IMG/VR virus record: IMGVR_UViG_3300036766_000317
Location: 27,825-91,824 of that record
Reading direction: 5' to 3' (one strand)
Source of the DNA: a virus
Length of the DNA: 64,000 nt
Shown here: positions 1 through 64,000 of the stretch, piece by piece
Position numbering within the stretch: the stretch's first letter is position 1
Layout of the letters: each line of letters starts with the position of its first letter
The notes under the pieces: generated by a model
Database searches by the model: none
Seen by the model: the letters and a program-made list of their open reading frames with translations, nothing else
What the model was told of the DNA's origin: nothing
Made by a program: the position numbers and the translations under genes

Positions 1-30
1 GTTCTTAATTCAAAAGAAAGGAGAAAGAAA

Positions 31-180
31 ATGAAAACCACCCGTACAGTGTATTTTTGTACAATTTGTAATACCCAACTTGATGTTTGTGGTTGGGGAA
101 ATCGTGCAGAATGTCCGGAATGTAACAAGATGGTTAATGTGAAATCAGTGGAAGTTCCGATTCTGAAAAAGGAGAACTGA
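31..180 (+). CDS. small zinc-ribbon protein (49 aa)
   Basis: Manually translated MKTTRTVYFCTICNTQ...ECPECNK; CxxC..CxxC; SD AAGGAG upstream. Confidence 0.7.
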   Translation: MKTTRTVYFCTICNTQLDVCGWGNRAECPECNKMVNVKSVEVPILKKEN

Positions 181-181
181 G

Positions 182-331
182 ATGCCAGTAGAAATCAAAA
201 TGATAGCCGGTGCTTTTCTTACTATCGGCATAACCGGAGCCGTGATCTGCATAGCTTCTCATGAATTTGTAGGAAGTTTGTGGTATATAGCTATTACCAT
301 CATTGCTGTTTGGGTTATCTTTAAAAAGTAA
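182..331 (+). CDS. small membrane protein (49 aa)
   Basis: MPVEIKMIAGAFLTIGITGAVICIA...; two hydrophobic segments; SD AAGGAG. Confidence 0.6.
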   Translation: MPVEIKMIAGAFLTIGITGAVICIASHEFVGSLWYIAITIIAVWVIFKK

Positions 332-344
332 AGGAGGAAAAATT

Positions 345-476
345 ATGGGTAAAGAAAAAGAAGTATGCTCTTGGTGCGGAAAAGAATTGCATGACAACGG
401 GGAAACCACATGGTGTGATTGTGGTTGGTGGGATGCTTTGCCCACAAGAGCCGAAGCCGAAGCCGAAACGAAGTAG
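345..476 (+). CDS. small zinc-ribbon protein (43 aa)
   Basis: MGKEKEVCSWCGKEL...WCDCGW; SD AAGGAGG. Confidence 0.7.
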   Translation: MGKEKEVCSWCGKELHDNGETTWCDCGWWDALPTRAEAEAETK

Positions 477-482
477 ACAATC

Positions 483-716
483 ATGAGGACACTGGAAATA
501 ATTCCAGTGTCCGAAGGGGCTGTCTACATCCCCAATTCAGAAGGGAAGGAAAGAGTTATGCAAATGTCCAATTTAGAATCAATCAAGATTCGTTGCCAAG
601 AACAAGGATTCTTTGCCCGAATACATCGGTTCAAGAAAGGCAAGAAGCGGATGTTTCGTAAGAAAGAACGGATAAATCGGCACATAACCAGGAAAGTTCT
701 TCATATTGAACAGTAG
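483..716 (+). CDS. hypothetical basic protein (start may be 558)
   Basis: ORF track; fits gene packing. Confidence 0.5.
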   Translation: MRTLEIIPVSEGAVYIPNSEGKERVMQMSNLESIKIRCQEQGFFARIHRFKKGKKRMFRKKERINRHITRKVLHIEQ

Positions 717-724
717 TTTGATGG

Positions 725-780
725 TAGCGGATTAGCCATGAGAAATCATGGCTTTTCCGCTGCAATTAAGCAGCGATTAA
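725..780 (+). ncRNA. two-hairpin intergenic motif, family B copy 1
   Basis: UAGCGGA-UU-AGCCAUGA(gaaa)UCAUGGCU-UU-UCCGCUG, overlapping second hairpin CGCUGC/GCAGCG, then AUUAA and SD. Confidence 0.7.
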
Positions 781-804
781 TTCCTTAAAGGAGGAAAGAA
801 GAGT

Positions 805-1434
805 ATGAGTAAAAAATCGAAGAAGGTTGCGGAGAAGAAGGCATTGACTCCGATTAAGAAGTTGACGCCGATTGCAAAGGCGGACGAGTCAATGAAAGCC
901 AAACAGACTGCGGCGATTGCGGAACTCAAGGCAAAATCGAAGGATGCTGCACCCATAGAGGCACCCGTCGTTGCAGCTCCTGTCCGTCCCGAAATGCCTG
1001 CTGACTTCTGTATGGAGAAAGCAGACTGGGACGGCGCTGGTGTGTGCTACGATGCAGGAAGTAATAACTGCGGAACGTGTACGAAGGATTTTCCTGAGAC
1101 CGTTGCCGTGTGCATCGAGCGCATGAAATTCCTCGGTGGTACTGTGAAAACGGCAAAGACGAAGAAAGCTGGAACAGCGAAGGCTCGGGTTGCCAAGAAT
1201 GGTGCGAAACCGCAATGCCTCGTCATTGATGATCTGTTGCGAGCATCAACGGCAATGGCAGACATGATCGCCTCGTTTGCTGCAATCGCATACGCTGGAG
1301 ATGCAAAAGCGGCAGAAGGTCGTATCAATCGGCACCTGAAATCCATTCGTGTCGGCGAGTACGTCAGATCGGCTGTAATGAAGGAATTCATTGCTTATCT
1401 GGCCGTTGCTGCGCCGGCAGCTCCCGCTGCTTAG
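805..1434 (+). CDS. Ala/Lys-rich protein with central Cys cluster, putative DNA binder
   Basis: ORF track; strong SD AAGGAGG; Lys/Ala-rich termini, C..CxxC. Confidence 0.75.
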   Translation: MSKKSKKVAEKKALTPIKKLTPIAKADESMKAKQTAAIAELKAKSKDAAPIEAPVVAAPVRPEMPADFCMEKADWDGAGVCYDAGSNNCGTCTKDFPETVAVCIERMKFLGGTVKTAKTKKAGTAKARVAKNGAKPQCLVIDDLLRASTAMADMIASFAAIAYAGDAKAAEGRINRHLKSIRVGEYVRSAVMKEFIAYLAVAAPAAPAA

Positions 1435-1442
1435 TGAGAAAT

Positions 1443-1506
1443 TGCAGAGGGCACGGGGTGAGAAAGTTTCATCCTGTGTAATGCACACTACCGTCCCAAG
1501 TCGGTG
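1443..1506 (+). ncRNA. twister ribozyme (permuted, P1 closed by loop), copy 1; predicted cut U1479/A1480
   Basis: UGCA-GAGGG-[CACGGGGUGAGA/UUUCAUCCUGUG]-UAA-UGCA..AC..[UACCG-UCCCAAGU-CGGUG]. Confidence 0.88.
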
Positions 1507-1530
1507 AGAAAATCTAAGAAAGGAGAGAGT

Positions 1531-1761
1531 ATGAAAAAGTATTTGGTAGAAGTCCGAAAGAAAGGTGAGAAATTCAGAGAACCTGGTGAACTGATTGAGA
1601 CAGTAAATACCATTCTCAAAGCGGAAGAAGTAGGAAATTTCAACCCGATCTTTTGCATCTACAAAGACAAACGTGTCATGGTAAGTTCTAAAGAAGGAGA
1701 TTTGAGTGATCCTTTTCGTCGGGAAACTTCATATCTGGAAAGTCTTTATATTGAAATCTAA
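1531..1761 (+). CDS. hypothetical protein
   Basis: ATG after AAGGAGAGAGT leader (start reassigned from 1504). Confidence 0.75.
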   Translation: MKKYLVEVRKKGEKFREPGELIETVNTILKAEEVGNFNPIFCIYKDKRVMVSSKEGDLSDPFRRETSYLESLYIEI

Positions 1762-1787
1762 CCACCAACCAAGAAAGGAGTATTGCA

Positions 1788-1955
1788 ATGAACAAACTTC
1801 AGAAATTGGTAGCACAATCGGTAATCGTCGTCCTGTACGGAAACCAGCTTCAAGATGAGAAGTTTGACCAAAGACAGTTACTTCTCGCCAAAGCAATGTA
1901 CGAGAAAGAAGTGGACAGACAGTTGAGAAAAGGGTTGGATCTTCGCAATATGTAG
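1788..1955 (+). CDS. hypothetical protein (55 aa)
   Basis: Manually translated MNKLQKLVAQSVIVVLYG...; SD AAGGAG. Confidence 0.7.
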   Translation: MNKLQKLVAQSVIVVLYGNQLQDEKFDQRQLLLAKAMYEKEVDRQLRKGLDLRNM

Positions 1956-1958
1956 TTT

Positions 1959-2010
1959 CAGCGTGGGAAGCAGAAATCTTCTGCTTCTCGCGGTGTACCT
2001 ACACCAATAA
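1959..2010 (+). ncRNA. family B motif copy 2
   Basis: CAGCGUGGGAAGCAGAA/UUCUGCUUCUCGCGGUG with G.G mismatch; hairpin GGUGU(accu)ACACC; AAUAA. Confidence 0.7.
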
Positions 2011-2029
2011 CTATGAGAAAGGAGAGAGT

Positions 2030-2398
2030 ATGGGAAATTCAATAAGATTGCACAAAGAGTTCGGTGTAAATCCGACAATCCTAAAATGCTTCCTCTGCGG
2101 AGAGGATAAAAATGAAATTGCTCTGTTGGGCGCTTCCTATAAAGGACAAGCCCCTATGCACATGTGCATAGACCAAACACCTTGTGACAAGTGTAAGGAA
2201 TACATGAAACAAGGTGTAATCCTAATCTCCGTGAGAGATGGGGAATCAGGAAGTGATCCTTATCGCACAGGGGGTTGGTGCGTTGTCAAAAGAGAAGCAA
2301 TGACCAACATCATTGATGATCCAAAATTGCTTGAGAAAGGAGCGATGTTTGTTCCTGATCCAGTATGGAAACAATTGGGTCTTCCAAAATTTGTATGA
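2030..2398 (+). CDS. hypothetical Cys-containing protein
   Basis: ORF track, CxxC...CxxC, strong SD. Confidence 0.75.
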   Translation: MGNSIRLHKEFGVNPTILKCFLCGEDKNEIALLGASYKGQAPMHMCIDQTPCDKCKEYMKQGVILISVRDGESGSDPYRTGGWCVVKREAMTNIIDDPKLLEKGAMFVPDPVWKQLGLPKFV

Positions 2399-2405
2399 TT
2401 AACCT

Positions 2406-2462
2406 CAGCTCAGACATGCCAAGAAATTGGTATGTCTGCTGGTGAGATCAATCACCAACTAA
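2406..2462 (+). ncRNA. family B motif copy 3
   Basis: CAGC-U-CAGACAUGCCAA(gaaa)UUGGUAUGUCUG-CU-GGUG; hairpin UGGUGA/UCACCA; ACUAA. Confidence 0.7.
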
Positions 2463-2485
2463 CTAAAGGAGGAAAGGAGAGTATT

Positions 2486-3253
2486 ATGACATCCAGCGTT
2501 CCAAAAGAAGAAATCATCTCGAAAATTATGAAGTTGCTGGCTCTGGGCAGTTCTGAAAAGAACGACAATCCTCATGAGCGGGAAACTGCTTCAAGGATGG
2601 CCGCAAAGCTCATGGCTGAGTGGAGCATCGACTTTGCAGAACTCAGAAGTTCCAAGCCATCAGAGGATGCTTTCGTCACTTATGAGGTGTCAGGTTCGGA
2701 AGACCGAAAAGTGGATTTTGAATCCTCCCTTGCTGGCAGTATTGCAAGGGCTTTCGATTGTAAGATCATCAACACCTGGACAAAATCATTGGATCATCGG
2801 TGGGTTATTGCTTTTGTCGGATCAAAGCATGATCTGGAAATCTCCGTCTATTTCTTCAAACATATTCGGAGAACGATGTATGCAATGTCCATTAAAAATG
2901 TGACCGTCGAAACAGTGAGGCCCAGAAACGGCAGACGAGCTGCCGGTACAGATGTAAATATGGCTCGGAGAAACTACTGCTTCGGTATGGTTGAGACGAT
3001 CAGCACCCGCATGGAAGACCTCTACAAAAAGCGGGAAGAGTTCATCCCGTCAGATTGCCGAGCCCTCGTCATTGTCAAGAAACAGGGATTGGAAAAATAT
3101 TTCAATCAGCAATATCCGAACAGAGTTTCTGGTAGAAGAACTTCTTTACGAGGAGATTTAACAGCATTCGGCAAGGGGCAGGAAGATGGAAAGCGTGTGA
3201 ACCTCAGTCGGCCCATTAGCAGTAATAATCAACAATCGGCCCAAATTGGATAA
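2486..3253 (+). CDS. DUF2786-domain protein
   Basis: N-terminal KIMKLLALG..NPHERETASRMAAKLMAEW typical of DUF2786; start reassigned after SD. Confidence 0.75.
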   Translation: MTSSVPKEEIISKIMKLLALGSSEKNDNPHERETASRMAAKLMAEWSIDFAELRSSKPSEDAFVTYEVSGSEDRKVDFESSLAGSIARAFDCKIINTWTKSLDHRWVIAFVGSKHDLEISVYFFKHIRRTMYAMSIKNVTVETVRPRNGRRAAGTDVNMARRNYCFGMVETISTRMEDLYKKREEFIPSDCRALVIVKKQGLEKYFNQQYPNRVSGRRTSLRGDLTAFGKGQEDGKRVNLSRPISSNNQQSAQIG

Positions 3254-3268
3254 AAGGAGGAAAGGAGC

Positions 3269-3412
3269 ATGAAGTCTTTCAACATTTATTTCAGGGACCT
3301 CAATGAAGATGCTCAAAAGAGGTTATTGGAACGGTTTGAAACAACTCCCGAAGAGGAAAATTGGGATACAGATGTGTTTCCAATAGCAATACTCGATCGG
3401 GAAGAGGAGTAA
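3269..3412 (+). CDS. small acidic protein (47 aa)
   Basis: MKSFNIYFRDLNEDAQKRLL...DREEE; SD AAGGAGGAAAGGAG. Confidence 0.75.
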   Translation: MKSFNIYFRDLNEDAQKRLLERFETTPEEENWDTDVFPIAILDREEE

Positions 3413-3414
3413 TT

Positions 3415-3510
3415 CCAGTTCGGAAATGGGAGCAATTCTGAGAGGTTGAGTGTTAAGCATTCGGTAGGAGTTGTTCCTGTTTCTTCTGGTGGAATTATCC
3501 ACCTTTACTA
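3415..3510 (+). ncRNA. family B motif copy 4 (expanded)
   Basis: 18-bp stem GGAAAUGGGAGCAAUUCU/GGAGUUGUUCCUGUUUCU with internal arm, basal CCAG/CUGG, then GGUGGA/UCCACC hairpin. Confidence 0.6.
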
Positions 3511-3529
3511 TAAGAAAAGGAGAAGAGAG

Positions 3530-3709
3530 ATGAAGAATGTTACTATGGAAACGAAAGGTCAGAATTTGGTTCTGACGGTCGATCTGTCAAAATCCTTTGG
3601 AGCCAGTGCTTCCGGGAAGACGATCATCATCGGAACGACTGAAGGCAATCAGCCCGTTGCCGGACATCCCGGTGTTAGTGTGGGGGTGAACGTCTACAAA
3701 AAGAAGTAG
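3530..3709 (+). CDS. conserved small hypothetical protein (SASGKTIIIGTTEGN type)
   Basis: MKNVTMETKGQNLVLTVDLSKSFGASASGKT...; resembles a widespread ~60 aa prokaryotic family; start reassigned. Confidence 0.8.
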   Translation: MKNVTMETKGQNLVLTVDLSKSFGASASGKTIIIGTTEGNQPVAGHPGVSVGVNVYKKK

Positions 3710-3765
3710 GCAGAGGGCTCCCGCTTCGGCGGGAGTAATGCACAATCTCGGTCCCAAGTCCGAGA
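3710..3765 (+). ncRNA. twister ribozyme copy 2; predicted cut U3736/A3737
   Basis: GCA-GAGGG-[CUCCCGC-UUCG-GCGGGAG]-UAA-UGC-AC-AA-[UCUCGG-UCCCAAGU-CCGAGA]. Confidence 0.9.
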
Positions 3766-3783
3766 AATTAGAAAGGAGAAAGT

Positions 3784-3987
3784 ATGGGATATGCAATGAT
3801 GGTAAGCGAATGTGGAGCATGTCACCAGATATTTTGCTACAATCCCCATCTGGTGCCCAGTCTAAACAATGTTCCTTTTTGTAAACGGTGTGTCGATGCT
3901 TCAGCACCTGAAAGAATCAAAAGGGGATTGGTTCCAATCAAATATTCAGAAGAAGCATACAAACCGATGGACGAATGTGAACTTTAA
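3784..3987 (+). CDS. small zinc-binding protein
   Basis: CGAC...CKRC; strong SD. Confidence 0.7.
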   Translation: MGYAMMVSECGACHQIFCYNPHLVPSLNNVPFCKRCVDASAPERIKRGLVPIKYSEEAYKPMDECEL

Positions 3988-4007
3988 ATTTGAAAGGAGA
4001 AATCTCT

Positions 4008-4133
4008 ATGAAACCGTTATACTGTACGCAAAACAAAGGCAAGTGCGAAACTTGCTCCCTTACCAACTATGGTCGGGATTGTCGGAATGTTCCGATAGCT
4101 ATAAATCGGAAAAAGGCAAAGCCTGAGAAGTAA
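4008..4133 (+). CDS. small Cys-rich protein (41 aa)
   Basis: MKPLYCTQNKGKCETCSLTNYGRDCRN; SD AAGGAG. Confidence 0.7.
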   Translation: MKPLYCTQNKGKCETCSLTNYGRDCRNVPIAINRKKAKPEK

Positions 4134-4138
4134 CTTTG

Positions 4139-4194
4139 GCAGAGGGCTCCGTCAGAACTGACGGAGTAATGCACAATTCCGGTCCCAAGTCCGG
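4139..4194 (+). ncRNA. twister ribozyme copy 3; predicted cut U4167/A4168
   Basis: GCA-GAGGG-[CUCCGUCA-gaac-UGACGGAG]-UAA-UGC-AC-AAUU-[CCGG-UCCCAAGU-CCGG]. Confidence 0.9.
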
Positions 4195-4227
4195 TTTGTA
4201 GCTAAAACAAAAGGAGGAAAGAGAGAT

Positions 4228-5139
4228 ATGAGTGAAACAATGGAAGGGTTGGCCTATGAGCTAACATCCGCAGAGCGGAAAGATGTTCGTGATCGTTATC
4301 CGAAGACCTACTTCCCAAGTCCGGTCTTAGAACCGGTGTGGGCAGGTCGTCGGGAACTCCGCAGAATTCCAGACAAGTTTGCCATTGTCGATCAATGTCG
4401 TCCAGGACCCTTAGACGCATCGAATCAGGTATTCGGGATCTGTTCGGATCAGTACAAAATCGTTCCCTTTGAAGACGTGGTGCATATGGTAGAAAATTCA
4501 GTCGGAAAATTGACTGAATACGGGAAGGTTCAAATCTGCCCGCACACCTATCTTGACGGAGCCAGATTAAACATTGGCATCAAATTTCCTGAGATGAAAC
4601 ATGAAATCAGGAAACTCGATTCCATTATTCCGAAAGTAGAGGTGTTTTCCTCTTATGACCTATCAACAAAGTTGATGGGTCGTTTCGGAGCATTCCAGCT
4701 TAAATGCCTGAATGGGGCGGGTATCTGGAAGTCCTTCAAGAGCTTTGCAAAAAGGCATCTCCAGAATCTGTTTCTGAATGAACTCGGAAACAACATCAGT
4801 GAAGGTATGGCTCTTTTCGGGGAACAGGTTGATTCGTGGAAAAAGTGGACTGAACTGAAGTTAGACCAGAAACTCTACGATACTGTTTGGGATGAACTCC
4901 CTTTCTCTGCTGCGGAACGTATCAAGATCGAAGCATTACCCGAAATCGGTACGAATCTTCAGTTGGGTCAAGCGATCAAAGGAAATTCCCTTGATCTTTG
5001 GAGCCTTTCATCGGTATTGACACAATTCGCTACCCATGGTGTCAAAAGCGAATTGCGCCGTATCGAACTGGAACCGGCAATCGCAAGAGTGATGGACCTC
5101 ACTTTCGACCGAGCCGCTGTTGCGGGACTCGTGCACTAA
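4228..5139 (+). CDS. DUF932/DUF945-like phage protein
   Basis: GICSDQYKIV, SYD, FQLKCLNG motifs typical of DUF932. Confidence 0.7.
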   Translation: MSETMEGLAYELTSAERKDVRDRYPKTYFPSPVLEPVWAGRRELRRIPDKFAIVDQCRPGPLDASNQVFGICSDQYKIVPFEDVVHMVENSVGKLTEYGKVQICPHTYLDGARLNIGIKFPEMKHEIRKLDSIIPKVEVFSSYDLSTKLMGRFGAFQLKCLNGAGIWKSFKSFAKRHLQNLFLNELGNNISEGMALFGEQVDSWKKWTELKLDQKLYDTVWDELPFSAAERIKIEALPEIGTNLQLGQAIKGNSLDLWSLSSVLTQFATHGVKSELRRIELEPAIARVMDLTFDRAAVAGLVH

Positions 5140-5172
5140 GAAACAACGAACTGAGCCAGAAAGGAGGTACTT

Positions 5173-5409
5173 GTGGAGAATGCTTCTATAAAAATGTTAA
5201 CCGTTGATGATTGTAATCTCCGAATGACTGAGCTAACAAAAGAGTTGGAAGAAGCAATTGAGAAATTGGGCCATTGTGAAGCTGTGGATTTGCTTGCGGC
5301 TAAGATTGCTGTTTGGGAAAGAGTCCGGCATCATTTGGTAAGAGGACAAATCATCACAATTGATGGGGAAGAAAAACTGAAGATGTGGGAAAACGTTTTA
5401 TCGGCATAA
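5173..5409 (+). CDS. hypothetical protein
   Basis: GTG start after AAGGAGG. Confidence 0.65.
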   Translation: MENASIKMLTVDDCNLRMTELTKELEEAIEKLGHCEAVDLLAAKIAVWERVRHHLVRGQIITIDGEEKLKMWENVLSA

Positions 5410-5411
5410 CC

Positions 5412-5474
5412 GCAGAGGGCGGACAGTCAGAAATTGGCTGTCCGTAATGCACTATCTGAGTCCCAAGTCTCAGA
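5412..5474 (+). ncRNA. twister ribozyme copy 4; predicted cut U5445/A5446
   Basis: GCA-GAGGG-[CGGACAGUCAG/UUGGCUGUCCG]-UAA-UGC-AC-UA-[UCUGAG-UCCCAAGU-CUCAGA]. Confidence 0.9.
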
Positions 5475-5497
5475 AATTCTATTAAAGGAGGAAAGGG

Positions 5498-5758
5498 ATG
5501 GAACCGATTCAAGACAATTTCTTCAAGAGGTTTCGGAAGAAGGTGGAAGGTATCTTCTACCGAACTCGCGGAAATAAAGGGACTGCCGATCTTGATCCGA
5601 TCATTCGGATCGGTCGTCACCATGGTGGGGGTGCTCGTCTTTCTGCTATTTCTTTTGGCGAAAAGAAAGCGTCTCCCACACTCCGAAAGTACCGACAGCA
5701 CAGAGATCGAGTAAACAAATTGGGAGCGATCTCCCGCAGGAAGAACCGCATTAATTAG
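5498..5758 (+). CDS. small basic protein
   Basis: ORF track; Arg/Lys rich; strong SD. Confidence 0.7.
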   Translation: MEPIQDNFFKRFRKKVEGIFYRTRGNKGTADLDPIIRIGRHHGGGARLSAISFGEKKASPTLRKYRQHRDRVNKLGAISRRKNRIN

Positions 5759-5817
5759 CAGAGGGCAGGGCCTATTGAGGCCCTGTAATGCTACATAGCC
5801 AGTCCCAAGTCTGGTTA
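5757..5817 (+). ncRNA. twister ribozyme copy 5; predicted cut U5786/A5787
   Basis: AGCA-GAGGG-[CAGGGCCU/AGGCCCUG]-UAA-UGCU-AC-A-[UAGCCAG-UCCCAAGU-CUGGUUA]; 4-bp P2 AGCA/UGCU. Confidence 0.92.
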
Positions 5818-5842
5818 AACTAAAGAGAAAGGAGAGAGTATT

Positions 5843-6106
5843 ATGATTACCAAAGAGGATGCTTTGAAGCTGAAATATCGGGATGAACTGCATTTCGGAG
5901 AATGTAGAAAGAAGGTCTCTCCCAGAGGCGGTGTAAAAATTACCAATACCATCGTCCGAGTAAACGGGAAAGTCAAAACGTGGAAACAGAATCTGAGTAG
6001 GTTTGAAGTTCCGATCAAACATGGACTATACGATCATAGTTATGTTGATGAGCGGAATGCTCATGATTTCCATCTCCCGAAAGACTGCCCGTTACTGAAG
6101 GAGTAA
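5843..6106 (+). CDS. hypothetical protein
   Basis: ORF track; RVNGKVKTWK motif; strong SD. Confidence 0.75.
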   Translation: MITKEDALKLKYRDELHFGECRKKVSPRGGVKITNTIVRVNGKVKTWKQNLSRFEVPIKHGLYDHSYVDERNAHDFHLPKDCPLLKE

Positions 6107-6110
6107 ATTT

Positions 6111-6344
6111 ATGCACCTACTTCATGAGACTACAGTCAAGAATACAGATGGAACTTATGAAATCACCGTCTACATCGTCGAAGATGGAAAACGAAGAGGT
6201 CCTTACACTTATCTGATTCCATCGGATAAAGAAGTCAGGGACTTCCTTGCTCTGTATCAAAAAGGAAAAAGAGATGGGTCAAGATTTCATGGGAAAGCCC
6301 TATCCCTTCTTAACAAACACCGAACCAGGTTAATCAGAAAATAG
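6111..6344 (+). CDS. hypothetical protein
   Basis: ORF track; SD AAGGAG. Confidence 0.7.
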   Translation: MHLLHETTVKNTDGTYEITVYIVEDGKRRGPYTYLIPSDKEVRDFLALYQKGKRDGSRFHGKALSLLNKHRTRLIRK

Positions 6345-6357
6345 GAGGAAAGAGAGC

Positions 6358-6639
6358 ATGAAAAAATCGCAGGTGGCATTGGCTAACATGATTCGTATAG
6401 CCAAAGCATACGGTAATACACATACGGTAGAGATGGAACAAGCTGAGAAAGCCCTTGCTGAACTTTTGACTGAAAAAGGTCATTCAGTAAGTGATTGGAA
6501 ATGTGTTCAATGTGATCAGGATCAGTGGGGGAAAGATGTAACCCTCTCGTCTGTCGCAGACGGAGGTGTTCCCATCTGTCCCTATTGCGAGAACGATATG
6601 ATCTTGGTTGAAGAAAGATGGGTGGAGGTGGAGCCATGA
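6358..6639 (+). CDS. zinc-ribbon protein
   Basis: CVQC...CPYC. Confidence 0.7.
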   Translation: MKKSQVALANMIRIAKAYGNTHTVEMEQAEKALAELLTEKGHSVSDWKCVQCDQDQWGKDVTLSSVADGGVPICPYCENDMILVEERWVEVEP

Positions 6640-6962
6640 AGAAGGAATACACCGATGTCAAACTCAAGATGACCCGTCGCAAGCTGATTGCCCTCGACAA
6701 AAAGGATATAGGGAAATGGACACATCAGGAATGTGTTGAGGCAGATCGGCTTATCCAAAACACAGCCATTCGGAATCTGAGGAAGAAATTATCCTTCTTC
6801 CAGGGAGGAACAGGAAGACTTGTTTCCAACTATGCCATACTGATGGCTCAGTTCCACTACGGATCGGCAGAAACAGACGACTTCCTTACAGCAATGGGCT
6901 GTTATGAGGATTGGATGTTCTCCGAGGAGCAGAACAAGAAACGGCATTCCAAAAAGTCTTAA
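6636..6962 (+). CDS. hypothetical protein
   Basis: ATGA overlap with upstream stop. Confidence 0.7.
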   Translation: MKKEYTDVKLKMTRRKLIALDKKDIGKWTHQECVEADRLIQNTAIRNLRKKLSFFQGGTGRLVSNYAILMAQFHYGSAETDDFLTAMGCYEDWMFSEEQNKKRHSKKS

Positions 6963-6965
6963 AGT

Positions 6966-7023
6966 CAGCAGATTGAGCGGGAACCATTTCCCGCTCTTTC
7001 TGGTGTTTTTAAGACACCAATAA
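6966..7023 (+). ncRNA. family B motif copy 5
   Basis: CAGCAGA-UU-GAGCGGGAA(ccau)UUCCCGCUC-UU-UCUGGUG; hairpin UGGUGUUU/AGACACCA; AUAA. Confidence 0.75.
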
Positions 7024-7043
7024 ACCAAAGGAGGAAAGAAAGT

Positions 7044-7526
7044 ATGAAGAAAACTTGTGATATTTGCAAGACCTATTGGAGAGTTCGGAATGAAAAGAAG
7101 ACCGAACATCCGTGCCATCCCTATCAGAACCCGATGGAAAAAGTCTGTCAGGATTTTGAGATGGAATGGACTCAAGAAGCCTGTCTAAGAAAATATCCGA
7201 GAGTGGTGGCCCATCTGATCTGTGCCAGTCTCGGCTATTTTACACCTCAATCAGCAGCAAATGCCATTTCGTTTTACAAACACGGAAAGGCGTTTTTCTG
7301 CGAGTGGTATTCCCATATGACCAAATATTCTCGGGATAACTACAAGGGTGACTATTTTGATGAAGTCATCTGTAAACGGGTTGGGGAAGAAACTCTGAGA
7401 TTGGCATTTGTAGGTCGTCATTCCCATCATGGCTATATGACCGAGATTAAGCAAGCCCGACATCTTGTGGCCGCAGAATTGAAAACTTCGGGAGCTACAT
7501 CGGGAATGCTTGCATCTTGGTTTTAG
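7044..7526 (+). CDS. hypothetical protein
   Basis: ORF track; strong SD. Confidence 0.75.
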   Translation: MKKTCDICKTYWRVRNEKKTEHPCHPYQNPMEKVCQDFEMEWTQEACLRKYPRVVAHLICASLGYFTPQSAANAISFYKHGKAFFCEWYSHMTKYSRDNYKGDYFDEVICKRVGEETLRLAFVGRHSHHGYMTEIKQARHLVAAELKTSGATSGMLASWF

Positions 7527-7534
7527 GCTGAATA

Positions 7535-7590
7535 TAGCGGGTTGGGCAGGAAGCGTCCTGCTCTTCCTGGTGCATTCAGTACCAAATAAA
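7535..7590 (+). ncRNA. family B motif copy 6
   Basis: UAGCGGG-UU-GGGCAGGA(agcg)UCCUGCUC-UU-CCUGGUG; hairpin UGGUGC/GUACCA; AAUAAA. Confidence 0.75.
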
Positions 7591-7607
7591 GAGAGAAAGG
7601 AGAGGGT

Positions 7608-7937
7608 ATGAAAACAGTAGATATTATGGAACGTCTGAAAATTCCAGAATGGAAGGCGAAGGTTGTCAATGTGCTTACCAAAGAACACGCCTCATCCCAT
7701 TCCGATGTTGACGACATCCTCGGAATTATTGAAACCCTTCTTGAAGGGTACGGGGTAGAACCACTCAGGGGAGATCATGTTGATAATTACTATATGGATA
7801 TCAACATCCTCTACATTAATTTGGGGGACACATACACACCCACCGTTCTGTATGATACACTCCTAAACAGATTCTTTATCTGTTCGTGGGGTGATTATAT
7901 TGAATCCAAACCGAAACGATTTCCGATGAATGCTTGA
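7608..7937 (+). CDS. hypothetical phage protein (YINLGDTYTPT motif)
   Basis: ORF track; strong SD. Confidence 0.75.
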   Translation: MKTVDIMERLKIPEWKAKVVNVLTKEHASSHSDVDDILGIIETLLEGYGVEPLRGDHVDNYYMDINILYINLGDTYTPTVLYDTLLNRFFICSWGDYIESKPKRFPMNA

Positions 7938-7940
7938 GAA

Positions 7941-7994
7941 TAGCAGATTGGACGGGAATTTCCCGTCCTTTCTGGTGTGCTTAAACACCAATAA
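7941..7994 (+). ncRNA. family B motif copy 7
   Basis: UAGCAGA-UU-GGACGGGA(auu)UCCCGUCC-UU-UCUGGUG; hairpin UGGUGU/ACACCA; AUAA. Confidence 0.75.
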
Positions 7995-8010
7995 AAAGAA
8001 AGGAGAGGGT

Positions 8011-8355
8011 ATGGACAGAAAAATGTCGAGTGATCTGGATAACTACATTACCGGACATTACGGGGAAGATCAGTTCAAAAGACCTCGGAAAAAAGATAAA
8101 AAGGGGAAGGAATCATTGGTCCATGAATTAGAACACCAGATGAAGAACCTTAACGTCAGTCAGATGTTGGAATTAGTCAAGAGATCGGGAAATACGGAAA
8201 AACGCAGATTCCGATTAAAAGGCCCTACGGGCAGTTTAGATGGAACTATCCATGATGCCGATTTCGGTATCTTGACTATTGACGAAGTACCAGAGTTCTT
8301 TCTGGCAAAAGATTTCTTGTTGGCCAATGACGTAGTTTGGGAACTCATTAACTAA
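8011..8355 (+). CDS. hypothetical protein
   Basis: Start reassigned to ATG after AAGGAGAGGGT. Confidence 0.7.
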   Translation: MDRKMSSDLDNYITGHYGEDQFKRPRKKDKKGKESLVHELEHQMKNLNVSQMLELVKRSGNTEKRRFRLKGPTGSLDGTIHDADFGILTIDEVPEFFLAKDFLLANDVVWELIN

Positions 8356-8374
8356 ACAGAGAAAGGAGATTAGC

Positions 8375-8596
8375 ATGGAAGAGCCAATCAAAATTCCAGA
8401 GAAGGACAAATTTGTCCGAAATTGTCCGGGTCCCAGATATAAAGTAATTTCAGGTCCTGGAGGGCATTACGTCTATGATTACAAGTCTCTGGACGTGGTG
8501 AGGAAAGACGGGAAATTCTTTATGGGCAAAGAACCGTCGGAAGCCAGAGAGTTCCTTCAATCTCTAAATGAAGAAGCTCCCCTTATAGAAAGGTAA
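8375..8596 (+). CDS. hypothetical protein
   Basis: ORF track; SD AAGGAG. Confidence 0.7.
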   Translation: MEEPIKIPEKDKFVRNCPGPRYKVISGPGGHYVYDYKSLDVVRKDGKFFMGKEPSEAREFLQSLNEEAPLIER

Positions 8597-8608
8597 GGAT
8601 GGTAATCT

Positions 8609-8746
8609 ATGAAATGTGACCACTGCAATATCGAATTGAAAAAACGCAAGACCCCTCCAAGAACCGCGACAATTGACGGGGGAAAGTATTATGACTATTT
8701 TCAATGCCCAAAATGCAAAACGAATTATGCCAAAGCCAAAAAGTAG
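8609..8746 (+). CDS. small zinc-ribbon protein (45 aa)
   Basis: MKCDHCNIEL...FQCPKCK; stop abuts twister copy 6. Confidence 0.7.
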   Translation: MKCDHCNIELKKRKTPPRTATIDGGKYYDYFQCPKCKTNYAKAKK

Positions 8747-8799
8747 CAGAGGACGCTGCTTCGGCAGCGTAATGCACAAATCCAGTCCCAAGTCTGGAT
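8746..8799 (+). ncRNA. twister ribozyme copy 6; predicted cut U8770/A8771
   Basis: GCA-GAGGA-[CGCUGC-UUCG-GCAGCG]-UAA-UGC-AC-AA-[AUCCAG-UCCCAAGU-CUGGAU]. Confidence 0.88.
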
Positions 8800-8824
8800 A
8801 AAATAAGAAAAGGAGGAAAGAGCT

Positions 8825-9052
8825 ATGCCAAAAAACGTAAGAAATTTCTGGATCGAAGCAGATGTCGATGGGGGAACTCCCATCGGAGCAGGCCCTAAAT
8901 CCAAAGATGGAGGATTTTCTCTGTCCATCTTCATGCGAGACAAAGGATTCGTCAAGAGGGTCGCCAACATCTCAGGAGTCGGGGGAAGTGAATTGAAATT
9001 ATCAATTCATACGGAAGATGGTAAATATTTACAGTATACTACACAAAGGTAA
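8825..9052 (+). CDS. hypothetical protein
   Basis: ORF track; strong SD. Confidence 0.75.
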   Translation: MPKNVRNFWIEADVDGGTPIGAGPKSKDGGFSLSIFMRDKGFVKRVANISGVGGSELKLSIHTEDGKYLQYTTQR

Positions 9053-9076
9053 CAGATGAAAAAGGAGGAAAGAGCT

Positions 9077-9280
9077 ATGCCAATCGAAACAGATTTCACC
9101 AATTTGCTCAAGCATATCGATGATGCTTCTGATGGATTGGAACAAAAGGTCGAATCGACGGAAGAGGAGTTGGACACTTTGAATACTCTCCTTACGAGAA
9201 AAAAAGAGCTTGTCGATAAAATCAACTCCCTCGCCGAAGAGATTGAGGACTTCCTCAACGACGCCAATTCCCTCATCTGA
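9077..9280 (+). CDS. small acidic coiled-coil protein
   Basis: Start after AAGGAGGAAAGAGCT; about 18 D/E vs 6 K/R in 67 aa. Confidence 0.75.
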   Translation: MPIETDFTNLLKHIDDASDGLEQKVESTEEELDTLNTLLTRKKELVDKINSLAEEIEDFLNDANSLI

Positions 9281-9281
9281 A

Positions 9282-9337
9282 TGCAGAGGACAGCCTCAAC
9301 AGAGGCTGTAATGGACATCTCGGTTCCAAGTCCGAGA
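9282..9337 (+). ncRNA. twister ribozyme copy 7 (variant, G.G mismatch in P2); predicted cut U9309/A9310
   Basis: UGCA-GAGGA-[CAGCCUC/GAGGCUG]-UAA-UGG-AC-A-[UCUCGG-UUCCAAGU-CCGAGA]. Confidence 0.75.
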
Positions 9338-9362
9338 AATAAATTAAAGGAGGGAAGAGAGT

Positions 9363-9596
9363 ATGCACAAAAGACCCACACCAAATCAAGAGAGGTCTTT
9401 CCGTCACTTCTTCGGAAAATCTACCAGTGTTTACTGGAATCCTTTATTTGGATTTGATATCGTTCAATTTGATGCCGACATGCAGTCCGAACAAGGATAC
9501 GTTGAGGATGGAAAAACAAGCCTTCGGGAATTTCTCGTCCAGAAATTCGGTCAAGAGGCTTCGGATCTAGTAAACTCTTTAATAGGAGGTGTTTAA
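9363..9596 (+). CDS. hypothetical protein
   Basis: ORF track; strong SD. Confidence 0.7.
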   Translation: MHKRPTPNQERSFRHFFGKSTSVYWNPLFGFDIVQFDADMQSEQGYVEDGKTSLREFLVQKFGQEASDLVNSLIGGV

Positions 9597-9871
9597 TGGA
9601 AAAGAAAACAGTTGTGATTTTCCGAAAGTTCCCGGAGGGGGATATTATAGCCATGTTCCCCGAAATTCAGGCGGATCAAAATCGTTGTGATTGTCTGAGC
9701 TATCAGCATATCGGCCAGCATGGTCCTGCTTCATATTTTCTGGTAGACCGAACGAAATTAGCTATTGCTGCTGAATATGCAGAGCTGAAAGCGGAGCTTG
9801 AATCAATCGGCTATGATCTGATAATCCGAAAACGGATCAACAAGCATTGGTATGAGGTAAAGGAGGGGTAA
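9596..9871 (+). CDS. hypothetical phage protein (SYQHIGQHG motif)
   Basis: ORF track; coupled start. Confidence 0.7.
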   Translation: MEKKTVVIFRKFPEGDIIAMFPEIQADQNRCDCLSYQHIGQHGPASYFLVDRTKLAIAAEYAELKAELESIGYDLIIRKRINKHWYEVKEG

Positions 9872-9873
9872 AT

Positions 9874-10068
9874 ATGCGTTCATGGAGGTGGTATATACAC
9901 TTTCCACAAGATGCGTATGCTTTAGGACCAATTCATTTTGAAAAGAGGGATTACACAAAGCCTCCTAATGAAAGGGATGTCCGACAGTATGCGAGAGAGT
10001 GGGAGGGTGTGAAACGATTGCCGACGGGGTTTTCTTGTTGGTCTGCTGAGTATTGGTCTGCTGAGTAA
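9874..10068 (+). CDS. hypothetical protein
   Basis: ORF track; SD AAGGAGG. Confidence 0.65.
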   Translation: MRSWRWYIHFPQDAYALGPIHFEKRDYTKPPNERDVRQYAREWEGVKRLPTGFSCWSAEYWSAE

Positions 10069-10078
10069 AGGAGGAAGT

Positions 10079-10246
10079 ATGAAACTGACTGAGTTTGAAT
10101 GGCATCTGAAAAAGATTGCCGAATCAACCTTGAAAATGCCTGATACTATGGTAAAGATCATAGGCGGGATGACAAAAGATGAGGCTAAAGAAATTCTGGG
10201 TAAATTAGGCAAAAAAGAATTGGAAGAGGATGTAGAAAAGATATAA
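10079..10246 (+). CDS. hypothetical protein (55 aa)
   Basis: MKLTEFEWHLKKIAE...GGMTKDEAKEIL; SD AAGGAGG. Confidence 0.7.
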   Translation: MKLTEFEWHLKKIAESTLKMPDTMVKIIGGMTKDEAKEILGKLGKKELEEDVEKI

Positions 10247-10263
10247 TCCACCTAAAATAGTGC

Positions 10264-10292
10264 TTGACATATCAATATGTTTTTGATATACT
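10264..10292 (+). promoter_or_regulatory. sigma70-type promoter at start of replication region
   Basis: TTGACA-17 bp-TATACT with TG extension. Confidence 0.8.
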
Positions 10293-10323
10293 AAAATCCA
10301 AGTAGAAAAAGGAGAAGGAGTGT

Positions 10324-10749
10324 ATGGAAATTCAAAGTTCCCTTTTTGAATCAACACAGCAGGAGGGGGGATTTGTGCCCTCTCGCAAAAGAATTGGGCC
10401 GAGACCTATGGTCTTAAAATCGATGGAGATTTTAACCAAAAATGTTCCCGATATCCCACATAAAGAGGAAGTTGATCGTCTTATGCAAGCAACAATCAAT
10501 CGTATGTACATCCCCAGATCCGAATATCTTGAGTATATAGAAGTTTCCAAACTTCTCATTACGGCTTCCGAAAAATTTCGGATGACTATTTCAAATGTGG
10601 TAGACGGGGCTTTAGAACTCATGAGAAAATTGCCGAATCTATATAGCAACCAAGCTATCTTCATGTCGTTGGAAGAGCCGATTTATGGATTTGCAATCAA
10701 GAAATCCATAGCAAATACAGTTGTAAGGAGAATGATATGCCGAAAATAA
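10324..10749 (+). CDS. hypothetical protein with N-terminal QSSLF clamp-binding-like motif
   Basis: ORF track; SD AAGGAG. Confidence 0.7.
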   Translation: MEIQSSLFESTQQEGGFVPSRKRIGPRPMVLKSMEILTKNVPDIPHKEEVDRLMQATINRMYIPRSEYLEYIEVSKLLITASEKFRMTISNVVDGALELMRKLPNLYSNQAIFMSLEEPIYGFAIKKSIANTVVRRMICRK

Positions 10750-10949
10750 CCAGATCAATGAAAGAAGATCCACCCAGAAAGAATCATCACTTGTTAATCA
10801 GACTGCCAATGCCTCTTTCTGAAAGAGTCGTACATCAGGCACAAAGGTTGTCCTGTTCCTTAAATATGTTTGCGCGCCTTGCTTTTGTCCGGCTTGTCGA
10901 GGAAGAAGAAGCCAAAGAAAGGGGAAATGCCGTAAGTTATCCGCAGTAA
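10737..10949 (+). CDS. ribbon-helix-helix (Arc/HicB-like) DNA-binding protein
   Basis: HLLIRLPMPLSERVVHQAQRLSCSLNMFARLAF. Confidence 0.6.
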   Translation: MPKITRSMKEDPPRKNHHLLIRLPMPLSERVVHQAQRLSCSLNMFARLAFVRLVEEEEAKERGNAVSYPQ

Positions 10950-10973
10950 TTCAATCCTAAAAGGAGGAAAATC

Positions 10974-11345
10974 ATGAGATGCGTTTATTGTAGTACCTTT
11001 TGTGAATCTCCATCCCGTGTTAGTGGTAATCATTTCTGTTTATATGCAAGAAAAATGGTGTCCGCAGATGATCCCATCTGTAATGAATTCAGTATCACAG
11101 GTACCTTCCAATGCAAACGGAGAGGCTGTCAATTAAGTGTTCCCATGTGTTCCGCAGCACAAACAAAGCCTTCACTTTGGTCAGAATGTACCCACTGTTC
11201 TCAGAAAAGAGAAATCTTAGAGATCAAACGCTTTGCCGGCATGAAGAAAAGAAACAACATTGGTCATATAGCGGATGCTCCTTTCCTTCCTCCTCCAGAA
11301 CAAATTCCCATTGTTCGTTCTAAGATTATTAGGAGGGCTTTATGA
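10974..11345 (+). CDS. Cys-rich metal-binding protein
   Basis: Multiple CxxC. Confidence 0.65.
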   Translation: MRCVYCSTFCESPSRVSGNHFCLYARKMVSADDPICNEFSITGTFQCKRRGCQLSVPMCSAAQTKPSLWSECTHCSQKREILEIKRFAGMKKRNNIGHIADAPFLPPPEQIPIVRSKIIRRAL

Positions 11346-11662
11346 AAGAAGAAACTGATGCTTTGGAAGCGGCGGCCATCGTGTATTTTGCAAATTGGTC
11401 AGACATCACAGAGATGGAGATTGAGTATCCAGAAACACCTGAATCTATCCTAATCAAAAAAGAAGTGATAAGCTCAATGCCATCTGAATGCCAAATAATG
11501 CTTAACATCATCTTTAATCTTCCCGAAGAGATGTTCCAGATCAGTGGTGGAAAAGTTAATCTCTACGGGGCCATGAAGATCGTGAAAAATATCACAGGGT
11601 GGCCTATGAAAAAAGTTCTCAAGACGGAAAACCTTCTTCGGGAACGATTGAGAAATTCGTAG
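11342..11662 (+). CDS. hypothetical protein
   Basis: ORF track; ATGA overlap. Confidence 0.65.
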   Translation: MKEETDALEAAAIVYFANWSDITEMEIEYPETPESILIKKEVISSMPSECQIMLNIIFNLPEEMFQISGGKVNLYGAMKIVKNITGWPMKKVLKTENLLRERLRNS

Positions 11663-11683
11663 GAAAACGTCAGAAATTTTGAT

Positions 11684-13207
11684 ATGCTGAAAGAAAAGAT
11701 GAGAAATTCTAAGGAGGGTGGGAAGTTGAGAGGCTTAATCAGAAAAACTGGACCGCATGCTGGAATTTCTGAGAAAGAAATCCAACAATCCCCACCCTCC
11801 GACTATGTTATCCAATATCTCGATCCAGTCGAAAGTTGGATGAATCAGAAACTTTATGATCTCGTCATAAAAGACCTTTCTTTTCCTGCTCAATACTATC
11901 GACAAGGCCCTTTCCATAAAATCAGAAAAGATTATGAGCGTAAGGATACAATCATTGCAAAAGCAAAAACTGGTGAATATATTTTCTACACAGGACTTAT
12001 TCCAAGAATACAAGAACTCTGCAAAGCTAAAGGTGTGGAATTAACCCTCTGTTCGGAGGAAGAAGAGCCTATTAAATTGAGTACGAAACCTATGCCTGAT
12101 AGTCTGAAACTTCGTCCGTTTCAAACAGACTTCATCAAACAAGCTATTCTCAAGAAAAGAGGGGTACTGATTGCTCCTACAGGAACTGGGAAAACCATAT
12201 TAGGAATAGGATTAATTGCATCATTATATGAACACTACAAAATTCTTTGGTTGTGCCATACTAAATCTTTAATGAGCCAATCGGCTAAAGAATTTGAGAA
12301 AGTATTTGGTAAAGGAAGTGTCGGCCTTGTTGGGGATTCCAACTTCGATGTGGGAAAATATGTTACTGTAGCCACTAGACAGACCTTCGTAAAGCACACA
12401 AAAGAATTGGCAAATGTATTTGACGCTGTGGTTGTCGATGAAGCACACCACATTTCTTCATTGGTTTATGCGAAAGAGAATGGGCTAATTAAATTAGGAC
12501 AATACTTCGATATATTAAAAGAATTGTATTGTCCTGTCAGAATAGGCTTGACAGCTACAAGGGCTGATAGTAAAGGAGCCCAATTAGCTATGGAAGCCTT
12601 GCTCGGTCCTGTTATCGGGGAATTTACGATCAATGAAGCACGAGAGCAGGGTTATATGGCACATCCGGTTATCAAATTAACGAAGTTATCCAAGAATATG
12701 GTTACCCACGACATGAGAAATTATGCAGATGTTTACGAGTCTGGGGTAGTCCGTAATCTAGAGATGAATCGGATCATTTCTGAATTAGTTAAAGGATATG
12801 CGGATGAAGGATTGACTTCTCTGGTAATCGTAACCCAGATCGTTCATGGAGAATTAATTCTTGGTATGGTGAAACGTCTCGGCGTAGGAGCCGTCTTTAT
12901 AAATGGTTCCACTGAAACAGAATCCAGAGAATTAACTAAACACGCCCTTAATGGCAAAATCCTGAAATGTGTTATTTGTACGGCTGTTTGGAAGGAAGGG
13001 GTCAACATCCCAGAGTTAAATGTGCTGATTAATGCAGCAGGGGGCAAATCTGAATTGGCGACGATTCAAGCGATCGGTAGGGGCATGAGGAAAACAGAGA
13101 CTAAATCTCATTTAGTTATCCATGACTTCTTCAACCCCAGTCACCGATTCTTGATAGATCATTTTGGATCTCGCCTGTGTTTGTATTTTGATTTAGGATG
13201 GATGTAA
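11684..13207 (+). CDS. superfamily 2 DExH helicase (UvsW-like); start may be TTG 11726
   Basis: LRPFQ, APTGTGKT, VVVDEAHH, GLTAT, EGVNIP, QAIGRGMR. Confidence 0.92.
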   Translation: MLKEKMRNSKEGGKLRGLIRKTGPHAGISEKEIQQSPPSDYVIQYLDPVESWMNQKLYDLVIKDLSFPAQYYRQGPFHKIRKDYERKDTIIAKAKTGEYIFYTGLIPRIQELCKAKGVELTLCSEEEEPIKLSTKPMPDSLKLRPFQTDFIKQAILKKRGVLIAPTGTGKTILGIGLIASLYEHYKILWLCHTKSLMSQSAKEFEKVFGKGSVGLVGDSNFDVGKYVTVATRQTFVKHTKELANVFDAVVVDEAHHISSLVYAKENGLIKLGQYFDILKELYCPVRIGLTATRADSKGAQLAMEALLGPVIGEFTINEAREQGYMAHPVIKLTKLSKNMVTHDMRNYADVYESGVVRNLEMNRIISELVKGYADEGLTSLVIVTQIVHGELILGMVKRLGVGAVFINGSTETESRELTKHALNGKILKCVICTAVWKEGVNIPELNVLINAAGGKSELATIQAIGRGMRKTETKSHLVIHDFFNPSHRFLIDHFGSRLCLYFDLGWM

Positions 13208-13212
13208 AATAA

Positions 13213-13306
13213 GGGCTGGTAGGATCAGCCAGCCCGTCTGAGTGGTGACAACCATTTTACTCCTTATTGGGAACTCACCACTCAGACTTTATTTTTTTAA
13301 GGAATA
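13213..13306 (+). promoter_or_regulatory. tandem hairpins with U-tract (terminator/attenuator) before primase; loop holds anti-SD
   Basis: GGGCUGG/CCAGCCC; 13-bp GUCUGAGUGGUGA/UCACCACUCAGAC + UUUAUUUUUUU. Confidence 0.6.
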
Positions 13307-13309
13307 TCA

Positions 13310-14191
13310 ATGAATGTTGAATCCTTCGACATCTTAGCCTATCTACAATCGAGAAACATACCATATAAAACATCGGGCAAGAATGTATCCCAAGGTTGGG
13401 TAGGCGTAAATTGTATATACTGCATAGATGGAAGTAACCACTTAGGAATTAATCTCCAATCAAAAACCTTCTCCTGCTTCAAATGCTCTGAAACAGGTAA
13501 TGCTGTGAAATTAGTATGCAGTATTGATGGGGTGTCCGTCCATTCCGCTTTAGATATAATTTCTGAGTATTCAGGCGGAACATACATTCCCAAAGAGAAG
13601 AAGTTTCAGACAAAAACAACCCTCCCAATTGGAGCATCAAAGAAGTTCCCAAAATCCCATTTGGATTTCCTCATTAAAAGACGTTATACTGAAGAAGTGA
13701 TCAAAACCTATGATTTATATGCAACCGGTCCTGTTGGTATCTACAACCACAGAATCATCATCCCTGTGTTTGTGAATCACAGAATGGTTGCATTTGTGGG
13801 AAGAGATGTTACAGGAAATTCTGATAAACCATATTGGAACTCTTCTGATAAATATGGTACAAAGGATGTCAAGCAGACCCTTTATAATATGGATAATGTT
13901 ATTGGCAATACCGTAATTATTGTAGAGGGCATTCTTGATGCTTGGCGAATAGGAGATGGGGCTGTCTGTACGTTTGGAACGAAACACACCCGTGAACAAC
14001 TTCGTTTGTTGAAAGGAATGCACCGAGTGTTTGTCATGTATGACGCCGATGCTGTACCAATTGCTCATAAATTAGCTTACGACTTGTCATCTTTCTGCAA
14101 AGATGTTGTGGTGCTTGAATTGTCAGAAGGCGATCCTGATGAAATGAAGGATGATGATGTCAGAGCTTTACGAAAGGAGATAGGAATATAA
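13310..14191 (+). CDS. DNA primase (Zn finger + TOPRIM)
   Basis: CIYC..H..CFKC; RIIIP; IVEGILDA; MYDADA; DPDE. Confidence 0.9.
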   Translation: MNVESFDILAYLQSRNIPYKTSGKNVSQGWVGVNCIYCIDGSNHLGINLQSKTFSCFKCSETGNAVKLVCSIDGVSVHSALDIISEYSGGTYIPKEKKFQTKTTLPIGASKKFPKSHLDFLIKRRYTEEVIKTYDLYATGPVGIYNHRIIIPVFVNHRMVAFVGRDVTGNSDKPYWNSSDKYGTKDVKQTLYNMDNVIGNTVIIVEGILDAWRIGDGAVCTFGTKHTREQLRLLKGMHRVFVMYDADAVPIAHKLAYDLSSFCKDVVVLELSEGDPDEMKDDDVRALRKEIGI

Positions 14192-14254
14192 TTTTGTTGT
14201 AAGAAATTTGCTAATTAAGATATTTCCGATACTTATTTAGGTTTTTAATTTTAC

Positions 14255-14285
14255 TTGACAAATCAAATCTGCTGTTATATATAAT
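14255..14285 (+). promoter_or_regulatory. probable sigma70-type promoter
   Basis: TTGACA followed by TATATAAT (17-19 bp spacing) in AT-rich spacer. Confidence 0.6.
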
Positions 14286-14319
14286 ACCAAAATGAACTAA
14301 ATTCAAAGGAGAAATAATT

Positions 14320-14694
14320 ATGGATTATAAAACAGAAGTTCTAAACCTAATGATGGAACAACCTGCTTTTATTATACACAAAAAATTGCTCTGTGCATTA
14401 GGATCAAACCCGTCTTATTTTATAGCCTATCTGATGGATAAATTTTTTAGAGAAGCACCTACTTCTGATGGTTATGTAACAGCCTCTATAGAAGAAGTGG
14501 AAAAGGAAATTTGCATCAAAAGAGGAAGACAAGACTCATCCATAAGAATTCTCAAAAAGAACAAATACATAATAATGAAACCTAAAGAGGGCTCCAGAAA
14601 ACGACAATTCAAATTACTCTTTCCGAATTTTGACCCTGATAATTCTTATCGTACAGTCGTCAAAAACAAAATGGGTGGGGAGAATAGACCATGA
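14320..14694 (+). CDS. winged-helix protein, paralog of the initiator N-terminus
   Basis: HKKLL..GSNPSYF..DGY..SIEEVEKE..QDSSIRIL parallels 14691 ORF. Confidence 0.6.
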   Translation: MDYKTEVLNLMMEQPAFIIHKKLLCALGSNPSYFIAYLMDKFFREAPTSDGYVTASIEEVEKEICIKRGRQDSSIRILKKNKYIIMKPKEGSRKRQFKLLFPNFDPDNSYRTVVKNKMGGENRP

Positions 14695-16106
14695 ATCAAA
14701 AAGAATGGGACGAATTGCGAGAACAGAATTATGCCTTACTACCAACTTCTTTTACCATGCTTCACAACAAACTACTTGAGGATGTGGGCTGTGAACCTGC
14801 TGTTTTCTTTTCCAAATTATTGGGCAAGGAACGATTTTACCTGTCAAAAAATCAATTAACTACTGACGGATTCTTTTATGAAACAATTGAACACATGGAA
14901 AAGAAAACCAAATTATCAAGACACCGACAAGATCGGTGTATAGACATCTTAGTGGAACGAGGATTACTGATTACCGATGTCAGAAAAGTAGGCATTGCTC
15001 CCCGAAGGTATTTTCAAATACGTCATGACGGTTTTGCAGGTATTGTCAAATCGATTTGTAAGGAATTTACAAATCCAGAAATTCCTGATACTTACAAAGA
15101 AGATGAACAAGGTTTGATTTGTAAGGAAGAGACAAATCGATTTGTAAAAACGGGACAACAAGAAAGAACTTATATAATAAAGAACAAATCTATTTTAAAT
15201 GCTAAAGCATATAGTGGCGGAAAACCGCCACAACAAAAAACAATACTTCCTAGGAAAGCAAACAATCCCTTAATCCTTGTTGATACTACAGAACCACCTC
15301 TGGCAAGACCCGAAGGGGTTAAGCCAAGGTTCAGTAAACTCCATAAGATTAAACGTCCTACTGTTACATTTGATATTCAACAGATTATCGATTACTGGAT
15401 TAAGAAGGGTCTTCCCGGACATAAAGAAGATTCAAAAGCCTTTGATCAAGCTGTTATCTTCATAACAAAAGCACTTAATAGTACATTGCTTGAGGATTAT
15501 CTTGATCCTAGATGGCATAATTTCTTTTTCTCTGTTGATACAATAAAACGAGCTATTGATAATTTTTACCTTGCTGCATTCGATAACAGATATGAACCAC
15601 TAAGTCTTAATACAAAACAACGATTGCAGACCATTCGACTGAAGGATTTTTTATACAATAGGCACTCCCCAGAGGATAGATATAAAAGCCATTTATTCTT
15701 ATATTTATCCAAACCTAAATTAGCAAGCGAATCAAAATACCTCGCTATGAAGGATGACCATACCTATTGTACAAAACTTGTTAATGAATGGTACCATCAA
15801 GAATTTGGCGGAGTAGTGACAGAGGTTTCCAGAAGTCAACAGAATTCGATGATACTTGTCGGCAGGAAATTGGAAGAGTTCCTTATGACTCATAAAGATA
15901 AATTACAAATGGATGAGGGAATGCAGATATACGGCAATCGTAATCCTCTAAACTTTCTTGCTGGACAGTTGCTAAGGTGTGCATCTAAGATGCTTAGAGA
16001 GAATGATGGATTACGGGCTATATTCAAGCCTAGTTGGCTTATATCGGAAAACATGCTCTCAGACCGTTTTGTTTATTTTCTCAAGTCAGAACGCATGATG
16101 AAGTAG
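14691..16106 (+). CDS. replication initiator-like protein (N-terminal wHTH, lambda O/RepA-like layout)
   Basis: DGFFYETIEHMEKKTKLSRHRQDRCIDILVERGLL..PRRYF; internal iteron-like repeats; precedes DnaB. Confidence 0.65.
   Translation: MNQKEWDELREQNYALLPTSFTMLHNKLLEDVGCEPAVFFSKLLGKERFYLSKNQLTTDGFFYETIEHMEKKTKLSRHRQDRCIDILVERGLLITDVRKVGIAPRRYFQIRHDGFAGIVKSICKEFTNPEIPDTYKEDEQGLICKEETNRFVKTGQQERTYIIKNKSILNAKAYSGGKPPQQKTILPRKANNPLILVDTTEPPLARPEGVKPRFSKLHKIKRPTVTFDIQQIIDYWIKKGLPGHKEDSKAFDQAVIFITKALNSTLLEDYLDPRWHNFFFSVDTIKRAIDNFYLAAFDNRYEPLSLNTKQRLQTIRLKDFLYNRHSPEDRYKSHLFLYLSKPKLASESKYLAMKDDHTYCTKLVNEWYHQEFGGVVTEVSRSQQNSMILVGRKLEEFLMTHKDKLQMDEGMQIYGNRNPLNFLAGQLLRCASKMLRENDGLRAIFKPSWLISENMLSDRFVYFLKSERMMK
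15047..15200. repeat. putative replication origin: GATTTGTAA direct and inverted iterons plus AT-rich tract
   Basis: GATTTGTAA at 15053, 15116, 15139; inverted at 15067; palindrome ACAAATCGATTTGT 15132-15145. Confidence 0.6.
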
Positions 16107-16161
16107 ATCGTTGACGGCAGATACTATTCCCGTAGTTATTCCGACACAGAAAAGAGGGTGT

Positions 16162-17685
16162 ATGATCACAATCGAGCACAAAGCTATCGACAATACTATT
16201 GAGCATCAAATTACCACTGCAATGATCATTTCCAACAGATTTGCGTCCGAAGTAAATGCAGTTTTTAATCCAGAGTACATGAGGAATACTTTTTGCAGAA
16301 TAATCTGTGTTTGGTGTACCGACTATTTTAACAAGTACAAAGAAGCTCCCGGTCTGCATATTAAGGACATCTACCTTGTAGAAAAAGATTCAGGAATGGC
16401 GAAAGCAGATGCCGAACTTATCGGGGATTTCTTAAAGAAACTAAGCGATCAATACTCTGAAGGTCAAGGTGTCAATGCTGACTATATTCGGGATGGGGCT
16501 TTTGACTACTTCAGAAAACGGGAATTGGAAATTAGAATCGAACAGGCCCAGAAGTTCCTGCTTGTCGGAAAAGTAGAAGAAGCCGGAGAAGCATTTGCCA
16601 AATACAAAAAGATCGCCTATCAAACATCAGGGTGGTTTAATCCATTTGATCATAAAGAAATGTTGGAGGTTTTCATTGATAATGATGAAGGCGTATTTAG
16701 ATACCCTGGAGCACTGGGTCGGGTTGTTGGTCCTATTGAGCGGGATTGGTTCATTGCCATTCTTGCTCCGTTCAAAAAGGGAAAAACCTTCTTCCTACAA
16801 GAAACGGCTGTTTGTGCAATATTTCAGAGTCTTAGAGTGGTGTTCATTTCATTGGAAATGAAGAAGAAAAACCTTAAAGAACGATTCTATAAACGATTGA
16901 CTGCTTTTGGGTCGAGAACAGGGGAGGATGTTTTCCTCATACCTGTTTTTGATTGCTCTCATAATCAAGAGGGAACTTGCACAAATCCGAAAAGAACAAA
17001 TAAATTATCCTTAGCCAATGAAGATGGAATTATTCCCCCTTATGATGTCGATAATTCTTACCGTATCTGTACTTTTTGTAGAGAGCACATGCTTCCTGAT
17101 TATAAAATGACCATTTGGTACGAGACTGTGGAAGCTCCTCAATTTGCATTAAAAGATGTCCGTCATCATTTGGACGGAACAAAAATTCAATATGGAGACA
17201 TGATTCGGTTTATCAGTTACCCCCGCTTTCTTGCAGGAATTGATGATATTCGTAGAGACTTACAAATATTGGAACAGCATGAAGGCTTCATACCCGATCT
17301 GGTGGTTGTAGATTATGCCGACATTCTCAAGATGGGAAAAGGGGACAAACGAAATGAGATTGATGATATTTGGAAAAGACTAGCTTCAATGGCAGCGGAG
17401 CGTCATTGTATCGTATTCACAGCAAGTCAAGGCACTCGTGGTTCTATCTATAAAAGTGATATGAGTCAGGACGATCTTGCAGAGTGGATTGGGAAACTGG
17501 GTCACGTTGATATTTTTATGGGTTTGAATCAAAGTCCGAAAGAAAAGGAAAATAAAATAATTCGTGTTAATGTATTAGTGCATCGACATAAGGAAGCTGA
17601 TGAAAAGGTATCGGCTACACTTCTCCAACAACTTGAGTTGGGACAATTCAGTTTAGACAGCGAGTTGACGCGGAGAGTTTCCTAA
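16162..17685 (+). CDS. DnaB-like replicative helicase with Cys-rich insertion
   Basis: APFKKGKT, FISLEM, VVVDYADIL, FTASQ; start reassigned after GAGGG. Confidence 0.88.
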   Translation: MITIEHKAIDNTIEHQITTAMIISNRFASEVNAVFNPEYMRNTFCRIICVWCTDYFNKYKEAPGLHIKDIYLVEKDSGMAKADAELIGDFLKKLSDQYSEGQGVNADYIRDGAFDYFRKRELEIRIEQAQKFLLVGKVEEAGEAFAKYKKIAYQTSGWFNPFDHKEMLEVFIDNDEGVFRYPGALGRVVGPIERDWFIAILAPFKKGKTFFLQETAVCAIFQSLRVVFISLEMKKKNLKERFYKRLTAFGSRTGEDVFLIPVFDCSHNQEGTCTNPKRTNKLSLANEDGIIPPYDVDNSYRICTFCREHMLPDYKMTIWYETVEAPQFALKDVRHHLDGTKIQYGDMIRFISYPRFLAGIDDIRRDLQILEQHEGFIPDLVVVDYADILKMGKGDKRNEIDDIWKRLASMAAERHCIVFTASQGTRGSIYKSDMSQDDLAEWIGKLGHVDIFMGLNQSPKEKENKIIRVNVLVHRHKEADEKVSATLLQQLELGQFSLDSELTRRVS

Positions 17686-17686
17686 G

Positions 17687-17872
17687 ATGCCTTTCATAAA
17701 ATATACAAAATGTCCTGAAAAAGGACCATCTAGGAAAGCATGGGATGTATTTGTAAAGAAATACGGAACCCCTACATCAATAGTCTTCCACGCCCTTTGT
17801 CAGAAAGCCCCATATTGGGCTGCTAATATAAATGGAAAGATAGAAATAGTAAAACCCGAGGAAATTAAGTAA
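17687..17872 (+). CDS. hypothetical protein
   Basis: ORF track. Confidence 0.55.
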   Translation: MPFIKYTKCPEKGPSRKAWDVFVKKYGTPTSIVFHALCQKAPYWAANINGKIEIVKPEEIK

Positions 17873-17946
17873 CTTGGTAAAAATTGGGAAAAAATTTAAT
17901 TTTCGTCCACAAATCAGAAAGTCAAAATTCAATAGAAAGGAAGTTT

Positions 17947-18135
17947 ATGAAAATCAGTGTTTCTATCAGAAAAACAATACAGGAAGATCCTTACGAGCCT
18001 TTCTCGGTAGAACTTTCCCTTGAAAAAACCCTGCCTGAGAATTATAAAGATAATCAAATTATGACAGCCCAGGAAGATATCTCTCTCCTACTTCAAGAAA
18101 CTATTGACAATATTATTAAAGAAAGGAAACGATAA
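17947..18135 (+). CDS. hypothetical protein
   Basis: ATG after AAGGAAG. Confidence 0.6.
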   Translation: MKISVSIRKTIQEDPYEPFSVELSLEKTLPENYKDNQIMTAQEDISLLLQETIDNIIKERKR

Positions 18136-18137
18136 TT

Positions 18138-18521
18138 ATGATTTCCATATGTAAGGTATTTACTTTTGAAGCAGCTCATTTTCTCCCATATCATTTGGGA
18201 AAGTGTAAAAACCTTCATGGGCATGGTTTTCGATTAGAAGTAGAAATAAGCGGAGTGCCGAAGAAAGGAGATAAAGATCCTGCTAAAGGTATGATTATGG
18301 ACTTTAGTAGACTTAAAGAAATAGTCAATGGTCTTATCATTGATAGATTAGATCATACCGAACTTAACAAATGCTTTATAAACCCTACAGCAGAAACTAT
18401 GGTACTCAAATTTGCTGCCATGTTGAAATCTTCTTTCACAGCCAATAACTGTAGAGTAAATTTGGAAAGAGTCCGTTTATACGAGACGGCTACTTCCTAT
18501 GCTGAATGGAGGAAATTATGA
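18138..18521 (+). CDS. queD: 6-carboxy-5,6,7,8-tetrahydropterin synthase
   Basis: FEAAHFL, CKNLHGH, MDF, LDH, NPTAE, LYET. Confidence 0.95.
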   Translation: MISICKVFTFEAAHFLPYHLGKCKNLHGHGFRLEVEISGVPKKGDKDPAKGMIMDFSRLKEIVNGLIIDRLDHTELNKCFINPTAETMVLKFAAMLKSSFTANNCRVNLERVRLYETATSYAEWRKL

Positions 18522-19180
18522 GAGTGAATCAATTATTTCAATCGATAAATGGGGAAGTTTGTAGTTCTGGACAAGGATCAATCTGCACATTCATTCGGCT
18601 CCAAGGGTGCAATTTCCATTGCAAATGGTGTGACACGTCTCCTTCTCTAAATTCAGAAGGAGGCTATGAAATCTTTGTGGATGAAATTTTGCGAGAGATT
18701 AAAAGACTTCCTGTGTATACCCCAAACGTCACAATCACAGGAGGGGAACCTCTTCTACAAAAAGGGGAGCTAGCCACACTAGTACGAGGACTCATTACCC
18801 AGAACTACAAAGTTTCTTTAGAAACAAACGGCTCGTTATCTTGGATGACGATCCCCATACCATGCTCGATTGTGATGGACATTAAGCCACCTAGTTCAGG
18901 CATCAAAGATTTTGACAACTATAGAGAAAAGGCACTAATCAATGCCTCATATTTAGGAAGTAATGATTGGCTGAAATTACCAATACAAGACGAAACCGAC
19001 TTCCTTTTTGCTGTATCAGAAAGAAGAATCTTATTGGGATTAGGAAAGATGCAAGCCAAAATAGCTTTTTCCGCAGTAGCCCCGTTGACTCCCAAAGAAT
19101 TACTTAGTTGGCTTTTCAAAGAAAACATCGGAGATGCTGTCCTGAATATACAAATTCACAAGTTAATTAATGTGTCGTAA
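18518..19180 (+). CDS. queE: 7-carboxy-7-deazaguanine synthase (radical SAM)
   Basis: FQSINGE, FIRLQGCNFHCKWCDT, ITGGEP, ETNG, QIHK. Confidence 0.95.
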   Translation: MRVNQLFQSINGEVCSSGQGSICTFIRLQGCNFHCKWCDTSPSLNSEGGYEIFVDEILREIKRLPVYTPNVTITGGEPLLQKGELATLVRGLITQNYKVSLETNGSLSWMTIPIPCSIVMDIKPPSSGIKDFDNYREKALINASYLGSNDWLKLPIQDETDFLFAVSERRILLGLGKMQAKIAFSAVAPLTPKELLSWLFKENIGDAVLNIQIHKLINVS

Positions 19181-19221
19181 CGGGAACTTACAGGCATATC
19201 TATCTTTTATTGAAAATTGTG

Positions 19222-19249
19222 TGGAAATGTAAAAATATCATGATATAAT
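19222..19249 (+). promoter_or_regulatory. extended -10 promoter
   Basis: TGaTATAAT at 19241-19249, weak -35 TGGAAA. Confidence 0.55.
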
Positions 19250-19320
19250 CAAGGCAAAGGACAAAGGGAAGGCATTGTGCATTCCGAAATTAATTCAATC
19301 AACAGTAAGGAGGAAGAAAG

Positions 19321-19923
19321 ATGGACTTAGCAAAATTGGATTTTGAAGTGTTGAAGGAGATGGCCAAAGAACTCAATAAGGCCACCTACGACAAGGACGG
19401 GGCCGCTACTCTGTTCTTGGCAAAGAAGCTGAAGACAATCGCCGTAACAAAGGAACTCCTCGCCACCGCATTTGATGCTGCAATCCAAGGTATTGTCGAA
19501 GCCGAACTTGCGGACAAACTGCCCGAAGAAATCATCGATTACTACAACGAGAACTTTGTCGATGAAGAGGGGGCTGAGGCAGAGAAAGCGGCAGAACCAG
19601 CTCCGGCGAAAGAGAAAACGACTGCGAAAGCTCCGGTCAAGGAGAAAGCCGCAGCGGCGCCGAAAGCTGAGAAGCCTGCTAAAGAGAAGAAAGTAAAGGC
19701 AGCAGTCGAACTCTCCTGTTTCGGCCACAAGATCGGCTCTCAGGCGGCAGCCCTTGATGATCTACTGGCTCCGGGCAAGCCGATTTCTCTTGAAGAGCTG
19801 TCTAAGAAGTCGGGACGTTCCCTTCTTGGTGTGAAAAGTCATATCAAGCATCTCCAGGACGCCCGCAAGCTCGTCATTGAATCCAAAGACGGCACATACA
19901 CGTTTAAGCCGGCAAAGAAATAA
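19321..19923 (+). CDS. Lys/Ala-rich histone-like protein with C-terminal wHTH
   Basis: PAKEK repeats; ISLEELSKKSGRSLLGVKSHIKHL; own promoter and terminator. Confidence 0.65.
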   Translation: MDLAKLDFEVLKEMAKELNKATYDKDGAATLFLAKKLKTIAVTKELLATAFDAAIQGIVEAELADKLPEEIIDYYNENFVDEEGAEAEKAAEPAPAKEKTTAKAPVKEKAAAAPKAEKPAKEKKVKAAVELSCFGHKIGSQAAALDDLLAPGKPISLEELSKKSGRSLLGVKSHIKHLQDARKLVIESKDGTYTFKPAKK

Positions 19924-19941
19924 CACGATCCGGCACCGGTA

Positions 19942-19976
19942 GAGGGGGCTGCAATGTCGGGCCCCCTCGTTTTCTT
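19942..19976 (+). terminator. intrinsic terminator
   Basis: GAGGGGGC/GCCCCCUC stem + GUUUUCUU. Confidence 0.65.
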
Positions 19977-19989
19977 CGAGGAGTATTCA

Positions 19990-20574
19990 ATGAATGAGCA
20001 CCTTATTCAGGAACTGATGGTTGGGATTTTAAGAGACGGTTTAGGATTGGATCTGCAAGATCCTAATCTTTCCGGAACCCCAGGAAGAATTGCTAAGATG
20101 TATTGCCACGAGTTGTTTTCTGGACTGAATGAAGAGCCACCTATTATAACTACTTTTCCTAACACAGAAAAATATGACGAGATGGTGTTTATAGATAATA
20201 TCCCTTTTGTTTCTGTGTGTTCACACCATTTGCTTCCTTTTTCCGGTCTTGCTTTTTTCCTTTATATCTCCCAATTCAAACTTGCCGGAGCATCTAAGAT
20301 GCCTCGTATCATACAGTATTGGGCCAGTCGTCCCCAACTACAAGAAAGACTAACCCAACAGATTGTTAATCATTTTGTAGAAGCGGTGCAGCCTCTCGGA
20401 GCCATGCTTGTTATGCGGGCAACTCACGGATGTATGGCTTGTCGGGGAGTAAAAACAGGAAACAGAACAGGGATGATGACCAGTAAAGTAGTTGGTAATT
20501 TCAAAGACAATCCCGAAACAAGAAGGGAAGCTCTTGACTTAATCTCAATTTCCATTAAACTATCAGGAGCATAA
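19990..20574 (+). CDS. folE: GTP cyclohydrolase I
   Basis: TPGRIAKMY, SVCSHHLLPF, SKMPR, RPQLQERLT, HGCMACRG. Confidence 0.95.
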   Translation: MNEHLIQELMVGILRDGLGLDLQDPNLSGTPGRIAKMYCHELFSGLNEEPPIITTFPNTEKYDEMVFIDNIPFVSVCSHHLLPFSGLAFFLYISQFKLAGASKMPRIIQYWASRPQLQERLTQQIVNHFVEAVQPLGAMLVMRATHGCMACRGVKTGNRTGMMTSKVVGNFKDNPETRREALDLISISIKLSGA

Positions 20575-20596
20575 TTATTATAGGAGGATAGGACAC

Positions 20597-20827
20597 ATGG
20601 AATACATTTCAGTGGAATCTTCCAACATAGAAAAGATCGGATACGACGATCAAAAGAGACAATTTCACATCCTCTTCCTCAAGAAAATCCATTACATCTA
20701 TTATGATGTACCTGTAAAAACGTATGAAGAATTTCTAGCCAGCGATAGCAAGGGCCGATTCTTTGCTCAGTTTATCAAGGGTATGTATGCCTATCAAAAT
20801 GTAACCGGGCAAGTGGAGACGGACTGA
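20597..20827 (+). CDS. KTSC domain protein
   Basis: SSNIEKIGYD..YIYYDVP..YEEFLASDSKGRFF..FIK. Confidence 0.9.
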   Translation: MEYISVESSNIEKIGYDDQKRQFHILFLKKIHYIYYDVPVKTYEEFLASDSKGRFFAQFIKGMYAYQNVTGQVETD

Positions 20828-21852
20828 TGAAGGAAATCAACCACATAACCAAGGCGGAAATTTTATGGTCCCGAACCTGCCCCCTATCCTGTTCTTACTG
20901 TGCTATAGCAGACGGTAGAAGGAATACAGTACTGCTTACAGAATGGTTTAGGGGCATTGATCAACTGAAGCAATTAGGATGTTCTTTCCTTGCCTTATAT
21001 GGGGCGGAACCACTGGCGGACTTCGATAAACTTCCCGAAGTTATTGAGTTTTCAGAAACAATAGGCATACACACCACAGTCATTACAAGTGGCTGTGTGC
21101 CCGATTTAAATAGTAAATTATACTCCTTATATAGTAAAGGACTTCGTTCCATAACAACGTCTTTTGATATCAATCCTTCTGACAATTACAGCAAGCGAAA
21201 GACCAATCAAGCCTTAAACGTGATTGATTACTTCCGATCCCTCGGACCTGTTCGGGATTCCGCTATAGTTGTCACCCTCACAAAAGAAAACTATCATCTT
21301 CTTCCTGATGTCATTCAATTTATGTCCGATAAAGACATCTGGACATTCTTTGATCTTATTCATCCCGATAGAGGACAACCCGGATCGAAAGTAAAGAATA
21401 CCGATCTTGATCTTCTATTCAAGAAGGAAGACTTTGCTCCTCTATTAAATGTTCTACAGAAGGTGGGGGAGATGAAAAAGAAAGGATATCTGTGCCATTC
21501 TAGTTATCATTTCTTTGAAACAATGAAGCTTGTCGGGGCCTATATGCAGACGATTCCCGATTCTCCTATAGCCCCTTACATTTGGAACTGTTCTGATTAC
21601 GATTGTTTTCCGTCTTGGGTGACGGTGGATTGCCAGGGGGATGTCCTCCCTTGCGATGATTTTTATACAACAGATGCTCCCATCATCAAAGTCTGGGAGA
21701 TAGCAGATCTATGGGATAAGTTTTGTAAGATTTGGAAACCTATTGTAAAAGAAAGATGTCCCGGATGTTTGTGGAATACTCATATCGACTCTCATTTAAT
21801 CAAACGTGGTCTATTACCAATGGATCAATATATTCATGGGATAACCAACTAA
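20827..21852 (+). CDS. radical SAM protein with SPASM/twitch-like C-terminus
   Basis: CPLSCSYC, YGAEPL, VDCQGDVLPC..CPGC. Confidence 0.88.
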   Translation: MKEINHITKAEILWSRTCPLSCSYCAIADGRRNTVLLTEWFRGIDQLKQLGCSFLALYGAEPLADFDKLPEVIEFSETIGIHTTVITSGCVPDLNSKLYSLYSKGLRSITTSFDINPSDNYSKRKTNQALNVIDYFRSLGPVRDSAIVVTLTKENYHLLPDVIQFMSDKDIWTFFDLIHPDRGQPGSKVKNTDLDLLFKKEDFAPLLNVLQKVGEMKKKGYLCHSSYHFFETMKLVGAYMQTIPDSPIAPYIWNCSDYDCFPSWVTVDCQGDVLPCDDFYTTDAPIIKVWEIADLWDKFCKIWKPIVKERCPGCLWNTHIDSHLIKRGLLPMDQYIHGITN

Positions 21853-22059
21853 GAAGGGAGAAAACTAATGCCAACAATGTACATAACTCTATGGAATCAA
21901 CATGATCAAGAGGTTATTGCCCCCTACACTTATGGAAAGAATGGAAAGAAATCTCGAAAACCTAAACCAGTAAAACTATCCACATGGCAGAAGATACAGG
22001 ACGGGTACATAGACCTCTGGAATATGTTAAGAGGCAAATAAGATTGTCAAGAGGTCTTC

Positions 22060-22302
22060 ATGTCCAACGAAAACTTAGACAGAAGTAACCCAACCAAATT
22101 CATACAGTATATGAGAGAGAACCCTTTCTACTTTGAAGATATCTTCAAAGTACCATTCTCAATGGATAATGCTAAAAAGGCTATAACAGAACTACGGGTG
22201 TTTGTGGGCAAGTCTGAAGGTAAAAAAGAAACAGCCCGAAAACTGGAACGTGCCCACAGAAAAAGAATAGAAAAACGATATGAAAAGAACAACCACCCAT
22301 AG
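22060..22302 (+). CDS. hypothetical protein
   Basis: ORF track. Confidence 0.55.
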   Translation: MSNENLDRSNPTKFIQYMRENPFYFEDIFKVPFSMDNAKKAITELRVFVGKSEGKKETARKLERAHRKRIEKRYEKNNHP

Positions 22303-22430
22303 AGGATTACGAGAATGGAGATGTTGTGGATTTCTTTGGCAATTACTTCTATCAAGACGATATCCCGACAGAGCATTGTGGAATCCGATTTGCCCCAAAT
22401 GTGGTTCTACATGGTAATAAGTAAAAGATT

Positions 22431-22439
22431 TGTTATACT
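22431..22439 (+). promoter_or_regulatory. extended -10 promoter element
   Basis: TGtTATACT upstream of Hc1-like gene. Confidence 0.5.
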
Positions 22440-22465
22440 TAAATAAAAGAAAGGAGGAATCGAAT

Positions 22466-22636
22466 ATGACATTGGAGAAACAGGTTCAGGACATGATCGA
22501 TATTTTGGTTGCAAGTAAAACTGAAGCTGTCAGTGCAGACAAAGGCAACAAGACTGCGGCAAAGCGTCTTCGGGCCAGTAATGCCCTTTTACTGCCGATT
22601 ATCAAAGCAGTAAAGGCTCAATCCCTTGGGAAGTAA
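22466..22636 (+). CDS. histone H1-like Hc1-family protein (56 aa)
   Basis: DKGNKTAAKRLR signature like Hc1 GNKAAGTRAR; start after AAGGAGG. Confidence 0.75.
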   Translation: MTLEKQVQDMIDILVASKTEAVSADKGNKTAAKRLRASNALLLPIIKAVKAQSLGK

Positions 22637-22642
22637 CGAATT

Positions 22643-22720
22643 GTAGGGGCGGTGCCCAATAGTGGGAGATCAAAGCGTACAATGGGATGGATCGATCCCC
22701 TCACCGCCCCTGCTTTTATT
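22643..22720 (+). ncRNA. structured RNA / terminator-like element upstream of queC
   Basis: 12-bp GUAGGGGCGGUG/CACCGCCCCUGC enclosing 47 nt of alternative pairings, then UUUUAUU. Confidence 0.55.
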
Positions 22721-22826
22721 AAAGGAAGAGGAAGATGGTTCCTTTGCTAAATGACTTCTATCTTCTGGAACCAAAATTCTTTAGTGAAGATGCTTTGATG
22801 GCTTACTACAAAAAGGCTTATGAGGT

Positions 22827-23510
22827 ATGGGTATGATCCTTTTGTTCTCAGGTGGTCTAGATAGTTTTGTCGCCTATCATTATTTGAACAAGCCACAAAC
22901 GATCTACTTCTATCTCAACACCAAATACTCTGCAAAAGAACTGATGGTGGTTAAGAAACTGATACCTTCTACAATTGTGGAAACTTGCATAGATTTTAAA
23001 ACGAGAGAAGAGGATGGTTCTGCTTTTGTGCCATATAGAAATCTTCACCTTGCTTTGCTGGCAAACAAATACTCCGACACCATTATAATTGCTGGATTGG
23101 CTGATGACGTTGTGAACGATAAAAACGAGAAGGTATTCCAGCAGTTCTCCTATCTTATGTCAGAGATGATGGGCAGAAGGATTATGGTTCTGTCCCCTTT
23201 TTGGGGGATGACTAAAGCGGAAGTTGTGAAATGGTTTCTAGAAAATGGAGGAACTAAAGAAGAACTTCTATCCACCATCTCTTGTTATTCTCCAGAGGAT
23301 GTCCTCTATTGCGGAAAATGCCCCGCTTGTTACAGAAAATTCTGTGCTTTAGGGGCTAACGGCATATACGATCTCACTTTCACAAATGAGGTTCTGATGT
23401 GGGAATATTATGCTAAAGCTATGAAGGGGGATCATTACGATCCGAAAAGAAATAAAAACATCATTGAACAAACCCTAAGAGTCCATCCGAATTGGGAGAG
23501 TATATGGTAA
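22827..23510 (+). CDS. queC: 7-cyano-7-deazaguanine synthase
   Basis: FSGGLDS, FVPYRN, TKAEVV, TISCY..CGKCPACYRK. Confidence 0.9.
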   Translation: MGMILLFSGGLDSFVAYHYLNKPQTIYFYLNTKYSAKELMVVKKLIPSTIVETCIDFKTREEDGSAFVPYRNLHLALLANKYSDTIIIAGLADDVVNDKNEKVFQQFSYLMSEMMGRRIMVLSPFWGMTKAEVVKWFLENGGTKEELLSTISCYSPEDVLYCGKCPACYRKFCALGANGIYDLTFTNEVLMWEYYAKAMKGDHYDPKRNKNIIEQTLRVHPNWESIW

Positions 23511-23785
23511 TCTGTGTTGACCTAGACGGAACATTGACTTTAGAGACTGAAGGTTGGGATTATGCGAATAGGACGCCTAGAATCTCTATGATCCATAAGA
23601 TTAGACAGTGGTACCGTGACGGTAGCCACATTATTTTATATTCTGCTCGTCTGAAGATAGACAGAAAAATTACGATTGCTTGGCTGAAGAAATATCATGT
23701 GCCTTATCATGAACTTATTTTAGGAAAACCAAGGGCCGATTTGTACATCGATGATAAGGCTATGAGACCTGAGGAGGTGCTATGA
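23504..23785 (+). CDS. small HAD-superfamily phosphatase
   Basis: VDLDGTL, YSAR, LGKP, YIDDKA. Confidence 0.85.
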   Translation: MVICVDLDGTLTLETEGWDYANRTPRISMIHKIRQWYRDGSHIILYSARLKIDRKITIAWLKKYHVPYHELILGKPRADLYIDDKAMRPEEVL

Positions 23786-24696
23786 AATACTATTCCGAAC
23801 ACGGGGAAGATAAATGGATAATGAAAAATTTACCACTCCCAAAAAAAGGAGTTTATGTTGATATCGGAGCAGCTCACCCAACTCATATGAGTAATACTGC
23901 TTTTCTTAGAGATATGGGTTGGACAGGGATTCAGGTGGATGCTGATCCTTACTGGAAGCCTTTTTGGAGAAGGAAAGGACTGTCGATTCTTTGTGTTCCT
24001 ATATGGTCAAAAGACACAGGTGTAAAATTTGCTGTAAATAAAAAAGCTCATCGGCTATCAACTATTAGTCCTTCCGGAAAATTGGATAATTGCATGACAA
24101 TCAAATCCGTTTGTGAATATGCAGAATTCACTCATATTGATTTCATGTCCTTAGATGTTGAAGGAGCGGAATTCGATGTATTTAAAGTCCTCGATAAAAA
24201 ACTATGGCCCGATGTACTTGTGGTTGAATATGATACCTTAGGAACACAAGACTTTCGGCTGCGTGCCTACCTGAACAATTCCGCATACTATAAAGAGGTT
24301 TTGCAGACCAGCAACAATTTTGTATTCTTTCACACAAACCGATTGTATGATTACCATAGAACCTGCTGGAGATACAAACACGGTCATGTGGCCTCTTCCG
24401 AGAAACACCCTTGCTACTTCTGCGGATATGATCTTCCTATGAAAATTGTAGATAAGATCGAATGTAAAATATGCGGAACCATGGTCTGCCCTTCTTGTCA
24501 TGGATGCCTCTGCACTATTTCCGATCTGCAATACAGCACCCTAATCCGATTACATAAAAAATACTGTTGTAATCTTCCCAACTATAAAGGAGTGGTGGAA
24601 TTAGCAGAGCCGTATGATTCTGCCCTTGCTAATGGTTTTGTTAAAGCCATTAATGTTTGCTGCGCTGCCGAAAAGAAGAATGGAAATATACAATGA
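23782..24696 (+). CDS. FkbM-family methyltransferase fused to Cys-rich C-terminal domain
   Basis: YSEHGED, YVDIGA..SNT, WTGIQVD, IDFMSLDVEGAE; multiple CxxC at C-terminus. Confidence 0.85.
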   Translation: MKYYSEHGEDKWIMKNLPLPKKGVYVDIGAAHPTHMSNTAFLRDMGWTGIQVDADPYWKPFWRRKGLSILCVPIWSKDTGVKFAVNKKAHRLSTISPSGKLDNCMTIKSVCEYAEFTHIDFMSLDVEGAEFDVFKVLDKKLWPDVLVVEYDTLGTQDFRLRAYLNNSAYYKEVLQTSNNFVFFHTNRLYDYHRTCWRYKHGHVASSEKHPCYFCGYDLPMKIVDKIECKICGTMVCPSCHGCLCTISDLQYSTLIRLHKKYCCNLPNYKGVVELAEPYDSALANGFVKAINVCCAAEKKNGNIQ

Positions 24697-25562
24697 AATC
24701 AAAGCTGTTTCTTGATTCCGGTGCCTATTCGGCCTGGACCACTAATACGAAGATTGATATCCAAGAATATATTGCTTTTATTAAGGAACATAAAGATTCT
24801 CTGGAAGTATATGCCTGTCTTGATGACATAACAGACCCCGATAAGACATGGGAGAATCAAGAGACTATGGAAAAAGCAGGGTTATCTCCTCTACCTGTGT
24901 ACCACACAGAAGAAGGGGAAAAGTATTTAAAAAGAGCCATGACCTATCCTTATTTTGCTGTGGGAGGTATGGCATTGAAGGGGGCTGTTTCCAGACGAGA
25001 ACAATTCAATTTCGTTTTCTCCAAAGTTTGTACTAGGAAAAACGACTACTACCCTACTCATAAAGTGCATGGGTTCGGATTAGCCTCTCCTGATCTCTTG
25101 ATTAGTTATCCATGGTACTCCGCCGACACTACATCCTGGGCAGCTTACTCTCGTTTTGGTATTATTCTCATACCAAGAATAATAAATGGATGCTTTCGTT
25201 ATGATGTTCCTCCATACACAATAGCCATTTCTTCTCGCTCAAAAGCAATAGGGGATATGAAACACTTTCGGAATTTTTCCTCGATAGAACAGGAATGGAT
25301 ATCCAATTACTGCCAAGAACGAGGACTGCCTTTAGGCAGGACTTTATTCAAACGTGTTATGCCAGGATATTTTCTTAAAACTAATGAGCATTGGTTTGAT
25401 AGAAAAAATAAACAACGTGTGGAAGTAACCATCAACAAAGGTCTTTGTTGTGATGGAGAAATGAGGGATCGTTTAAACTTATTATACTTTCTTGGTTTGG
25501 AAAAGAATCAGCCTGGATGGCCGTGGGCCTGGAAGTTATATGAAAACCAATTATTTATATGA
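24693..25562 (+). CDS. dpdA: DpdA-like DNA-guanine transglycosylase (TGT fold)
   Basis: LFLDSGAYS, CLDDI, PVYH, VHGFG, YSADTTSW; within que cluster. Confidence 0.82.
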   Translation: MKSKLFLDSGAYSAWTTNTKIDIQEYIAFIKEHKDSLEVYACLDDITDPDKTWENQETMEKAGLSPLPVYHTEEGEKYLKRAMTYPYFAVGGMALKGAVSRREQFNFVFSKVCTRKNDYYPTHKVHGFGLASPDLLISYPWYSADTTSWAAYSRFGIILIPRIINGCFRYDVPPYTIAISSRSKAIGDMKHFRNFSSIEQEWISNYCQERGLPLGRTLFKRVMPGYFLKTNEHWFDRKNKQRVEVTINKGLCCDGEMRDRLNLLYFLGLEKNQPGWPWAWKLYENQLFI

Positions 25563-26209
25563 ATATTGAAATTAAAAAGTGTTTAATACAAGGATGCCCA
25601 AATTCTCAAATGTCTTTAGGATTATGCGAAGAACACCGTTGTTGGAGACGACGGCACAAAAAGGGACGCACTGTTACCGATCCTAATGAATTTATAATAG
25701 AAGGAGGCATTTGCAGAATCATTTTATTTGATAGAAAAGGAAACAAGAATGGGGAGACTGTTATTGATGCGGAAGATATGAGAAAATGTAGACCATACAA
25801 ATGGGGAAATCATAACAACCGAGTTATATGTTCTAGTCTGGGAAATGTAGGAAGACTGCCTAATTTCCTAATGAATTTTACCTCTTCTCATAGGGTGCTT
25901 ATTGATCATAAAGATCGAGACCCTTTCAATAATCGGAAAAATAATTTCCGAATATGTAGTAAATCTGAAAATACTATGAATAGAGAAATACAAAGAAATA
26001 ATGTTTCCGGATATCGAGGGGTTAATTGGGATAATCGAAATAAAAAATGGGCAGTGGGAATCTACTGTGCAAATCAGTATTATTGGGTGGGTTCTTTTCC
26101 CACAAAAGAAGAAGCTGCTTTGGCTTATAATGCTAAGGCTAAAGAATTATTCGGAGAATTTGCTGTACTAAATAAAGTTCCTGAAATAGAAACACCACTC
26201 TTTTCCTAG
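25559..26209 (+). CDS. HNH endonuclease with AP2 domain
   Basis: IDHKDRDPFNNRKNNFR; SGYRGV..W..EAALAYN. Confidence 0.9.
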   Translation: MNIEIKKCLIQGCPNSQMSLGLCEEHRCWRRRHKKGRTVTDPNEFIIEGGICRIILFDRKGNKNGETVIDAEDMRKCRPYKWGNHNNRVICSSLGNVGRLPNFLMNFTSSHRVLIDHKDRDPFNNRKNNFRICSKSENTMNREIQRNNVSGYRGVNWDNRNKKWAVGIYCANQYYWVGSFPTKEEAALAYNAKAKELFGEFAVLNKVPEIETPLFS

Positions 26210-26221
26210 AAAGGAACCATT

Positions 26222-26749
26222 GTGCCGATAATATATTCGGACGATGAAAATCGATGTCTATTGGATGAACTGAAAAGTGCAAGCTCTGTTGTAAGAAGAG
26301 AATGCTTTACGGCTCTACATGAACTATGGCCAGGACTATTTTGTGGAAGAGAAAGATCACAACAAGGCCTGTTTATTCAAATGGTTCGATTAGCCAAAAA
26401 AAATAATATTCCTTTCATTGTAGCATCTGCACCCAAAAGAATAAGGAAACGATACAAAAAGACGGTGGCTTCCGCACTAACACCAGCCCCTGTTGTGCCT
26501 TCTAAAAAGCCCCCGAAAAAACCCAAGTTGCAAGAACAGATGCTGGCTATTCTTAGAAATGAATTGGGTTATGCAGAAAAAAGAGTAGTCAAACGGATTG
26601 CTATTCTTGTTTCGGAAGTAGCTACAGAAAATGTTAGACTTACATTAGAAATCAAAGAGCTTCGTTCCTTTAAAAAAGACTCTGAGATGACGAGAAATGA
26701 TGGTAAATCTCCGTTAATGGAGAGATATTATTTGAAAGTAGGTGATTAA
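26222..26749 (+). CDS. hypothetical basic protein
   Basis: ORF track. Confidence 0.6.
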   Translation: MPIIYSDDENRCLLDELKSASSVVRRECFTALHELWPGLFCGRERSQQGLFIQMVRLAKKNNIPFIVASAPKRIRKRYKKTVASALTPAPVVPSKKPPKKPKLQEQMLAILRNELGYAEKRVVKRIAILVSEVATENVRLTLEIKELRSFKKDSEMTRNDGKSPLMERYYLKVGD

Positions 26750-26927
26750 AATTCTGTTGTATTTATCGGGAAATTTTCCTCAACTGAGTAACATCAATAA
26801 AGAACAAACTATGGCTGAATCAGTTATTGCTATGGGATATGATTACCACAGACTCATGACATTTTATTATATTAAGGATTGCATCACCATTTTAACTGTG
26901 GCTAAAAATTTGGAGGAAAAGAAATGA
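26742..26927 (+). CDS. small protein resembling the N-terminal segment of DpdA/TGT-like proteins
   Basis: LYLSG...HRLMTFYY. Confidence 0.5.
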   Translation: MIKILLYLSGNFPQLSNINKEQTMAESVIAMGYDYHRLMTFYYIKDCITILTVAKNLEEKK

Positions 26928-27045
26928 AATTCTTTATAAGACTCTTAGCTGAAGTCTTTGAGTTCTTTGATTACTTCGTACATCTGGAAGGACAACGGAA
27001 TTCTGAGAAATATGAACCTTATAACTTTGGTTGGTTAAGGAGGAA

Positions 27046-28107
27046 ATGGAAGGTATGAAAATAAAAAGAATAGAACTCCGTGACATCTTAGCAAAGCTGA
27101 TTCCGGGATTAGCTAAGAGGGAATTTATTCCTGCATTGACCCACTTTATGTTCTTGTCGGAAGAGATCGTAACCTACAATGACAAAGTGGCCATCATACA
27201 TCCATTTGAAAATACGGAACATCCATTCAGCATTAAAGGAATGGAATTCTTCCGTATCATAGATGGTATGACTGATGACGAAATAACCATTCTTGTAGAA
27301 GAGGCCAAGATCAAGATACGTTCAAAAAGTACATCTGCAACGATGAAAATTCTAGGGGAGAATTTGAATAAACTCCCCGAATCAATTGCAGAGTTGAAGA
27401 AAGGACAGAAGGGATGGAAAGAGTTACCAGAAGATTTCTTAGAAGGTATTTCTCTATGCTCTTTTTCTACTTCCCCCGATCTGTCTAAGGGAATCATGGC
27501 TTGTGTATGGATCATCGGGGATACCTGCTATTCATTAGACCATGCTCGGTCAAGCCGTTTCAAGATGTCTTCCGAGATGCCAGATATTTTATACCTTATA
27601 GGCAAAGAATGCTCCGAGCTGGTAAAATTTCCAGTAACTGAATACTGTACAGATAAAAAGTGGGCTCATTTTCGTACAGAGGACGGAGTTGTTTTCAGTT
27701 GTATGCCCATGAAAGGATCATATCCTTTAGAGAAAGTGAATGCCGCTTATGACACAGCCTTACACAGTTCTATGGTACAATTGCCAAAAGAACTGAAATC
27801 TATTGTGGACAGTGTTGTTGTCTTAGCTGGATTGCTTGAGAACAATGTTGGCAGATGGATTGAATTGACTTTGCAGGACGGAGAAATCTTTGTGAAAGCA
27901 ACGAGTGAGTTGGGAGAAGTGGAAAAGACCATCCCTTGTAAATATGATGCTGATCCTATTTCATTACGACTGAATGTGAAGTTCCTCAGTCAGATTCTGG
28001 ATAAAGCTACTTCTCTGTCTAAGAATGAGGGAATGGTTCATTTTAAGAGCGGGCCGTTCCAACATATTATGGCACAGACAAGTAAACCTTCTACGGAGAC
28101 AAAATAG
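27046..28107 (+). CDS. DNA sliding clamp (DnaN/beta-like)
   Basis: About 350 aa, MKIKRIELRDILAKL, GSYP, LNVKFLSQIL; adjacent to polymerase. Confidence 0.72.
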   Translation: MEGMKIKRIELRDILAKLIPGLAKREFIPALTHFMFLSEEIVTYNDKVAIIHPFENTEHPFSIKGMEFFRIIDGMTDDEITILVEEAKIKIRSKSTSATMKILGENLNKLPESIAELKKGQKGWKELPEDFLEGISLCSFSTSPDLSKGIMACVWIIGDTCYSLDHARSSRFKMSSEMPDILYLIGKECSELVKFPVTEYCTDKKWAHFRTEDGVVFSCMPMKGSYPLEKVNAAYDTALHSSMVQLPKELKSIVDSVVVLAGLLENNVGRWIELTLQDGEIFVKATSELGEVEKTIPCKYDADPISLRLNVKFLSQILDKATSLSKNEGMVHFKSGPFQHIMAQTSKPSTETK

Positions 28108-28194
28108 ATGCTAACCAAAAGAGAGAAGATTCTGGTAATTATTCTAACGGCACTAACAGTACTGGTAGCTATTATTCAATCATATAGGTGAACT

Positions 28195-30780
28195 GTGGAA
28201 GGCTTCTTCGATCTATCTGATATGGTTACAGAATCTACTGACCACATGTGTTCTCAATGTGGTCTAGATAGAGGGTGTAAGCATCCTCGTATAGAACCAT
28301 CAGGGGAGAACCGGCTTGATACTCTGATCATAGCAGAAGCCCCCGGAGAAGATGAAGATTTAGAAGGAACCCAGTTGATAGGGGAAGTTGGTCAGTTCTT
28401 CCGAAAGTTATTATCCCAAAGGGATCTTAATTTAGATAAGGACTTCAAAAAGACCAATAGTTTACGTTGTCGGCCCCCTGGAAATAGGGAGCCTACTAGA
28501 CAGGAGCTTGTCTGCTGCCATCCACATATTGATAAACTGATTCGGGAAATTAAACCTAAGTTTATATGGTTGATGGGAGCTGCTGCAATCGAATCCTATT
28601 TCATGTCACGATTCTCCACACTGACACCTACTCGATGGAGAGGATTGTGCATTCCTGATTTTGAATCAGGAGCTTGGATTATCCCTATCTTTCATCCATC
28701 TTATGCAAAAAGGAATGAGGATAATCCCATACTACTTTCCCAATACATCAGGGACCTTGATTTTGCTATTAAATGTATCAAAACAAAGCCCGACATCCGT
28801 TCAATTCCCCGTCCCGATCTTGATTCCGTTCGTATCATCAAAGATTATGACGAAGTTTGTGATTGTTTGGAAGACTTGATTGACCACCCTCCTGAATTTT
28901 TATTCTATGACTATGAAACTACAGGACTGAAACCATATAGAGCAGGGCATAAGATTGCTTCCGTATCCTATAGTGTGAATAAGAAAGCAGTGGCTTTTCC
29001 TCTTCAACGACACTGGACTCTTTTGATGCAGAAGGAGATTGAAAAGAGATGGAAGAAAGTTCTTGAAGGCCCCTCTAAAAAGATAGCTCATAACATTCCG
29101 TTTGAAGATGTGTGGTCTAGGATCATCCTCAACACCGTTCCTAGAAACTGGCACTGGTGTACGATGACCGCTGCCCACATCATCGACAACAGACCGAAAT
29201 ATACGGGATTGAAGTTTCAATCGTTTCTTCATTGGGGACTTCCTGATTATAGTAAAAGCATTTCTCCTTATCTGAATCAATCCGATGAAAGAGGATTCAA
29301 TCGAGTAATGGAAGCCCCTCTGAATCAGCTCCTGCAATATGGGGCAATCGATTCTTTAATGTGTGAATGGTTGTATTGGCAACAGCAACCTTTGATCGAT
29401 TCCCACTTAGCAAAGGGTCTTGATCTATTCATTGAGGGAGATTTGACTTTCGCAGACATGCAGATTAACGGGATTAACGTGGATGCCGACTATTACAAGC
29501 GTTCCCATATTGAGTTAGAGCATAGAATCGAAGAGCGAAAGAAAGAGCTGTTGGAGTTCGATGAATGCAAGCTATTTCTCAAAGAGACGGGAAGGGAAAT
29601 CAATCTCGGATCATCTGACGATTTGCGACTTTTGTTTTACAACCTATTGAAACTTTCCCCATTGAAGAAAACTGATAAAGGCACTCCACAAGTGGATGCT
29701 GATTCCTTAGCGAAGATTGAAAGTCCACTTGCAAAAGAAATAACTGCCTTGGCTAAGATTAAGAAAGTAGATGGGACATACATATCCCAATTTATGAGGG
29801 AGATTGATGATGACGGAAGGATTCATCCGTTCTTTAACCTTAATACAGTAAGAACGTATCGCTCCAGTGGAGATCGGCCCAACATACAAAATACCCCCGT
29901 CCGTAATGAAGAGGCTAAACGATATGCCAGGTCTGGCATAAAACCCTCTTCGGGATGGATAATACTTGACTGGGACTATAACGCAAATGAGGTGAAAACC
30001 GGTGCATGTTATACACAAGACCCCGAATTGATCCGTTATTGTAAAGATCCTACCACAGATATGCACAGAGATTCTGCCAGGGAAATCTTTGTTTTGCCAA
30101 AAGCTGTTGATTCTTTTTGGAAAGATAAACAGACGGGCAGTAAACTTCGATTCTTTGTTAAGAATGGTTTTATATTTCCTGAGTGGTATGGATCTTATTA
30201 CAGAAATTGTGCTACAAATATTTGGAGGGAATGTTCTAAATTGAAAACTGACTCAGGCATTACTGTCTTAGAACATCTACAGAATGTTGGTATCATAACA
30301 AAGGTAAGTAAAGCAGAGGAGCAATTCATTGAGCATGTCAGAGATGTAGAAAAAGATTATTGGAAAAAATTCAATGTATTCAAGAAGTGGCAGGAGGAAC
30401 ATTATCGAAGATACGAAAAGAATGGGTATATAGAACTGTTCACAGGATTCCGTTGTTCCGGTTATTTAGGCAGGAATGAGTTGGTTAACTATTTATTCCA
30501 GGGCACCGCATTTCATTGGCTTCTGTGGAGTGTCATTCAGATCAATGCCGAATTCCGAGAGCGTAAGATGGAATCAAAGGTTATTGCTCAGATACATGAT
30601 AATGCCATTCTCGACTGCCCCCCTGATGAAAAAGAAGATGTCATTGGTCTTTGTACAGAAGTTGCTACACAACGATTGAGGGAACAGTATCCTTGGATCA
30701 TTGTTCCTTTGGCTATCGAGTGGGAGGAAACGGGCATCGACCAATCGTGGTATTCTAAATCCGATATTAAGGAGGATTAG
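28195..30780 (+). CDS. family A DNA polymerase with N-terminal family-4 uracil-DNA glycosylase-like domain and 3'-5' exonuclease
   Basis: CSQC, AEAPG, CRPPGNREP, FHPSY; DYETTGL, HNIPFE, YGAID; PNIQN, DYNANE, KNGFIFPEWYG, QIHD. Confidence 0.93.
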   Translation: MEGFFDLSDMVTESTDHMCSQCGLDRGCKHPRIEPSGENRLDTLIIAEAPGEDEDLEGTQLIGEVGQFFRKLLSQRDLNLDKDFKKTNSLRCRPPGNREPTRQELVCCHPHIDKLIREIKPKFIWLMGAAAIESYFMSRFSTLTPTRWRGLCIPDFESGAWIIPIFHPSYAKRNEDNPILLSQYIRDLDFAIKCIKTKPDIRSIPRPDLDSVRIIKDYDEVCDCLEDLIDHPPEFLFYDYETTGLKPYRAGHKIASVSYSVNKKAVAFPLQRHWTLLMQKEIEKRWKKVLEGPSKKIAHNIPFEDVWSRIILNTVPRNWHWCTMTAAHIIDNRPKYTGLKFQSFLHWGLPDYSKSISPYLNQSDERGFNRVMEAPLNQLLQYGAIDSLMCEWLYWQQQPLIDSHLAKGLDLFIEGDLTFADMQINGINVDADYYKRSHIELEHRIEERKKELLEFDECKLFLKETGREINLGSSDDLRLLFYNLLKLSPLKKTDKGTPQVDADSLAKIESPLAKEITALAKIKKVDGTYISQFMREIDDDGRIHPFFNLNTVRTYRSSGDRPNIQNTPVRNEEAKRYARSGIKPSSGWIILDWDYNANEVKTGACYTQDPELIRYCKDPTTDMHRDSAREIFVLPKAVDSFWKDKQTGSKLRFFVKNGFIFPEWYGSYYRNCATNIWRECSKLKTDSGITVLEHLQNVGIITKVSKAEEQFIEHVRDVEKDYWKKFNVFKKWQEEHYRRYEKNGYIELFTGFRCSGYLGRNELVNYLFQGTAFHWLLWSVIQINAEFRERKMESKVIAQIHDNAILDCPPDEKEDVIGLCTEVATQRLREQYPWIIVPLAIEWEETGIDQSWYSKSDIKED

Positions 30781-30781
30781 T

Positions 30782-31000
30782 ATGACACAAAAATTATGGA
30801 AGACAGCGGTATGTTTCTTCGGCTTAATGGTTGAAAAATTGATCCATCAACACAACACCCATGGGTTTTCAGGATGGGATTCAGAATCAAATGTTTCCAA
30901 TGCAACGCTTCTTCGTAAACTGCGTGAGAATATAGAAAAAGAGGATTGGGTTGATGTAGCCAATCTGGCTATGATTCTTGATTACCGAAGAGGTACTTAA
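30782..31000 (+). CDS. small helical protein (DWVDVANLAM motif, MazG-like?)
   Basis: Start after AAGGAGG. Confidence 0.55.
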   Translation: MTQKLWKTAVCFFGLMVEKLIHQHNTHGFSGWDSESNVSNATLLRKLRENIEKEDWVDVANLAMILDYRRGT

Positions 31001-31027
31001 AATTTGATATTAAGGAGGATTAGAAAA

Positions 31028-31192
31028 ATGTATGTAAAAATCAAATACATAGATGGGACGGAACAAAAAGAATACTGTGAAAGTTTCTCAGTTACAAAAT
31101 ACGGCAACCTACTTTCTATTTGCAAAGGACGAAACGAACACATCATATACATAAATATGCAAACCGTCAAATCTTTTCAAGAGGAGGATTAG
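31028..31192 (+). CDS. hypothetical protein
   Basis: SD AAGGAGG. Confidence 0.6.
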   Translation: MYVKIKYIDGTEQKEYCESFSVTKYGNLLSICKGRNEHIIYINMQTVKSFQEED

Positions 31193-31193
31193 T

Positions 31194-31511
31194 ATGTCCT
31201 TGCACATAAAAGATATAGATTTAACAGAGACCACAACTAGATATTTACTAAGAAATCTACGAATAGTGCTATCTGCACCTGATTTAACTGAACAAATGGC
31301 TCAGATTATATTAGACGAAGGAGGTTATTTTGTTTACCATGAAAATGAATTACTTGGTATATCTCCATTTAACTCAGATTTTGAATGGAAACCTACTTCC
31401 TTCTTTCTAGCTAAAGGAACTGATCTTAAAATAGCCCCTTTAATATATGGAGAAGGAAACTGTATTGGTTTTATAAGACTAGAGGAAAATAACTATGCCA
31501 CTCCATATTGA
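31194..31511 (+). CDS. hypothetical protein
   Basis: ORF track; SD GAGGAGG. Confidence 0.6.
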   Translation: MSLHIKDIDLTETTTRYLLRNLRIVLSAPDLTEQMAQIILDEGGYFVYHENELLGISPFNSDFEWKPTSFFLAKGTDLKIAPLIYGEGNCIGFIRLEENNYATPY

Positions 31512-32412
31512 GCACCGCCCAAAACAGTTATCCGAGATATTCGGAAACAAAGCCCTTGTAGATAGTCTAGAAACAATCATGTCCAGGAAGTCGGACTATC
31601 CTCATGCTATTCTTATTCATGGTCCTTCAGGGTGTGGGAAGACAACCATAGCTCGTATCATTGGAACCTTACTAGAATGTGAAACCATTGAAGAATACAA
31701 TATGTCCAACACAAGAGGAATTGATACTATACGGGAACTCAATGATGCTTGTATGTATCTCCCTCTAATGGGAAATACCCGTGTGTATATCTTCGATGAG
31801 GTTCACCGCCAAACTAAAGATGCCCAGAATGCCATGCTAAAGCTGTTAGAAGATCCGCCCGCTCATGTGTACATTATTCTTTGTACCACGGATCCCGAAC
31901 AACTTCTTCCTACAGTCAGGGGAAGATGTCATACTTACCAAGTGAGACCTCTAAAATCAGATGAAATGATGGCTCTACTTAAATCCGTTTTGAAGAAGGA
32001 AAAAGTAGAAGACTACCCGGAAAAGATACTGAGAGAAATAGCCCTATTATCAGAAGGACATCCGCGTAATGCCCTCGTTATGTTGGATTCTATAATAGAC
32101 TTAACCGACACAGATACAGCTCTTGCAGTGCTGTCTACCATCTCAACAGTTGAAGCATCGACTAAAGAGATTTGTCAAGCTATCTTAAAAGGACAATCAT
32201 GGGACAGCATACGAGAGACGGTAAAGAACGTCCTTCTTGAGACTGAACCAGAAAAGATACGACAATCGGTTCTTGGTTACATGACTTCCGTTGTCCTTAA
32301 CTGCAAAACACACGACAAAGCTGTTGCCATCATCGATATCTTTTCCGAAACCATATTCTATAACGGACGATCTGGAATTGTGAAGATGATTTATGCAGCT
32401 TTGAAACAGTAG
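31495..32412 (+). CDS. clamp loader AAA+ ATPase (DnaX gamma/tau-like)
   Basis: HRP, GPSGCGKTT, IFDEVH, AQNAMLKLLEDPP, TVRGRC, GHPRNAL. Confidence 0.92.
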   Translation: MPLHIEHRPKQLSEIFGNKALVDSLETIMSRKSDYPHAILIHGPSGCGKTTIARIIGTLLECETIEEYNMSNTRGIDTIRELNDACMYLPLMGNTRVYIFDEVHRQTKDAQNAMLKLLEDPPAHVYIILCTTDPEQLLPTVRGRCHTYQVRPLKSDEMMALLKSVLKKEKVEDYPEKILREIALLSEGHPRNALVMLDSIIDLTDTDTALAVLSTISTVEASTKEICQAILKGQSWDSIRETVKNVLLETEPEKIRQSVLGYMTSVVLNCKTHDKAVAIIDIFSETIFYNGRSGIVKMIYAALKQ

Positions 32413-32416
32413 AAAT

Positions 32417-32444
32417 TGGACATCCTTGAAAACTTTGCTATACT
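32417..32444 (+). promoter_or_regulatory. probable promoter
   Basis: TGGACA-16 bp-TATACT with TG extension. Confidence 0.55.
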
Positions 32445-32459
32445 TTTTATGAACGTGAG

Positions 32460-32993
32460 GTGATGAATATGGATAGAAAAACTCTAAAGGATTCTCTGAA
32501 GTTGGATATTATGTCTCTGGACACCGCTTGTCTTGAACAAGCTTCTCTCTACGAAGAAATGGGGGAAGATTGGGCTGAAGCTATTGCTGAACGGGATAGG
32601 GTCAAGGAACGATTGACAGCAAAACGTGCCGAGATAGATGAAGATGTTAGGAAACATCCAGAAAACTATGGTAGTGGGGACAAGATCACGGAAACCTGGA
32701 TAGCTAACAAAGTATCCCAGAATGCTGAAATCGTTACTTTAAATGATGAATTGATCACTTGTCAGTATGATGTCAACATGCTGTCTACTGGTAAAGAGTC
32801 CATCGAACATCGCGGCAATGCCCTTAAATTCCTTATTGAATTGTATAAAGGAAATTACTTTGCGGCTTCTTCAAGACGTTTTCCGGAAGCAGCCGAAGCT
32901 GCGGCAACTTCTCAAGATAATCAAGGCAAGTCGATGGATAATCATCCGAGATTACTGAAAAGAAGGATTCAGAGCAATGGGCAATCTTCCTGA
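32460..32993 (+). CDS. UvsY-like recombination mediator
   Basis: Helical, KITETWIANKV; upstream of SSB and RecA. Confidence 0.55.
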   Translation: MMNMDRKTLKDSLKLDIMSLDTACLEQASLYEEMGEDWAEAIAERDRVKERLTAKRAEIDEDVRKHPENYGSGDKITETWIANKVSQNAEIVTLNDELITCQYDVNMLSTGKESIEHRGNALKFLIELYKGNYFAASSRRFPEAAEAAATSQDNQGKSMDNHPRLLKRRIQSNGQSS

Positions 32994-33131
32994 TTGGCTG
33001 AAGACAGCCGGTCTGTTAATAGGTGTCCCGGTATATCTATACATTTTGCTACGTTGGATGACTTCGGCTGTTGTAAGGTCATACTTTGAAATAAAACAGG
33101 AATTTCAATCAATAAATAAGAAGGAGGTTGT

Positions 33132-34166
33132 ATGAACACACAACAAAGAAGGGAATTGTATAGGAAGGAATCAAACCAACGGCATGAAGAAAGTTATGCC
33201 AACAGAGAGGACACTGGACGTTTCCGAGATATCTTCGATTCCGTAGCCAAGTCGGGGGTTACTTTCTGGAAAGACAAAGAGGATGATCATGACATCTACA
33301 TCGTGCCTTACGTTACTGGAAAGAATCATCCCCGCATCGCTGAAGGAAAGATGGCCATCACCTGTGATGTGTTCGTTCACAGAGGCATCGGCGTCAATCA
33401 GGATAGCTTTGTCTGCCTGAACAAATCTTACGGAAAGAAATGCCCCGTCTGTGAATACCAAGCGGAGCTTCGGGACGCAGAAGATGCGGATGAAGATGCT
33501 GTAAGGGCTTTGAATGCTTCTCGGCGAAGTCTTTACAACATCGTTTGTCTTGATACACCAGCGACACGGGATAAAGGGGTACAGGTGTGGAACGTATCTC
33601 ATTATCTATTCACCATCCCCCTCGAAGAACTTGCCCATAAGAAGAAGGGCGGAGGGAATGTTCTTTATGGGGATATTGACAAAGGGAAGGTCATTTCTTT
33701 CCGGCGTAAAGGCACCAAATTAAATACAGAATACACTGCTTTTGAGTTCAAGGATCGGGACGAAATTCCTGACACCATTCTCGATAGCGCCGTATGTCTC
33801 GACAATCTGATCCATATCCCGACAGACGAGGAAGTCTCTACAGCTTTCTGGGAGTCAAAAGAAGGGGAAGAGAAACCTTCTGAGACAGAGAAAGAAGAGC
33901 GGAAGCCGAAAGAGGAAGTAAGAAAGACAGAAACCACAGTAGAAGAGAAGGATGTCCCTGAATCCATAACTGAATCGGGGGAATTGGAATGTCCTTCTGG
34001 GGCTGTTATCGGCAAGGACTACAATCAGTATGAGGAATGCCGTCCTTGCGAAGAGCGAAAGGCTTGTCGCGCTCTGCTCGACAAAATGGAGGAAGAGACC
34101 GAAGCTAAGAAGAAAGCGGAGGCAAAAGCCCCTGAGAAGAAGAAACTCACCAGAAGGGAGAAGTAA
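33132..34166 (+). CDS. single-stranded DNA-binding protein (gp32-like)
   Basis: VH..VCL...CPVCE zinc site, acidic tail; context. Confidence 0.7.
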   Translation: MNTQQRRELYRKESNQRHEESYANREDTGRFRDIFDSVAKSGVTFWKDKEDDHDIYIVPYVTGKNHPRIAEGKMAITCDVFVHRGIGVNQDSFVCLNKSYGKKCPVCEYQAELRDAEDADEDAVRALNASRRSLYNIVCLDTPATRDKGVQVWNVSHYLFTIPLEELAHKKKGGGNVLYGDIDKGKVISFRRKGTKLNTEYTAFEFKDRDEIPDTILDSAVCLDNLIHIPTDEEVSTAFWESKEGEEKPSETEKEERKPKEEVRKTETTVEEKDVPESITESGELECPSGAVIGKDYNQYEECRPCEERKACRALLDKMEEETEAKKKAEAKAPEKKKLTRREK

Positions 34167-35251
34167 TGTCAACGATCATTAAGAAAAAAGTACAGGAGAT
34201 TAAAGAAGCCATCGAATCTCCTGTAGACAATGATCTCTCCTTCATCTCTCGCACCATCAATGTGGACCTTGTTGTTTCAACAGGGTCCACATTGCTCGAT
34301 CTATCTATTTCGGGAAAGAGGGTAAGAGGGGGAGGACTTCCTGGTGGGGTACTTGTAGAAATCTTCGGTCGATCTCAGTCAGGGAAGACGGCTATACTAT
34401 CTGAGATTTTGGCATCTGTGCAATCCCATGGTGGGGAGACTGAAATAGAGGATCCAGAGGGCCGAGTTGATGCAGAATACACCCGGGTTTTCGGAGTAAA
34501 CATTAAAGAAAAATATAGTTATAGTCGTCCAGATACAGTAGATCAGATTTTCGCAAATGCTCAAGCATGGAAACCTGAAAATCCTAATGTCATTAATGCC
34601 CGAGGCACAGACTCTTTAGCCGCTCTAACTACTGATTTAGAAATGGGTCCTAAAGGGGACAAAATGGGCATGAGGAGAGGAAAAGAATTCTCTGCCGGAT
34701 TTAGAAAGACAGCCCGTCTTATAGCTAATAATAATTGGCTATGGGTTTGTACGAACCAAGTTCGACAAGGCGATTACGGAGAAACTACTCCAGGTGGAAT
34801 GGCCACCGGCTTCTACGCTTCTGTCCGTATACAGTTACGACAACAGGAGAAGATCGAAAAATCCATCACTCTTGAAAAAGAAAAAACAGGATCGGAAGAG
34901 AAGAAGGAAAAAAAGGACAAGAAGTCTGGGGTGGAAGTTACGAAAGTAATTGGCATATTGACAGAAGCCACGGTAATCAAAAGCATCGATGATCCGTATC
35001 GAGTAGCTCCAATCTATATCATATTCGGATATGGTGTCGATGACATTCGAGGTAACCTACAATATTGTAAAGACATGACTAATAATACCACCTACTCTTG
35101 TCCAGATGGTAGAACCTTTGTCTCAATTAATATGGCTATTCAGCATATTGAAAACGAAAATTTGGAAAAGGTTCTGAAAGAAAGAACTATTGATCTTTGG
35201 GAAGAAATCGAAAAGAAGTTTGAAGCCAAACGCAATCCGAAAGTGAGGTAG
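34166..35251 (+). CDS. recA: RecA/UvsX-like recombinase
   Basis: STGSTLLD, EIFGRSQSGKT, DSLAAL, NQVR, TTPGG, FYASVRI. Confidence 0.92.
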   Translation: MSTIIKKKVQEIKEAIESPVDNDLSFISRTINVDLVVSTGSTLLDLSISGKRVRGGGLPGGVLVEIFGRSQSGKTAILSEILASVQSHGGETEIEDPEGRVDAEYTRVFGVNIKEKYSYSRPDTVDQIFANAQAWKPENPNVINARGTDSLAALTTDLEMGPKGDKMGMRRGKEFSAGFRKTARLIANNNWLWVCTNQVRQGDYGETTPGGMATGFYASVRIQLRQQEKIEKSITLEKEKTGSEEKKEKKDKKSGVEVTKVIGILTEATVIKSIDDPYRVAPIYIIFGYGVDDIRGNLQYCKDMTNNTTYSCPDGRTFVSINMAIQHIENENLEKVLKERTIDLWEEIEKKFEAKRNPKVR

Positions 35252-35253
35252 AA

Positions 35254-35556
35254 ATGGACGATCATTGGAAAACAGAGGTGTCTGCACATATTGGCACAAA
35301 CGTCTTTTTCCTTGAAACACTAGGGCCCATTATGGGTTCCATTGCCAGAACAAATGAAGGCGGTCTTTTCATTCTGAGTCCAAGAGCTGTAGGTCCTCAG
35401 GGATTAGGACGACTTCCTGGACTACCTGACAAGGTATTTCTGCTTACAAAACCTCTCTACATCTGGCCCGTCAAAGCCCCAGATGTTTTAGCTGCATATA
35501 CAAAATCAACCACAGGTCTTATTTTGGTAAACAAAATATCCCCGGTGCCAAAATGA
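35254..35556 (+). CDS. hypothetical protein
   Basis: ORF track. Confidence 0.6.
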   Translation: MDDHWKTEVSAHIGTNVFFLETLGPIMGSIARTNEGGLFILSPRAVGPQGLGRLPGLPDKVFLLTKPLYIWPVKAPDVLAAYTKSTTGLILVNKISPVPK

Positions 35557-36404
35557 TCCTACTACTGGATAGTAATTCAATCTGCCACCAAATGAAACAT
35601 GGTATGACTGATCTTTCTTTCCACGAAAAAAAAGTGGGCGTTATATTTGGTTTCCTGAGGCAGCTTCTTTCCCTCGCAAAGAAATTTGAATCCAACAGAT
35701 TCGTCTTTGCTTGGGATTCTCGATCATCGGTACGGAGTCAATTCTTTCCCGAATATAAAGGAAGACGTAAGAAGGAGAAAACTCTAGAAGAGAAAGAGTT
35801 GGACGATATTGCCTATTCACAATTTAATGCCCTTCAATACGAAATCCTAGCAGAAATTGGATTCTTGAATTCCTTCTCTCAAGAGGGCTATGAGGCGGAT
35901 GATATTATAGCCTCAATAGTTCGCTGCAATAATAAAGAAAAGATCGTTATTATTTCTACGGACGAAGACTTGTACCAACTTCTTTCTGAGAACGTGACCA
36001 TATACTCGATACGAAAGAAGCAGGAATATACACACCACAATCTTTGGAAGGATTGTCGAGTCCCTCCCCAGGATTGGCCTGATGTCAAAAGTATAGCCGG
36101 TTGTAGTTCGGACGACATTCCGGGAGTTGTTGGTGTGGGAGAGAAAACGGCTTGTAAGTATCTCAATCGTCAATTAGGTATAACCCATAAAACCTATAGA
36201 GCCATCAAGGATAACGGGGAATTGATCAAAAGGAATCTTCAACTGGTTACTCTGCCCTATCCTGGAACGGAACGCATTATCATCACAGTCAAAGATCCTT
36301 TGTCTCTTAAAGGGTTCTTAAATGTCTGTACCAGATACGGGTTTGAATCGTTTATGTATAAGGACAATCTTACTCAGTGGAAAGAACATATCTTTAAGGA
36401 GTAG
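35553..36404 (+). CDS. 5'-3' exonuclease / flap endonuclease (T4 RNase H / PolA N-domain-like)
   Basis: LLDSN, YKGRR, YEADDIIA, STDEDLYQL, SDDIPGVVGVGEKTA. Confidence 0.93.
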   Translation: MILLLDSNSICHQMKHGMTDLSFHEKKVGVIFGFLRQLLSLAKKFESNRFVFAWDSRSSVRSQFFPEYKGRRKKEKTLEEKELDDIAYSQFNALQYEILAEIGFLNSFSQEGYEADDIIASIVRCNNKEKIVIISTDEDLYQLLSENVTIYSIRKKQEYTHHNLWKDCRVPPQDWPDVKSIAGCSSDDIPGVVGVGEKTACKYLNRQLGITHKTYRAIKDNGELIKRNLQLVTLPYPGTERIIITVKDPLSLKGFLNVCTRYGFESFMYKDNLTQWKEHIFKE

Positions 36405-36538
36405 ACCATGAAATATCTTATTATTGTTTTTTGGATGGCTGCCGCAATTAATTTTGCTATTTGGATGAAAAGTTCGGCAGCTGGTTTCAGCCTTTTCTTT
36501 GTTCTTGTATCCTTAGATTTGTCTCTAAAGGAAAGCAG

Positions 36539-37159
36539 ATGAAAGGATCCGCATACGAAAGAGAGTTAGCTTCTTTGTTCTCCCTTTGGTGGAGTGACGG
36601 TAAACGGGATGATATCTTCGGACGTTCTGCTGGATCCGGGGGACGATTCACTGCTCGACGTAAATCAGGCAAAGATACATTTCTTCAGGGTGGGGATATT
36701 GTAGCCACCGACGCTGATGGCGAACCACTCATGAAAGCCCTTCTCATAGAAGCTAAGACGGGATATGGCACAAAAGTCGGCGGGGAGATAGTCCGTTGGG
36801 ACATACTTGATTTCATGGATTCCCGTCAAGAAAAGCCAGTTCTTGCTAAGATGTGGGAACAGTGTTGCCGAGACGCGACTATTTCAAACAGAACTCCTGT
36901 ATTAATTTTCAGGAGAAATCGACGTTCTCCTTGTATGCTTATAACAAATAAGTTCTATCAAGACCTCGTTTCTTTTTACGGAGCATTTGTAGGTAACAGG
37001 ATTGATTTATCGGTAGCGGACATATCTGGGGTGATACTTTCTCTCCAAGACTTTTTTGAGTGGATCGTAGATATAAGAGGATTTTTATGTTCCGAAACAT
37101 CTCAATCAGTGGTGTCCAAAGCCACATTGAAACGTCGCTTGATCTGTCGTCCGGCGTAA
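36539..37159 (+). CDS. Holliday junction resolvase-like PD-(D/E)XK nuclease
   Basis: KGSAYERE, RSAGSGG, GDIV, IEAK, WEQC, LIFRRNR. Confidence 0.78.
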   Translation: MKGSAYERELASLFSLWWSDGKRDDIFGRSAGSGGRFTARRKSGKDTFLQGGDIVATDADGEPLMKALLIEAKTGYGTKVGGEIVRWDILDFMDSRQEKPVLAKMWEQCCRDATISNRTPVLIFRRNRRSPCMLITNKFYQDLVSFYGAFVGNRIDLSVADISGVILSLQDFFEWIVDIRGFLCSETSQSVVSKATLKRRLICRPA

Positions 37160-38193
37160 ATGTTATCACCGGCGCGTCCGATTCCGGCAAGACTGGAATC
37201 ATCCGATCTCTGTTCTGGTTAATCAATAACCGTCCTTCTGGGGAAACCCTTCGTAATTGGAATTCAGATATAGCCGATCCTATGGCAGTTGAAGTATCCT
37301 TCTCTGAAGGGGGACATGTAGCCATCAATCGAGAAAAAGGTAAGACCTCATATATCCTGTCCTACAAAGGACAGGAGGAAACTTATCAAGCCATAAGAAC
37401 AGATGTTCCTTCCGAAATAACAGAAGCATTGAACCTGTCCTCTTATAATCTACAATCTCAACATCAGACCTATTTTCTATTGCAGGATACTCCTGGTGAA
37501 GTGGCCCGTACATTAAACGAGCTAACCGGATTGAGTATTATTGATTCCGCATTCAAGAAAGTATCCGCAAAAATACGGGAAACTGTATCCAAGATCGAAA
37601 GTCTGAAATCAGAAAGAGATAGGAGCAAGGAACAGCTCAAACAGTATGACAATCTGGACTCTATACGAATACTGATAGAAGATATTGAAAGAGACACGGA
37701 AGAGCTGTCTAAAATTGAGGCTGCCCACGTTAAAATAACAAATTCGATTACAGAGCTGAATAAAATAAAAGAGAGAATGGCAGAGCTGCAATCCTCAATA
37801 GAAGTAGAAAAGGAAATCGGCCCCATTCTTGTTCTTATAAATGAACATAATCAGATTGAATCTTGGATAAGTAAAATACAATTACTACTCCGTTCTCTTT
37901 CTTCAATAAAGGAGGATCAGGAACAAGATGCTTCTTGGTTGGAGATGGAGCCTTCTTATGTTGAGATTTACAATCTGTTGAAGGAGTATGAGGCTGTCTC
38001 CAAGAAGAAAGATGCTTTATCCTCTTTGCTTTCCCTGCTTAACAGGAGCGATATAGAAAAAACTAGGATAGACACTACTCTGCAATGTGCCATTGGCAAA
38101 TATGTCACTCTGTTGGATGAATCCAAGATATGCCCCACTTGCGGAACTCCCACAAATAAGAAGATGCTAGAGGAAATCAAAACGAGGTTATGA
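37087..38193 (+). CDS. sbcC: SbcC/Rad50 N-terminal half (Walker A to zinc hook)
   Basis: GASDSGKT, Q-loop, coiled coil, CPTCG near C-terminus. Confidence 0.85.
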   Translation: MFRNISISGVQSHIETSLDLSSGVNVITGASDSGKTGIIRSLFWLINNRPSGETLRNWNSDIADPMAVEVSFSEGGHVAINREKGKTSYILSYKGQEETYQAIRTDVPSEITEALNLSSYNLQSQHQTYFLLQDTPGEVARTLNELTGLSIIDSAFKKVSAKIRETVSKIESLKSERDRSKEQLKQYDNLDSIRILIEDIERDTEELSKIEAAHVKITNSITELNKIKERMAELQSSIEVEKEIGPILVLINEHNQIESWISKIQLLLRSLSSIKEDQEQDASWLEMEPSYVEIYNLLKEYEAVSKKKDALSSLLSLLNRSDIEKTRIDTTLQCAIGKYVTLLDESKICPTCGTPTNKKMLEEIKTRL

Positions 38194-38300
38194 TATATTT
38201 CAAAATAGTTCTTGACAAATGATTTGAAATATATTACTCGTAATCACACATGGAGATTATATGAAAGTAAAAATACATAAACAACTTAAATGTAAAAGGT

Positions 38301-39128
38301 GTGATTATGAATGGAACCCAAGAAAAACAGAAGTCCGAGTATGTCCAAAATGCCACAGTCCCTATTGGGACAAGGAAAAGAATACTCAAAAATAGATTAT
38401 GTAAATGTGGTTGTGGAAATTTCGCGGCCCAAAATAAACAGACTAAACAGTATAACCATTATATCCAAGGGCATAACAGAAAAATAATTAATTATGATCC
38501 TTTAAGAAAATGTGCAGTTAATGGCTGTGAAAGAATAGCTTGGAGAAAAACCCTAATTTATTGTAGTAGGCATCACTCACAAATAAGAAAGTTTGGAAAG
38601 ATACGAGAACGTACTATGTATGACAAAAATAGCTATGAGTTTAAAGATGGATTATGCTTTATTGATTTATATAACAGAAAAGGGGTATTAGTTGCTGTAA
38701 CTTTTATCGATGAATTAGATTTTGATCTAATAAAAAATATCAAATGGGGACTAAAAAAGGACAGACCTGGTTGTCGTGGGCCAATACAAAGCATGCCTGG
38801 TATTTTATTAAATAGACCGGACGGATTTGTCATTGATCATATCAATAGAAATCCTTTAGACAATCGCCGTTGTAATCTACGAATCTGCAAACAGAGCGAA
38901 AACATCCTAAATTCCAAAGTGAGGAACTACAGCAAATCACAAATAAAAGGGGTTTATATGAGACCAAATAGTAAAACATGGGGTGCTTATATTTCTAGAT
39001 TTGGCCATACCCATCATCTAGGCTCCTTTATTTCTCCACAAGCAGCTTTATCAGCACGAAACATCGCAGCTATCCAATTACATGGGCAGTATGCGTATAT
39101 AGATTCTTTAATAAAAGGAGATATATGA
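38301..39128 (+). CDS. HNH endonuclease with AP2 domain
   Basis: IDHINRNPLDNRRCNLR; IKGVY..W..HLGSF. Confidence 0.9.
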   Translation: MIMNGTQEKQKSEYVQNATVPIGTRKRILKNRLCKCGCGNFAAQNKQTKQYNHYIQGHNRKIINYDPLRKCAVNGCERIAWRKTLIYCSRHHSQIRKFGKIRERTMYDKNSYEFKDGLCFIDLYNRKGVLVAVTFIDELDFDLIKNIKWGLKKDRPGCRGPIQSMPGILLNRPDGFVIDHINRNPLDNRRCNLRICKQSENILNSKVRNYSKSQIKGVYMRPNSKTWGAYISRFGHTHHLGSFISPQAALSARNIAAIQLHGQYAYIDSLIKGDI

Positions 39129-39319
39129 GATCAATGAAGGGTTATAAAGATATAACATTGCCATTCGGAAAATATAAAGGACAATTACTAGCCGATGTCC
39201 CTAATTTCTACATTGCATGGCTCTTAGATCAAGAATTTGTGGAAGAAAAGTTTCCTAAACTGTATGAAATGGCTAAGATGGAATCTCAATACCGAGAAGA
39301 GTTTGGTATAACTATATGA
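39125..39319 (+). CDS. DUF3820-like small protein
   Basis: LPFGKYKGQLLADVPNFYIAWL. Confidence 0.75.
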   Translation: MRSMKGYKDITLPFGKYKGQLLADVPNFYIAWLLDQEFVEEKFPKLYEMAKMESQYREEFGITI

Positions 39320-40257
39320 AGCTGTTAATCACAGGGGACTGGCACTATACGGATAAGCAACCAGATTGTCGTATTGATGATTATCAAATATCGATTACGG
39401 AAAAGATTGAGCATATCTTCAAAAGGACTGAGGAAGAAGAAATATCCTTAATTCTTCAAGCAGGAGATTTAACAGATACTCCTTTTCTTAGTTATTCTAC
39501 ATATATAGAACTATCCAATTTACTAAGTAAATTTAGTTCTGCCTCCGTAAATACCGAATTATATAGATACAATCTCATGACAGTCTACGGGCAGCATGAT
39601 CTACGGTATAGAAATAAGGGAAATACCCCCTTAGATGCCCTTGCTTCTAGCGGTCTCATTACCATTCTATCCTCTGATCCATCTTCCTTATATCCCAGAA
39701 TATGCATATACGGTTGTTCTTTCGGAGAAACACATCCACAAATACAAAATCCTAATTCTTTCAACATCTTAATTCTACATCAACTGATTGTTTCTTCTCA
39801 AGAAAGAGATTGGGAGAAGGATCAAATTCTTCATTCCGCCCTGCTACAAAATTCCAAGTGGGACCTTGTTGTATCCGGAGATAATCACCTGCCTTTTATA
39901 ATATCTACTGGTGGCAAAAAACAAAGACATTTGATAAACTGCGGCAGTCTCATGCGTTCTACCATTGAACAGGTTGACCACGAGCCCTTCTTTGTTATCT
40001 TCGATACAAATACCAGAACCTATGAAAAACATTTTCTGAAGATCAAACCTTGGCAAGAAGTCTTCGATCTAGAAAGAAAAGTTAAACAGGAGGAACGGAA
40101 TGAAAATCTGGAGATATATGCGGAGAGTTTAAAGGAACAGAAAGATATGGGATTAGATTACACAGCTAATCTAATTGCATATATGCAGGGAAATAAAGTG
40201 GAGAAGCCTGTAGAAGAAATTGTTACCGAATGTATTACTCTGAATGAAAAACTTTAA
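39316..40257 (+). CDS. sbcD: SbcD/Mre11 metallophosphoesterase nuclease
   Basis: GDWH, AGDL, GQHD, SGDNH, NCGS. Confidence 0.9.
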   Translation: MKLLITGDWHYTDKQPDCRIDDYQISITEKIEHIFKRTEEEEISLILQAGDLTDTPFLSYSTYIELSNLLSKFSSASVNTELYRYNLMTVYGQHDLRYRNKGNTPLDALASSGLITILSSDPSSLYPRICIYGCSFGETHPQIQNPNSFNILILHQLIVSSQERDWEKDQILHSALLQNSKWDLVVSGDNHLPFIISTGGKKQRHLINCGSLMRSTIEQVDHEPFFVIFDTNTRTYEKHFLKIKPWQEVFDLERKVKQEERNENLEIYAESLKEQKDMGLDYTANLIAYMQGNKVEKPVEEIVTECITLNEKL

Positions 40258-40418
40258 GATTGTATCATCCAGAATAAGTGGAGAAATAACTGTTGATGAA
40301 AAAGATATCATTCAGATTGTTCCTTCTTACTGGAATAAATACAAAACCAAACGTCTGCAGGATCTATTACAGGATCTGGACAGACCGGAAATACACTATC
40401 GATTAGTAGGAGGAATAT

Positions 40419-40676
40419 ATGAAGGCAGAAGTAACAGTAAGTCAAATCCAAAAGGATTTGTTAGACCTCAAGAAAGGGATAGACGAGGCCAAGATCAACC
40501 AAGCAAAGCTGAGGGGGAGGGAGGAAGAACTCCTGAACCAATTGAAGAAAGATCACGGATTATCATCCGTAGAGGAAGCATCCAAAAAGGTCTTGACTTT
40601 GGAAGCTAATAGAGCTTCCGTTGAAAAGAATATCATCGATAAATACACGACGTTAAAGGAAAAATATGAATGGTAA
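40419..40676 (+). CDS. coiled-coil protein, probable middle fragment of SbcC
   Basis: Heptad pattern; directly precedes and overlaps SbcC C-half. Confidence 0.6.
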   Translation: MKAEVTVSQIQKDLLDLKKGIDEAKINQAKLRGREEELLNQLKKDHGLSSVEEASKKVLTLEANRASVEKNIIDKYTTLKEKYEW

Positions 40677-41268
40677 CATTGTTTCTTTACGAGCTAAGTA
40701 TGAACAGGCTGTCGGACAGAGAAACATGCTGAAGAAGCAGCTTACAGATGTGGAAATCCGAATAGAAACACAGGAAGCCCATCTTGAAAACTGTCAGAAA
40801 GCAAGAACTATCATTCAGACAGTGGCAGAGTCTACGCAGAAGAAGATAGAACACCACATCAGTTCTTTGGTGACAATGGCCTTGGCTGCGGTATTCCCCG
40901 ATCCATATACATTTGTATTACGATTTGTAAAGAGGAGGGAAAAGACGGAAGCCGATTTGATATTCGTAAAAGATGGTAATGAAGGCAGTCCAATGGATGT
41001 TTCTGGAGGAGGCCCTTTAGACGTAGCCTCTTTCGCTCTGCGAACAGCTACTTGGGCCATTAAACCTACTAGGAATGTTCTGATACTAGATGAGCCTTTC
41101 CGATTTGTAAGTAGAAATTTACAAATGGCCTGCTCCGAAATGTTGAAGTATATAAGTGAAAAACTGGAAATCCAATTGATAGTTGTTTCCCACATACCTG
41201 AAATTATGGACAAAGCTGATAAAGTATTTAATGTAACAAATGAACATGGTTTATCGATTGTTCACTAA
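40666..41268 (+). CDS. sbcC: SbcC/Rad50 C-terminal half (signature + Walker B)
   Basis: SGGG, LILDEP, VSH. Confidence 0.88.
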   Translation: MNGNIVSLRAKYEQAVGQRNMLKKQLTDVEIRIETQEAHLENCQKARTIIQTVAESTQKKIEHHISSLVTMALAAVFPDPYTFVLRFVKRREKTEADLIFVKDGNEGSPMDVSGGGPLDVASFALRTATWAIKPTRNVLILDEPFRFVSRNLQMACSEMLKYISEKLEIQLIVVSHIPEIMDKADKVFNVTNEHGLSIVH

Positions 41269-41280
41269 AGATATTTGAAA

Positions 41281-41403
41281 GGTTGTCATGGAGTGAACGC
41301 GTAGGTTGCCCGCGCAGTAGGAGGATGCCTGTTTACCTTATGAAGATGAATAAGGTAGGATGGCAAACACACGAACCCGGATATTGAGGCGGCCATGACA
41401 ACC
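41281..41403 (+). ncRNA. candidate structured ncRNA (~123 nt)
   Basis: 11-bp closing stem GGUUGUCAUGG/CCAUGACAACC, internal hairpins, GC-rich island in AT-rich DNA. Confidence 0.6.
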
Positions 41404-41442
41404 GATTTGAAACTGATCACTTAACTAAACAAGGAGGAGGAA

Positions 41443-41751
41443 ATGAGTATGTATCCGATAGAAGAAGAGAAGATTTTGGAGGCGATTTTAACAGAAGCTA
41501 AGGCAAGTGGTCTATCGTTAACATTTGTGGCTCTGATTGAAAGAATTTACCACAATCAGCAAAAACTTTCGCAGGGCCTCAGCAGCGTACAAAGTACATT
41601 GACTTGGGAAAGACAAAGAACAGAAAAATGGATGAGAGAACTTGAGGAAAAGGTTGACCCTGAAAAGGCAGCAAAACGAAAGATCGCCGATGAAATGCCT
41701 TCTGAAAAAGTAACGCAAGCCTCGAATAGTTTCACACTTGGGACTCTTTAA
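41443..41751 (+). CDS. hypothetical protein
   Basis: ORF track; SD AAGGAGGAGG. Confidence 0.65.
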   Translation: MSMYPIEEEKILEAILTEAKASGLSLTFVALIERIYHNQQKLSQGLSSVQSTLTWERQRTEKWMRELEEKVDPEKAAKRKIADEMPSEKVTQASNSFTLGTL

Positions 41752-41801
41752 GGTATGATCTTTGAAATTGGTCACGGCTCATTGAGGGCAAGGATGTTTG
41801 T

Positions 41802-42110
41802 ATGAAAAAAAGAGGCGAACTTATATTTTCAATCACAAAGAAGGATTTTGAGGTTCAGACTTTTCGGGCCGAGCTAAAGGCTAAACACGATGCTTTTGAA
41901 ATTGAATGGGAACAAGACTTTGACGATTATCTTCGTAATAATGATTTTCATATGATTCCATGTAAGCATAATAAGAATGGAAAAAGAAACTGGGACCTTG
42001 TGAGACAGGGATATTTATACGGAACCATCTTAATTAGAAAATGTAAGACCTGTGGGTGGATGTGGAGACATGACGATTCCGATGAAACCAGAAGTTGTCT
42101 TGGCGATTAA
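41802..42110 (+). CDS. chimeric hypothetical protein, release-factor-like N-terminus lacking GGQ
   Basis: ELIFSITKKDFEVQTFRA. Confidence 0.5.
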   Translation: MKKRGELIFSITKKDFEVQTFRAELKAKHDAFEIEWEQDFDDYLRNNDFHMIPCKHNKNGKRNWDLVRQGYLYGTILIRKCKTCGWMWRHDDSDETRSCLGD

Positions 42111-42202
42111 GAGAACTCAAGCCACCCGCACGCAAACCGAAGGAGGCGAAAGCGGCAGTGTTACGACCTGAAAGCCGTGACCACCTTGAAAGGAGGGTTA
42201 AG

Positions 42203-42742
42203 ATGAAGAAGGTATGTGATGACTGCAAAATAGAATTAGAATTAGTATGGCTATGCGTGAATTGTCATAATGTTATTATACATGCAGAAGCCGACCACCT
42301 TGCCGCCCTTGCGGAGAAGGATAAATGGATTGCTGAAGTCAAGATGTGGGCTAAAAACTATTTTGATGCAGAAAAGCAACGCTGTCAATGCGGTAAATAT
42401 GTTGGCTTTATGCTCCCCCATGGAACAGTTTTAAAAATCCAAGAGGATGAGAAGCAGATCGCCGCCCTGGAAGCGCAGGTGAAGGAGAAGGAACGCACGA
42501 TTGGTTTCCTGCATAGAAAAATGACCAGCCCGCGCATAACGGAAATGGAACAGAAGATCGCCGCCCTGACCGTCGAGAGGGACAGGCTGAGGAAGGCGTT
42601 GAAAGATTTAGTAGATGAGCTATTATATGATATGTCTAATAGTGCGGTGGCTCTAAAGATCGCCCAAGCAGCCCTTAAGCAAACCGAACCTGACACCGAC
42701 ATGTACGCTGCCACGGGCTCAACTGGAGGATATAAGCCATGA
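42203..42742 (+). CDS. coiled-coil hypothetical protein with Cys pairs
   Basis: Start after AAGGAGG; repeated IAAL segments. Confidence 0.6.
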   Translation: MKKVCDDCKIELELVWLCVNCHNVIIHAEADHLAALAEKDKWIAEVKMWAKNYFDAEKQRCQCGKYVGFMLPHGTVLKIQEDEKQIAALEAQVKEKERTIGFLHRKMTSPRITEMEQKIAALTVERDRLRKALKDLVDELLYDMSNSAVALKIAQAALKQTEPDTDMYAATGSTGGYKP

Positions 42743-42829
42743 ACCTAAATCCAAATAACTATGGTAACCGTGAAGCCTGCCAGCGCCTTGTCGCTGCAGG
42801 GATTGTGGAGCAGAGGAAGGAGGCCAAGC

Positions 42830-43162
42830 ATGGATCAGAATAGACGCTTTGCAGAACTTGCGGGGATATGCTGGCATGAATTGGTGAGACAACAAATAAA
42901 ACCCGGAGTTAAGGAGTGCTCTTGCGGAAAAATTATTTATAACAATGGTTTCTCTGGTCATATCAAGGATAGCAATCCCGACTTCTGCGCCGACCCCCGC
43001 GAAGTGCTGAAGGTCGTGATGGAGAGAGATGATTGGATAGAATTTTTAGATTGGCTCAGAGATTATGATGTTACTGATTCGCACTATATTTCTGTTGACT
43101 ACATCACTACTCCCAGCAAACTTCGGGATGCCTGGATTGAATGGAAGGAGAAGCAGAAATAG
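42830..43162 (+). CDS. hypothetical phage protein
   Basis: MDQNRRFAELAGICWH..NPDF; SD AAGGAGG. Confidence 0.65.
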   Translation: MDQNRRFAELAGICWHELVRQQIKPGVKECSCGKIIYNNGFSGHIKDSNPDFCADPREVLKVVMERDDWIEFLDWLRDYDVTDSHYISVDYITTPSKLRDAWIEWKEKQK

Positions 43163-43168
43163 TTGAAA

Positions 43169-43450
43169 TTATTCTTTCGGCGAATCCGTCGCCCTTCCAT
43201 CTTGTTTCCTCTCGTTCTCTGGATTCCCACGCCTGAAGTAGAAAGCAATAACGGTGGTCAATCCGGTGCCAACGAGAAAACCCACGATGTATTTGGCATT
43301 ATCTTGACCACTCTCCGGTATGGGAATGAAGGTCACACAGAAGAGGTATATCATCGAAAATAAATATACTCCCCATGCCAAATCCAACACTTTGGATGGA
43401 TCAGGGGTAGGTGTTATTCTGTTTCTCAGTTCTGCGGGTGTCATAATCAA
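43169..43450 (-). CDS. membrane protein, putative holin or lysis accessory
   Basis: Two hydrophobic helices, charged C-terminus; in lysis cluster. Confidence 0.6.
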   Translation of the reverse strand: MIMTPAELRNRITPTPDPSKVLDLAWGVYLFSMIYLFCVTFIPIPESGQDNAKYIVGFLVGTGLTTVIAFYFRRGNPENERKQDGRATDSPKE

Positions 43451-43944
43451 TCCTCCTTCTCAAGATCAAACGAATTTGCTACATTCTTTTTATGAAACGA
43501 AGAATCCCCTCCAACACGAACAGCCAAATACATGGGATAATATATTCCCCATCCATACTTTGGGTGCTCGTGGTCTTTGATCGTCTGCCGAAAGATCAGC
43601 CAGTCCGCTTCTTCCTTCGGGATAGGGATTCTGGCGACAATGTACTCCTCGGGCAGAAGCCAATTGCATAAAAGGTTGATCTTTTTGTCCCGCGCGATAA
43701 TCATCACGGCGTCCGTCCGGTACCCATAATCATGACCGAAAGCTTCACGGTGAACCTTGTCTCCCCAAGCATCATAGATAATAGGCAATCTGGGAACAGA
43801 AGCTCCATCAGATTGAAACCCAATTGGAATCTCCAATCTCTTAAATTCATGAACCCAAATCAAGGGTTGTTCAAGAGCACGAATAAGCCTTCCTTCACAA
43901 TAACCAAGGTCTTCTGAATGTATATTATTAAGAAATTTAGCCAT
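43447..43944 (-). CDS. DUF1353-family protein
   Basis: IPIGFQSDGASVP..HDYGY..YLAVRVGG. Confidence 0.85.
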   Translation of the reverse strand: MAKFLNNIHSEDLGYCEGRLIRALEQPLIWVHEFKRLEIPIGFQSDGASVPRLPIIYDAWGDKVHREAFGHDYGYRTDAVMIIARDKKINLLCNWLLPEEYIVARIPIPKEEADWLIFRQTIKDHEHPKYGWGIYYPMYLAVRVGGDSSFHKKNVANSFDLEKED

Positions 43945-44375
43945 TATGCAATCTTTTTTACCTGTTGATAGAGGTTTAACACTCTGGAAATATGACCAAA
44001 CACGTATTCTCTTTTACTATTTCTCTGATACCTAAGCATACGAAGAATTAGATACTCTTGCCAATTCTCAGGATTCAAATTCATGATTTCCTGGTTGCCG
44101 CCGCCGTTCCACTTCGGATCGTTCTGTGGGTTCACCTGGCTGTCAAAGAGGCATACATCCATTGGATAAGGAACATTATCACATCCTGCTGGTATCCAAT
44201 ACCGTTCAAGATATTTCACCTTTGCCTGTTCAAGAGTTGTTGCTGGGTTGACATCAGGATTATACTTAGACGCCAAACCCCAAATAGTAAACCCGCCAGG
44301 ATCATTTGGATCCCAAGTTGCTTTTCCTTCAAGACCGATAGTCAATTCAAATGCCTTGTCAAAGGATTCTCTCAT
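43944..44375 (-). CDS. endolysin, glycoside hydrolase family 108-like
   Basis: IGLEG..DPNDPGGFTIWGL, Y.ERYW, FD..VN. Confidence 0.82.
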   Translation of the reverse strand: MRESFDKAFELTIGLEGKATWDPNDPGGFTIWGLASKYNPDVNPATTLEQAKVKYLERYWIPAGCDNVPYPMDVCLFDSQVNPQNDPKWNGGGNQEIMNLNPENWQEYLILRMLRYQRNSKREYVFGHISRVLNLYQQVKKIA

Positions 44376-44379
44376 TCCC

Positions 44380-44703
44380 TCACCTATCTTCCTCCCGACG
44401 CCTTCTTGCCGCACTCTCTGGTTGATCGCATCCTTTTAATTGATGAATCATTTCAATTCCACTGAGACGGTCTGCATGTTTGTTCTTAGCCTCAATCAGT
44501 TCCTTGTTGGTCCTGTCCTGCCTGTCAAGGTATCGTTTTCCCGCGTAGGCAAGAATGGCTCCTGGAGCAACGCCGTTGAAAATCAAAGCCCATGTTATAT
44601 CTGGGGAAACATGAGTAACCTCAGTAATGGCTGCGGCATACACAACAGCGGCAAACAAAGTGACAACCAAAAACACCAGAAATTCTAACCAAGGTCTTTT
44701 CAT
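44380..44703 (-). CDS. putative holin
   Basis: Two TM segments, basic tail, upstream of endolysin. Confidence 0.6.
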   Translation of the reverse strand: MKRPWLEFLVFLVVTLFAAVVYAAAITEVTHVSPDITWALIFNGVAPGAILAYAGKRYLDRQDRTNKELIEAKNKHADRLSGIEMIHQLKGCDQPESAARRRREEDR

Positions 44704-44718
44704 TTTGCCCTTTCCTCC

Positions 44719-46248
44719 TCAGTGTATTTGGATGGCACTGATTCCAAATGCTATATTACTCCAATTTGCGTCAACAGTTACTGCTGAAATGTCTCCTGAC
44801 GAATCGCAACTGCACATGGTAGGAGCAGCATTGACGGTAACATTAGCTACTTGACTCCAGACTTGACTCTCGATACTACCCGATCCCCCTAACCCAATCA
44901 TTCGTAAGTAAGCAGCAACCGCCGTATTTTTTGCTTCGATTCCTAATTTTATTGCTTTAACCCCCTTACCAAGTCTTCCGTTGCTCAGTGCTTCGAGATT
45001 CAAAACTGTAGTGCCGCTTGCTAATGTCCCGCTTCCGTTGTATCCAGTCAAATTCATATAAGTCTGAAACCAAATCACCTCATTCGGAATAGGCTGATAG
45101 TTCCCCTCGCCGATTGAGGAGCCGAAGACGAGCATGGGCTGGGAGAAGTAGACGGCGCACGCCTGAGCAATATTAAACTGGAAAGGAGTGACGTCCGTTG
45201 AACTTGCACTTACGGTATGTGATACCTCAAGCCATTCCCATCCGCCGCCACCAGAATGGTACGAACTGTAATTAGCACCATCATCCCAAATAGCGATTCT
45301 TACAGCATTTGCTGTTGATGTTTTTGCCCATACCCCTATTGTTAGTGGACGGGCGCAATATCTCTGGAGTGATATTGCTGATGTTCTATTTGCAAATCCG
45401 AACGGATACCAAGCGAGATCCATTGCCGCAGGGGCAACCATCTTTAGTGCATAGAAACTCCCATCTTTTGTGTTTGTACCGTCATGTTCTCGATACACAC
45501 CCCCATTAGCGGATTCTCGATACCACCCATCCGGCCCCAACGAATCCGCTGCCACGTAGCCAGGGGTGACTTCGTAGAGGGTGATGGAGTCGAAGAGTAT
45601 ATTGGTTCCACTTGCGGCACCTGCAATCTGCAATAGGGAAACAGTTGTTGAAGTCGTAGTAGCTTCAAAAATTATACTGGTTACCGTAGACGTCCAATCC
45701 GCCGCTGCTTCGGGTCCGATAATATAGTATTCACTCGAAGCTGCCCCAGATGATCCAATTCGGACATGGCAGGTTGCTTCTGTTCCGGACTTCACATATC
45801 CAGTAAATTGGTATAGTTTACCGATAACTGTTGTTACTGTTTGGTACGCACCGGGATTTGCTTCCCCGTTTTCTGTTATCTTAAGACAATTTCCCGTTTT
45901 GCCTGTTCCTGCGTCCGAAGATAGGGCCGCTGAACTTATTGCCGTCCACCCCGTAGTCACACTATCAAACCCGCCATTTGTCACCAGGTTATTCACCAGT
46001 GCAGCATTAGCCCCATCCAACACAGGAGCCGCACCACTTATTCTTTCACATACCGTACTCCCACTCATCGCCATCCACTGAGAGTTGGTGAGGAGGTTTT
46101 GGAGGACGGAATGATTAGATATCAATAAATCTCCCACGGTCACTTTTTTTGACGTTGGTGTTCCTCCAGGATCAACAACGATTTCCATTACATCAGTAAG
46201 CGCAGGAGTAATTGTTGCCGATAAATCTGTTATTTTTAAGTTACTCAT
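44719..46248 (-). CDS. tail fibre / receptor-binding protein with carbohydrate-binding-like domains
   Basis: KITDL..SKKVTV adaptor; NLVTNGGFD; YHSGGGGWEWL. Confidence 0.7.
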   Translation of the reverse strand: MSNLKITDLSATITPALTDVMEIVVDPGGTPTSKKVTVGDLLISNHSVLQNLLTNSQWMAMSGSTVCERISGAAPVLDGANAALVNNLVTNGGFDSVTTGWTAISSAALSSDAGTGKTGNCLKITENGEANPGAYQTVTTVIGKLYQFTGYVKSGTEATCHVRIGSSGAASSEYYIIGPEAAADWTSTVTSIIFEATTTSTTVSLLQIAGAASGTNILFDSITLYEVTPGYVAADSLGPDGWYRESANGGVYREHDGTNTKDGSFYALKMVAPAAMDLAWYPFGFANRTSAISLQRYCARPLTIGVWAKTSTANAVRIAIWDDGANYSSYHSGGGGWEWLEVSHTVSASSTDVTPFQFNIAQACAVYFSQPMLVFGSSIGEGNYQPIPNEVIWFQTYMNLTGYNGSGTLASGTTVLNLEALSNGRLGKGVKAIKLGIEAKNTAVAAYLRMIGLGGSGSIESQVWSQVANVTVNAAPTMCSCDSSGDISAVTVDANWSNIAFGISAIQIH

Positions 46249-46249
46249 T

Positions 46250-46714
46250 TTAATCCTCCTTAATTTCCTCAATAAATGGCAAGATAACCATCATTTCATT
46301 GACAGATAAATTGCACAATTCTTTAACAAAATCAATTTTAATCTTTTTCATCTCAATCGGCACTTCCGCCGATAGGAGAATATTCATCTCTTTAGAAAAA
46401 GTAACAGGATCAGTAATTATAATCGTTGTCTCCCCAACATTATTGGTATTAATAATGATGTCTCCAACTTTCCACTTTCTGATGACCTTGCCTTCTTTTA
46501 TCTCTTCTCCATCCTGCTCATATTTGGCAGAAAAACGATTGTAAATCTTTTGCTTCTCCTGAAAATAGATTGGGGCTAATTCACTCAGTTTCTTGAATAA
46601 TATGGCCAATTTGTATGATACAGCAGTAGAAAATTGCTTTTCCAATAATGGTTTAACATCAATTTTTCCTGCTCCCTCAAAATATGCGTTTGTAATTTTT
46701 ACCTCTTCTGACAT
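46250..46714 (-). CDS. tail-associated hypothetical protein
   Basis: ORF track; SD AAGGAGG. Confidence 0.65.
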   Translation of the reverse strand: MSEEVKITNAYFEGAGKIDVKPLLEKQFSTAVSYKLAILFKKLSELAPIYFQEKQKIYNRFSAKYEQDGEEIKEGKVIRKWKVGDIIINTNNVGETTIIITDPVTFSKEMNILLSAEVPIEMKKIKIDFVKELCNLSVNEMMVILPFIEEIKED

Positions 46715-46739
46715 GATTTAATCCTCCTTTAAAATCATT

Positions 46740-49700
46740 TTACTTTCTCATCTCTATCGCAAACAACGACCTTGCCTTAAAGATGCTTGATGCATATGTT
46801 GCCACTGCCTTTAGTGCATAAGTATAGGTTCCGGCAGCAGGGGTTTCGGAGAAATTTCCTGCTTTTATCGTGCAATACCCACCTCCAAAACCAATCAGCC
46901 CTGTGATTTCTTGAATTAGCGTGGTTCCGCGATACAACCTTAAATCGTAGGTAGTAAAGTCAAGAAAAGCTGCGCCATTAGATCTGAGCGTATATGAATA
47001 GCTGATATAAACAGGGCTGCCGTGCGTTGTGATACTAAGAGATTGCACAGTCGCTTCCGAAGTAATTGTAACGTCCCCATCAGTATATGCAGATACGGGG
47101 ATGGTCACAGCATTGTCTTTAATATTACCCGTGGCAATTATATCTCCACCAACATTAACGTTTGTTCCATCAAAATTTAGATATTGTGTCGAATTTCCAA
47201 CACTAAATTTATATGCTGCACCAGAATATCCTAAAAAGAATCCTGTCCCAGTATTATAATCAGTCTGTCCACCTTTAATTGATCCTCCTCCACTAAGAAT
47301 AATCCCTCCTCCTGTAACAGCAAGACCACCATTAATTACAGCAAGGGTGACATCAGCATTATTCGCCGGTTTCGCAGCCCCCGAAACTTGCGTAGCAAAA
47401 TCAGCCGAACTTACAGTAGCCAATGCTCCTTGTCCTGCAATGCCAGCCGCAATATTAGCGGAGGTTACATCTGCGTTATTTGATGGTTTCGCAGCCCCCG
47501 AAACTTGCGTAGCAAAATCAGCCGAACCAAGTAACGCTAAAGCACCCAAACCTATGACCACAGCATTTGGCACTGCTCCAGATAAAATTGTTATAGCTCC
47601 CTTGATTGTAAGTTGGCCTGTTGTTTGATTCCAAGAGATACCATGACTGGCACCGACATCTCCAAGAACCATATTCCCATTGTTGTCAATATAGGTCTTC
47701 CATGCGCCTCCAGCATAATAGCCCATGTAATTTGCAGAAAGAAAAAGACCACTACCGGATGGTGTTCCTAATCCGGCAGGAATCCCCGTGAGATTAGTTC
47801 CCCATATCGCGCCTATTGTTGCATCATCAGCAGGCTTATGACCATCATTTGTGATTGATGACCAAGGAAGTGTACCAACAAGTGATGCTGATCCATTCAA
47901 TACAAGATTGGTCCCATCCCAATACAAATAATCACCAGCAGGATTTCCGATGCTCAAGACCCACTTACCGCCGACATATCCTACATAGAATCCCGAACCG
48001 GTATTGTAGGCAGTTTGCCCGGCCATGATTCTGAAACCATTAGTAGGATCATAACGTAAACTTCCGGAAGTATCTCCAATTCCAATACCATAAGTGTCGG
48101 TAGAATATCCTAAATATCCATTTAGATTTCCTAATCTCAATCGTGTAGTAATCGAACTCCAAGGTGCACCGGCATGAGTAAATATCGACAAATAAGGAGC
48201 ATTGGTTTCAGAGGCAGTCATATAGATCCCACCTGAACCAGATTGCCTATAATTGATAATTGATGCCCCCTTCTTCCATGCAGGGTTGGCGCCTATAGAA
48301 TATGCAGCAGCTAAATCTCTTGTCACACCATAAGCAGGAGCAGCGGCTATAGAAATCACCTTCAACCATTCATCGTCAATGCCATCTTTAATCCTCAAAA
48401 TATCATCGATGAAAAATGTCTCATTTCCTTCAATTTCCAGAAGAGCAAAATCTTCTGCAAGAATCCTTACATTGCTGTCCTCAGTGATTCTCTGATTACC
48501 ATCCTCGGTAATTCTTACAACAATATCTCCTTCGTTTGCTGTCATATCAATAGTCAAGACATCAGCAGGGAGAACAGCAAGATTTCCACCGATCGCAGAT
48601 ACGACATCCTTTTGAAACACTGAAGAACGAAGGATGCCCCGAGCAGCAATATTCCCTACTTCAAGTAAATTAGGACTTAAAAGGAAACCTGTACCAAAAA
48701 TTCCCGAAACATAATTGGAACTCACAACTCTCGCATTAGCTCCATCAATATGAATATGAGGATCTCCCGATCCTACTTCAAGCGTTCCATCAATCCCTCC
48801 GGAGATGACATGCAATACTCCTGTATTAGATACAGCAAAAGGATTAGTTGCAATATTAAAATCTGCTGCTCCAGCCCATAGATTTCCGTTCACATCAACA
48901 TGGAAAGAAGTAGCATCTGCTCCACCTATATCAATTGTGGATGCTGAAATTGCGCCTGCAAAATAAGCAGACCCCGTTGCCAAAATTCTTACGTTTGCAT
49001 TTGCTAATGTTTGTCCTTCTTGGCAAGCATAGATTCCATCTTTACATATGTACACTCCCGCAGCATTGGTTATCCCATCACCAATTCCATCAGCAGTCTG
49101 AACTGCCCCCGCAGTTTGAAGCTTAATTTTTGGAGAATTCAAAATTTGTTGAGATCCATTTGATGGGAAATTAATCAAAGTTGGGCCAAGTACAGGGTCT
49201 GAACTATAGATACGGATCCCATCCCCATCAATAATCATTCCTGATCCATCAGTATCATCAACAGCTACTTTCCCTGTCGGGGTAATAGTCACCGTCTTTC
49301 CATCAAGTACTTTTTGGGTAGGACTTACACTAATAGTATATTCAATCCCATAGCTTGGGTTCTTAAGAAGCATATTAGGTATTGAAGTAGAACCAAGAAG
49401 TACCCAAGTAGAAGAAGAAGCGACTTTATATTTTACGTACCAATTTGTAGCAAAACCGGTCCATGATATTATTATATTAGTTCCCACAAAGCCGGTCCAT
49501 ACCTCAGTAGCCCGAAGATTATCGACAAATACAATTGCAGCAGGGGCTTCTGGAGGTTCAAGTGTACCAGAATCATCGTAAACATCTGGATTATACTCAA
49601 GAGCCTCTATCTTACAAGTCAGATCATCTTCACGATTAATTCTCAGAATCCGTAGAAATTTTGTCTCTTGCCCAACAGCCGAAATAGTCCATAGATCATG

Positions 49701-52382
49701 AAGAGCTGGCTCGGGAGAAAAAATCGTCTCAACTGTAATACTTACAGCTTCCTCTATTTTGAGAGTGATTGTCCCAGATCCATCTGTGGTTAAATCAATT
49801 ACATCCCCTTCAGAAGTAGCCGCAAGTTTGAAATAATCGGCTGTTGCATCACGCACATAATAAAGCACCCCACGTATAAGTGGTTCAGCAAGAACCTCCC
49901 CCTCATTTGGGAATGATACCAGAGTTCCATTTGAAACACCATGGGCTACACGATTAACCTTATCATCTACAGCAGTAAATGTAACTATCCCAGGTCCGAC
50001 AATAGTTCGTTGCTGTCTTAAATCATATTCATCGGAGTCAATAAATGATAAAGTATAAGTGACACCAGAAGTAAGAGAAATGGTCTTATCAAGTGTGATT
50101 ACCTTATCTATAGCGGAAACAATCCGACCCCCTTCCCCCCATAATGTTACATCATGTTGTACCTCAATAACATCCCAAGGTAGACAACCGATTGCATCAA
50201 TATCGGCATTCCAATTGGCCGTTATCGTAAGCAGTCTATTATTATTTAGGAAGAAGAAAGCATGTTTTAAAGCCGTTGGCCGATCAGTACATCCGATTAA
50301 AGATAGAGATGCTTTTTTCACCTCCTGGGTTGTACTATCAAAATCAATGGCATGCACCTCGATAGTCTTTTGGGTATAATAATCGTCCTTATCCCAATAA
50401 ATAACATCAATTGCATTTGCTCTTTCACTTGAATCCATATAATCAATTCGGAAAGAACGTGCAATAATATTTCCAACATTAAACATAAAACATTGTGCAG
50501 GAATTGTTACTTCTTTATCAACAAAACAGGTAAATATGCTACCCAGTTGAACCACTGAACCTCTTCCTAATAAACCAATCATATTTAATGCTTTACGAAG
50601 ACTTGTACCGGTGTCAAAATAGATATTGCAGGTAAAACCTTTACTAACACAAAATGCCGCCCATATTGCAAAGTCCGCATATACTATCCTTGAATATGGA
50701 ACTCCTCCACCATAAGTTGAATTATGAAGAATATCATAAGCTGCCCACGCTGGATTATTTGCATCTAAATATTCATAGGCACTCCCGGTCCAAACAGGGA
50801 CAGTGGATCGGGCGGCTATAAAATCACAAGATGGTAAACCACCTGAATATTTATCAGTAGCAAGGGCGCGAAGACCGAATAATGCTGTATCCGGATATTC
50901 AAAATCATCATAAAGAATAGTTTCCGTATATTCCAAATAGACTGCATTAGAATACCTTGAAGTTGAAGGAGGAGCAATACCATCATGAAAGCGAACTCTT
51001 ATCTGATAAGATCCAGTAATAACATGGTCACGATAAAAAACTTTTCTTATTGAGGTTGATTGGGCCCCTGTAATTTGAGTATGATCTAATTGAAGTGTTC
51101 CAATTGAATAAATTGATTCAACCCCTAACCATCTCCATTCTCCTACTGTTCTACCTAAGACAGGATCAGATGGTACTGGATTATACCAATACTCCATTGG
51201 TAAAGGATATAAATCTCCTTCTCTATGGTCGTTTGGTTCTGTACTTCCTACTTCAATTTCTACCCATTTTTGGAAATTGGAATCCCAACATCCTGCTGAC
51301 CATCTATCCATAATATAACCTATATCCGTAGAATTATAATCTTCTCTTCTAATCCATCCTTCTTCATCCCCTAATCCCACTACATATTTCCGATATTCAA
51401 TATCAATATCAACAGTCTGTTCAGCAAGGGTGCCATCATTGGCCGCATAAAACAAACCGTTTGGCAGAACTAAAGCAACACCGAGCCCTTCAATAGCATC
51501 CCCATCTAAATCTACCTTCGTCCATGTACCAGAAATTTTCTTTCCTTCCATTTTAGCAGTTCTTGTATCACCAAAATACTGAATGGGAGATTGACTCAAT
51601 TCTCCAAGACGTGTTTCCCAATCAATTCCTTCTTCTCCTTTTGTAACTAAATTTTCATTTATCCTTACCGAAGTATTGGAGATAGAGGTAATTCCGTGAT
51701 CTGCTATTCCATACAGTATATTCATATACTGTTTATCCTCAAGGACTTCCACATATTTTGAAATTATTGGTGGGGTGATACGACATGTTCCATAAAGGAC
51801 AGGAAAAACAACTCCTTCCCTATTGGAATTCCCCGCTGCTTGCCATCCATACGTTGCTGATTGAGAAAAATCACCTGCCGCCCCATTCATATCTGGCGTT
51901 GACATAGGCAAAAGGGCATTAACAAGAAGACTGCCAGCTATCATCACTGCCGCAACATACATCGTACTCATAACCTGTATCGTTTCCGCAGCAAATCCCA
52001 TCCCTTTAAGAGCCGGTATCAATTCATAATTCTCCGTTACTACAGCTATCACTAGAATGGCAATCATAGCAACAATACGAAGCACATCTTTCCCTCCACC
52101 TTGCCCTTGCGGAACAGCGCAAATCGCAAGACTGCCTATCGGTTTTGTAATTAAAAAGTCAATGGAGGGGTCAAGGAGGGAACCATTCAAAGAAACAACA
52201 TACTCATAACCATCCCGAACAGGCACCATCGCATCAATACATTCTTGGATGGTCAAACCAATAGGAAACTCTTTGATCTCTCTAGAATTGAAAGGATCAA
52301 AGGGATTCCTTATATTTGTAACAATCAATCTGTTACCAATAACCATTAGGTCTTTTATCAAACTATCGTTTACCCCTTCCAT
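46740..52382 (-). CDS. central tail fibre / host specificity protein (lambda I+J-like fusion with long C-terminal extension)
   Basis: GGGKDVLR, PVLYG, NNPAW..YD, FNVGNI, EALEY, FN3-like, Gly-rich C-terminus. Confidence 0.88.
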   Translation of the reverse strand: MEGVNDSLIKDLMVIGNRLIVTNIRNPFDPFNSREIKEFPIGLTIQECIDAMVPVRDGYEYVVSLNGSLLDPSIDFLITKPIGSLAICAVPQGQGGGKDVLRIVAMIAILVIAVVTENYELIPALKGMGFAAETIQVMSTMYVAAVMIAGSLLVNALLPMSTPDMNGAAGDFSQSATYGWQAAGNSNREGVVFPVLYGTCRITPPIISKYVEVLEDKQYMNILYGIADHGITSISNTSVRINENLVTKGEEGIDWETRLGELSQSPIQYFGDTRTAKMEGKKISGTWTKVDLDGDAIEGLGVALVLPNGLFYAANDGTLAEQTVDIDIEYRKYVVGLGDEEGWIRREDYNSTDIGYIMDRWSAGCWDSNFQKWVEIEVGSTEPNDHREGDLYPLPMEYWYNPVPSDPVLGRTVGEWRWLGVESIYSIGTLQLDHTQITGAQSTSIRKVFYRDHVITGSYQIRVRFHDGIAPPSTSRYSNAVYLEYTETILYDDFEYPDTALFGLRALATDKYSGGLPSCDFIAARSTVPVWTGSAYEYLDANNPAWAAYDILHNSTYGGGVPYSRIVYADFAIWAAFCVSKGFTCNIYFDTGTSLRKALNMIGLLGRGSVVQLGSIFTCFVDKEVTIPAQCFMFNVGNIIARSFRIDYMDSSERANAIDVIYWDKDDYYTQKTIEVHAIDFDSTTQEVKKASLSLIGCTDRPTALKHAFFFLNNNRLLTITANWNADIDAIGCLPWDVIEVQHDVTLWGEGGRIVSAIDKVITLDKTISLTSGVTYTLSFIDSDEYDLRQQRTIVGPGIVTFTAVDDKVNRVAHGVSNGTLVSFPNEGEVLAEPLIRGVLYYVRDATADYFKLAATSEGDVIDLTTDGSGTITLKIEEAVSITVETIFSPEPALHDLWTISAVGQETKFLRILRINREDDLTCKIEALEYNPDVYDDSGTLEPPEAPAAIVFVDNLRATEVWTGFVGTNIIISWTGFATNWYVKYKVASSSTWVLLGSTSIPNMLLKNPSYGIEYTISVSPTQKVLDGKTVTITPTGKVAVDDTDGSGMIIDGDGIRIYSSDPVLGPTLINFPSNGSQQILNSPKIKLQTAGAVQTADGIGDGITNAAGVYICKDGIYACQEGQTLANANVRILATGSAYFAGAISASTIDIGGADATSFHVDVNGNLWAGAADFNIATNPFAVSNTGVLHVISGGIDGTLEVGSGDPHIHIDGANARVVSSNYVSGIFGTGFLLSPNLLEVGNIAARGILRSSVFQKDVVSAIGGNLAVLPADVLTIDMTANEGDIVVRITEDGNQRITEDSNVRILAEDFALLEIEGNETFFIDDILRIKDGIDDEWLKVISIAAAPAYGVTRDLAAAYSIGANPAWKKGASIINYRQSGSGGIYMTASETNAPYLSIFTHAGAPWSSITTRLRLGNLNGYLGYSTDTYGIGIGDTSGSLRYDPTNGFRIMAGQTAYNTGSGFYVGYVGGKWVLSIGNPAGDYLYWDGTNLVLNGSASLVGTLPWSSITNDGHKPADDATIGAIWGTNLTGIPAGLGTPSGSGLFLSANYMGYYAGGAWKTYIDNNGNMVLGDVGASHGISWNQTTGQLTIKGAITILSGAVPNAVVIGLGALALLGSADFATQVSGAAKPSNNADVTSANIAAGIAGQGALATVSSADFATQVSGAAKPANNADVTLAVINGGLAVTGGGIILSGGGSIKGGQTDYNTGTGFFLGYSGAAYKFSVGNSTQYLNFDGTNVNVGGDIIATGNIKDNAVTIPVSAYTDGDVTITSEATVQSLSITTHGSPVYISYSYTLRSNGAAFLDFTTYDLRLYRGTTLIQEITGLIGFGGGYCTIKAGNFSETPAAGTYTYALKAVATYASSIFKARSLFAIEMRK
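47368..47527. repeat. 43-nt perfect direct repeat in tail fibre gene
   Basis: Identical 47368-47410 and 47485-47527 (SADFATQVSGAAKP). Confidence 0.9.
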
Positions 52383-52774
52383 TTGTAACACCCTCTTAAT
52401 TTTTTGCTAAAAAATCTATCATCTATCCTTGTTATACATACTCCCCTCTTTTCTAGGATATGAATAAACTTACCTTCCCCAACACAAACCCCCAAATGTT
52501 GTGCTAAATTAGGATACATGGGATCAAGAGCAAACACAACCACACATCCTTCTTCCGGAATTTCAATTTTCTCCCATTTGTCGCTCTTTACCGCCTTATC
52601 TATCAAATTTGACACAACCTTCGTTGCATAACAAGCCGTATCTGTATCCAGAACATCATAACCATACAATTTCATTGCCATAAGAAAGATACCTTGACAA
52701 TCAACCCCTTTTTCAAGGTCTCTTCCTCCCCGAACAAACTTTGCACGAAATAACTCAATAAATCTCAAATCCAC
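52370..52774 (-). CDS. NlpC/P60 tail tip protein (lambda K-like)
   Basis: GGRD..GVDCQG, QHLGVCVG.GKFIH. Confidence 0.85.
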   Translation of the reverse strand: MDLRFIELFRAKFVRGGRDLEKGVDCQGIFLMAMKLYGYDVLDTDTACYATKVVSNLIDKAVKSDKWEKIEIPEEGCVVVFALDPMYPNLAQHLGVCVGEGKFIHILEKRGVCITRIDDRFFSKKLRGCYKWKG

Positions 52775-53423
52775 CTTTACCCACCCCTGGAGCGCCTCCA
52801 AATCTACTTGAATTATTAAGGGCCCTACAGGTAACCAATGTATGATCACAAGAGGGTCCTCCGACATGTCCACATCTCCCATCGGATCCCTCAAACTTGA
52901 ATCGACAATGGTTTTTAAGAATACGATTTTGCGGGAAGCGTCTACTATAAGGATTGCTCGCACTCAGCACAAATGTTGCCCATTGATCATCTACAGAAGG
53001 CCGTTTCAATTCAAAAATATGTTCTACTTCAGGATCGGCGTCTGAATCGACCGCAATAACAGCCGTGTTAATTACATAAATATTTACTACAATCGGTTCA
53101 TACCCAAATGCCTTCACATAATCATCATAATATTTTAGATATACATCCATTACTCTGGTTATATTACTAATACGAATTGTAACTACTGGAACTTCTCCTC
53201 CAGACTGATCAGTAAGTTCCTCAATAGAAAAAGGAAAAGCCACCCATGGATCATCCGCTCCATTCTCATACAACCAAGAGATGTTTGCATTATTATTTAC
53301 TAAACGAACAATAAAAGCACTTGGAGTACTTGGAATCGTGATCTTCAATGCCACAAGAAAAACGCTGTCAGTTGCGAGTTTATTTTTCTCTTCTATAGCG
53401 ACGGTACTCAAAGATAGTGGCAT
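52755..53423 (-). CDS. minor tail protein (lambda L-like)
   Basis: AFPF, ISNI, C.FKF...C...CDHTL..C...RFGG Fe-S motif. Confidence 0.85.
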   Translation of the reverse strand: MPLSLSTVAIEEKNKLATDSVFLVALKITIPSTPSAFIVRLVNNNANISWLYENGADDPWVAFPFSIEELTDQSGGEVPVVTIRISNITRVMDVYLKYYDDYVKAFGYEPIVVNIYVINTAVIAVDSDADPEVEHIFELKRPSVDDQWATFVLSASNPYSRRFPQNRILKNHCRFKFEGSDGRCGHVGGPSCDHTLVTCRALNNSSRFGGAPGVGKGGFEIY

Positions 53424-53440
53424 AGCATATAATCCTATTC

Positions 53441-53779
53441 TTAAACTTCTTCGATAGAACAAGCTATTCCGGATCTGTATCCGGGCACCTGCTCGTCCCC
53501 AACCAAAGTGTCCGAACTAAATCTACATGTGTAACTCACACTAGTAATTGGATGCACCCAAGTAAAAGCCGCGCCCATATTTGCACTAAAAAAATCCTCT
53601 AAAAGCTGATAATCTGCTTCACTCAAGTAAGTCCAACTAAGGGACCATTTATGAATACCTCTAGTAGACCTAGGTCTGCTATGAATGTATGTTGCATCCG
53701 ATTCCGTCCTTACTTGAGGTTTATAAAATATCGGACTCGTTTTTAAATTGGGCTGCCGAATTGTCGGAAATGTATTCAT
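53441..53779 (-). CDS. distal tail protein (lambda M-like)
   Basis: LEDFF..GAAFTWVHP..CRF..IEEV; position after TMP. Confidence 0.8.
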   Translation of the reverse strand: MNTFPTIRQPNLKTSPIFYKPQVRTESDATYIHSRPRSTRGIHKWSLSWTYLSEADYQLLEDFFSANMGAAFTWVHPITSVSYTCRFSSDTLVGDEQVPGYRSGIACSIEEV

Positions 53780-53780
53780 A

Positions 53781-56700
53781 TTATCCTCCTATAGCCGAAC
53801 GCAGTCCATACGCATTCCGATTTAAAGCATCAAGCCAAAGAGTCACTATCGTCTTTTGTGCATCAAAAGACACTTTTGATTCTCTTGTTTTCACAGGAGT
53901 GCCTGATTCATTTATTACACGAACTTCTATAGTCGAAGGCCCTTGCATACCGGGCTTGTCTCCTTTCTTCATGACAACTTCCCCTCTCTGTAATATAGCG
54001 GGGAATTCATCGGCTTTCAGTCCTGTATGAAATCTAGGAGCCATAGAAAGCAACCAAGAAGGCATTGTTGTGTTAGTACCATCTTTTCCAACAATACCAC
54101 CTGTGTGCATGGTTGTAACAGGAATCTCTCCAGGACCCGGAGCATACAGACTGGTGGTAGTTGTTGGTGTATTTATAGAAGGAAAATAAGCATTTATCCC
54201 TGCTTGAATTAACTTTATAAAACTTTGGGTCATTTGGTCTGCTAAAAACTTTGCTATAGAATTCCTTATAATATCTATGAAAGCATTAAAATAATCACTG
54301 GCATTCTTTAAATCCCCTTTCATTACATCTACAAAATATGTCTTAAAAGAATCAGACATTCCTTGAGTTATACTATCAATAAGCTCCTTAGTCCTTCGTC
54401 CATATTCATTTAAAGCATACTCTGTTTCAGACAAAGCCCGTTTAACCACACCCACAACACCCTTAGTAGAATAAAGATATTCCCAAGATTCATATTCCTT
54501 CTGTCGATTAGCAATTACATTTGTCAGATGGTCTTGATCTGCTTTATTCAGATCCGCATTTAATTTTAGTCGGGCTTGAAAAAGAGATTCATCTAAAGCT
54601 ATCATCACCTCTGTATCACCAACTGCTTCTGCCTTCTTCTTTTCTGTCTTAGCAACAAAATCATCATATTCCTCTTGAAGATGCTTTTTGGTCAATTCCA
54701 AACTATTCTCAGTATACATTTCTTGTAAAGCAAAATAGTCCTTGGTTTCTGTAAGTTTCTGAGAATACATCCAATCATTTAAAGAAGCCAAAGTGCTCAG
54801 ATGGAAACTTTCCTTATCTGCATTAGCTTTTCTCAATATCTCCTGAGCACTATAATCATTCTCAATCCTTTGTAAACCCCGTTTTAGTGCCATATCTAAA
54901 ACTAAAAAATCAGTGTCCAAGTTGCTTTTCTTCAAAGTCCTCTTACTTGCAGCAAGATCCCCTTCCTGTTTCACTAAAGCATCATTGAGCTGTCTTCCCA
55001 ACTCGATTTCTTTTTCCTCACTTATTCCTTTCAATGCCATTTGATTTCTGAGACTGTCTACTCTTAATGCAGTGGCATCAACAATTTGCTTTACTTCCCT
55101 ATCATAATTGTCCTTATCCAAAGTATTTTTGCTGGTTATAAATTCCGCAAATCCTTTTTGATTCTGCCCATAGTAAAAATTATTTTTAGCTATCCTTTCG
55201 TCTATCTGAGAAATGTCCTCATCAAAAACCTGCTTCTGCAATCCCCTTTGTAAAGTAAAAAAATACTCCATTTGTTTTTGGATTGTTTGCAAATTAGCCA
55301 ACATCTTTTTTGTGGCTTCGTCATCTAAACCCTCTTTTTCCTTAATCCTCAAAACTTCTAATTTTCCAATCTTCTCAAGTCTTGCGAGTTCTCTGTTTGT
55401 TTCTGCTTTATTAACAGCTTCATTAGATTTGCCTCCAGAGGATTTCTCTCTGAGAACCTCTATAGCTTTTGCTTTCTTAGCATCCTCCAATGCAAAATTA
55501 GCATTGATTAAATCCTCTTCTATTTTGTAAGACTTTCGGATTAGTCCGTCTCGTTGTGCATAGTAATTCTGCTCCCCAATCAACCCAATTTGAAAGCTAT
55601 TCTGTAATTCTGACAATTTAGCATTATTTATGGCCTTTTCTAATTCAATCCGATTTTGCAATAACTTAGCATCAATTTGTTTCTGAGATGCCAATTCGTC
55701 ATTGGTATCATCCTTAGTATCTCCGACTTTTAATTCCTTAATTTTCTGTAGATATTCCAAATATGCCCTTACCGTTTTTTGTTGCCCAGAAGACAACGAC
55801 AATATTTTTGTTTCCCTAAGGACTTCATTCATTTTTAAAAGATCAACGGCTGCCCGATTTAATTTATCAAGTTGCTCCTTAGATAATGTAGAAATAGCTT
55901 TCCCAATATTTATATTAGATAATTCCTTAGTTGTAGCCAAAGCTGCATTAAGTTGGACAAATGACCCAGCAGTTACATTGACAGCATCATTATTACCAAA
56001 CAAAGTATCAAGATTTCCACGTACCCATACAAAAACATTGACAACCCCAGAAGCCCAACGTTGCCACATCTTTAAATCGGCTTCTTTTGCCCTCATTAAG
56101 GCGTCAAGTTTTGCTTGTGTTTCTGTCAATTCCGTTCGTATACCTTCAAAAGCCTCAACAGCTTTCGTTTCAGCCAATTGCTTACGTTCAATACTAACTT
56201 TCTTTAAAAGTTCTATTTGTTTTTCCAAATCGTTATTGGCACCAATCAAATCTGGAATGAGTTCGGGAAAAGCCTTTCCCATAGCTTCCATAACAGACAC
56301 ATACTCTATGGAAATATCCTTCTCTTCCTTCTTCTTTTTTTTCAACTCTTCTAATTTCTTTATGTAAGCATCGATTGACGCCCCTTGTTGCTCATATACA
56401 ATGGAATCTTTTTCTGCCTGTTCCGTAGCTTCTTTCTGAGAATTAGCAGTTGTTACTAAAACTGTACCTAATACCCCCAATGCAATAGCAACCCATCCAA
56501 TAGGACCTATAGTAGTAAGAAATCCCATAACAGAAGCCCGTAATACCTTAAGGACTCCAGCGGCAAATACCGATTTGATTCCCATTCCTACAATGGCCAC
56601 AGACAAAGCATTAATTCCTGTAACAAAAAGCCAAGTTGCCGTTGTTAGTAAAGCAAAATTCCCCAATAATCCTCCAAAAGAAGATTTTGCGAATTGACCT

Positions 56701-59060
56701 ATTAAAGACAATACACCTGAAAAACCATCAATGAGTAATTTAAATACCCCCGTTATTTTTGCATCGGAAAGAACAGTAAACATATTATTGAATCTGTTCA
56801 ATAGGATATGCAAAGATACTTCCATTCCTTCTGCTTGTTTCTCAGCCATAGCTGCGGCTGATCCGTATTGCATTGTAGCTTCAGCCATAGCCTTTAAGTT
56901 TTTAGGCATTGAAGAAAGAACAAGTGCGGCATTCCCTGCTCTTACGCTAAAATAATGTACGGCATTTGCCAGATTTTCATGTATCACTTTTCCTAAGTTT
57001 TCTGACACTTTGACCAAACCAAGCTCTTTTACATTAAGATCAGCTATAGTCATTCCATGCAATTTCAAAGCCTCTCTAAGATTCCTATTAGGAGCTTCAA
57101 GATTGATGAACACTTGGCGGAGGCTGGTGCCTATTGTGGACATTCGCATACCAGCATTTGATAAAAGCATCAATGCTGCCAAAGTCTCTGACAATTCAAC
57201 ACCAGCTGCCTTAGCCGTAGGACCAATATAATTAAAAACAGTCCTCATGCCTTCAAGATTCGTTTTGGATTTATTAGCAGCCATAGCTAACATATCCATA
57301 ATAGAAGATGCCTCTTGAGCATCCTTATCAAAAGCTCGGATTACTGTAGTCAACAAGTCCGCAGCCGTATTTAGTGGTTCTAGTGTTCCTTGGGCGCCTT
57401 TAGCTGCGGCACTTAAAACAACTAAAGCCTCCCCAGCAGAAAATCCTGCCTGAGCAATAAAAATTGCTCCTTTTCCTATTTCAGCCAAAGAATACTTTGT
57501 GTTGTTGGAAACTTTAAGCATCTCGTCCCCAAGTACAGATATTTCTGCATCTGTGCCTTGAGAGATTGCTTGTAAACTTTTCAAAGATTGATTGAATCCT
57601 ATTATGGTTCCGATAGCTCCAGTAATGACTTCTGTAAGACCACCAATAATAAGAGCAGCAGGTATCCAGGCAGCAAGACTGCCGACAGCTTGCCCAAGTC
57701 TGGAAAAGTAATCAGTAGCAGCACGCGCGGCAGCCCCTCCTCCTACTAATTTACCAGATAAGTTTGCCCAAAAACCTGTTACACTGGTGGCAGTGGTCCC
57801 CAATTTCTGTAGTTCTACTCCATGGGCTTTTACTAGTCGGGTTCCTTCTGTATGAGAAATATTGCCTTTATTTACCTTATCCGATAGATCAGCAATAAAA
57901 GCGGATGTCCTGGGAGTTTGAACACCTAAATCAGCAACCGCTTTATTAAAAGTAGCTGTTTCTTTCTGAGCGGTGACAAAAGAGCCGTTTAGTCGTTTTA
58001 CATTATTTTCAACCTCGACCATTTTGTTCTTAGATCCGTCCAAAGAGCCGACCAATCTATCATATTCCGTCCTATATTTACCTGTAGAACTAGCAAGTCC
58101 GTCGGGTCCTCCATAGACGGAGTTTAATTTGACTTGCTGTTCCGTAAGAGCAGTATTGATTTTAACAGCTTCCGTATGCTTGGCATTAAAAGCGTTAAGT
58201 TCCCCTGTTATCGATTTGACAGTGGTTCCGTAGGCACCTAAACGAGCAGCAGCATCCGTATATTTCATAGCCGCCTCACCGTGAGTAGCGGTGAGACTGG
58301 TTATAGTTTTTTGTAAATCAACAAACTTGCTTCTGCCATCGAGGACAACACCCCCCGTTTTGTACATCTCCCCAGCTAAAGTAGCCTGAGCAAATTTCAA
58401 ACGGTCTACTCCCTCTACCACATTCTTCATATCTGCTGGAAGAGCACCAGCCCCCAATTCTGCCCGAACCTTCTTTGTGCCATCTGCTACTGTAGACAAA
58501 TACTTTTCATTGGTCATCAATGCCGAAGATAACGTTTTAAATGCTATTTCAGAACTACCAACCTCTTTGGCAGCTCCAACTAATCCTTTCTGATAAGCAG
58601 AAGATTCATCACCAGCACTTTTTAACTTCTTAACAAGACTGCCAAGAACTGAATCTGAAGCTAAGTTCTTGACACTATTCATCATATTCATCTGTTCAAA
58701 ATTAAGACCTTTGAAATCTGTAGCAGCTTTACTAGCAGCTCCTCCTGCCCCAGATACAGATCCTTTTGCTTTATCTAATTTTGCACCTAAATCAGCAGCA
58801 GCTATAGCTGCTTTTTCCGTAGCAACTTTGGCATCCTTAGTGGTTGTTGCTAATTTAGAAATGGCTTTCTCGGCGTCTACATTAGCGGAAGTTAATTCTT
58901 TGGCGGCATCCTTACCAGTTTTACCCATATTATCCAGGTCGGTCTTCATCTTCTCTAGCTCAGTACGGATTGTTTCCAATTGTTTAGCAAAATCCGTAAT
59001 GATAGCTACAAAAGTTACACCTAACCCTAGATTTTTGGTGTCCCCTGTTTCGTCAGCCAT
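53781..59060 (-). CDS. tape measure protein (TP901-type core)
   Basis: 1759 aa helical; AQAGFS, AANKSKT, GTSLRQ; C-terminal FHTG..PAILQRGEVV. Confidence 0.93.
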   Translation of the reverse strand: MADETGDTKNLGLGVTFVAIITDFAKQLETIRTELEKMKTDLDNMGKTGKDAAKELTSANVDAEKAISKLATTTKDAKVATEKAAIAAADLGAKLDKAKGSVSGAGGAASKAATDFKGLNFEQMNMMNSVKNLASDSVLGSLVKKLKSAGDESSAYQKGLVGAAKEVGSSEIAFKTLSSALMTNEKYLSTVADGTKKVRAELGAGALPADMKNVVEGVDRLKFAQATLAGEMYKTGGVVLDGRSKFVDLQKTITSLTATHGEAAMKYTDAAARLGAYGTTVKSITGELNAFNAKHTEAVKINTALTEQQVKLNSVYGGPDGLASSTGKYRTEYDRLVGSLDGSKNKMVEVENNVKRLNGSFVTAQKETATFNKAVADLGVQTPRTSAFIADLSDKVNKGNISHTEGTRLVKAHGVELQKLGTTATSVTGFWANLSGKLVGGGAAARAATDYFSRLGQAVGSLAAWIPAALIIGGLTEVITGAIGTIIGFNQSLKSLQAISQGTDAEISVLGDEMLKVSNNTKYSLAEIGKGAIFIAQAGFSAGEALVVLSAAAKGAQGTLEPLNTAADLLTTVIRAFDKDAQEASSIMDMLAMAANKSKTNLEGMRTVFNYIGPTAKAAGVELSETLAALMLLSNAGMRMSTIGTSLRQVFINLEAPNRNLREALKLHGMTIADLNVKELGLVKVSENLGKVIHENLANAVHYFSVRAGNAALVLSSMPKNLKAMAEATMQYGSAAAMAEKQAEGMEVSLHILLNRFNNMFTVLSDAKITGVFKLLIDGFSGVLSLIGQFAKSSFGGLLGNFALLTTATWLFVTGINALSVAIVGMGIKSVFAAGVLKVLRASVMGFLTTIGPIGWVAIALGVLGTVLVTTANSQKEATEQAEKDSIVYEQQGASIDAYIKKLEELKKKKKEEKDISIEYVSVMEAMGKAFPELIPDLIGANNDLEKQIELLKKVSIERKQLAETKAVEAFEGIRTELTETQAKLDALMRAKEADLKMWQRWASGVVNVFVWVRGNLDTLFGNNDAVNVTAGSFVQLNAALATTKELSNINIGKAISTLSKEQLDKLNRAAVDLLKMNEVLRETKILSLSSGQQKTVRAYLEYLQKIKELKVGDTKDDTNDELASQKQIDAKLLQNRIELEKAINNAKLSELQNSFQIGLIGEQNYYAQRDGLIRKSYKIEEDLINANFALEDAKKAKAIEVLREKSSGGKSNEAVNKAETNRELARLEKIGKLEVLRIKEKEGLDDEATKKMLANLQTIQKQMEYFFTLQRGLQKQVFDEDISQIDERIAKNNFYYGQNQKGFAEFITSKNTLDKDNYDREVKQIVDATALRVDSLRNQMALKGISEEKEIELGRQLNDALVKQEGDLAASKRTLKKSNLDTDFLVLDMALKRGLQRIENDYSAQEILRKANADKESFHLSTLASLNDWMYSQKLTETKDYFALQEMYTENSLELTKKHLQEEYDDFVAKTEKKKAEAVGDTEVMIALDESLFQARLKLNADLNKADQDHLTNVIANRQKEYESWEYLYSTKGVVGVVKRALSETEYALNEYGRRTKELIDSITQGMSDSFKTYFVDVMKGDLKNASDYFNAFIDIIRNSIAKFLADQMTQSFIKLIQAGINAYFPSINTPTTTTSLYAPGPGEIPVTTMHTGGIVGKDGTNTTMPSWLLSMAPRFHTGLKADEFPAILQRGEVVMKKGDKPGMQGPSTIEVRVINESGTPVKTRESKVSFDAQKTIVTLWLDALNRNAYGLRSAIGG

Positions 59061-59445
59061 TTTTCTTTGCTCCTGACCACGCAAAAAACTTTTTCTTCAT
59101 CTTTTCTGAAAGAACCTTTTTCTCCTCCTCATTCATTTTCGCATATTCAGCAGGTTCGCCAAACAGCAGATTGTTCTTTCTGTCCACAACTTCAAATTCT
59201 TTATCCTCCAAATCTTTTGGATCAGCTCCATGTAGGACGGCAGAAAACTTCATATCGCGGATCTTCCGATCCACAGCGTGTTCGTACAAGATCAACATTT
59301 GTGAAAGAGCTACTCCGCCCCTTCTGTAGCTTTTTCTGTAGATATCTTCAAGTCTGTATTGGGGATAACACTGGAGGAACTCTGTAACAACCCCTTCGAA
59401 CCGAACACGCTCTTGCCCCTCTCGAAGAGGTTCTTCCCTTTTTTT
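59053..59445 (-). CDS. tail assembly chaperone T segment, reached by -1 frameshift
   Basis: -1 frame open from the A7 run into MLILYEH ORF. Confidence 0.75.
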   Translation of the reverse strand, partial: KKREEPLREGQERVRFEGVVTEFLQCYPQYRLEDIYRKSYRRGGVALSQMLILYEHAVDRKIRDMKFSAVLHGADPKDLEDKEFEVVDRKNNLLFGEPAEYAKMNEEEKKVLSEKMKKKFFAWSGAKKNG

Positions 59446-59795
59446 AATGCTGGCTCATAATCCACATCCCATACAGACTCTACAACATCAACTAATTGGG
59501 AATTGGTCATTGTATTAATGACTTCAGCAGCTTCTTCCTCTGTGATATCAGATATCAGAGTAAGAACTTTTCCCAAATTGGTTTCTAAAGCGGTCATTAC
59601 CGCCGACATGAATATGAAATCACTCAGATTTCCTTCTTTAGCTCCGACTACAAGCTGCTGAACAACCTGCGTGATTATATCCGTAACTTTGAATTGATCC
59701 CCAATTGATAGAGGATAAAGAGTGAGATCCTTCAGTTCTTTTTTCCCGTAAGTGATCGTTCTTATATCGGGATTGAGGCGTTTCTCGTCATTCAT
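59310..59795 (-). CDS. tail assembly chaperone G
   Basis: Between tube and TMP; slippery A AAA AAA at 59439-59445. Confidence 0.8.
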   Translation of the reverse strand: MNDEKRLNPDIRTITYGKKELKDLTLYPLSIGDQFKVTDIITQVVQQLVVGAKEGNLSDFIFMSAVMTALETNLGKVLTLISDITEEEAAEVINTMTNSQLVDVVESVWDVDYEPALKKGKNLFERGKSVFGSKGLLQSSSSVIPNTDLKISTEKATEGAE

Positions 59796-59867
59796 AATTT
59801 ATCTCCTTTAAGAGATTCCTCCTCCCGACTTTTCTCTGCCGGGAGGAGGTTGAATTTCATTAAAAAA

Positions 59868-60470
59868 TTAAACCATGTCTCCTCCAGTCAAAAAGACAAT
59901 GGTTCCTAAGGGCATAGCATCCCATACAGCATTACCTCCAGACGTAAGCCCCGAATCGGCCCGCTTTGCTTCAAACGTGATAGGCACGACAGCCGCATCT
60001 TCTGCCTTTAGATCAATCTCCATCGAGCTTACGACATTGGCTCTTGGAAAGATGATGACCATCTGGCTGAGACCATCCGGGAATGTGTAGATGGCTTCCA
60101 TACGAATGAACTCAGGAGCAACCAGACCGCCTAAAGCAATGTTTGTGTCCGAATACTCATCGGACGGATCAATACCACGGGCAAGCTGTAAATTGGCCAT
60201 TGAGATTTCTTTGAACCCGCATTCAAGCATACAAGCCTCTCTGATAGGTAGTGAGAGGTCTTCAAGAAGCGGGAATCCAGATTCCAATTTCCAAAAGTCA
60301 GTCTTACCTGTGAACTTCGTATTTGCCAGGGCTCCGATAGAGTTCGCTACCAACAATACTGCCTCCGTCTCTGCAATATTGCTGGCCGACACTCCTACTC
60401 GGATCTGGGCCAGCCCAAGAGCCACTGCTTGGGGGTTTTTGGTCAACGGTCCCGACCTCGTGAGAGACAT
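59868..60470 (-). CDS. major tail tube protein
   Basis: 200 aa beta-rich; IFPRA..PITFEA; synteny. Confidence 0.75.
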   Translation of the reverse strand: MSLTRSGPLTKNPQAVALGLAQIRVGVSASNIAETEAVLLVANSIGALANTKFTGKTDFWKLESGFPLLEDLSLPIREACMLECGFKEISMANLQLARGIDPSDEYSDTNIALGGLVAPEFIRMEAIYTFPDGLSQMVIIFPRANVVSSMEIDLKAEDAAVVPITFEAKRADSGLTSGGNAVWDAMPLGTIVFLTGGDMV

Positions 60471-60471
60471 T

Positions 60472-60780
60472 TTATACCTCCTTAGATTCTATTTGTTGTT
60501 TCGTTTCCTTTTTACCTGCACAGTTGGCTGATTCGGAAACATCTTCCGATTGAAATGCTAATGGTAAATAAGTTAGTATGTTCCAATACCCACACGTCCT
60601 TCGTAAACATTTTATCTTCACATTCCCTTGAATGAACATTTCAACGGGAATGAAATCAGATCCATCCTTACTTGGTTTGCCAAATAGAAAATGGAAAAGA
60701 CCATTCTTTTTCCTCTCGATGAGCCGCTTACCACATTTTGAACATGCAATAAAGTTTGGCTTTAAATCTTGGCTGCTCAC
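60472..60780 (-). CDS. Com-like zinc-finger protein
   Basis: CSKCGKRL...IKCLRRTCGYWN. Confidence 0.55.
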   Translation of the reverse strand: MSSQDLKPNFIACSKCGKRLIERKKNGLFHFLFGKPSKDGSDFIPVEMFIQGNVKIKCLRRTCGYWNILTYLPLAFQSEDVSESANCAGKKETKQQIESKEV

Positions 60781-61394
60781 CTAGTCCATCCTTTTTCTTC
60801 TAAAAAGGAATCTCTAATTCTAACAGCTTCCTTCACATCAGGAGTAAATCCCAAATAATAACGTTTCTTTTCACGTATAACACTAATAATGTACCCACCA
60901 CAATTCTTCTGCCAATAAATATTACGATACTCTGCTGGATTCTTCTTTCGTTTCTGCATCCATATATTATAGGAATGAGAAACCACTTCTAAATTATCTT
61001 TTCGATTATTAAGAATATTCCCATCTTTATGATGTGGAACAATAGCATAGCAGGCCCCGATGCCTAAAATGAAATTTGACAAATGACCAACAACCATACT
61101 CTTAACATATCCGTTAGATCCTCCTATTCCCCATTTGTAATATTTACATCTCAACCAATCCTCAGAATCAATGACTGTTTCTGCTACTTTTTCTGATTGC
61201 TTATTGTAAAGAAAAATCCTACAATCATCCCCTTCAAATATAACTTCATTAGGATCCGTCTGTAATCTCTCATGCACAATACAACCATGCTTCAATATTT
61301 GGGAATAATGAGTTCCACAATACCCTTTTCCTCTGACATTCCTTGAACAATTATCTACATGACATTTCAACATGTTCAGATTTTTGCTCCCCAA
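60777..61394 (-). CDS. HNH endonuclease (AP2-like C-terminus)
   Basis: HHKDGNILNNRKDNLE; YYLGF..EAVRIRD. Confidence 0.88.
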   Translation of the reverse strand: MGSKNLNMLKCHVDNCSRNVRGKGYCGTHYSQILKHGCIVHERLQTDPNEVIFEGDDCRIFLYNKQSEKVAETVIDSEDWLRCKYYKWGIGGSNGYVKSMVVGHLSNFILGIGACYAIVPHHKDGNILNNRKDNLEVVSHSYNIWMQKRKKNPAEYRNIYWQKNCGGYIISVIREKKRYYLGFTPDVKEAVRIRDSFLEEKGWTR

Positions 61395-61846
61395 CGTAAT
61401 CGAACAGATAAAATCCGTAATTTCGTCTCGTCTTCTGTTATGTCAACATTTGGAGAATCCCATATATCCTGAACAACCATATTCGTTATCAATTCCCAAG
61501 GAGTCTGAGTAACATCATACAAAGGAATTCTCCGCATCCCATCAGACACATCTGGATCAAGAAGCAGAGCCATCATTGTATCGGTCATCTCTGCTAACTT
61601 AACTCCCTCCATATCCTGTCTTGACAAACAGTAAATATCAAACATATACTCGGCTAAGGCTTCTCTTCCAAAAGTGCCGAAATCCACATTGTACCACTGT
61701 TTAATAACATCAGGGCCCTGAGATCGAATATCGGGACTGGCGAGCGATGTATCGAAGGTTACCGCGGCTGCGAAGACATCTACAAAGTATTTCTTCAAAG
61801 AGCTTTTAACATTTGTTTCCATCGATAACGGATTCATTACTTCCAC
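61376..61846 (-). CDS. putative tail terminator
   Basis: Size and synteny. Confidence 0.5.
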   Translation of the reverse strand: MEVMNPLSMETNVKSSLKKYFVDVFAAAVTFDTSLASPDIRSQGPDVIKQWYNVDFGTFGREALAEYMFDIYCLSRQDMEGVKLAEMTDTMMALLLDPDVSDGMRRIPLYDVTQTPWELITNMVVQDIWDSPNVDITEDETKLRILSVRLRWGAKI

Positions 61847-62016
61847 TCCGCTAATATTGTCATTCTAGCTTTTGCTATTTTGTCTATAAACTTTTTTTGG
61901 AAATCAATCAAGGATAATCCAAACAAAGGTCTTTTAGGTATCTTCTTCGGAGCATATCCTCTTTCGACAGCCCACCCGTATATTTTAGGATCCTTTTGTA
62001 TTGGTACTTTTCTCAT
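61837..62016 (-). CDS. C-terminal fragment of HK97 gp10-like tail completion protein
   Basis: YGWAVERG..KIPKRPLF motif. Confidence 0.55.
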   Translation of the reverse strand: MRKVPIQKDPKIYGWAVERGYAPKKIPKRPLFGLSLIDFQKKFIDKIAKARMTILAEWK

Positions 62017-62579
62017 CAATCATGACTCGTATCTGAGATAATTTTCTTATGCTTTATCTCTTGACCAAAAGTTATTGCCCGACCAACGGGACCTTGCTTC
62101 TGAGGCACATACCCTACTGGATTAACATGGATAACCGGTCCATGCGTTCGGGAAGCTCTGTCCTTTTCAGCCCAAGTAGTTGTCGTAGGTTTTACCGTCT
62201 TTCCTCCAGGTTTCTTTATTATTGTTCTTTTAACTGCTGGAGCAGAAACAGAAGAACCTCCTGCATAATCTCCAAAGCCAACAAACCATTTACTAAAATC
62301 AGCCGTACTGGATAATTTATTCGGTTTAATTGCTTTAAAAGCTGTTTCCAACCATATCCAAAAATCCTCTTCATGAGGTTGTCCTTTTTTCCAATCTTTA
62401 TGAGGAGTACCAAAGTTCTTAAACTTCTGAGTATCTATATTCTGTTTAAGAGCATCGGAGAACTCCCTGGCACTCTCTTCTGTGATAGAATCTTTAAGAT
62501 TGAGGACTACCCGCTCAATACCATTTATAGCATTGATAACTCGATCAAAATCAGATTGATTGACCTTAACTTCAATCAT
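62016..62579 (-). CDS. N-terminal part of tail completion / neck protein
   Basis: MIEVKVN..; synteny; stop overlaps next ATG. Confidence 0.55.
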   Translation of the reverse strand: MIEVKVNQSDFDRVINAINGIERVVLNLKDSITEESAREFSDALKQNIDTQKFKNFGTPHKDWKKGQPHEEDFWIWLETAFKAIKPNKLSSTADFSKWFVGFGDYAGGSSVSAPAVKRTIIKKPGGKTVKPTTTTWAEKDRASRTHGPVIHVNPVGYVPQKQGPVGRAITFGQEIKHKKIISDTSHD

Positions 62580-63247
62580 TAATACTCTTCCTCGTAATCC
62601 TCCTCTATAGGAACAGAAACAAAAGGTCTAGTATCTTCTACCAATAAAGCCACACATACTCCGGGATAATTATACTCTTGAACTGATTCCACTTTGTAGT
62701 ATTCAATATCCGTCAGATATACTCTATCCAACGGTTTTATTCCATAAAACTTAGGCAGATATAAATCTATCCGCCAAACAGCCTCCTGTCCTACTGAAGG
62801 AGTATGTTGATCAATCTCTGAACCAAATAATCTGTCGGACAACAAACCGTATATCGGGGATTCTGCCACAACAGACCAGGAGGCGGTCATATTATAACCG
62901 ACTCTTACTTCAACCGGTCGGAGAATACACGTGGTAGCAACAAGATTGCAAGAATAAAGAACAGTATTCCACTCAACTATGGAATCCTCAAACATCTCTG
63001 GGGTTTTATTCATCACCAGATAATACTTGCCCGTACTGACAATAAATATGATATCGTCCGTAGTTATTAAAGTATCATGAGGAAGAGTTCCATCAAGATG
63101 GTGCTCACGGATAAAAGGTTTTGTTGCTTGGGAGTTTAAATCGTAAAGAATACGTTCGGTGGTTACTATAGGTATCCGATTGACAATATGGGTAATTGCC
63201 CCAAGTTCATCGTAAACTTCTCGGATATCGGCCCCTAGCCCAGACAT
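62579..63247 (-). CDS. putative head closure protein
   Basis: IKPLDRV..YYKVESV; synteny. Confidence 0.5.
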   Translation of the reverse strand: MSGLGADIREVYDELGAITHIVNRIPIVTTERILYDLNSQATKPFIREHHLDGTLPHDTLITTDDIIFIVSTGKYYLVMNKTPEMFEDSIVEWNTVLYSCNLVATTCILRPVEVRVGYNMTASWSVVAESPIYGLLSDRLFGSEIDQHTPSVGQEAVWRIDLYLPKFYGIKPLDRVYLTDIEYYKVESVQEYNYPGVCVALLVEDTRPFVSVPIEEDYEEEY

Positions 63248-63717
63248 TAGGCATTCTCCAACGGAGCAAAATTAACCAATTTGTCCCAATCATAAGTCAG
63301 ATCCGTTCCATCTGTGTCATAAGCAAATCCCGCATCGATCTTTGTGCCAAACATTTTGTAAGAAGCCAATCCTGTAAATGTCGCTATATCAGAAGCCATA
63401 GCTGCCTCAAATTCTGCATCCATAGTTTCGATTATTTTTTGGTAATGCTCAAATTTCTGCTGTAGATTGATCAACTTATATTTGAAAGATTTGGTAGAAG
63501 CAATACGGAGAATATTTAAAGCATGTCTTGTAGCTCTTTGAAGAACCCAAAAACCTTTGGTTGGGGTGGATATCGGGAAACTCCACCCCAACTCATTGAT
63601 TGTCTGATCACAGACCAACTCATAACCATCTTCAGTAATGAGAGTAGCCAAGGACGATAACTGAATTTTCAGAAGATCCGTCAAATCATCCGCTGTATCT
63701 ATCGGCACCATGACCAC
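63247..63717 (-). CDS. putative head-tail adaptor
   Basis: Size and synteny. Confidence 0.5.
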   Translation of the reverse strand: MVMVPIDTADDLTDLLKIQLSSLATLITEDGYELVCDQTINELGWSFPISTPTKGFWVLQRATRHALNILRIASTKSFKYKLINLQQKFEHYQKIIETMDAEFEAAMASDIATFTGLASYKMFGTKIDAGFAYDTDGTDLTYDWDKLVNFAPLENA

Positions 63718-63727
63718 TCACCTCGAT

Positions 63728-63823
63728 TTACTTCTTTTTCTTCGGAGGGAAAACCCCTTTCTTTTTAGGGGGAACTACAGCTCCCTTCTTCTTGGGAGGA
63801 AACACAGGTTTCTTGGTTGGCAT
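63728..63823 (-). CDS. 31-aa Pro/Lys repeat peptide
   Basis: MPTKKPVFPPKKKGAVVPPKKKGVFPPKKKK; SD AAGGA. Confidence 0.65.
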   Translation of the reverse strand: MPTKKPVFPPKKKGAVVPPKKKGVFPPKKKK

Positions 63824-63824
63824 A

Positions 63825-64000
63825 TCATTTTCCTTTCTTTCCAATTATTTTTGGGATCTTCCCTTCTGTCTTCTTCTCCAACAATGGTTTATTTGCAGCA
63901 GGGACCACAACTGTTTCTTTCCCCTTCTTTACTTTGGGAAGAAGTGTCAGAGGAAGTTCTTTCTCTGGAACAACGGGTTTGGGACTGCCCGGAATCACAC
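63825..64000 (-). CDS. 3' end of Lys/Pro-rich protein (truncated by window)
   Basis: Open frame ...KPLLEKKTEGKIPKIIGKKGK*. Confidence 0.55.
   Translation of the reverse strand, partial: VIPGSPKPVVPEKELPLTLLPKVKKGKETVVVPAANKPLLEKKTEGKIPKIIGKKGK

Follow-up and report, generated by a model that had tools for sequence, protein, structure and literature searches.

Small self-cleaving ribozymes are present in bacteria and phages, where their role is still largely unknown and the literature only suggests the processing of polycistronic mRNA (PMC6765202). The pistol ribozyme, common near phage genes in Firmicutes, is characterized by a P1 helix with a loop-junction pseudoknot, a P2 helix with the G-U site, and purine 32, G40 and G42 (PMC6154101). 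RNase III substrates typically comprise two helical turns (about 20-22 bp, possibly reached by coaxial stacking), and internal loops or bulges restrict the enzyme to one strand, leaving protective 3' hairpins (PMC1540722). In phage T7, the early mRNA sites (R0.3-R1.3, with R1.1 as the model substrate) carry an interruption that confines the cut to the 3' strand, and a protective 3' hairpin remains (PMC1540722). Classic sites in Bacillus subtilis are stable stem-loops with small bulges, with the early mRNA of phage SP82 among the known RNase III targets (PMC4838370, citing Panganiban & Whiteley 1983).

The window, the whole 64,000-nucleotide stretch that was analysed (positions 27,825 to 91,824 of IMG/VR record IMGVR_UViG_3300036766_000317), belongs to a 91.8-kb phage genome that harbors seven copies of an RNA element, all on the + strand. 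The leaders of this phage are rich in Shine-Dalgarno (SD) sequences, which suggests a host of the Gram-positive type. The initial annotation had described the seven copies as an unrecognised two-hairpin family. All of them are present, and a covariance model, built first from five of the seven copies and then from 11 copies, recovered exactly these seven in a whole-genome search of the + strand (20-68 bits) and matched nothing else there; the minus strand gave weaker echoes only. An Rfam cmscan of positions 600-8200 at E<=10 reported only the five true twisters and left every copy without a family match, in agreement with that description. Nine further copies were found on two metagenome contigs of a related phage. 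The pattern CTGGTG..CACCAA occurs three times, against 0.03 expected by chance, and every copy is far more stable in its fold than its shuffles (z -4.3 to -6.3). The element is a real folded-RNA family that is absent from Rfam. Since the family is seen in only two lineages, some of its conservation may reflect recent common descent.

The conserved core of the element is one interrupted hairpin (state I) of 19-23 bp, with the upstream stop codon as its starting point. The outer stem arises when the stop-codon flank pairs with the 5' strand and loop of a small GGU..ACC hairpin (hairpin 2, state II), so that the two states are mutually exclusive. The copies in the window are the following:

717..780, + strand: copy 1; state I at 717-770, beginning 1 nt past the stop codon 714-716; hairpin 2 at 759-774 (GCUGC/GCAGC), then an A/U-rich tail and the SD of gene 805-1434; 57 bits with R2.
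1953..2010, + strand: copy 2; state I at 1953-2001, with the UAG stop 1953-1955 within the outer stem; hairpin 2 at 1992-2005; UU/UU loop absent; leader of gene 2030-2398.
2396..2462, + strand: copy 3, divergent, in the leader of the DUF2786/DUF7168 gene 2486-3253; state I spans 2396-2450 and its stem includes the UGA stop 2396-2398; hairpin 2 spans 2441-2456; 25.6 bits with R2.
3409..3510, + strand: copy 4, divergent, in the leader of gene 3530-3709; state I spans 3409-3498, with the inner stem enlarged to 36 bp, and its stem includes the UAA stop 3410-3412; hairpin 2 spans 3488-3503, and two copies in relatives have an identical one; 20 bits with R2.
6957..7023, + strand: copy 5, in the leader of gene 7044-7526; state I (23 bp) spans 6957-7014 and its stem includes the UAA stop 6960-6962; hairpin 2 spans 7002-7018.
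7528..7589, + strand: copy 6, in the leader of gene 7608-7937; state I spans 7528-7579, beginning 2 nt past the stop 7524-7526; hairpin 2 spans 7569-7583.
7934..7994, + strand: copy 7, in the leader of gene 8011-8355; state I spans 7934-7984 and its stem includes the UGA stop 7935-7937; hairpin 2 spans 7974-7989.

This anatomy replaces the two independent hairpins originally proposed and extends the 5' boundary by about 6-10 nt, as far as the upstream stop codon, which lies inside the outer stem or at most 2 nt away in all seven window copies. Several finer details of the proposal hold: YAGC precedes hairpin 1, AGC faces GGU with a G.G mismatch, the stem of copy 1 covaries, and hairpin 2 shares nucleotides with the 3' strand of hairpin 1, with alternative pairings that are wider than claimed. 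A total of 15 G.G 1x1 mismatches are conserved among the copies, and these mismatches, together with bulges or UU/UU loops, are positioned about 12-15 steps below the apical loop. The UU/UU loop was confirmed in the copies annotated at 725, 6966, 7535 and 7941; however, it is not a family trait, because eight of the nine copies in relatives have uninterrupted inner stems and only L244:307 retains the loop. Two copies at the related locus L243 have no hairpin 2 and keep the long hairpin alone, which identifies the long helix as the core of the element.

Of 17 copies, 16 have a state I helix of 19-23 bp and 13 have state I as their minimum-free-energy fold; the two states lie only about 3 kcal/mol apart on average. 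Where hairpin 2 is present (15 copies), pairing of the 5' flank with the hairpin-2 region of the same copy gives -9.1 kcal/mol, compared with -5.2 kcal/mol for the regions of other copies; none of 100,000 permutations of the flank pairing was as good, a statistic inflated by kin copies (those of the same genome and the L243/L244 orthologues). Both pairings covary, and this three-way covariation indicates that state I and state II are each maintained. Substitutions between orthologous copies of L243 and L244 keep the pairing, with no pairs broken in four close comparisons. Downstream of hairpin 2 the leader is unstructured (folds of 0 to -3 kcal/mol in 14 of 15 leaders), and the SD follows at a fixed spacing of 10-14 nt, left free by the 3' strand of hairpin 2.

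Junctions in the window hold either a Twister-P5 ribozyme or the element and never both, as had been claimed. The element resembles the Type-P5 twister (RF02684) in occupying the same slot, from the stop codon to the SD leader, and in the order of its parts (large hairpin, small hairpin, A-rich spacer, SD), but it has neither the UAAUGC cleavage-site strand nor the CCCAAG loop and GGG:CCC pseudoknot. A twister identity (RF02684 and its clan) was rejected, with no model match at E<=10, conserved cleavage-site strand and pseudoknot loop included. The annotation had proposed looking for swaps at orthologous junctions, and four orthologous gene leaders exhibit them: the leader of the DUF932 gene carries the element in L243 and a twister in the window and in the related genomes G001 and L199, while in front of genes 2486, 3530 and 805 the element is present here and L199 or G001 has a twister. 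The presence of either one at orthologous leaders supports the interchangeability of twister and element. The same architecture was found at 10 or more junctions of L295, a more distant phage without twisters. The Cys/His-rich protein encoded at 7044-7526, for which no informative fold match was obtained, accompanies the element in the window, L243 and L244, loci that were retrieved through that protein.

Among four mechanisms, an RNase III-type processing site is the best fit because of the two helical turns, the conserved mismatches and the intercistronic position in an early operon. We tentatively consider the element, with slightly less than an even chance, to be a candidate host RNase III-type site like the intercistronic sites of T7 and SP82. 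This was one of the mechanisms offered in the initial annotation and the one that agrees best with the anatomy; the antitermination element and new self-cleaver offered beside it are not favoured. State I has the length of about two turns expected of RNase III substrates, and the 15 G.G mismatches, bulges or UU/UU loops are interruptions of the strand-limiting kind (PMC1540722). The phage encodes no RNase III gene, and therefore a host enzyme has to be assumed. In E. coli, substrates of this enzyme also lack inhibitory base pairs in the proximal and distal boxes. Like the T7 sites, the element is an intercistronic hairpin of an early polycistronic transcript, with about two helical turns broken by an internal loop or mismatch. 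It differs from them in having no sequence similarity, in anchoring its helix on the stop codon, in a conserved G.G mismatch where T7 has an asymmetric loop, and in an additional, mutually exclusive small hairpin. The SP82 sites, which the element resembles by description as repeated stem-loops in phage early mRNA, were reportedly found by Panganiban and Whiteley in 1983 to share sequence with one another.

According to this proposal, the stop-codon sequence of the early polycistronic transcript would pair just 3' of hairpin 1 and so extend it into the 19-23 bp helix. With roughly two turns, a conserved G.G mismatch and small bulges, this helix is shaped like the substrates of bacterial RNase III. 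The host enzyme would then cut chiefly the 3' strand close to the mismatch, where hairpins 1 and 2 meet, giving 5'-phosphate and 3'-OH ends. The upstream mRNA would retain a 3'-terminal hairpin, and the freed downstream strand could refold as hairpin 2 and cap the new 5' end 10-14 nt before the unstructured SD leader. The element may in this way achieve through a protein nuclease what twister ribozymes do at neighbouring junctions. Nevertheless, neither the AGC/GGU/ACC triplets nor the G.G mismatch is a known determinant for RNase III, any stable hairpin could block exonucleases uncut, and the covariation of hairpin 2 is accounted for only by the presumed refolding after the cut.

The element may instead act uncut, as a structural module or translation-gated switch in which the long hairpin acts as a barrier to 3'-to-5' exonucleases and insulates the ribosome-binding site that follows, the terminating ribosome melts the outer stem, and the freed strand parks in hairpin 2. 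The stop codon in or next to the outer stem, the small energy gap, the three-way covariation and the unstructured leader at fixed spacing are all consistent with such a switch. However, it leaves unexplained the constraint on helix length, the conserved G.G mismatch and the replacement of a cleaving ribozyme at orthologous leaders, and, with the SD not sequestered by the 3' strand of hairpin 2, it has no obvious output; we regard it as unlikely, at roughly one chance in five. A new self-cleaving ribozyme class, or a radically diverged twister, cutting near the boundary of hairpins 1 and 2 to leave 2',3'-cyclic phosphate and 5'-OH ends would account for the shared slot and the swaps, as well as for the conserved YAGC, GGU and ACC with the G.G mismatch. 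Searches near known ribozymes, reportedly conducted by Weinberg et al. in 2015, are said to have yielded pistol, hatchet and twister-sister. The element has a loose, partial likeness to pistol (RF02679): a strand complementary to a hairpin loop, then A-G-C beside a long variable hairpin, and an A-rich stretch after the small hairpin. Yet the order of parts is permuted, neither P2 nor the purine-32 region has a counterpart (PMC6154101), and the loop pairing excludes the small hairpin, on which that of pistol stacks. Pistol was rejected on these grounds and for want of a model match; hammerhead, hatchet, twister-sister, HDV-like and hairpin ribozymes likewise gave no Rfam match at E<=10, permuted forms being able to escape the models. 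Because the flank-loop pairing draws on nucleotides that also form the hairpin 2 stem, the two helices cannot coexist as a pseudoknot. Few conserved unpaired nucleotides, a dispensable UU/UU loop and mutually exclusive folds mean that a new ribozyme is not specifically favoured, and two copies dispense with hairpin 2 altogether. We consider this class improbable, and slightly more improbable still its variant of a very small self-cleaving RNA that replaces twisters junction by junction, with exclusive folds gating scission to the terminating ribosome.

Equally improbable as a new ribozyme class is a site for another endonuclease, such as host RNase Y, E or J beside the hairpin, RNase P on a minihelix-ACCA, a phage-encoded nuclease, or a Mini-III-type enzyme on the GGU/ACC duplex. 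Conservation of the GGU/ACC and AGC triplets points to sequence-specific recognition, ACCA directly follows the long stem in several copies, and the early region is rich in proteins of unknown function; however, the distance from stem to ACCA is not fixed across all copies, and no nuclease domain was detected among the early proteins tested. Selection appears to act on the + strand RNA fold, since stems covary while sequences diverge, and 42 of 377 pairs are G.U, compared with three A.C mismatches. This argues against a repeat acting chiefly at the DNA level, as a linker through which recombination shuffles early gene cassettes, a reading that we hold to be very improbable. Arbiol et al. are said to have proposed such a function in 2010 for the PeSL repeats of T4-type phages, and early gene order is indeed shuffled between the window genome and G001 with the leaders remaining alike, but shuffling could still arise as a side effect. 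A transcription element, either an intrinsic terminator/attenuator or a put/nut-like antitermination RNA, is the most improbable of all. Its hairpins are stable, put RNAs consist of two adjacent hairpins faintly similar to the element, and two upper stems, each followed by TTTCTGGT, are flagged by a simple scan; however, only this strand of two copies is flagged, its T's lie in the lower stem, most copies have no U-run, and terminator-like sites number 15, compared with 10.0 +/- 2.8 (sd) in shuffles. An intrinsic terminator, defined by a GC-rich hairpin with a direct U-tract, was rejected, and the annotated absence of a U-tract was borne out. Seven to ten copies per operon exceed the needs of antitermination, the next SD follows immediately, and nothing favours this function.

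The same gene leader is thus filled in related phages by a twister or by a two-turn, RNase III-shaped interrupted hairpin. If RNase III cuts this hairpin, the swap would argue that the twisters serve to divide the early message into gene-sized, end-protected pieces, and would show ribozyme-based and protein-based cutting to be interchangeable solutions. The bistable design, in which one shared strand has two covarying partners, one of them over the stop codon, would be an unusually clean natural RNA switch and could serve as an insulator part in synthetic operons.

A related junction element is located at 473..527 (+), between gene 345-476 and gene 558-716. It lies outside the family by sequence and matches no Rfam family, but is also a stop-codon-anchored interrupted hairpin, consisting of 7 bp, a 7x8 internal loop and 11 bp (z -5.2).

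The source record is an uncultured phage genome of 91.8 kb with 41% G+C, of which the window covers bases 27825-91824. The first 10 kb of the window carry about 30 small + strand genes in a run, each with a strong Shine-Dalgarno (SD) leader. The initial annotation had placed seven copies of a two-hairpin RNA element at junctions of this early region, none of them shared with a twister ribozyme. All seven were confirmed in the window sequence, and no junction holds both kinds of element.

Window 725, 1959, 2406, 3415, 6966, 7535 and 7941, + strand: the element (n = 7)
Window 1443, 3709, 4138, 5411, 5757, 8745 and 9282, early region: Type-P5 twisters called by Rfam (n = 7)

Against shuffled controls, every one of the seven copies has a far more stable fold (z -4.3 to -6.3). 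Covariance models built from five copies (R1) and from 11 copies (R2) recovered exactly these elements from the whole genome, all on the + strand; the only other matches were weaker reverse-strand hairpin echoes. A scan against Rfam, one of the checks proposed at the outset, matched no family to any of the seven, either at the gathering threshold or at E<=10. The element is a genuine RNA family that Rfam does not contain.

Both hairpins of the original description are present, but the element extends beyond them and can adopt two alternative folds. In every copy, the sequence at the upstream stop codon can base-pair with hairpin 2, namely with its 5' strand and loop. The mean energy of a flank paired with its own hairpin-2 region is -9.1 kcal/mol, versus -5.2 for non-cognate combinations, and none of 100,000 permutations was as good, for copies that are not phylogenetically independent; restricted to the seven copies of the window, the test gave p = 0.013. 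The flank pairing turns hairpin 1 into a single long helix (state I). Its length is 19-23 bp in all but one of 17 copies, and 13 of the 17 have it as their minimum-free-energy fold. In the window, state I starts no more than 3 nt from the stop codon in all seven copies and includes the stop codon in its stem in five. The AGC noted earlier opposite GGU pairs there as A-U, G.G and C-G, and the family as a whole has 15 G.G 1x1 mismatches. The small hairpin 2 (GGU..ACC) forms the alternative, state II. State I also uses the greater part of the hairpin-2 5' strand and loop, so the two states cannot coexist, and state I is favoured by about 3 kcal/mol on average; a simultaneous pseudoknot is ruled out by the same common nucleotides. 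The UU/UU internal loop reported in the window is real but not general, being absent from eight of nine copies in relatives (L244:307 alone keeps it). Hairpin 2 is missing from two copies on the related metagenome contig L243 (826-893 and 1152-1223), which keep the long helix; this marks the long helix as the core of the element. On the 3' side of hairpin 2 lie 10-14 A-rich nucleotides and then the SD, in a leader that is essentially unstructured. The 3' strand of hairpin 2 was considered as an anti-SD and rejected, since it makes no useful pairing with the SD, which stays unmasked. In copy 4 (window 3421-3481) the inner stem has grown to 36 bp with an additional internal hairpin, as if hairpin 1 were the host of an inserted second hairpin.

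Covariation is seen in both folds. It is strong in hairpin 1, which across 11 copies has both-side changes in 10 of 12 pairs, with 97.7% of cells paired, and none of 500 shuffles reached the observed score, in copies that are not independent of one another. Since MAFFT misaligned the 5' halves when all copies were aligned, covariation in hairpin 2 and the flank was counted by hand and by script, and not with a pair-counting tool.

Base pairs of hairpin 2, read from the sequences of 15 copies
Pair 2: C-G in copy 725, G-C in the rest
Pair 4: G-C in 11, A-U in three, G.U in one
Pair 5: G-C in seven, C-G in four, U-A in three, A-U in one

Hairpin 2 is maintained despite state I being more stable. 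The orthologous copies L243:4309 and L244:1805 (the latter on a second related contig) show a three-way covariation: where the shared strand has changed from G to A, both alternative partners have changed from C to U. Four comparisons of close orthologues or paralogues show every state-I pair intact. State I contains 42 G.U pairs among 377 versus three A.C mismatches, so selection works on the + strand RNA.

Related phages were reached by several routes. Searches with R1 and/or R2 over 109 twister-bearing IMG/VR loci, and with R1 over five whole twister-rich phage records, gave no convincing copy of the element; the searches yielded marginal analogues only (L161 at 20 bits, L131 and L199 at 16-18 bits). 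A loose DNA pattern of the element returned more than 119 single chance matches in IMG/VR and was uninformative. The DUF932 protein alone and the DNA polymerase alone found no relatives, and a DUF2786 alignment found distant phages only. In G001, a syntenic relative of 90.6 kb with 65-72% nucleotide identity, the early region contains 20 twisters and no copy of the element. Homologues of the protein encoded at window 7044-7526 led to L243 and L244, which together add nine copies and carry at least one twister each. Comparison of orthologous junctions, also proposed earlier as a check for a swap between the two RNAs, was positive at four gene leaders.

Orthologous gene leaders (window position) occupied by the element or by a twister
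DUF932 gene (4228): element in L243; twister in the window, G001 and L199
DUF2786 gene (2486): element in the window, L243 and L244; twister in L199
59-aa gene (3530): element in the window, L243 and L244; twister in G001
Gene at 805: element in the window; twister in G001

The element and the twister are positionally interchangeable, and the element is chiefly of value as the twister's counterpart in nature. Between window 1-10000 and G001, orthologous early genes are reordered while their leaders are alike (twister or hairpin, A-rich spacer, SD), which suggests cassette shuffling via the repeated junction sequences. The L243 junction at 2334-2479 carries a twister-like element with UGUG/CACA for the usual GCA/UGC stem and a main hairpin expanded by a large insertion, with no Rfam call at the gathering threshold. 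One of the few early G001 junctions without a twister (locus L238, about 6095-6187) has two hairpins between GAAAC and CUGAAGA strings, ordered as in an open-stem-II hammerhead; stem II would have only about 3 bp, and Rfam makes no call. At least one other twister-free early junction of G001, upstream of the DUF2786 gene, has a plain hairpin.

A typical bacterial RNase III substrate is a helix of about two turns, in which an internal loop or bulge can confine cutting to one strand, so that a 3' hairpin is left to protect the RNA upstream (PMC1540722). B. subtilis RNase III sites of the classic kind are stable stem-loops containing small bulges, and the enzyme is known to target the early mRNA of phage SP82 (PMC4838370). 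The anatomy of the element agrees with these established substrates; because of this agreement a host RNase III-type processing site is the favoured reading, tentative as it is, and one that may well be right. Cutting would fall on the 3' strand of state I near the G.G mismatch, after which hairpin 2 would fold at the new 5' end of the downstream message and cap it. Such processing would account for the fixed helix length, for a stem that has to run into the stop codon, for the upkeep of both folds and for the replacement of a cleaving ribozyme. A phage-encoded RNase III was rejected as the enzyme, as the phage has no such gene. The element is best classed with phage intercistronic processing hairpins, as a bistable new variant.

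The main rival is doubtful: an element that stays uncut and acts as a stabiliser or insulator, switched between its two folds by terminating ribosomes. A new ribozyme class, raised in the initial annotation, is improbable, as few unpaired nucleotides are conserved, copies can do without the internal loop, the two helices are mutually exclusive and some copies have no hairpin 2. A permuted pistol fails on the absence of P2 (pistol features as in PMC6154101) and on the use of common nucleotides by the helices, and an RNase P minihelix was rejected since ACCA follows the stem in some copies only. A true U-tract is absent from all seven copies, as first reported, and no promoter-like site lies at them; a terminator, an antiterminator or a purely DNA-level role is unlikely.

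The gene at 7044-7526 lies between two elements and encodes a Cys/His-rich protein of 160 aa, with homologues in L243 and L244, none in G001, and further ones at 71-79% identity. Residues C5, C8, H22, C24, C35, C47, H57, C60, C86 and H128 are invariant. The protein was set aside as a candidate partner of the element, having no Pfam or PHROGs family and, for its AlphaFold model (pLDDT 70), no fold match with E<=0.001. Among promoter-like sites in the first 11 kb, the strongest lies at window 10264-10292 (TTGACA, 17-nt spacer, TATACT, upstream TG), with a second just ahead of it. The pair (10220-10292) probably marks the start of the next transcription unit, past the block punctuated by ribozymes and hairpins.

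Junction hairpins of other sequence also occur. At window 473-527, an interrupted hairpin (7 bp, a 7x8 internal loop, 11 bp) runs from the UAG stop of gene 345-476, with z -5.2 versus shuffles and no Rfam family. Its loop strands, AUCAUGA and GAAGGGGC, faintly echo hammerhead core strands; unlike a hammerhead, it has no third stem. In the more distant phage L295 (16.7-kb locus, no twisters), at least ten junctions within 245-8770 share the design of the element in a different sequence, each with a stop-codon-anchored, interrupted hairpin of 20-29 bp plus an alternative small hairpin. Several of the long hairpins are followed by a similar common leader ending in GUGAAAGGAGA, and the small hairpin is GGAGC..GCUCC, that is, an SD-like and an anti-SD-like strand.

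Follow-up and report, generated by a model that had tools for sequence, protein, structure and literature searches.

The DNA analysed here is a 64,000-nucleotide stretch (the window) of a 91.8-kb virus genome recorded from an uncultured sediment phage. Rfam cmscan of the whole window returned seven full-length matches to the Twister-P5 model (RF02684), all on the + strand and each spanning model positions 1-58 of 58, namely copy 1 at 1443..1505 (45.3 bits), copy 2 at 3709..3763 (55.9 bits), copy 3 at 4138..4194 (59.1 bits), copy 4 at 5411..5472 (42.9 bits), copy 5 at 5757..5814 (64.4 bits, the highest of the seven), copy 6 at 8745..8797 (48.7 bits) and copy 7 at 9282..9335 (41.7 bits, the weakest). 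The initial annotation had listed exactly these seven sense-strand copies from the letters alone and had proposed a comparison with Rfam covariance models, in which all seven (41.7-64.4 bits) scored above the Twister-P5 gathering score of 37.6 bits. Parsing of each copy placed the predicted cleavage at U1479^A1480, U3736^A3737, U4167^A4168, U5445^A5446, U5786^A5787, U8770^A8771 and U9309^A9310, at the very uridines named beforehand. A degenerate core pattern matched the window seven times against 0.00 matches expected from 100 shuffles; a permissive Rfam scan of the whole window (E<=1) gave no additional ribozyme family, and the rest of the 91.8-kb genome held no Twister-P5 match beyond the seven.

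By sequence, all seven elements belong to the permuted P5-type twisters, a member of Rfam clan CL00120 within the class described by Roth et al. 2014 (reviewed in PMC5408937). As in other twisters of this type, the 3' strand of P2 is followed by GAGGG of L1, a closed P1 hairpin, U^AA, the 5' strand of P2, L2 and P4/L4, and the phage copies have the conserved core as well as both pseudoknots. All seven fit a circular permutation in which P1 is closed by a loop and the ends of the molecule fall at P5. Unlike P5-helix-bearing twisters, the phage copies form no P5 helix from their flanks and their ends are open at this position, P5 being an optional stem in twisters (PMC5408937).

The fold is supported by pairing across the seven-copy alignment, in which 96.2% of the cells of the twister structure, both pseudoknots included, were paired, as compared with 77.3% in shuffled controls (0/500 shuffles matched the observed value) and 25-44% when the partners were slid. 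Ten pairs showed changes on both sides. P1 was 100% paired with 4/5 pairs changing on both sides, P4 was 92.9% paired with 5/6 pairs doing so, and P2, which measures 3 bp in most copies and 4 bp in copy 5, was 95.2% paired and near-invariant. The P1 hairpins comprise seven distinct sequences of 6-12 bp. The earlier observation of differing stems with pairing kept holds for P1 and P4 alike, as does the report of two cUUCGg loops, which were found in P1 of copy 2 (3710) and also in copy 6 (8746). The scissile U^A, the guanine of L1 and the AAG of L4 occur in 7/7 copies; GAGGG had been proposed to carry the catalytic G, and its conserved L1 guanine is indeed present throughout, the catalytic residue being presumably the first G of GAGGG, a choice taken from the O. 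sativa twister structure. The T2 pseudoknot is AC/GU in 7/7 copies, as first noted, and departs from the GC/GC consensus by compensated changes. The T1 pseudoknot had been described as CC/GG; the pseudoknot itself stands, but not the count of two pairs, since the G-run and the CCC of L4 form three, in agreement with the three Watson-Crick pairs between L1 and L4 known for twisters (PMC5408937). T1 is GGG/CCC in five copies and a compensated GGA/UCC (A-U) in copy 7. Copy 6 carries an A.C mismatch in T1 (GGA vs CCC) and copy 7 a G.G mismatch in P2 (UGG in place of UGC), and both copies may on this account be slow or inactive.

These features were also found in a comparison set of 111 unique twisters drawn from this genome and related IMG/VR phage contigs, many of which carry arrays of 6-15 twisters, with all copies within each array contig on one strand only. 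T1 is fully paired in 107/111 by eight triplet combinations (GGG/CCC 68, GGA/UCC 24, AGG/CCU 6, GAG/CUC 3, UGG/CCA 3 and three singletons), copy 6 (GGA/CCC) being one of the four exceptions, and the retention of pairing through so many combinations shows selection on the active fold. T2 covaries as well (AC/GU 72, GC/GC 10, CC/GG 9), so AC/GU is the majority form in phage arrays (72/111), in contrast with the GC/GC consensus of the type-P5 twister. The UAA cleavage triplet is present in 69/69 Rfam-called array copies and the GA of L1 in 68/69.

The position of the ribozymes relative to genes is equally regular. In the window, each module consists of a stop codon, a ribozyme starting -1 to 9 nt later and a P4 end lying 18-33 nt before the next start, which bears out the placement at or just past the stop and ahead of the next start given in the initial annotation. 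Copy 1 follows a gene for a 209-aa protein (805-1434) and precedes a start at 1531; copy 2 abuts a stop codon at 3707-3709; copy 3 precedes a DUF932-like gene (4228-5139); copy 4 follows the gene at 5173-5409; in copy 5 P2 begins with the G of a UAG stop, and copy 6 likewise shares the G of a UAG stop. All seven copies fall within 8 kb of the same strand, and 1-4 genes separate one predicted processing site from the next. In the related arrays, 69/73 twisters start -1 to 41 nt past an ORF stop (median 1 nt), 23 of the 73 share the G of UAG, and 72/73 sit 16-53 nt upstream of a Shine-Dalgarno sequence (SD) and start. Specific junctions are retained between phages: a twister lies 3' of the orthologue of the 209-aa gene in 4/4 related phages, and twisters both precede the DUF932-like gene and follow its neighbour in 2/2 phages, including L121, even though the proteins flanked by such orthologous junctions are only 31-47% identical. 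Most of the genes lying between twisters are orphans that lack a homologue in relatives, and conserved anchor genes enclose differing numbers of genes from phage to phage.

Every spacer longer than 40 nt ahead of a strong promoter at 10264 (15/15) holds either a twister (seven) or a long hairpin (eight). The eight companion hairpins, all on the + strand, are irregular duplexes of 20-24 bp interrupted by a 2x2 internal loop, and their z scores range from -4.3 to -9.0: B1 at 470..530 (MFE -32.4 kcal/mol, z -5.1; 0/200 shuffles as stable), B2 at 713..774 (~23 bp with a 2x2 internal loop; -36.3 kcal/mol, z -7.7), B3 at 1951..2003 (-30.2 kcal/mol, z -7.4), B4 at 2396..2454, before a DUF2786/DUF7168 gene at 2486-3253 (-27.8 kcal/mol, z -5.5), B5 at 3406..3500, after the same gene and one small gene (-41.4 kcal/mol, z -5.1), B6 at 6956..7015 (~24 bp, with a stop codon in the outer stem; -36.1 kcal/mol, z -9.0), B7 at 7527..7580 (~21 bp, with the stem/loop spacing of B6 and B8; -31.4 kcal/mol, z -4.3) and B8 at 7931..7987 (~20 bp; -28.8 kcal/mol, z -5.4). 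None matched Rfam in the window scan at E<=1, nor did B6 at E<2. By synteny, the slots of B4 and B5 carry twisters in the relatives L121 and L018, and at these two orthologous junctions a predicted hairpin takes the place of the twister. Judged by their form, the companion hairpins are probably sites for host RNase III; the phage encodes no RNase III gene of its own.

The strong sigma-70-type promoter at 10264..10292 on the + strand (TTGACA, 17 nt, TATACT, with TG; 11/12 match (L250 13589-13617)) lies downstream of the ribozyme stretch and ahead of the replication genes. The sole other 11/12 promoter on this strand is situated ~2 kb upstream of the window start, and no convincing terminator was found between the two on the ribozyme strand. 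The sequence occurs only in DNA sediment metagenome runs and in no RNA run.

The best-supported reading of this arrangement is a protein-free cutting of early polycistronic RNA by the twisters, and this role gains support from the strict order of stop codon, ribozyme and SD together with its conservation at orthologous junctions. A single long early RNA would start at the strong promoter ~2 kb before the window, and the ribozyme-bearing stretch would be completed ahead of the next strong promoter at 10264. Once P4/L4 of a given copy has been transcribed, the RNA is predicted to fold into P2, P1, P4 and the pseudoknots T1 and T2 and to cut itself between the U after P1 and the A of UAAUG. Cleavage would leave the upstream message ending in a stable P1 hairpin (-10 to -15 kcal/mol) bearing a 2',3'-cyclic phosphate, and the downstream message would begin with a 5'-OH and 9-11 free nt followed by the P4 hairpin, with its ribosome-binding site, a strong SD within the 18-33 nt, freed of upstream context. 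It is likely that these are functional type-P5 twisters and that, together with the eight hairpins as probable host RNase III sites, they partition the early operon into blocks of 1-4 genes, each translated and degraded independently of the others. From the sequence features we infer that the RNA is cut in vivo and that this affects message stability and translation. The initial annotation regarded both new ends as protected: this agrees with the 3' P1 hairpin of the upstream product but not with a hairpin-capped 5' end, because 9-11 unpaired nt precede P4, and any protection of the downstream product would come from the 5'-OH rather than from a terminal hairpin. What a 5'-OH does to a message depends on the host: in E. 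coli such an end shields RNA from 5'-end-dependent RNase E, whereas in B. subtilis RNase J1 degrades the glmS ribozyme product that carries one.

This dependence on the host underlies another explanation, in which the ribozymes serve timed destruction: if the host has RNase J, early messages would be marked by their 5'-OH for rapid 5'-to-3' decay, and early expression would be a short burst that shuts itself off, a parallel being the glmS ribozyme/RNase J1 pathway. The restriction of the array to the early small-gene region, stopping before the replication genes with their own promoter, and the 9-11 unpaired nt without a terminal hairpin at the start of the downstream product would both suit such a role. 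However, the twisters lack a ligand domain, so that cleavage would be constitutive, and the 3' P1 hairpin and the interchange with hairpin elements are better suited to processing, which makes timed destruction unlikely. The folded RNAs might also work uncut, by insulating adjacent cistrons structurally or by providing stand-by sites for ribosomes between them, given that stable folds lie directly ahead of every SD and that equivalent slots hold hairpins without a known catalytic core. A purely structural spacer could dispense with having both pseudoknots, and the nucleotides needed for catalysis only (the scissile UAA, GA of L1 and AAG of L4) are essentially invariant over 69 copies; a purely structural function is accordingly extremely improbable.

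The twisters could instead act mainly as boundaries of mobile gene cassettes, each gene travelling with its ribozyme and SD module and the common core favouring recombination between phages, with cleavage itself of little benefit. The prevalence of orphan genes between twisters and the differing gene counts between conserved anchors would agree with such exchange. Yet the stretches shared between copies, at 8-10 nt, are too short for homologous recombination, the same junctions are kept beside orthologous genes at 31-47% identity, and the compensatory changes that keep both pseudoknots indicate selection on the catalytic fold and not on DNA sequence, so this explanation appears very unlikely. 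The preferred reading, that of RNA processing, has a possible extension. Since 5'-OH and 2',3'-cyclic phosphate form the pair of ends joined by an RtcB-type ligase, the blocks bracketed by twisters (3737-4167, 4168-5445, 5446-5786 and 8771-9309) could be circularised by such a host enzyme into circular mRNAs, which is considered highly improbable. If it were true, these mRNAs would be exonuclease-proof, each with its own SD, and whether an early gene is circular and long-lived or linear would be decided by the combination of twisters and RNase III-type hairpins.

The initial annotation held that no characterised system of this kind existed, which overstates the novelty: clustered prophage hammerheads were published in 2011 together with evidence that they cleave (PMC3088659), a role of twisters in processing polycistronic RNA has already been suggested (PMC6765202), and the arrays are common in IMG/VR. 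In the polycistronic RNAs of prophages, Perreault et al. 2011 reported hammerhead clusters on either side of genes, with three arrays cleaving in vitro and one also in E. coli (PMC3088659). The phage array, with seven coding-strand copies and strong promoters only at both ends, fits this type; in both cases several ribozymes on one strand lie either side of individual phage genes or of short runs of them, and the proposal is the same, namely that long phage transcripts are processed to gene- or operon-length mRNAs. The ribozyme class differs (hammerhead versus twister), as does the scale, with two or three ribozymes per cluster in the earlier work as opposed to seven in 8 kb here and up to 15 in relatives, and neither the strict stop-ribozyme-SD module nor the mixing with a hairpin family was described there (PMC3088659). 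The element itself is thus known, and the phage array is a clean, large case of an arrangement proposed since 2011. As the roles of self-cleaving ribozymes in bacteria and phages are 'largely elusive' according to reviews (PMC6765202), this phage and its relatives provide a dense natural test case with seven or eight ribozymes per operon. The built-in comparison of ribozymes with hairpins could reveal what a protein-free cut gains over an RNase III site, possibly independence of the host, a change in end chemistry or altered message lifetimes.

The T7 early transcript carries five RNase III sites between early genes, formed by irregular hairpins with internal loops, and cleavage leaves a 3' hairpin on the upstream mRNA; the duplex in sites of this kind is irregular and measures ~20 bp or more. 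The phage array shares with T7 the cutting of early polycistronic RNA between cistrons and the 3' hairpin on the upstream product, and its companion hairpins (20-24 bp, 2x2 internal loop) resemble the T7 sites in form, whereas the twisters are protein-free and generate 2',3'-cyclic phosphate and 5'-OH ends in place of the 3'-OH and 5'-phosphate of RNase III. Synthetic insulators of the RiboJ type combine a self-cleaving ribozyme, a hairpin and then a ribosome-binding site, and strip upstream context for independent expression. The stop-ribozyme-SD modules may offer compact natural parts of this kind, RiboJ-type insulators being engineered hammerhead-type parts whereas the phage array is built from natural twisters.

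The window covers positions 27,825-91,824, the right-hand 64 kb, of a virus record of 91,824 bp that came from a sediment metagenome and is rated 100% complete by CheckV. The whole of this window was searched with Rfam 15 cmscan. Exactly seven matches exceeded the gathering score of any family, and all seven were full-length Twister-P5 (RF02684) matches on the + strand, with scores of 41.7-64.4 bits against a gathering cut-off of 37.6 bits. They lie at 1443-1505, 3709-3763, 4138-4194, 5411-5472, 5757-5814, 8745-8797 and 9282-9335, with the scissile U at U1479, U3736, U4167, U5445, U5786, U8770 and U9309, respectively. The initial annotation, made from the sequence alone, had proposed seven copies with this consensus at these positions; the covariance model bore out copy number, coordinates and consensus, and in the parsed copies the predicted U^A sites proved exact. 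Rfam reported no further Twister-P5 match in the rest of the 91,824-bp genome, and no other ribozyme class at gathering score or E≤1 in the window or in the arrays of relatives. A degenerate twister-core pattern matched seven times in the window versus 0.00 expected from 100 dinucleotide-preserving shuffles.

Each copy consists of the 3' strand of P2 (GCA), L1 (GAGGG or GAGGA), P1 as a closed hairpin, and U^AA, followed by the 5' strand of P2 (UGC), an L2 starting with AC, and P4 with L4 (UCCCAAGU), an element order that is the P5 permutation of twister. P5, an optional stem of twister (PMC5408937), is absent from all seven copies. As initially noted, the P1 stems differ yet pair: each copy carries a distinct hairpin of 6-12 bp (-9.7 to -15.4 kcal/mol), two of them closed by a C-UUCG-G loop, and P4 (4-7 bp) likewise varies in sequence. 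Twister T1 comprises three Watson-Crick pairs and T2 two (reviewed in PMC5408937). Five copies in the window have GGG/CCC as T1; the seventh (9282-9335) has GGA/UCC, which is compensated, and the sixth (8745-8797) GGA/CCC with one A.C. T2 is AC/GU in 7/7 copies, as had been read initially; relative to the GC/GC of the Rfam consensus this is a compensated variant. The seventh copy, which has a G.G mismatch in P2, scores lowest.

Across the seven copies, 96.2% of the cells of the twister structure, both pseudoknots included, are paired, compared with 77.3% in a shuffle control (0/500 as high as observed) and 25-44% when partners were slid, and ten pairs show changes on both sides. A parser that imposed no base at the three positions of T1 or at those of T2 was applied to this genome and the IMG/VR phage contigs, giving 111 unique twister candidates among the matches listed. 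T1 was fully paired in 107 of these, in eight triplet combinations: GGG/CCC (68), GGA/UCC (24), AGG/CCU (6), GAG/CUC (3), UGG/CCA (3), and GCA/UGC, UAG/CUA and CGG/CCG once each; the sixth copy of the window is among the four candidates with an imperfect T1. For T2, AC/GU was found 72 times, GC/GC 10, CC/GG 9 and GC/GU 5 times among the 111. The cleavage-site UAA was present in 69/69, and the L1 GA in 68/69, Rfam-called array copies among the matches listed. Selection for an active ribozyme would be expected to leave just this combination, compensatory change in both pseudoknots and invariant catalytic nucleotides, which a mere spacer would not show.

The ribozymes are set in a run of about 40 small genes, mostly orphan, with strong AAGGAGG-type ribosome-binding sites. 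Pfam signal among the early proteins is restricted to the products of 2486-3253 (DUF2786/DUF7168) and 4228-5139, the latter a weak DUF932 match below the Pfam cut-off; both genes are kept in relatives and directly adjoin processing elements. Helicase and DnaG-like primase genes follow from 11.7 kb onward. Only two + strand sites match sigma-70 promoters at 11/12 positions and have the TG of an extended -10; one is at 10264-10292 and the other some 2 kb upstream of the window. No convincing intrinsic terminator was found between them, from which the reading of the region as an early polycistronic transcript is a reasonable one. Past the early region, the + strand has no convincing intrinsic terminator until 13205-13312, where the helicase gene is followed by two strong hairpins, the second with a run of 7 T behind it; another promoter-like site (TTGACA ... 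TATATAAT) is present in the spacer at 14189-14322. Up to 10250, all 15 spacers longer than 40 nt are filled, seven by a twister and eight by a long hairpin, every other junction measuring ≤33 nt, and the units between these sites hold 1-4 genes each. The placement initially described, at a stop codon and before the next start, was confirmed: the window twisters start -1 to 9 nt past the stop, the G of a UAG being the first base of P2 in two copies, and the end of P4 is 18-33 nt from the next start. In a positional survey of 73 twisters from contigs with ≥4 copies, among the matches listed, an ORF stop lay -1 to 41 nt upstream in 69/73 (median 1 nt; the G of UAG common to 23) and an SD and start 16-53 nt downstream in 72/73 (median 28). 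This spacing, in the window and in the surveyed arrays, shows that the ribozyme belongs to a junction module that is both compact and conserved.

The eight spacers without a twister (+ strand; 470-530, 713-774, 1951-2003, 2396-2454, 3406-3500, 6956-7015, 7527-7580 and 7931-7987; B1-B8, respectively) were folded together with a few upstream nucleotides. In 8/8 the minimum-energy structure is a single long irregular hairpin of 20-24 bp, with z-scores of -4.3 to -9.0 and 0/200 shuffles folding as well. Several share a plan: the outer stem leads through two single mismatches to a stem of 4 bp and then, past a 2x2 internal loop, to an apical stem of 8-9 bp. These companion hairpins are positional equivalents of the twisters. 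The early transcript of T7 carries RNase III processing sites, which the hairpins resemble in size and irregular form, and they are probably RNase III-type sites; no phage-encoded RNase III was found, so that a host enzyme would be needed to cut them. They may instead represent a new, undescribed ribozyme. Rfam gave no match to them better than E=2.3. Intrinsic termination was rejected as a family trait, since a weak U-run follows the apical stem in only 2-3 of them and the conserved 3' piece is CUGGUG rather than a U tract. The hairpins often end in CUGGUG, a loop and then CACCAAUAA, so that an alternative small hairpin is possible, and, speculatively, this short conserved tail (GGUG, loop, CACCAAUAA) might form a small hairpin at the new 5' end once the RNA is cut. 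Four non-twister spacers in an unrelated twister-array phage contig (L105:235-333, 1105-1225, 1624-1715 and 2451-2540) have the same two-state architecture, in which the 3' strand of a long hairpin can alternatively pair with a downstream copy of the 5' flank, followed by ACUAAAG and an SD; their sequence is quite different from that of the window hairpins, which suggests a recurrent design.

Relatives were traced by scanning IMG/VR with the twister core pattern, which gave at least 118 matching stretches, rather than through single early proteins: the 303-aa early protein returned no close relative, and a helicase search one distant contig at 36% identity. Several IMG/VR contigs among the matches listed carry arrays, including, by Rfam, a complete 82.9-kb phage with 15 Twister matches (12 above cut-off), a complete 69.5-kb phage with nine, and contig fragments with 6-13; all copies of any one array contig among the matches listed are on the same strand. 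Variants were seen in relatives (L127:5982-6090 and 7598-7705, L094:9578-9756, L018:7229-7321), some with an extra hairpin (P3) within L2, one with a P1 of >100 nt and one with T1 GAG/CUC. Some of these score close to or under the Rfam cut-off, so arrays are larger than Rfam counts indicate. The phage contigs L121 (overlapping L081), L018 and L094 encode orthologues of four early proteins, at 31-54% identity. By gene and Rfam mapping, the 209-aa gene (805-1434) has an orthologue directly followed by a twister in 4/4 phages, and twisters occur upstream of the DUF932-like gene and after its downstream neighbor in both phages having these genes. The junctions before and after the DUF2786 gene hold twisters in L121 and L018 and the hairpins at 2396-2454 and 3406-3500 here. 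Ribozymes have thus been kept at specific junctions despite deep divergence of the flanking proteins.

Genomes and MAGs from very many phyla, among them those of the archaea Thermosphaera, Desulfurococcales and Methanosarcina, also contain the core pattern, as a single copy per 8-kb stretch (loci L130-L209). With no array among the 80 genome and MAG stretches listed, dense arrays appear to be characteristic of phage contigs. Inference of a host from these cellular matches was rejected because single copies are spread over so many phyla, archaea included. No cultured relative was found, the helicase being <30% identical to that of every phage in INPHARED, which leaves no isolate for testing.

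A divergent twister may precede the window by about 430-490 nt (genome 27336-27395; L250:2837-2896), within a 196-nt spacer before the gene at genome position 27435. It would comprise P2 GUCA/UGAC, L1 GAAGG with L4 UCCUAAGU, a compensated T1 AGG/CCU, a P1 of 3 bp capped by a GAAA loop, and a 5-bp helix of the flanks (GGUAG/CUACC) as a would-be true P5 stem. The pairing-based parser accepted it and its helices are present in the MFE fold; as Rfam gave no report even at E≤10, this eighth twister is a candidate only.

Processing of the early RNA by the twisters is the interpretation best supported by these sequence patterns. The RNA would be cut co-transcriptionally at each U^A, leaving the P1 hairpin and a 2',3'-cyclic phosphate at the 3' end of the upstream piece; being structured and lacking a 3'-OH, this end should withstand 3' exonucleases as well as decay assisted by polyadenylation. 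The downstream piece would begin with a 5'-OH and 9-11 unpaired nt, then P4 and the SD. The initial description of both new ends as protected is therefore only partly apt at the 5' side: P4 is not terminal, and any protection there would come from the 5'-OH, with a host-dependent effect. A 5'-OH protects against 5'-monophosphate-dependent RNase E, and in the glmS case it marks the RNA for RNase J1. P2 directly adjoins the stop codon, so that P2, L1 and some of P1 would lie beneath a ribosome terminating there, and folding of the ribozyme would have to precede the ribosome's arrival or await its departure. No phage-encoded RtcB or RNA ligase was found, and the sequence of window 1400-9400 is recorded in DNA runs only, from sediment metagenomes.

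The seven elements are members of a curated family, and their arrangement has published precedent. Among the open-access papers covered, none was found that describes twister arrays of such density, or their alternation with hairpin sites. The array is valuable mainly as a well-defined natural test system, and the specific feature of most use is the exchange of twister for hairpin at orthologous junctions. An association of twister and hammerhead ribozymes with phage genes, and of the two with one another, is described in PMC4604425; according to a 2019 review, polycistronic processing by both has been suggested and is still to be defined (PMC6765202). The initial annotation knew of no characterised system of this sort, and the implied lack of precedent is not supported, given the hammerhead arrays published in 2011 (Perreault et al. 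2011, PMC3088659): multiple hammerheads border individual genes or short gene blocks of prophages, cleavage was shown for three such arrays in vitro and for one in E. coli, circular or spliced products were sought and none found, and long phage transcripts were proposed to be processed into gene-length mRNAs.

Follow-up and report, generated by a model that had tools for sequence, protein, structure and literature searches.

The window, a stretch of viral DNA of 64,000 nucleotides, contains seven twister ribozymes, all on the + strand and all located at gene junctions, and four of the seven lie inside positions 3710-5817 (Table 1). Each of them was matched by the Rfam model RF02684 (Twister-P5, clan CL00120) over model positions 1-58 of 58, scoring 41.7-64.4 bits, above the gathering threshold of 37.6, with E-values of 2.7e-5 to 4.2e-11. 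Chance matches were excluded, since the search of 14 control genomes with RF02684 gave 0 matches. No further copy was found in the 91.8-kb record, either with RF02684 (E ≤ 0.001) or with our own model (E ≤ 1), and no other ribozyme family was detected in the window at E ≤ 1. A match to the archaeal sR30 in the window (E = 0.083) was judged to be due to chance. Megablast of window positions 1-12000 against GenBank phages gave no match.

Table 1. Coordinates of the seven twister copies, their parts and the adjacent elements in the window. The caret marks the predicted cleavage site.
Feature	Position	Strand	Details
Twister copy 1	1443..1506	+	Outside 3710-5817; RF02684 45.3 bits, model 1-58/58
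Copy 1 parts	P1 1452-1478; P4 1489-1493/1502-1506	+	Predicted cleavage U1479^A1480
Twister copy 2	3709..3765	+	RF02684 55.9 bits
Copy 2 parts	P2 3710-3712/3739-3741; P1 3718-3735	+	Predicted cleavage U3736^A3737
Copy 2 P4	3746-3751/3760-3765	+	6 bp; L4 3752-3759
Copy 2 upstream stop	3707-3709	+	TAG; its G is model position 1
Copy 2 3′ flank (example)	3766..3786	+	A-rich linker, Shine-Dalgarno AAAGGAG, ATG at 3784
Twister copy 3	4138..4194	+	RF02684 59.1 bits
Copy 3 parts	P1 4147-4166	+	Predicted cleavage U4167^A4168; L2 = ACAAUU
Copy 3 P4	4179-4182/4191-4194	+	4 bp
Twister copy 4	5411..5474	+	RF02684 42.9 bits
Copy 4 parts	P1 5420-5444; P4 5455-5460/5469-5474	+	P1 11 bp; P4 6 bp; predicted cleavage U5445^A5446
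Twister copy 5	5756..5817	+	RF02684 64.4 bits
Copy 5 parts	P1 5766-5785; P4 5796-5802/5811-5817	+	P4 7 bp; predicted cleavage U5786^A5787
Copy 5 upstream stop	5756-5758	+	TAG, within a P2 able to reach 5 bp
Twister copy 6	8745..8799	+	Outside 3710-5817; RF02684 48.7 bits; predicted cleavage U8770^A8771
Copy 6 upstream stop	8744-8746	+	TAG, overlapping P2
Copy 6 T1		+	GGA strand opposite UCCC: one A.C mismatch or slipped pair
Twister copy 7 (weakest)	9282..9337	+	Outside 3710-5817; RF02684 41.7 bits; predicted cleavage U9309^A9310
Copy 7 T1		+	Compensated GGA/UUCC change

The initial annotation had described these elements as an open permutation without P3, and this strand order was confirmed in the seven copies: P2, L1, the P1 hairpin, the U^AA site, P2′, L2 and the P4 hairpin. 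Loops close both P1 and P4, and the two chain termini lie where P5 would be, between P2 and the 3′ strand of P4. P2 is formed by GCA (5′ strand) and UGC (3′ strand), the T1 strand reads GAGGG or GAGGA, and L4 is UCCCAAGU. The P1 hairpin has 6-12 bp, L2 3-6 nt and P4 4-7 bp, with a covariation-supported P4 of 6 bp in most copies. P3 is absent, the gap between P2 and P4 being only 3-6 nt, two of which take part in T2. Measured from the start of P2 through P4, the elements are 54-64 nt long, in agreement with the size of about 55-65 nt given before. A P2 of 3-4 bp, as had also been claimed, was found in five copies (3 bp in four of the seven, 4 bp in copy 1), while P2 of copy 5 can reach 5 bp and that of copy 7 combines a G.G mismatch with only two Watson-Crick pairs. 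The core nucleotides (GCAGAGG, the U^AA at the cleavage site and UYCCAAG in L4) were invariant or nearly so in the seven copies and in 128 homologs. Judging from their sequences the copies need not be equally active, because P2 is defective in copy 7 and T1 is mismatched in copy 6.

A non-redundant set of 110-128 type-P5 twisters, taken from 87 viral stretches, served for comparison. They were gathered by sequence pattern in viral contigs and may not represent the class-founding bacterial type-P5 examples. MAFFT alignment of all seven copies misaligned the two with a long P1, so our model was built from five copies and the rest were aligned by Infernal. The share of paired cells was 98.6% for 128 distinct homologs; shuffles reached 68.5% and slid controls 27-42%. 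Per helix, 98-99.5% of the cells of P1, P2 and P4 were paired, and 15 of 16 pairs had changed on both sides, a strong covariation. The pseudoknot pairs were not part of our model, yet they covary strongly: T1 was paired in 99.0% (third pair GC 93, AU 32) and T2 in 99.2% (AU 104, GC 18, GU 5). RNAalifold on an independent MAFFT alignment recovered P1, P2 and P4 as well.

The same elements recur in related phage DNA. In 12 related loci our model found 107 copies, 90 of which were recovered by RF02684; the expectation that standard models may miss this form was thus not supported, nor was it in the window, where all seven copies were found full-length. All 90 Rfam matches in the 12 loci were Twister-P5, and none was a hammerhead, pistol, hatchet or twister-sister. 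Arrays in homologous phage contigs reach 14 elements, again RF02684 throughout. The junction of copy 3, upstream of the DUF932-like gene, is also twister-occupied in L040, L063 and L024. Only 10 loci came out of a pattern scan for cellular type-P5 twisters across 185,579 species genomes, and a sample of 150 other genomes of one Clostridia-type class contained no RF02684 match.

The absence of a P5 helix and of flank complementarity had been claimed from the window, and four independent tests for such pairing were negative. The flank duplexes were weak in six of the seven copies (-1.3 to -6.9 kcal/mol); that of copy 7 reached -12.0 kcal/mol through distal pairing with the Shine-Dalgarno region, which is chance level. 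Cognate and non-cognate flank duplexes had means of -4.86 and -4.87 kcal/mol, respectively (p = 0.64, n = 110), and the junction-proximal flank helices did not differ between cognate and non-cognate flanks (p = 0.33, n = 110). The top z of the 225 column pairs compared between the flanks (n = 128) was 2.64, and no pair covaried. A covarying P5 in homolog flanks, which the initial annotation named as a refutation, was looked for in 110-128 homologs and not found. RNAalifold on 58 sequences with 18-nt flanks left both flanks unpaired, and the adjacent upstream window complemented the 3′ flank no better than windows 60-180 nt farther upstream. The consensus structure of RF02684 likewise has no helix outside P2.

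These results bear directly on the possibility that a true P5 was overlooked, with flanks that pair, perhaps distally or with the Shine-Dalgarno sequence, and close the junction or mask the ribosome-binding site until cleavage. Minimum free energy (MFE) folds with 30-nt flanks do give 7-10 flank-flank pairs in copies 4, 5 and 7, CUCC-type upstream runs pair with the downstream Shine-Dalgarno in copies 5 and 7, and the copy 7 duplex is as strong as noted above. Such pairings are at chance level, because windows 60-180 nt farther up match or beat them (-10.5 to -10.7 versus -9.85 kcal/mol), and a P5-like helix in copies 5 and 7, distal or with the Shine-Dalgarno sequence, was rejected since the positional controls paired equally well. 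Moreover, the 5′ flank is coding sequence up to the edge of the element. A hidden P5 is largely refuted by these tests, and we regard it as extremely improbable. A DNA-level function is also very unlikely, although slightly less so: the repeats would work chiefly as shared junctions for swapping small gene cassettes by recombination, with ribozyme activity secondary or vestigial. The presence or absence of a twister does vary at orthologous-gene junctions of related contigs. In L063, for instance, twisters flank a DUF2786/DUF7168 gene and follow the DUF932-like gene, where the window has none; the neighbour genes are mostly orphans. However, the P1 and P4 stems are wholly different between copies and between orthologous junctions with their pairing kept, which reflects selection on RNA structure and destroys the DNA homology; the common invariant blocks do not exceed about 10 nt, and every catalytic nucleotide is retained.

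The position of the upstream stop codon bears on ribosome gating. From the last base of the stop to the first paired base of P2 the distances in copies 1-7 were 9, 0, 5, 2, -1, -1 and 2 nt, respectively. The stops noted earlier as abutting or overlapping P2 in copies 2, 5 and 6 do so, and those of copies 4 and 7 lie within 2 nt, so that five of the seven stops in the window are ≤2 nt from P2. This arrangement is family-wide. Of 113 homologs, 76 have a stop that overlaps model position 1 or lies ≤1 nt from it, and 35 have a 2-nt overlap in the form TAG|CAGAGG; TAG made up 44% of the stops beside twisters versus 20% elsewhere on the same strand (by a rough ORF call). On the downstream side, all seven copies are followed by an A-rich linker, a Shine-Dalgarno sequence and a start codon 18-33 nt past the end of P4 (median start 25 nt past the element in homologs). 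A stop placed on or against P2 could be a selected design by which translation of the upstream gene times cleavage or product release. While terminating, the ribosome would sit over P2, the T1 strand and the first part of P1; it would either prevent folding of the ribozyme until the ribosome is released or remove the 3′ product from RNA already cleaved. The frequent abutting stops, the TAG|CAGAGG overlaps and the TAG enrichment all fit such gating, but tight packing of the genome explains the stop layout equally well: non-twister junctions of the same operon are equally tight (stop-start spacing 3-33 nt), and a self-contained module inserted into a compact genome accounts for the layout. In addition, copies 1 and 3 and about one third of the homologs have gaps of 2-38 nt between stop and element. 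Gating as a whole, including this mechanism and its two modes, is considered unlikely.

The type-P5 class goes back to Roth et al. 2014; the review PMC5408937, which describes it, lists P3 and P5 as optional in twisters. The window copies share with RF02684 the strand order, the conserved L1/L4 nucleotides, P1, P2 and P4 and the T1/T2 pseudoknots, and the curated model is also without P3 and P5. Since it consists of exactly P2-P1-P2′-P4, the novelty implied by the initial annotation is not supported. The class name implies termini in a P5 stem, of which none was detectable in the window copies or the homologs; a P5 stem is not a membership criterion of RF02684, because the Rfam model does not include one. 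The copies also differ from the model. Deletion of model position 36 leaves P2 with 3 instead of 4 pairs in 5-6 of the seven copies and in 108 of the 128 viral homologs (84%); the first T2 pair is A-U where the consensus has G-C; and P4 has 6 bp versus the 3 annotated by Rfam. With regard to P2, a suggestion cited in PMC5408937 holds that a change in its length may harm the active site.

Among other twisters, the P3-bearing ones (type P3 and the env22/env9 forms) carry a P3 helix between P2 and P4, which the window copies lack. The minimal type-P1 twister Osa-1-4 from Oryza sativa (Liu et al. 2014 crystal structure; PMC5408937) resembles the window copies in having neither P3 nor P5, which indicates that P1, P2, P4, T1 and T2 suffice for the twister fold. 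In Osa-1-4, however, the chain is open at P1 and cleavage leaves nearly the whole ribozyme on the 3′ product, whereas the window copies are open at the P5 position and the predicted cleavage splits the fold into a P1-hairpin and a P4-hairpin product. Bacterial hammerheads and twisters were found to cluster together and near phage genes in the Weinberg/Breaker work, and it was proposed that they cut polycistronic mRNAs into pieces differing in stability or translation (PMC10085705, PMC6765202). Compared with those mixed clusters, the arrays here and in the 12 related loci are homogeneous and contain Twister-P5 only. Fungal and plant RNA viruses have self-cleaving ribozymes, mostly hammerheads, in UTRs and intergenic regions (PMC13725137). 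As in the window, a ribozyme there occupies the intergenic spacer immediately before the following ORF, where cleavage would make the 5′ end used in translation; those are eukaryotic RNA viruses with cap-independent translation, in contrast to the DNA phage with Shine-Dalgarno-led genes studied here.

We consider it probable (about 0.8) that the seven elements are ordinary members of RF02684 at junctions within one co-directional block of small phage genes, cutting a polycistronic transcript. The compact form, with a 3-bp P2, P1, a P4 of about 6 bp and T1/T2, and with L2 and free ends replacing P3 and P5, respectively, is the family norm in phage contigs and not a special minimal variant. The likeliest role would be cleavage of a polycistronic early transcript at U^A. 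Promoter-like sites showed no excess over 1-11 kb (19 versus 17.3 expected), and the best + strand promoter-like site within 502-10220 scored only 9 of 12. That twisters and hammerheads of bacteria and phages process polycistronic transcripts has been proposed already, and the biological role of these twisters is still undefined (PMC6765202).

According to the transcript-processing reading, each element would fold independently and cleave between U and A of GUAAUGC. The upstream cistron would retain its stop codon and end 24-45 nt beyond it, in the P1 hairpin, with a 2′,3′-cyclic phosphate, and the downstream RNA would begin with a 5′-OH and about 9-12 free nt, followed by the P4 hairpin, the A-rich linker, the Shine-Dalgarno sequence and the start codon. 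Once the RNA is cut, P2 and T1 alone, about six pairs, would link the two halves, which should separate readily; the fast product release suggested by the initial annotation is structurally reasonable, because only a 3-bp P2 and a 3-bp T1 are predicted to bridge the cleaved products. Adjacent cistrons would then be independent in stability and translation. In Bacillus the product of the glmS ribozyme is reportedly marked for RNase J1 by its 5′-OH end (Collins et al. 2007), and by analogy the downstream fragment could be destabilised, not protected, through its 5′-OH.

A joint reading of these features would go further, and we hold it unlikely: phage type-P5 twisters would form a distinct compact subclass with a functional open junction, a stop-abutting 5′ edge and translation-coupled processing. 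Its traits may be the 3-bp P2, the A-U T2 pair, the 6-bp P4 and the constant lack of P5, and the fold may be split on purpose so that each product is capped by one hairpin. If so, folding would be gated, or the downstream product stripped off, by the ribosome that terminates on the upstream gene.

In conclusion, no new ribozyme form is present, and Rfam-based annotation pipelines already detect these elements. What is new is a clean seven-copy example of the known type-P5 twister family. As judged from about 120 phage homologs, the natural unit of this family is a self-contained module of about 55-65 nt for which flanking helices are unneeded, and it sits exactly between a stop codon and the Shine-Dalgarno leader of the next gene. 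Owing to this self-containment and exact placement, minimal constructs are easy to make and the translation-coupling idea is directly testable.

In the whole 64-kb window, the Rfam covariance-model scan returned exactly seven matches to RF02684 (Twister-P5) above the gathering score, all on the + strand and each spanning the full model (1-58 of 58), at 41.7-64.4 bits (cut-off, 37.6). The same family search gave no match in 14 control genomes, and a permissive Rfam scan (E ≤ 1) added no other ribozyme family in the window. No extra twister copy was detected in the whole 91.8-kb IMG/VR record with RF02684 or with a covariance model of our own, which was built from five of the window copies. Judged by sequence, the seven elements are ordinary twisters: well formed, from an established ribozyme family and in a context of a familiar kind. 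What the initial annotation observed is borne out, and its interpretation is supported in part.

Coordinates of the twister copies and of a second recurring element in the same operon (window positions)
Feature	Position	Strand	Basis
Twister copy 1	1443-1505	+	Rfam RF02684 match
Twister copy 2	3709-3763	+	Rfam RF02684 match
Twister copy 3	4138-4194	+	Rfam RF02684 match
Twister copy 4	5411-5472	+	Rfam RF02684 match
Twister copy 5	5757-5814	+	Rfam RF02684 match
Twister copy 6	8745-8797	+	Rfam RF02684 match
Twister copy 7	9282-9335	+	Rfam RF02684 match
Second recurring spacer element, twister-free spacers of the same operon	1962-2010, 3470-3510, 6975-7020, 7540-7585, 7950-7995		

Every copy is ordered 5' to 3' as P2, T1 strand, P1 hairpin, U^AA, P2', L2, P4, L4 and P4', the permuted strand order proposed in the initial annotation, and covers 54-64 nt from P2 start to P4 end. 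The P2 strands are GCA (5') and UGC (3'); GCA is followed by GAGGG or GAGGA, the last three bases of which form T1, and the P1 hairpin has 6-12 bp across copies. U^AA is the cleavage site of the twister class (PMC5408937). L2, in which AC forms T2, has only 3-6 nt and thus no space for P3, whose absence had been proposed as well. The L4 loop between the P4 strands is UCCCAAGU or UUCCAAGU. P4 has 4-7 bp, usually 6, compared with 3 bp in the Rfam annotation, and accounts for part of the 'GA' in the recurring GAAAU after the element. A P2 of 3-4 bp, also noted there, was found in five copies (3 Watson-Crick pairs in four, 4 in copy 1), but copy 5 has up to 5 pairs and copy 7 has 2 plus a G.G mismatch. 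Despite this mismatch, the T1 change of copy 7 (9282-9337) is compensated (GGA with UUCC), while in copy 6 (8745-8799) GGA stands opposite UCCC without such a change, so that one A.C pair is mismatched. Copies 6 and 7 may be slower ribozymes.

To collect relatives, IMG/VR was scanned with a degenerate pattern, and 87 stretches were obtained; the homolog sample consists of viral contigs chosen by sequence pattern. Searching the window and all 87 loci, our own model gave 263 matches at E ≤ 0.01, with arrays of up to 14 copies in many viral contigs. Among 128 distinct sequences, standard pairs occupied 98.6% of cells, compared with 68.5% in shuffles and 27-42% in slid controls, and two-sided changes occurred in 19 of 21 pairs. 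The third T1 pair was GC in 93 and AU in 32 sequences, and the first T2 pair AU in 104, GC in 18 and GU in 5; since T1 and T2 lie outside our model, their covariation is independent evidence. Selection on the structure of the twister core is strong. All four contigs compared (the window and the related viral contigs L063, L040 and L024) have a twister at the junction upstream of the DUF932-like gene, with pairing kept in all and stem sequence not shared. At other junctions between orthologous genes, twisters come and go (L063:4400-9500, L040:4000-7400 and L024:5500-8900 versus window 800-5500): L063 has them on both sides of the DUF2786/DUF7168 gene and directly after the DUF932-like gene, whereas the spacers at these places in the window are short and plain.

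The Rfam model consensus, as printed by cmscan, contains only P2 (4 bp), P1 (8 bp) and P4 (3 bp), and lacks any helix outside P2 or between P2 and P4. P1, P2 and P4 are essential in twisters while P0, P3 and P5 are optional, and a type-P1 twister lacking both P3 and P5 has been solved (PMC5408937). In this family, a 'minimal open' architecture is the norm and no novelty. The concern that standard models may miss this form held only for one contig: at gathering score, RF02684 found all seven window copies and 90 of the 107 own-model copies in 12 multi-copy loci, and 11 of the 17 misses fell in L020 (IMGVR_UViG_3300010376_000403), whose copies have long P1 insertions. This contig carries 14 own-model matches, with twisters of 85-91 nt, three of which were found by Rfam.

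The window copies and most phage homologs differ from the Rfam consensus in minor ways, namely deletion of model position 36 and an A-U instead of a G-C first T2 pair. Two sub-forms appear among the 128 viral homologs in the Infernal alignment (columns 1, 80, 81): a majority, including the window, without position 36 and with A-U, and a minority from GC-rich contigs with the textbook 4-bp P2 (C1-G36) and G-C. According to a suggestion relayed by a review, a change in the length of P2 may perturb the active site (PMC5408937). The 3-pair P2 (position 36 deleted) occurs in 108 of 128 sequences, and its prevalence and conservation suggest that the 3-bp form works.

A covarying P5 in homolog flanks, which would have spoken against the open form, was looked for and not found; four flank tests were all negative. 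Duplexes between own 20-nt 5' and 3' flanks were no stronger than non-cognate ones (means -4.86 vs -4.87 kcal/mol, p=0.64, n=110), and helices next to the junction showed no gain in length over non-cognate pairs (p=0.33, n=110). Across 225 pairs of flank columns (15 positions upstream by 15 downstream, n=128), the top excess pairing was z=2.64, unremarkable because 225 tests give such a value by chance. RNAalifold, run on 58 sequences (the seven window copies and one from each contig) that were aligned independently with MAFFT and included 18-nt flanks, left every flank column unpaired and predicted P2, P1 and a 6-bp P4. It also lengthened P1 by a pair between the invariant cleavage-site U and the third base of T1, G or A (columns 27/56; GU 38, AU 20). 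This pair competes with T1 and probably arises only because pseudoknots are left out of the folding, though it might represent another, inactive conformer. The absence of a 5' P5 strand is independently explained by the 5' flank, which stays coding as far as the element itself. Shine-Dalgarno-masking helices, seen in MFE folds of copies 5 and 7, were ruled out because more distant upstream windows pair no worse with the 40-nt downstream flank (adjoining 35 nt, -9.85 kcal/mol; windows 60, 120 and 180 nt further upstream, -10.5 to -10.7).

The twisters take up the spacers between small ORFs: upstream of each is the stop codon of one ORF, and downstream comes the leader of the next, made up of an A-rich linker, Shine-Dalgarno sequence and ATG. 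The neighbours are small orphans and genes for DUF2786/DUF7168 and DUF932-like proteins. Promoter-like sites were not in excess of expectation over window 1-11 kb, and the top + strand site within 502-10220 reached only 9/12; this fits one polycistronic unit, as we infer for the twister-bearing block. Just downstream of it lies the best sigma-70-like site of the first 11 kb (10264-10292, +; TTGACA, 17 nt, TATACT, TG extension; 11/12), which may start the next transcription unit. The second spacer element, possibly also present at 718-790, had no Rfam match at E ≤ 1. Its parts are a GC-rich hairpin, a run of pyrimidines (CUUUCU or UCUUCC) and another hairpin, GGUG(N)...CACC, with AAUAA preceding the Shine-Dalgarno sequence. 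Like the twisters, it lies between stop codon and Shine-Dalgarno sequence, and for this reason it may serve as an alternative signal for processing or termination.

In copies 1-7, the last stop base precedes the first paired base of P2 by 9, 0, 5, 2, -1, -1 and 2 nt, which bears out the stop codons noticed at P2 in copies 2, 5 and 6. The layout is general: the stop overlaps or lies within 1 nt of model position 1 in 76 of the 113 homologs with a clear upstream ORF, 35 of these 76 with the two-base overlap TAG/CAGAGG. By a rough stop-to-stop ORF call, stops at 79 homolog junctions next to twisters were TAA 49%, TAG 44% and TGA 6%, versus TAA 35%, TAG about 20% and TGA 45% elsewhere on the same strands. 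The TAG excess arises because the stop overlaps AG at the element start, and the TGA deficit may reflect contig composition. Such abutment could mean that a terminating ribosome gates the element, but spacing is just as tight (3-33 nt) at junctions of the same operon that have no twister, so compaction suffices to explain the layout and we consider such gating unlikely.

Type-P5 twisters and the degenerate pattern are frequent in viral contigs of IMG/VR. Among 185,579 prokaryote species (one genome each), the same pattern hit only 10 loci, all in MAGs. One MAG contig holds eight copies inside 3 kb; RF02684 had no match in 150 other genomes sampled from one class.

Ribozyme processing of polycistronic phage or bacterial transcripts is a general idea already in the literature (PMC6765202, PMC10085705), and an analogous ribozyme role in translation initiation was shown for RNA viruses (PMC13725137). 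In the window, the upstream cistron would keep its stop codon after a cut at U^A and end, 24-45 nt further on, in a 3'-terminal P1 hairpin. The downstream RNA would begin with a 5'-OH and carry the P4 hairpin, linker, Shine-Dalgarno sequence and start codon, the last 47-60 nt from the predicted cut. The new ends might either stabilise or destabilise the pieces; the 5'-OH product of the glmS ribozyme is a target of RNase J1. After cleavage the products would be held only by P2 (3 bp) and T1 (3 bp), and on this model easy product release would be structurally sound.
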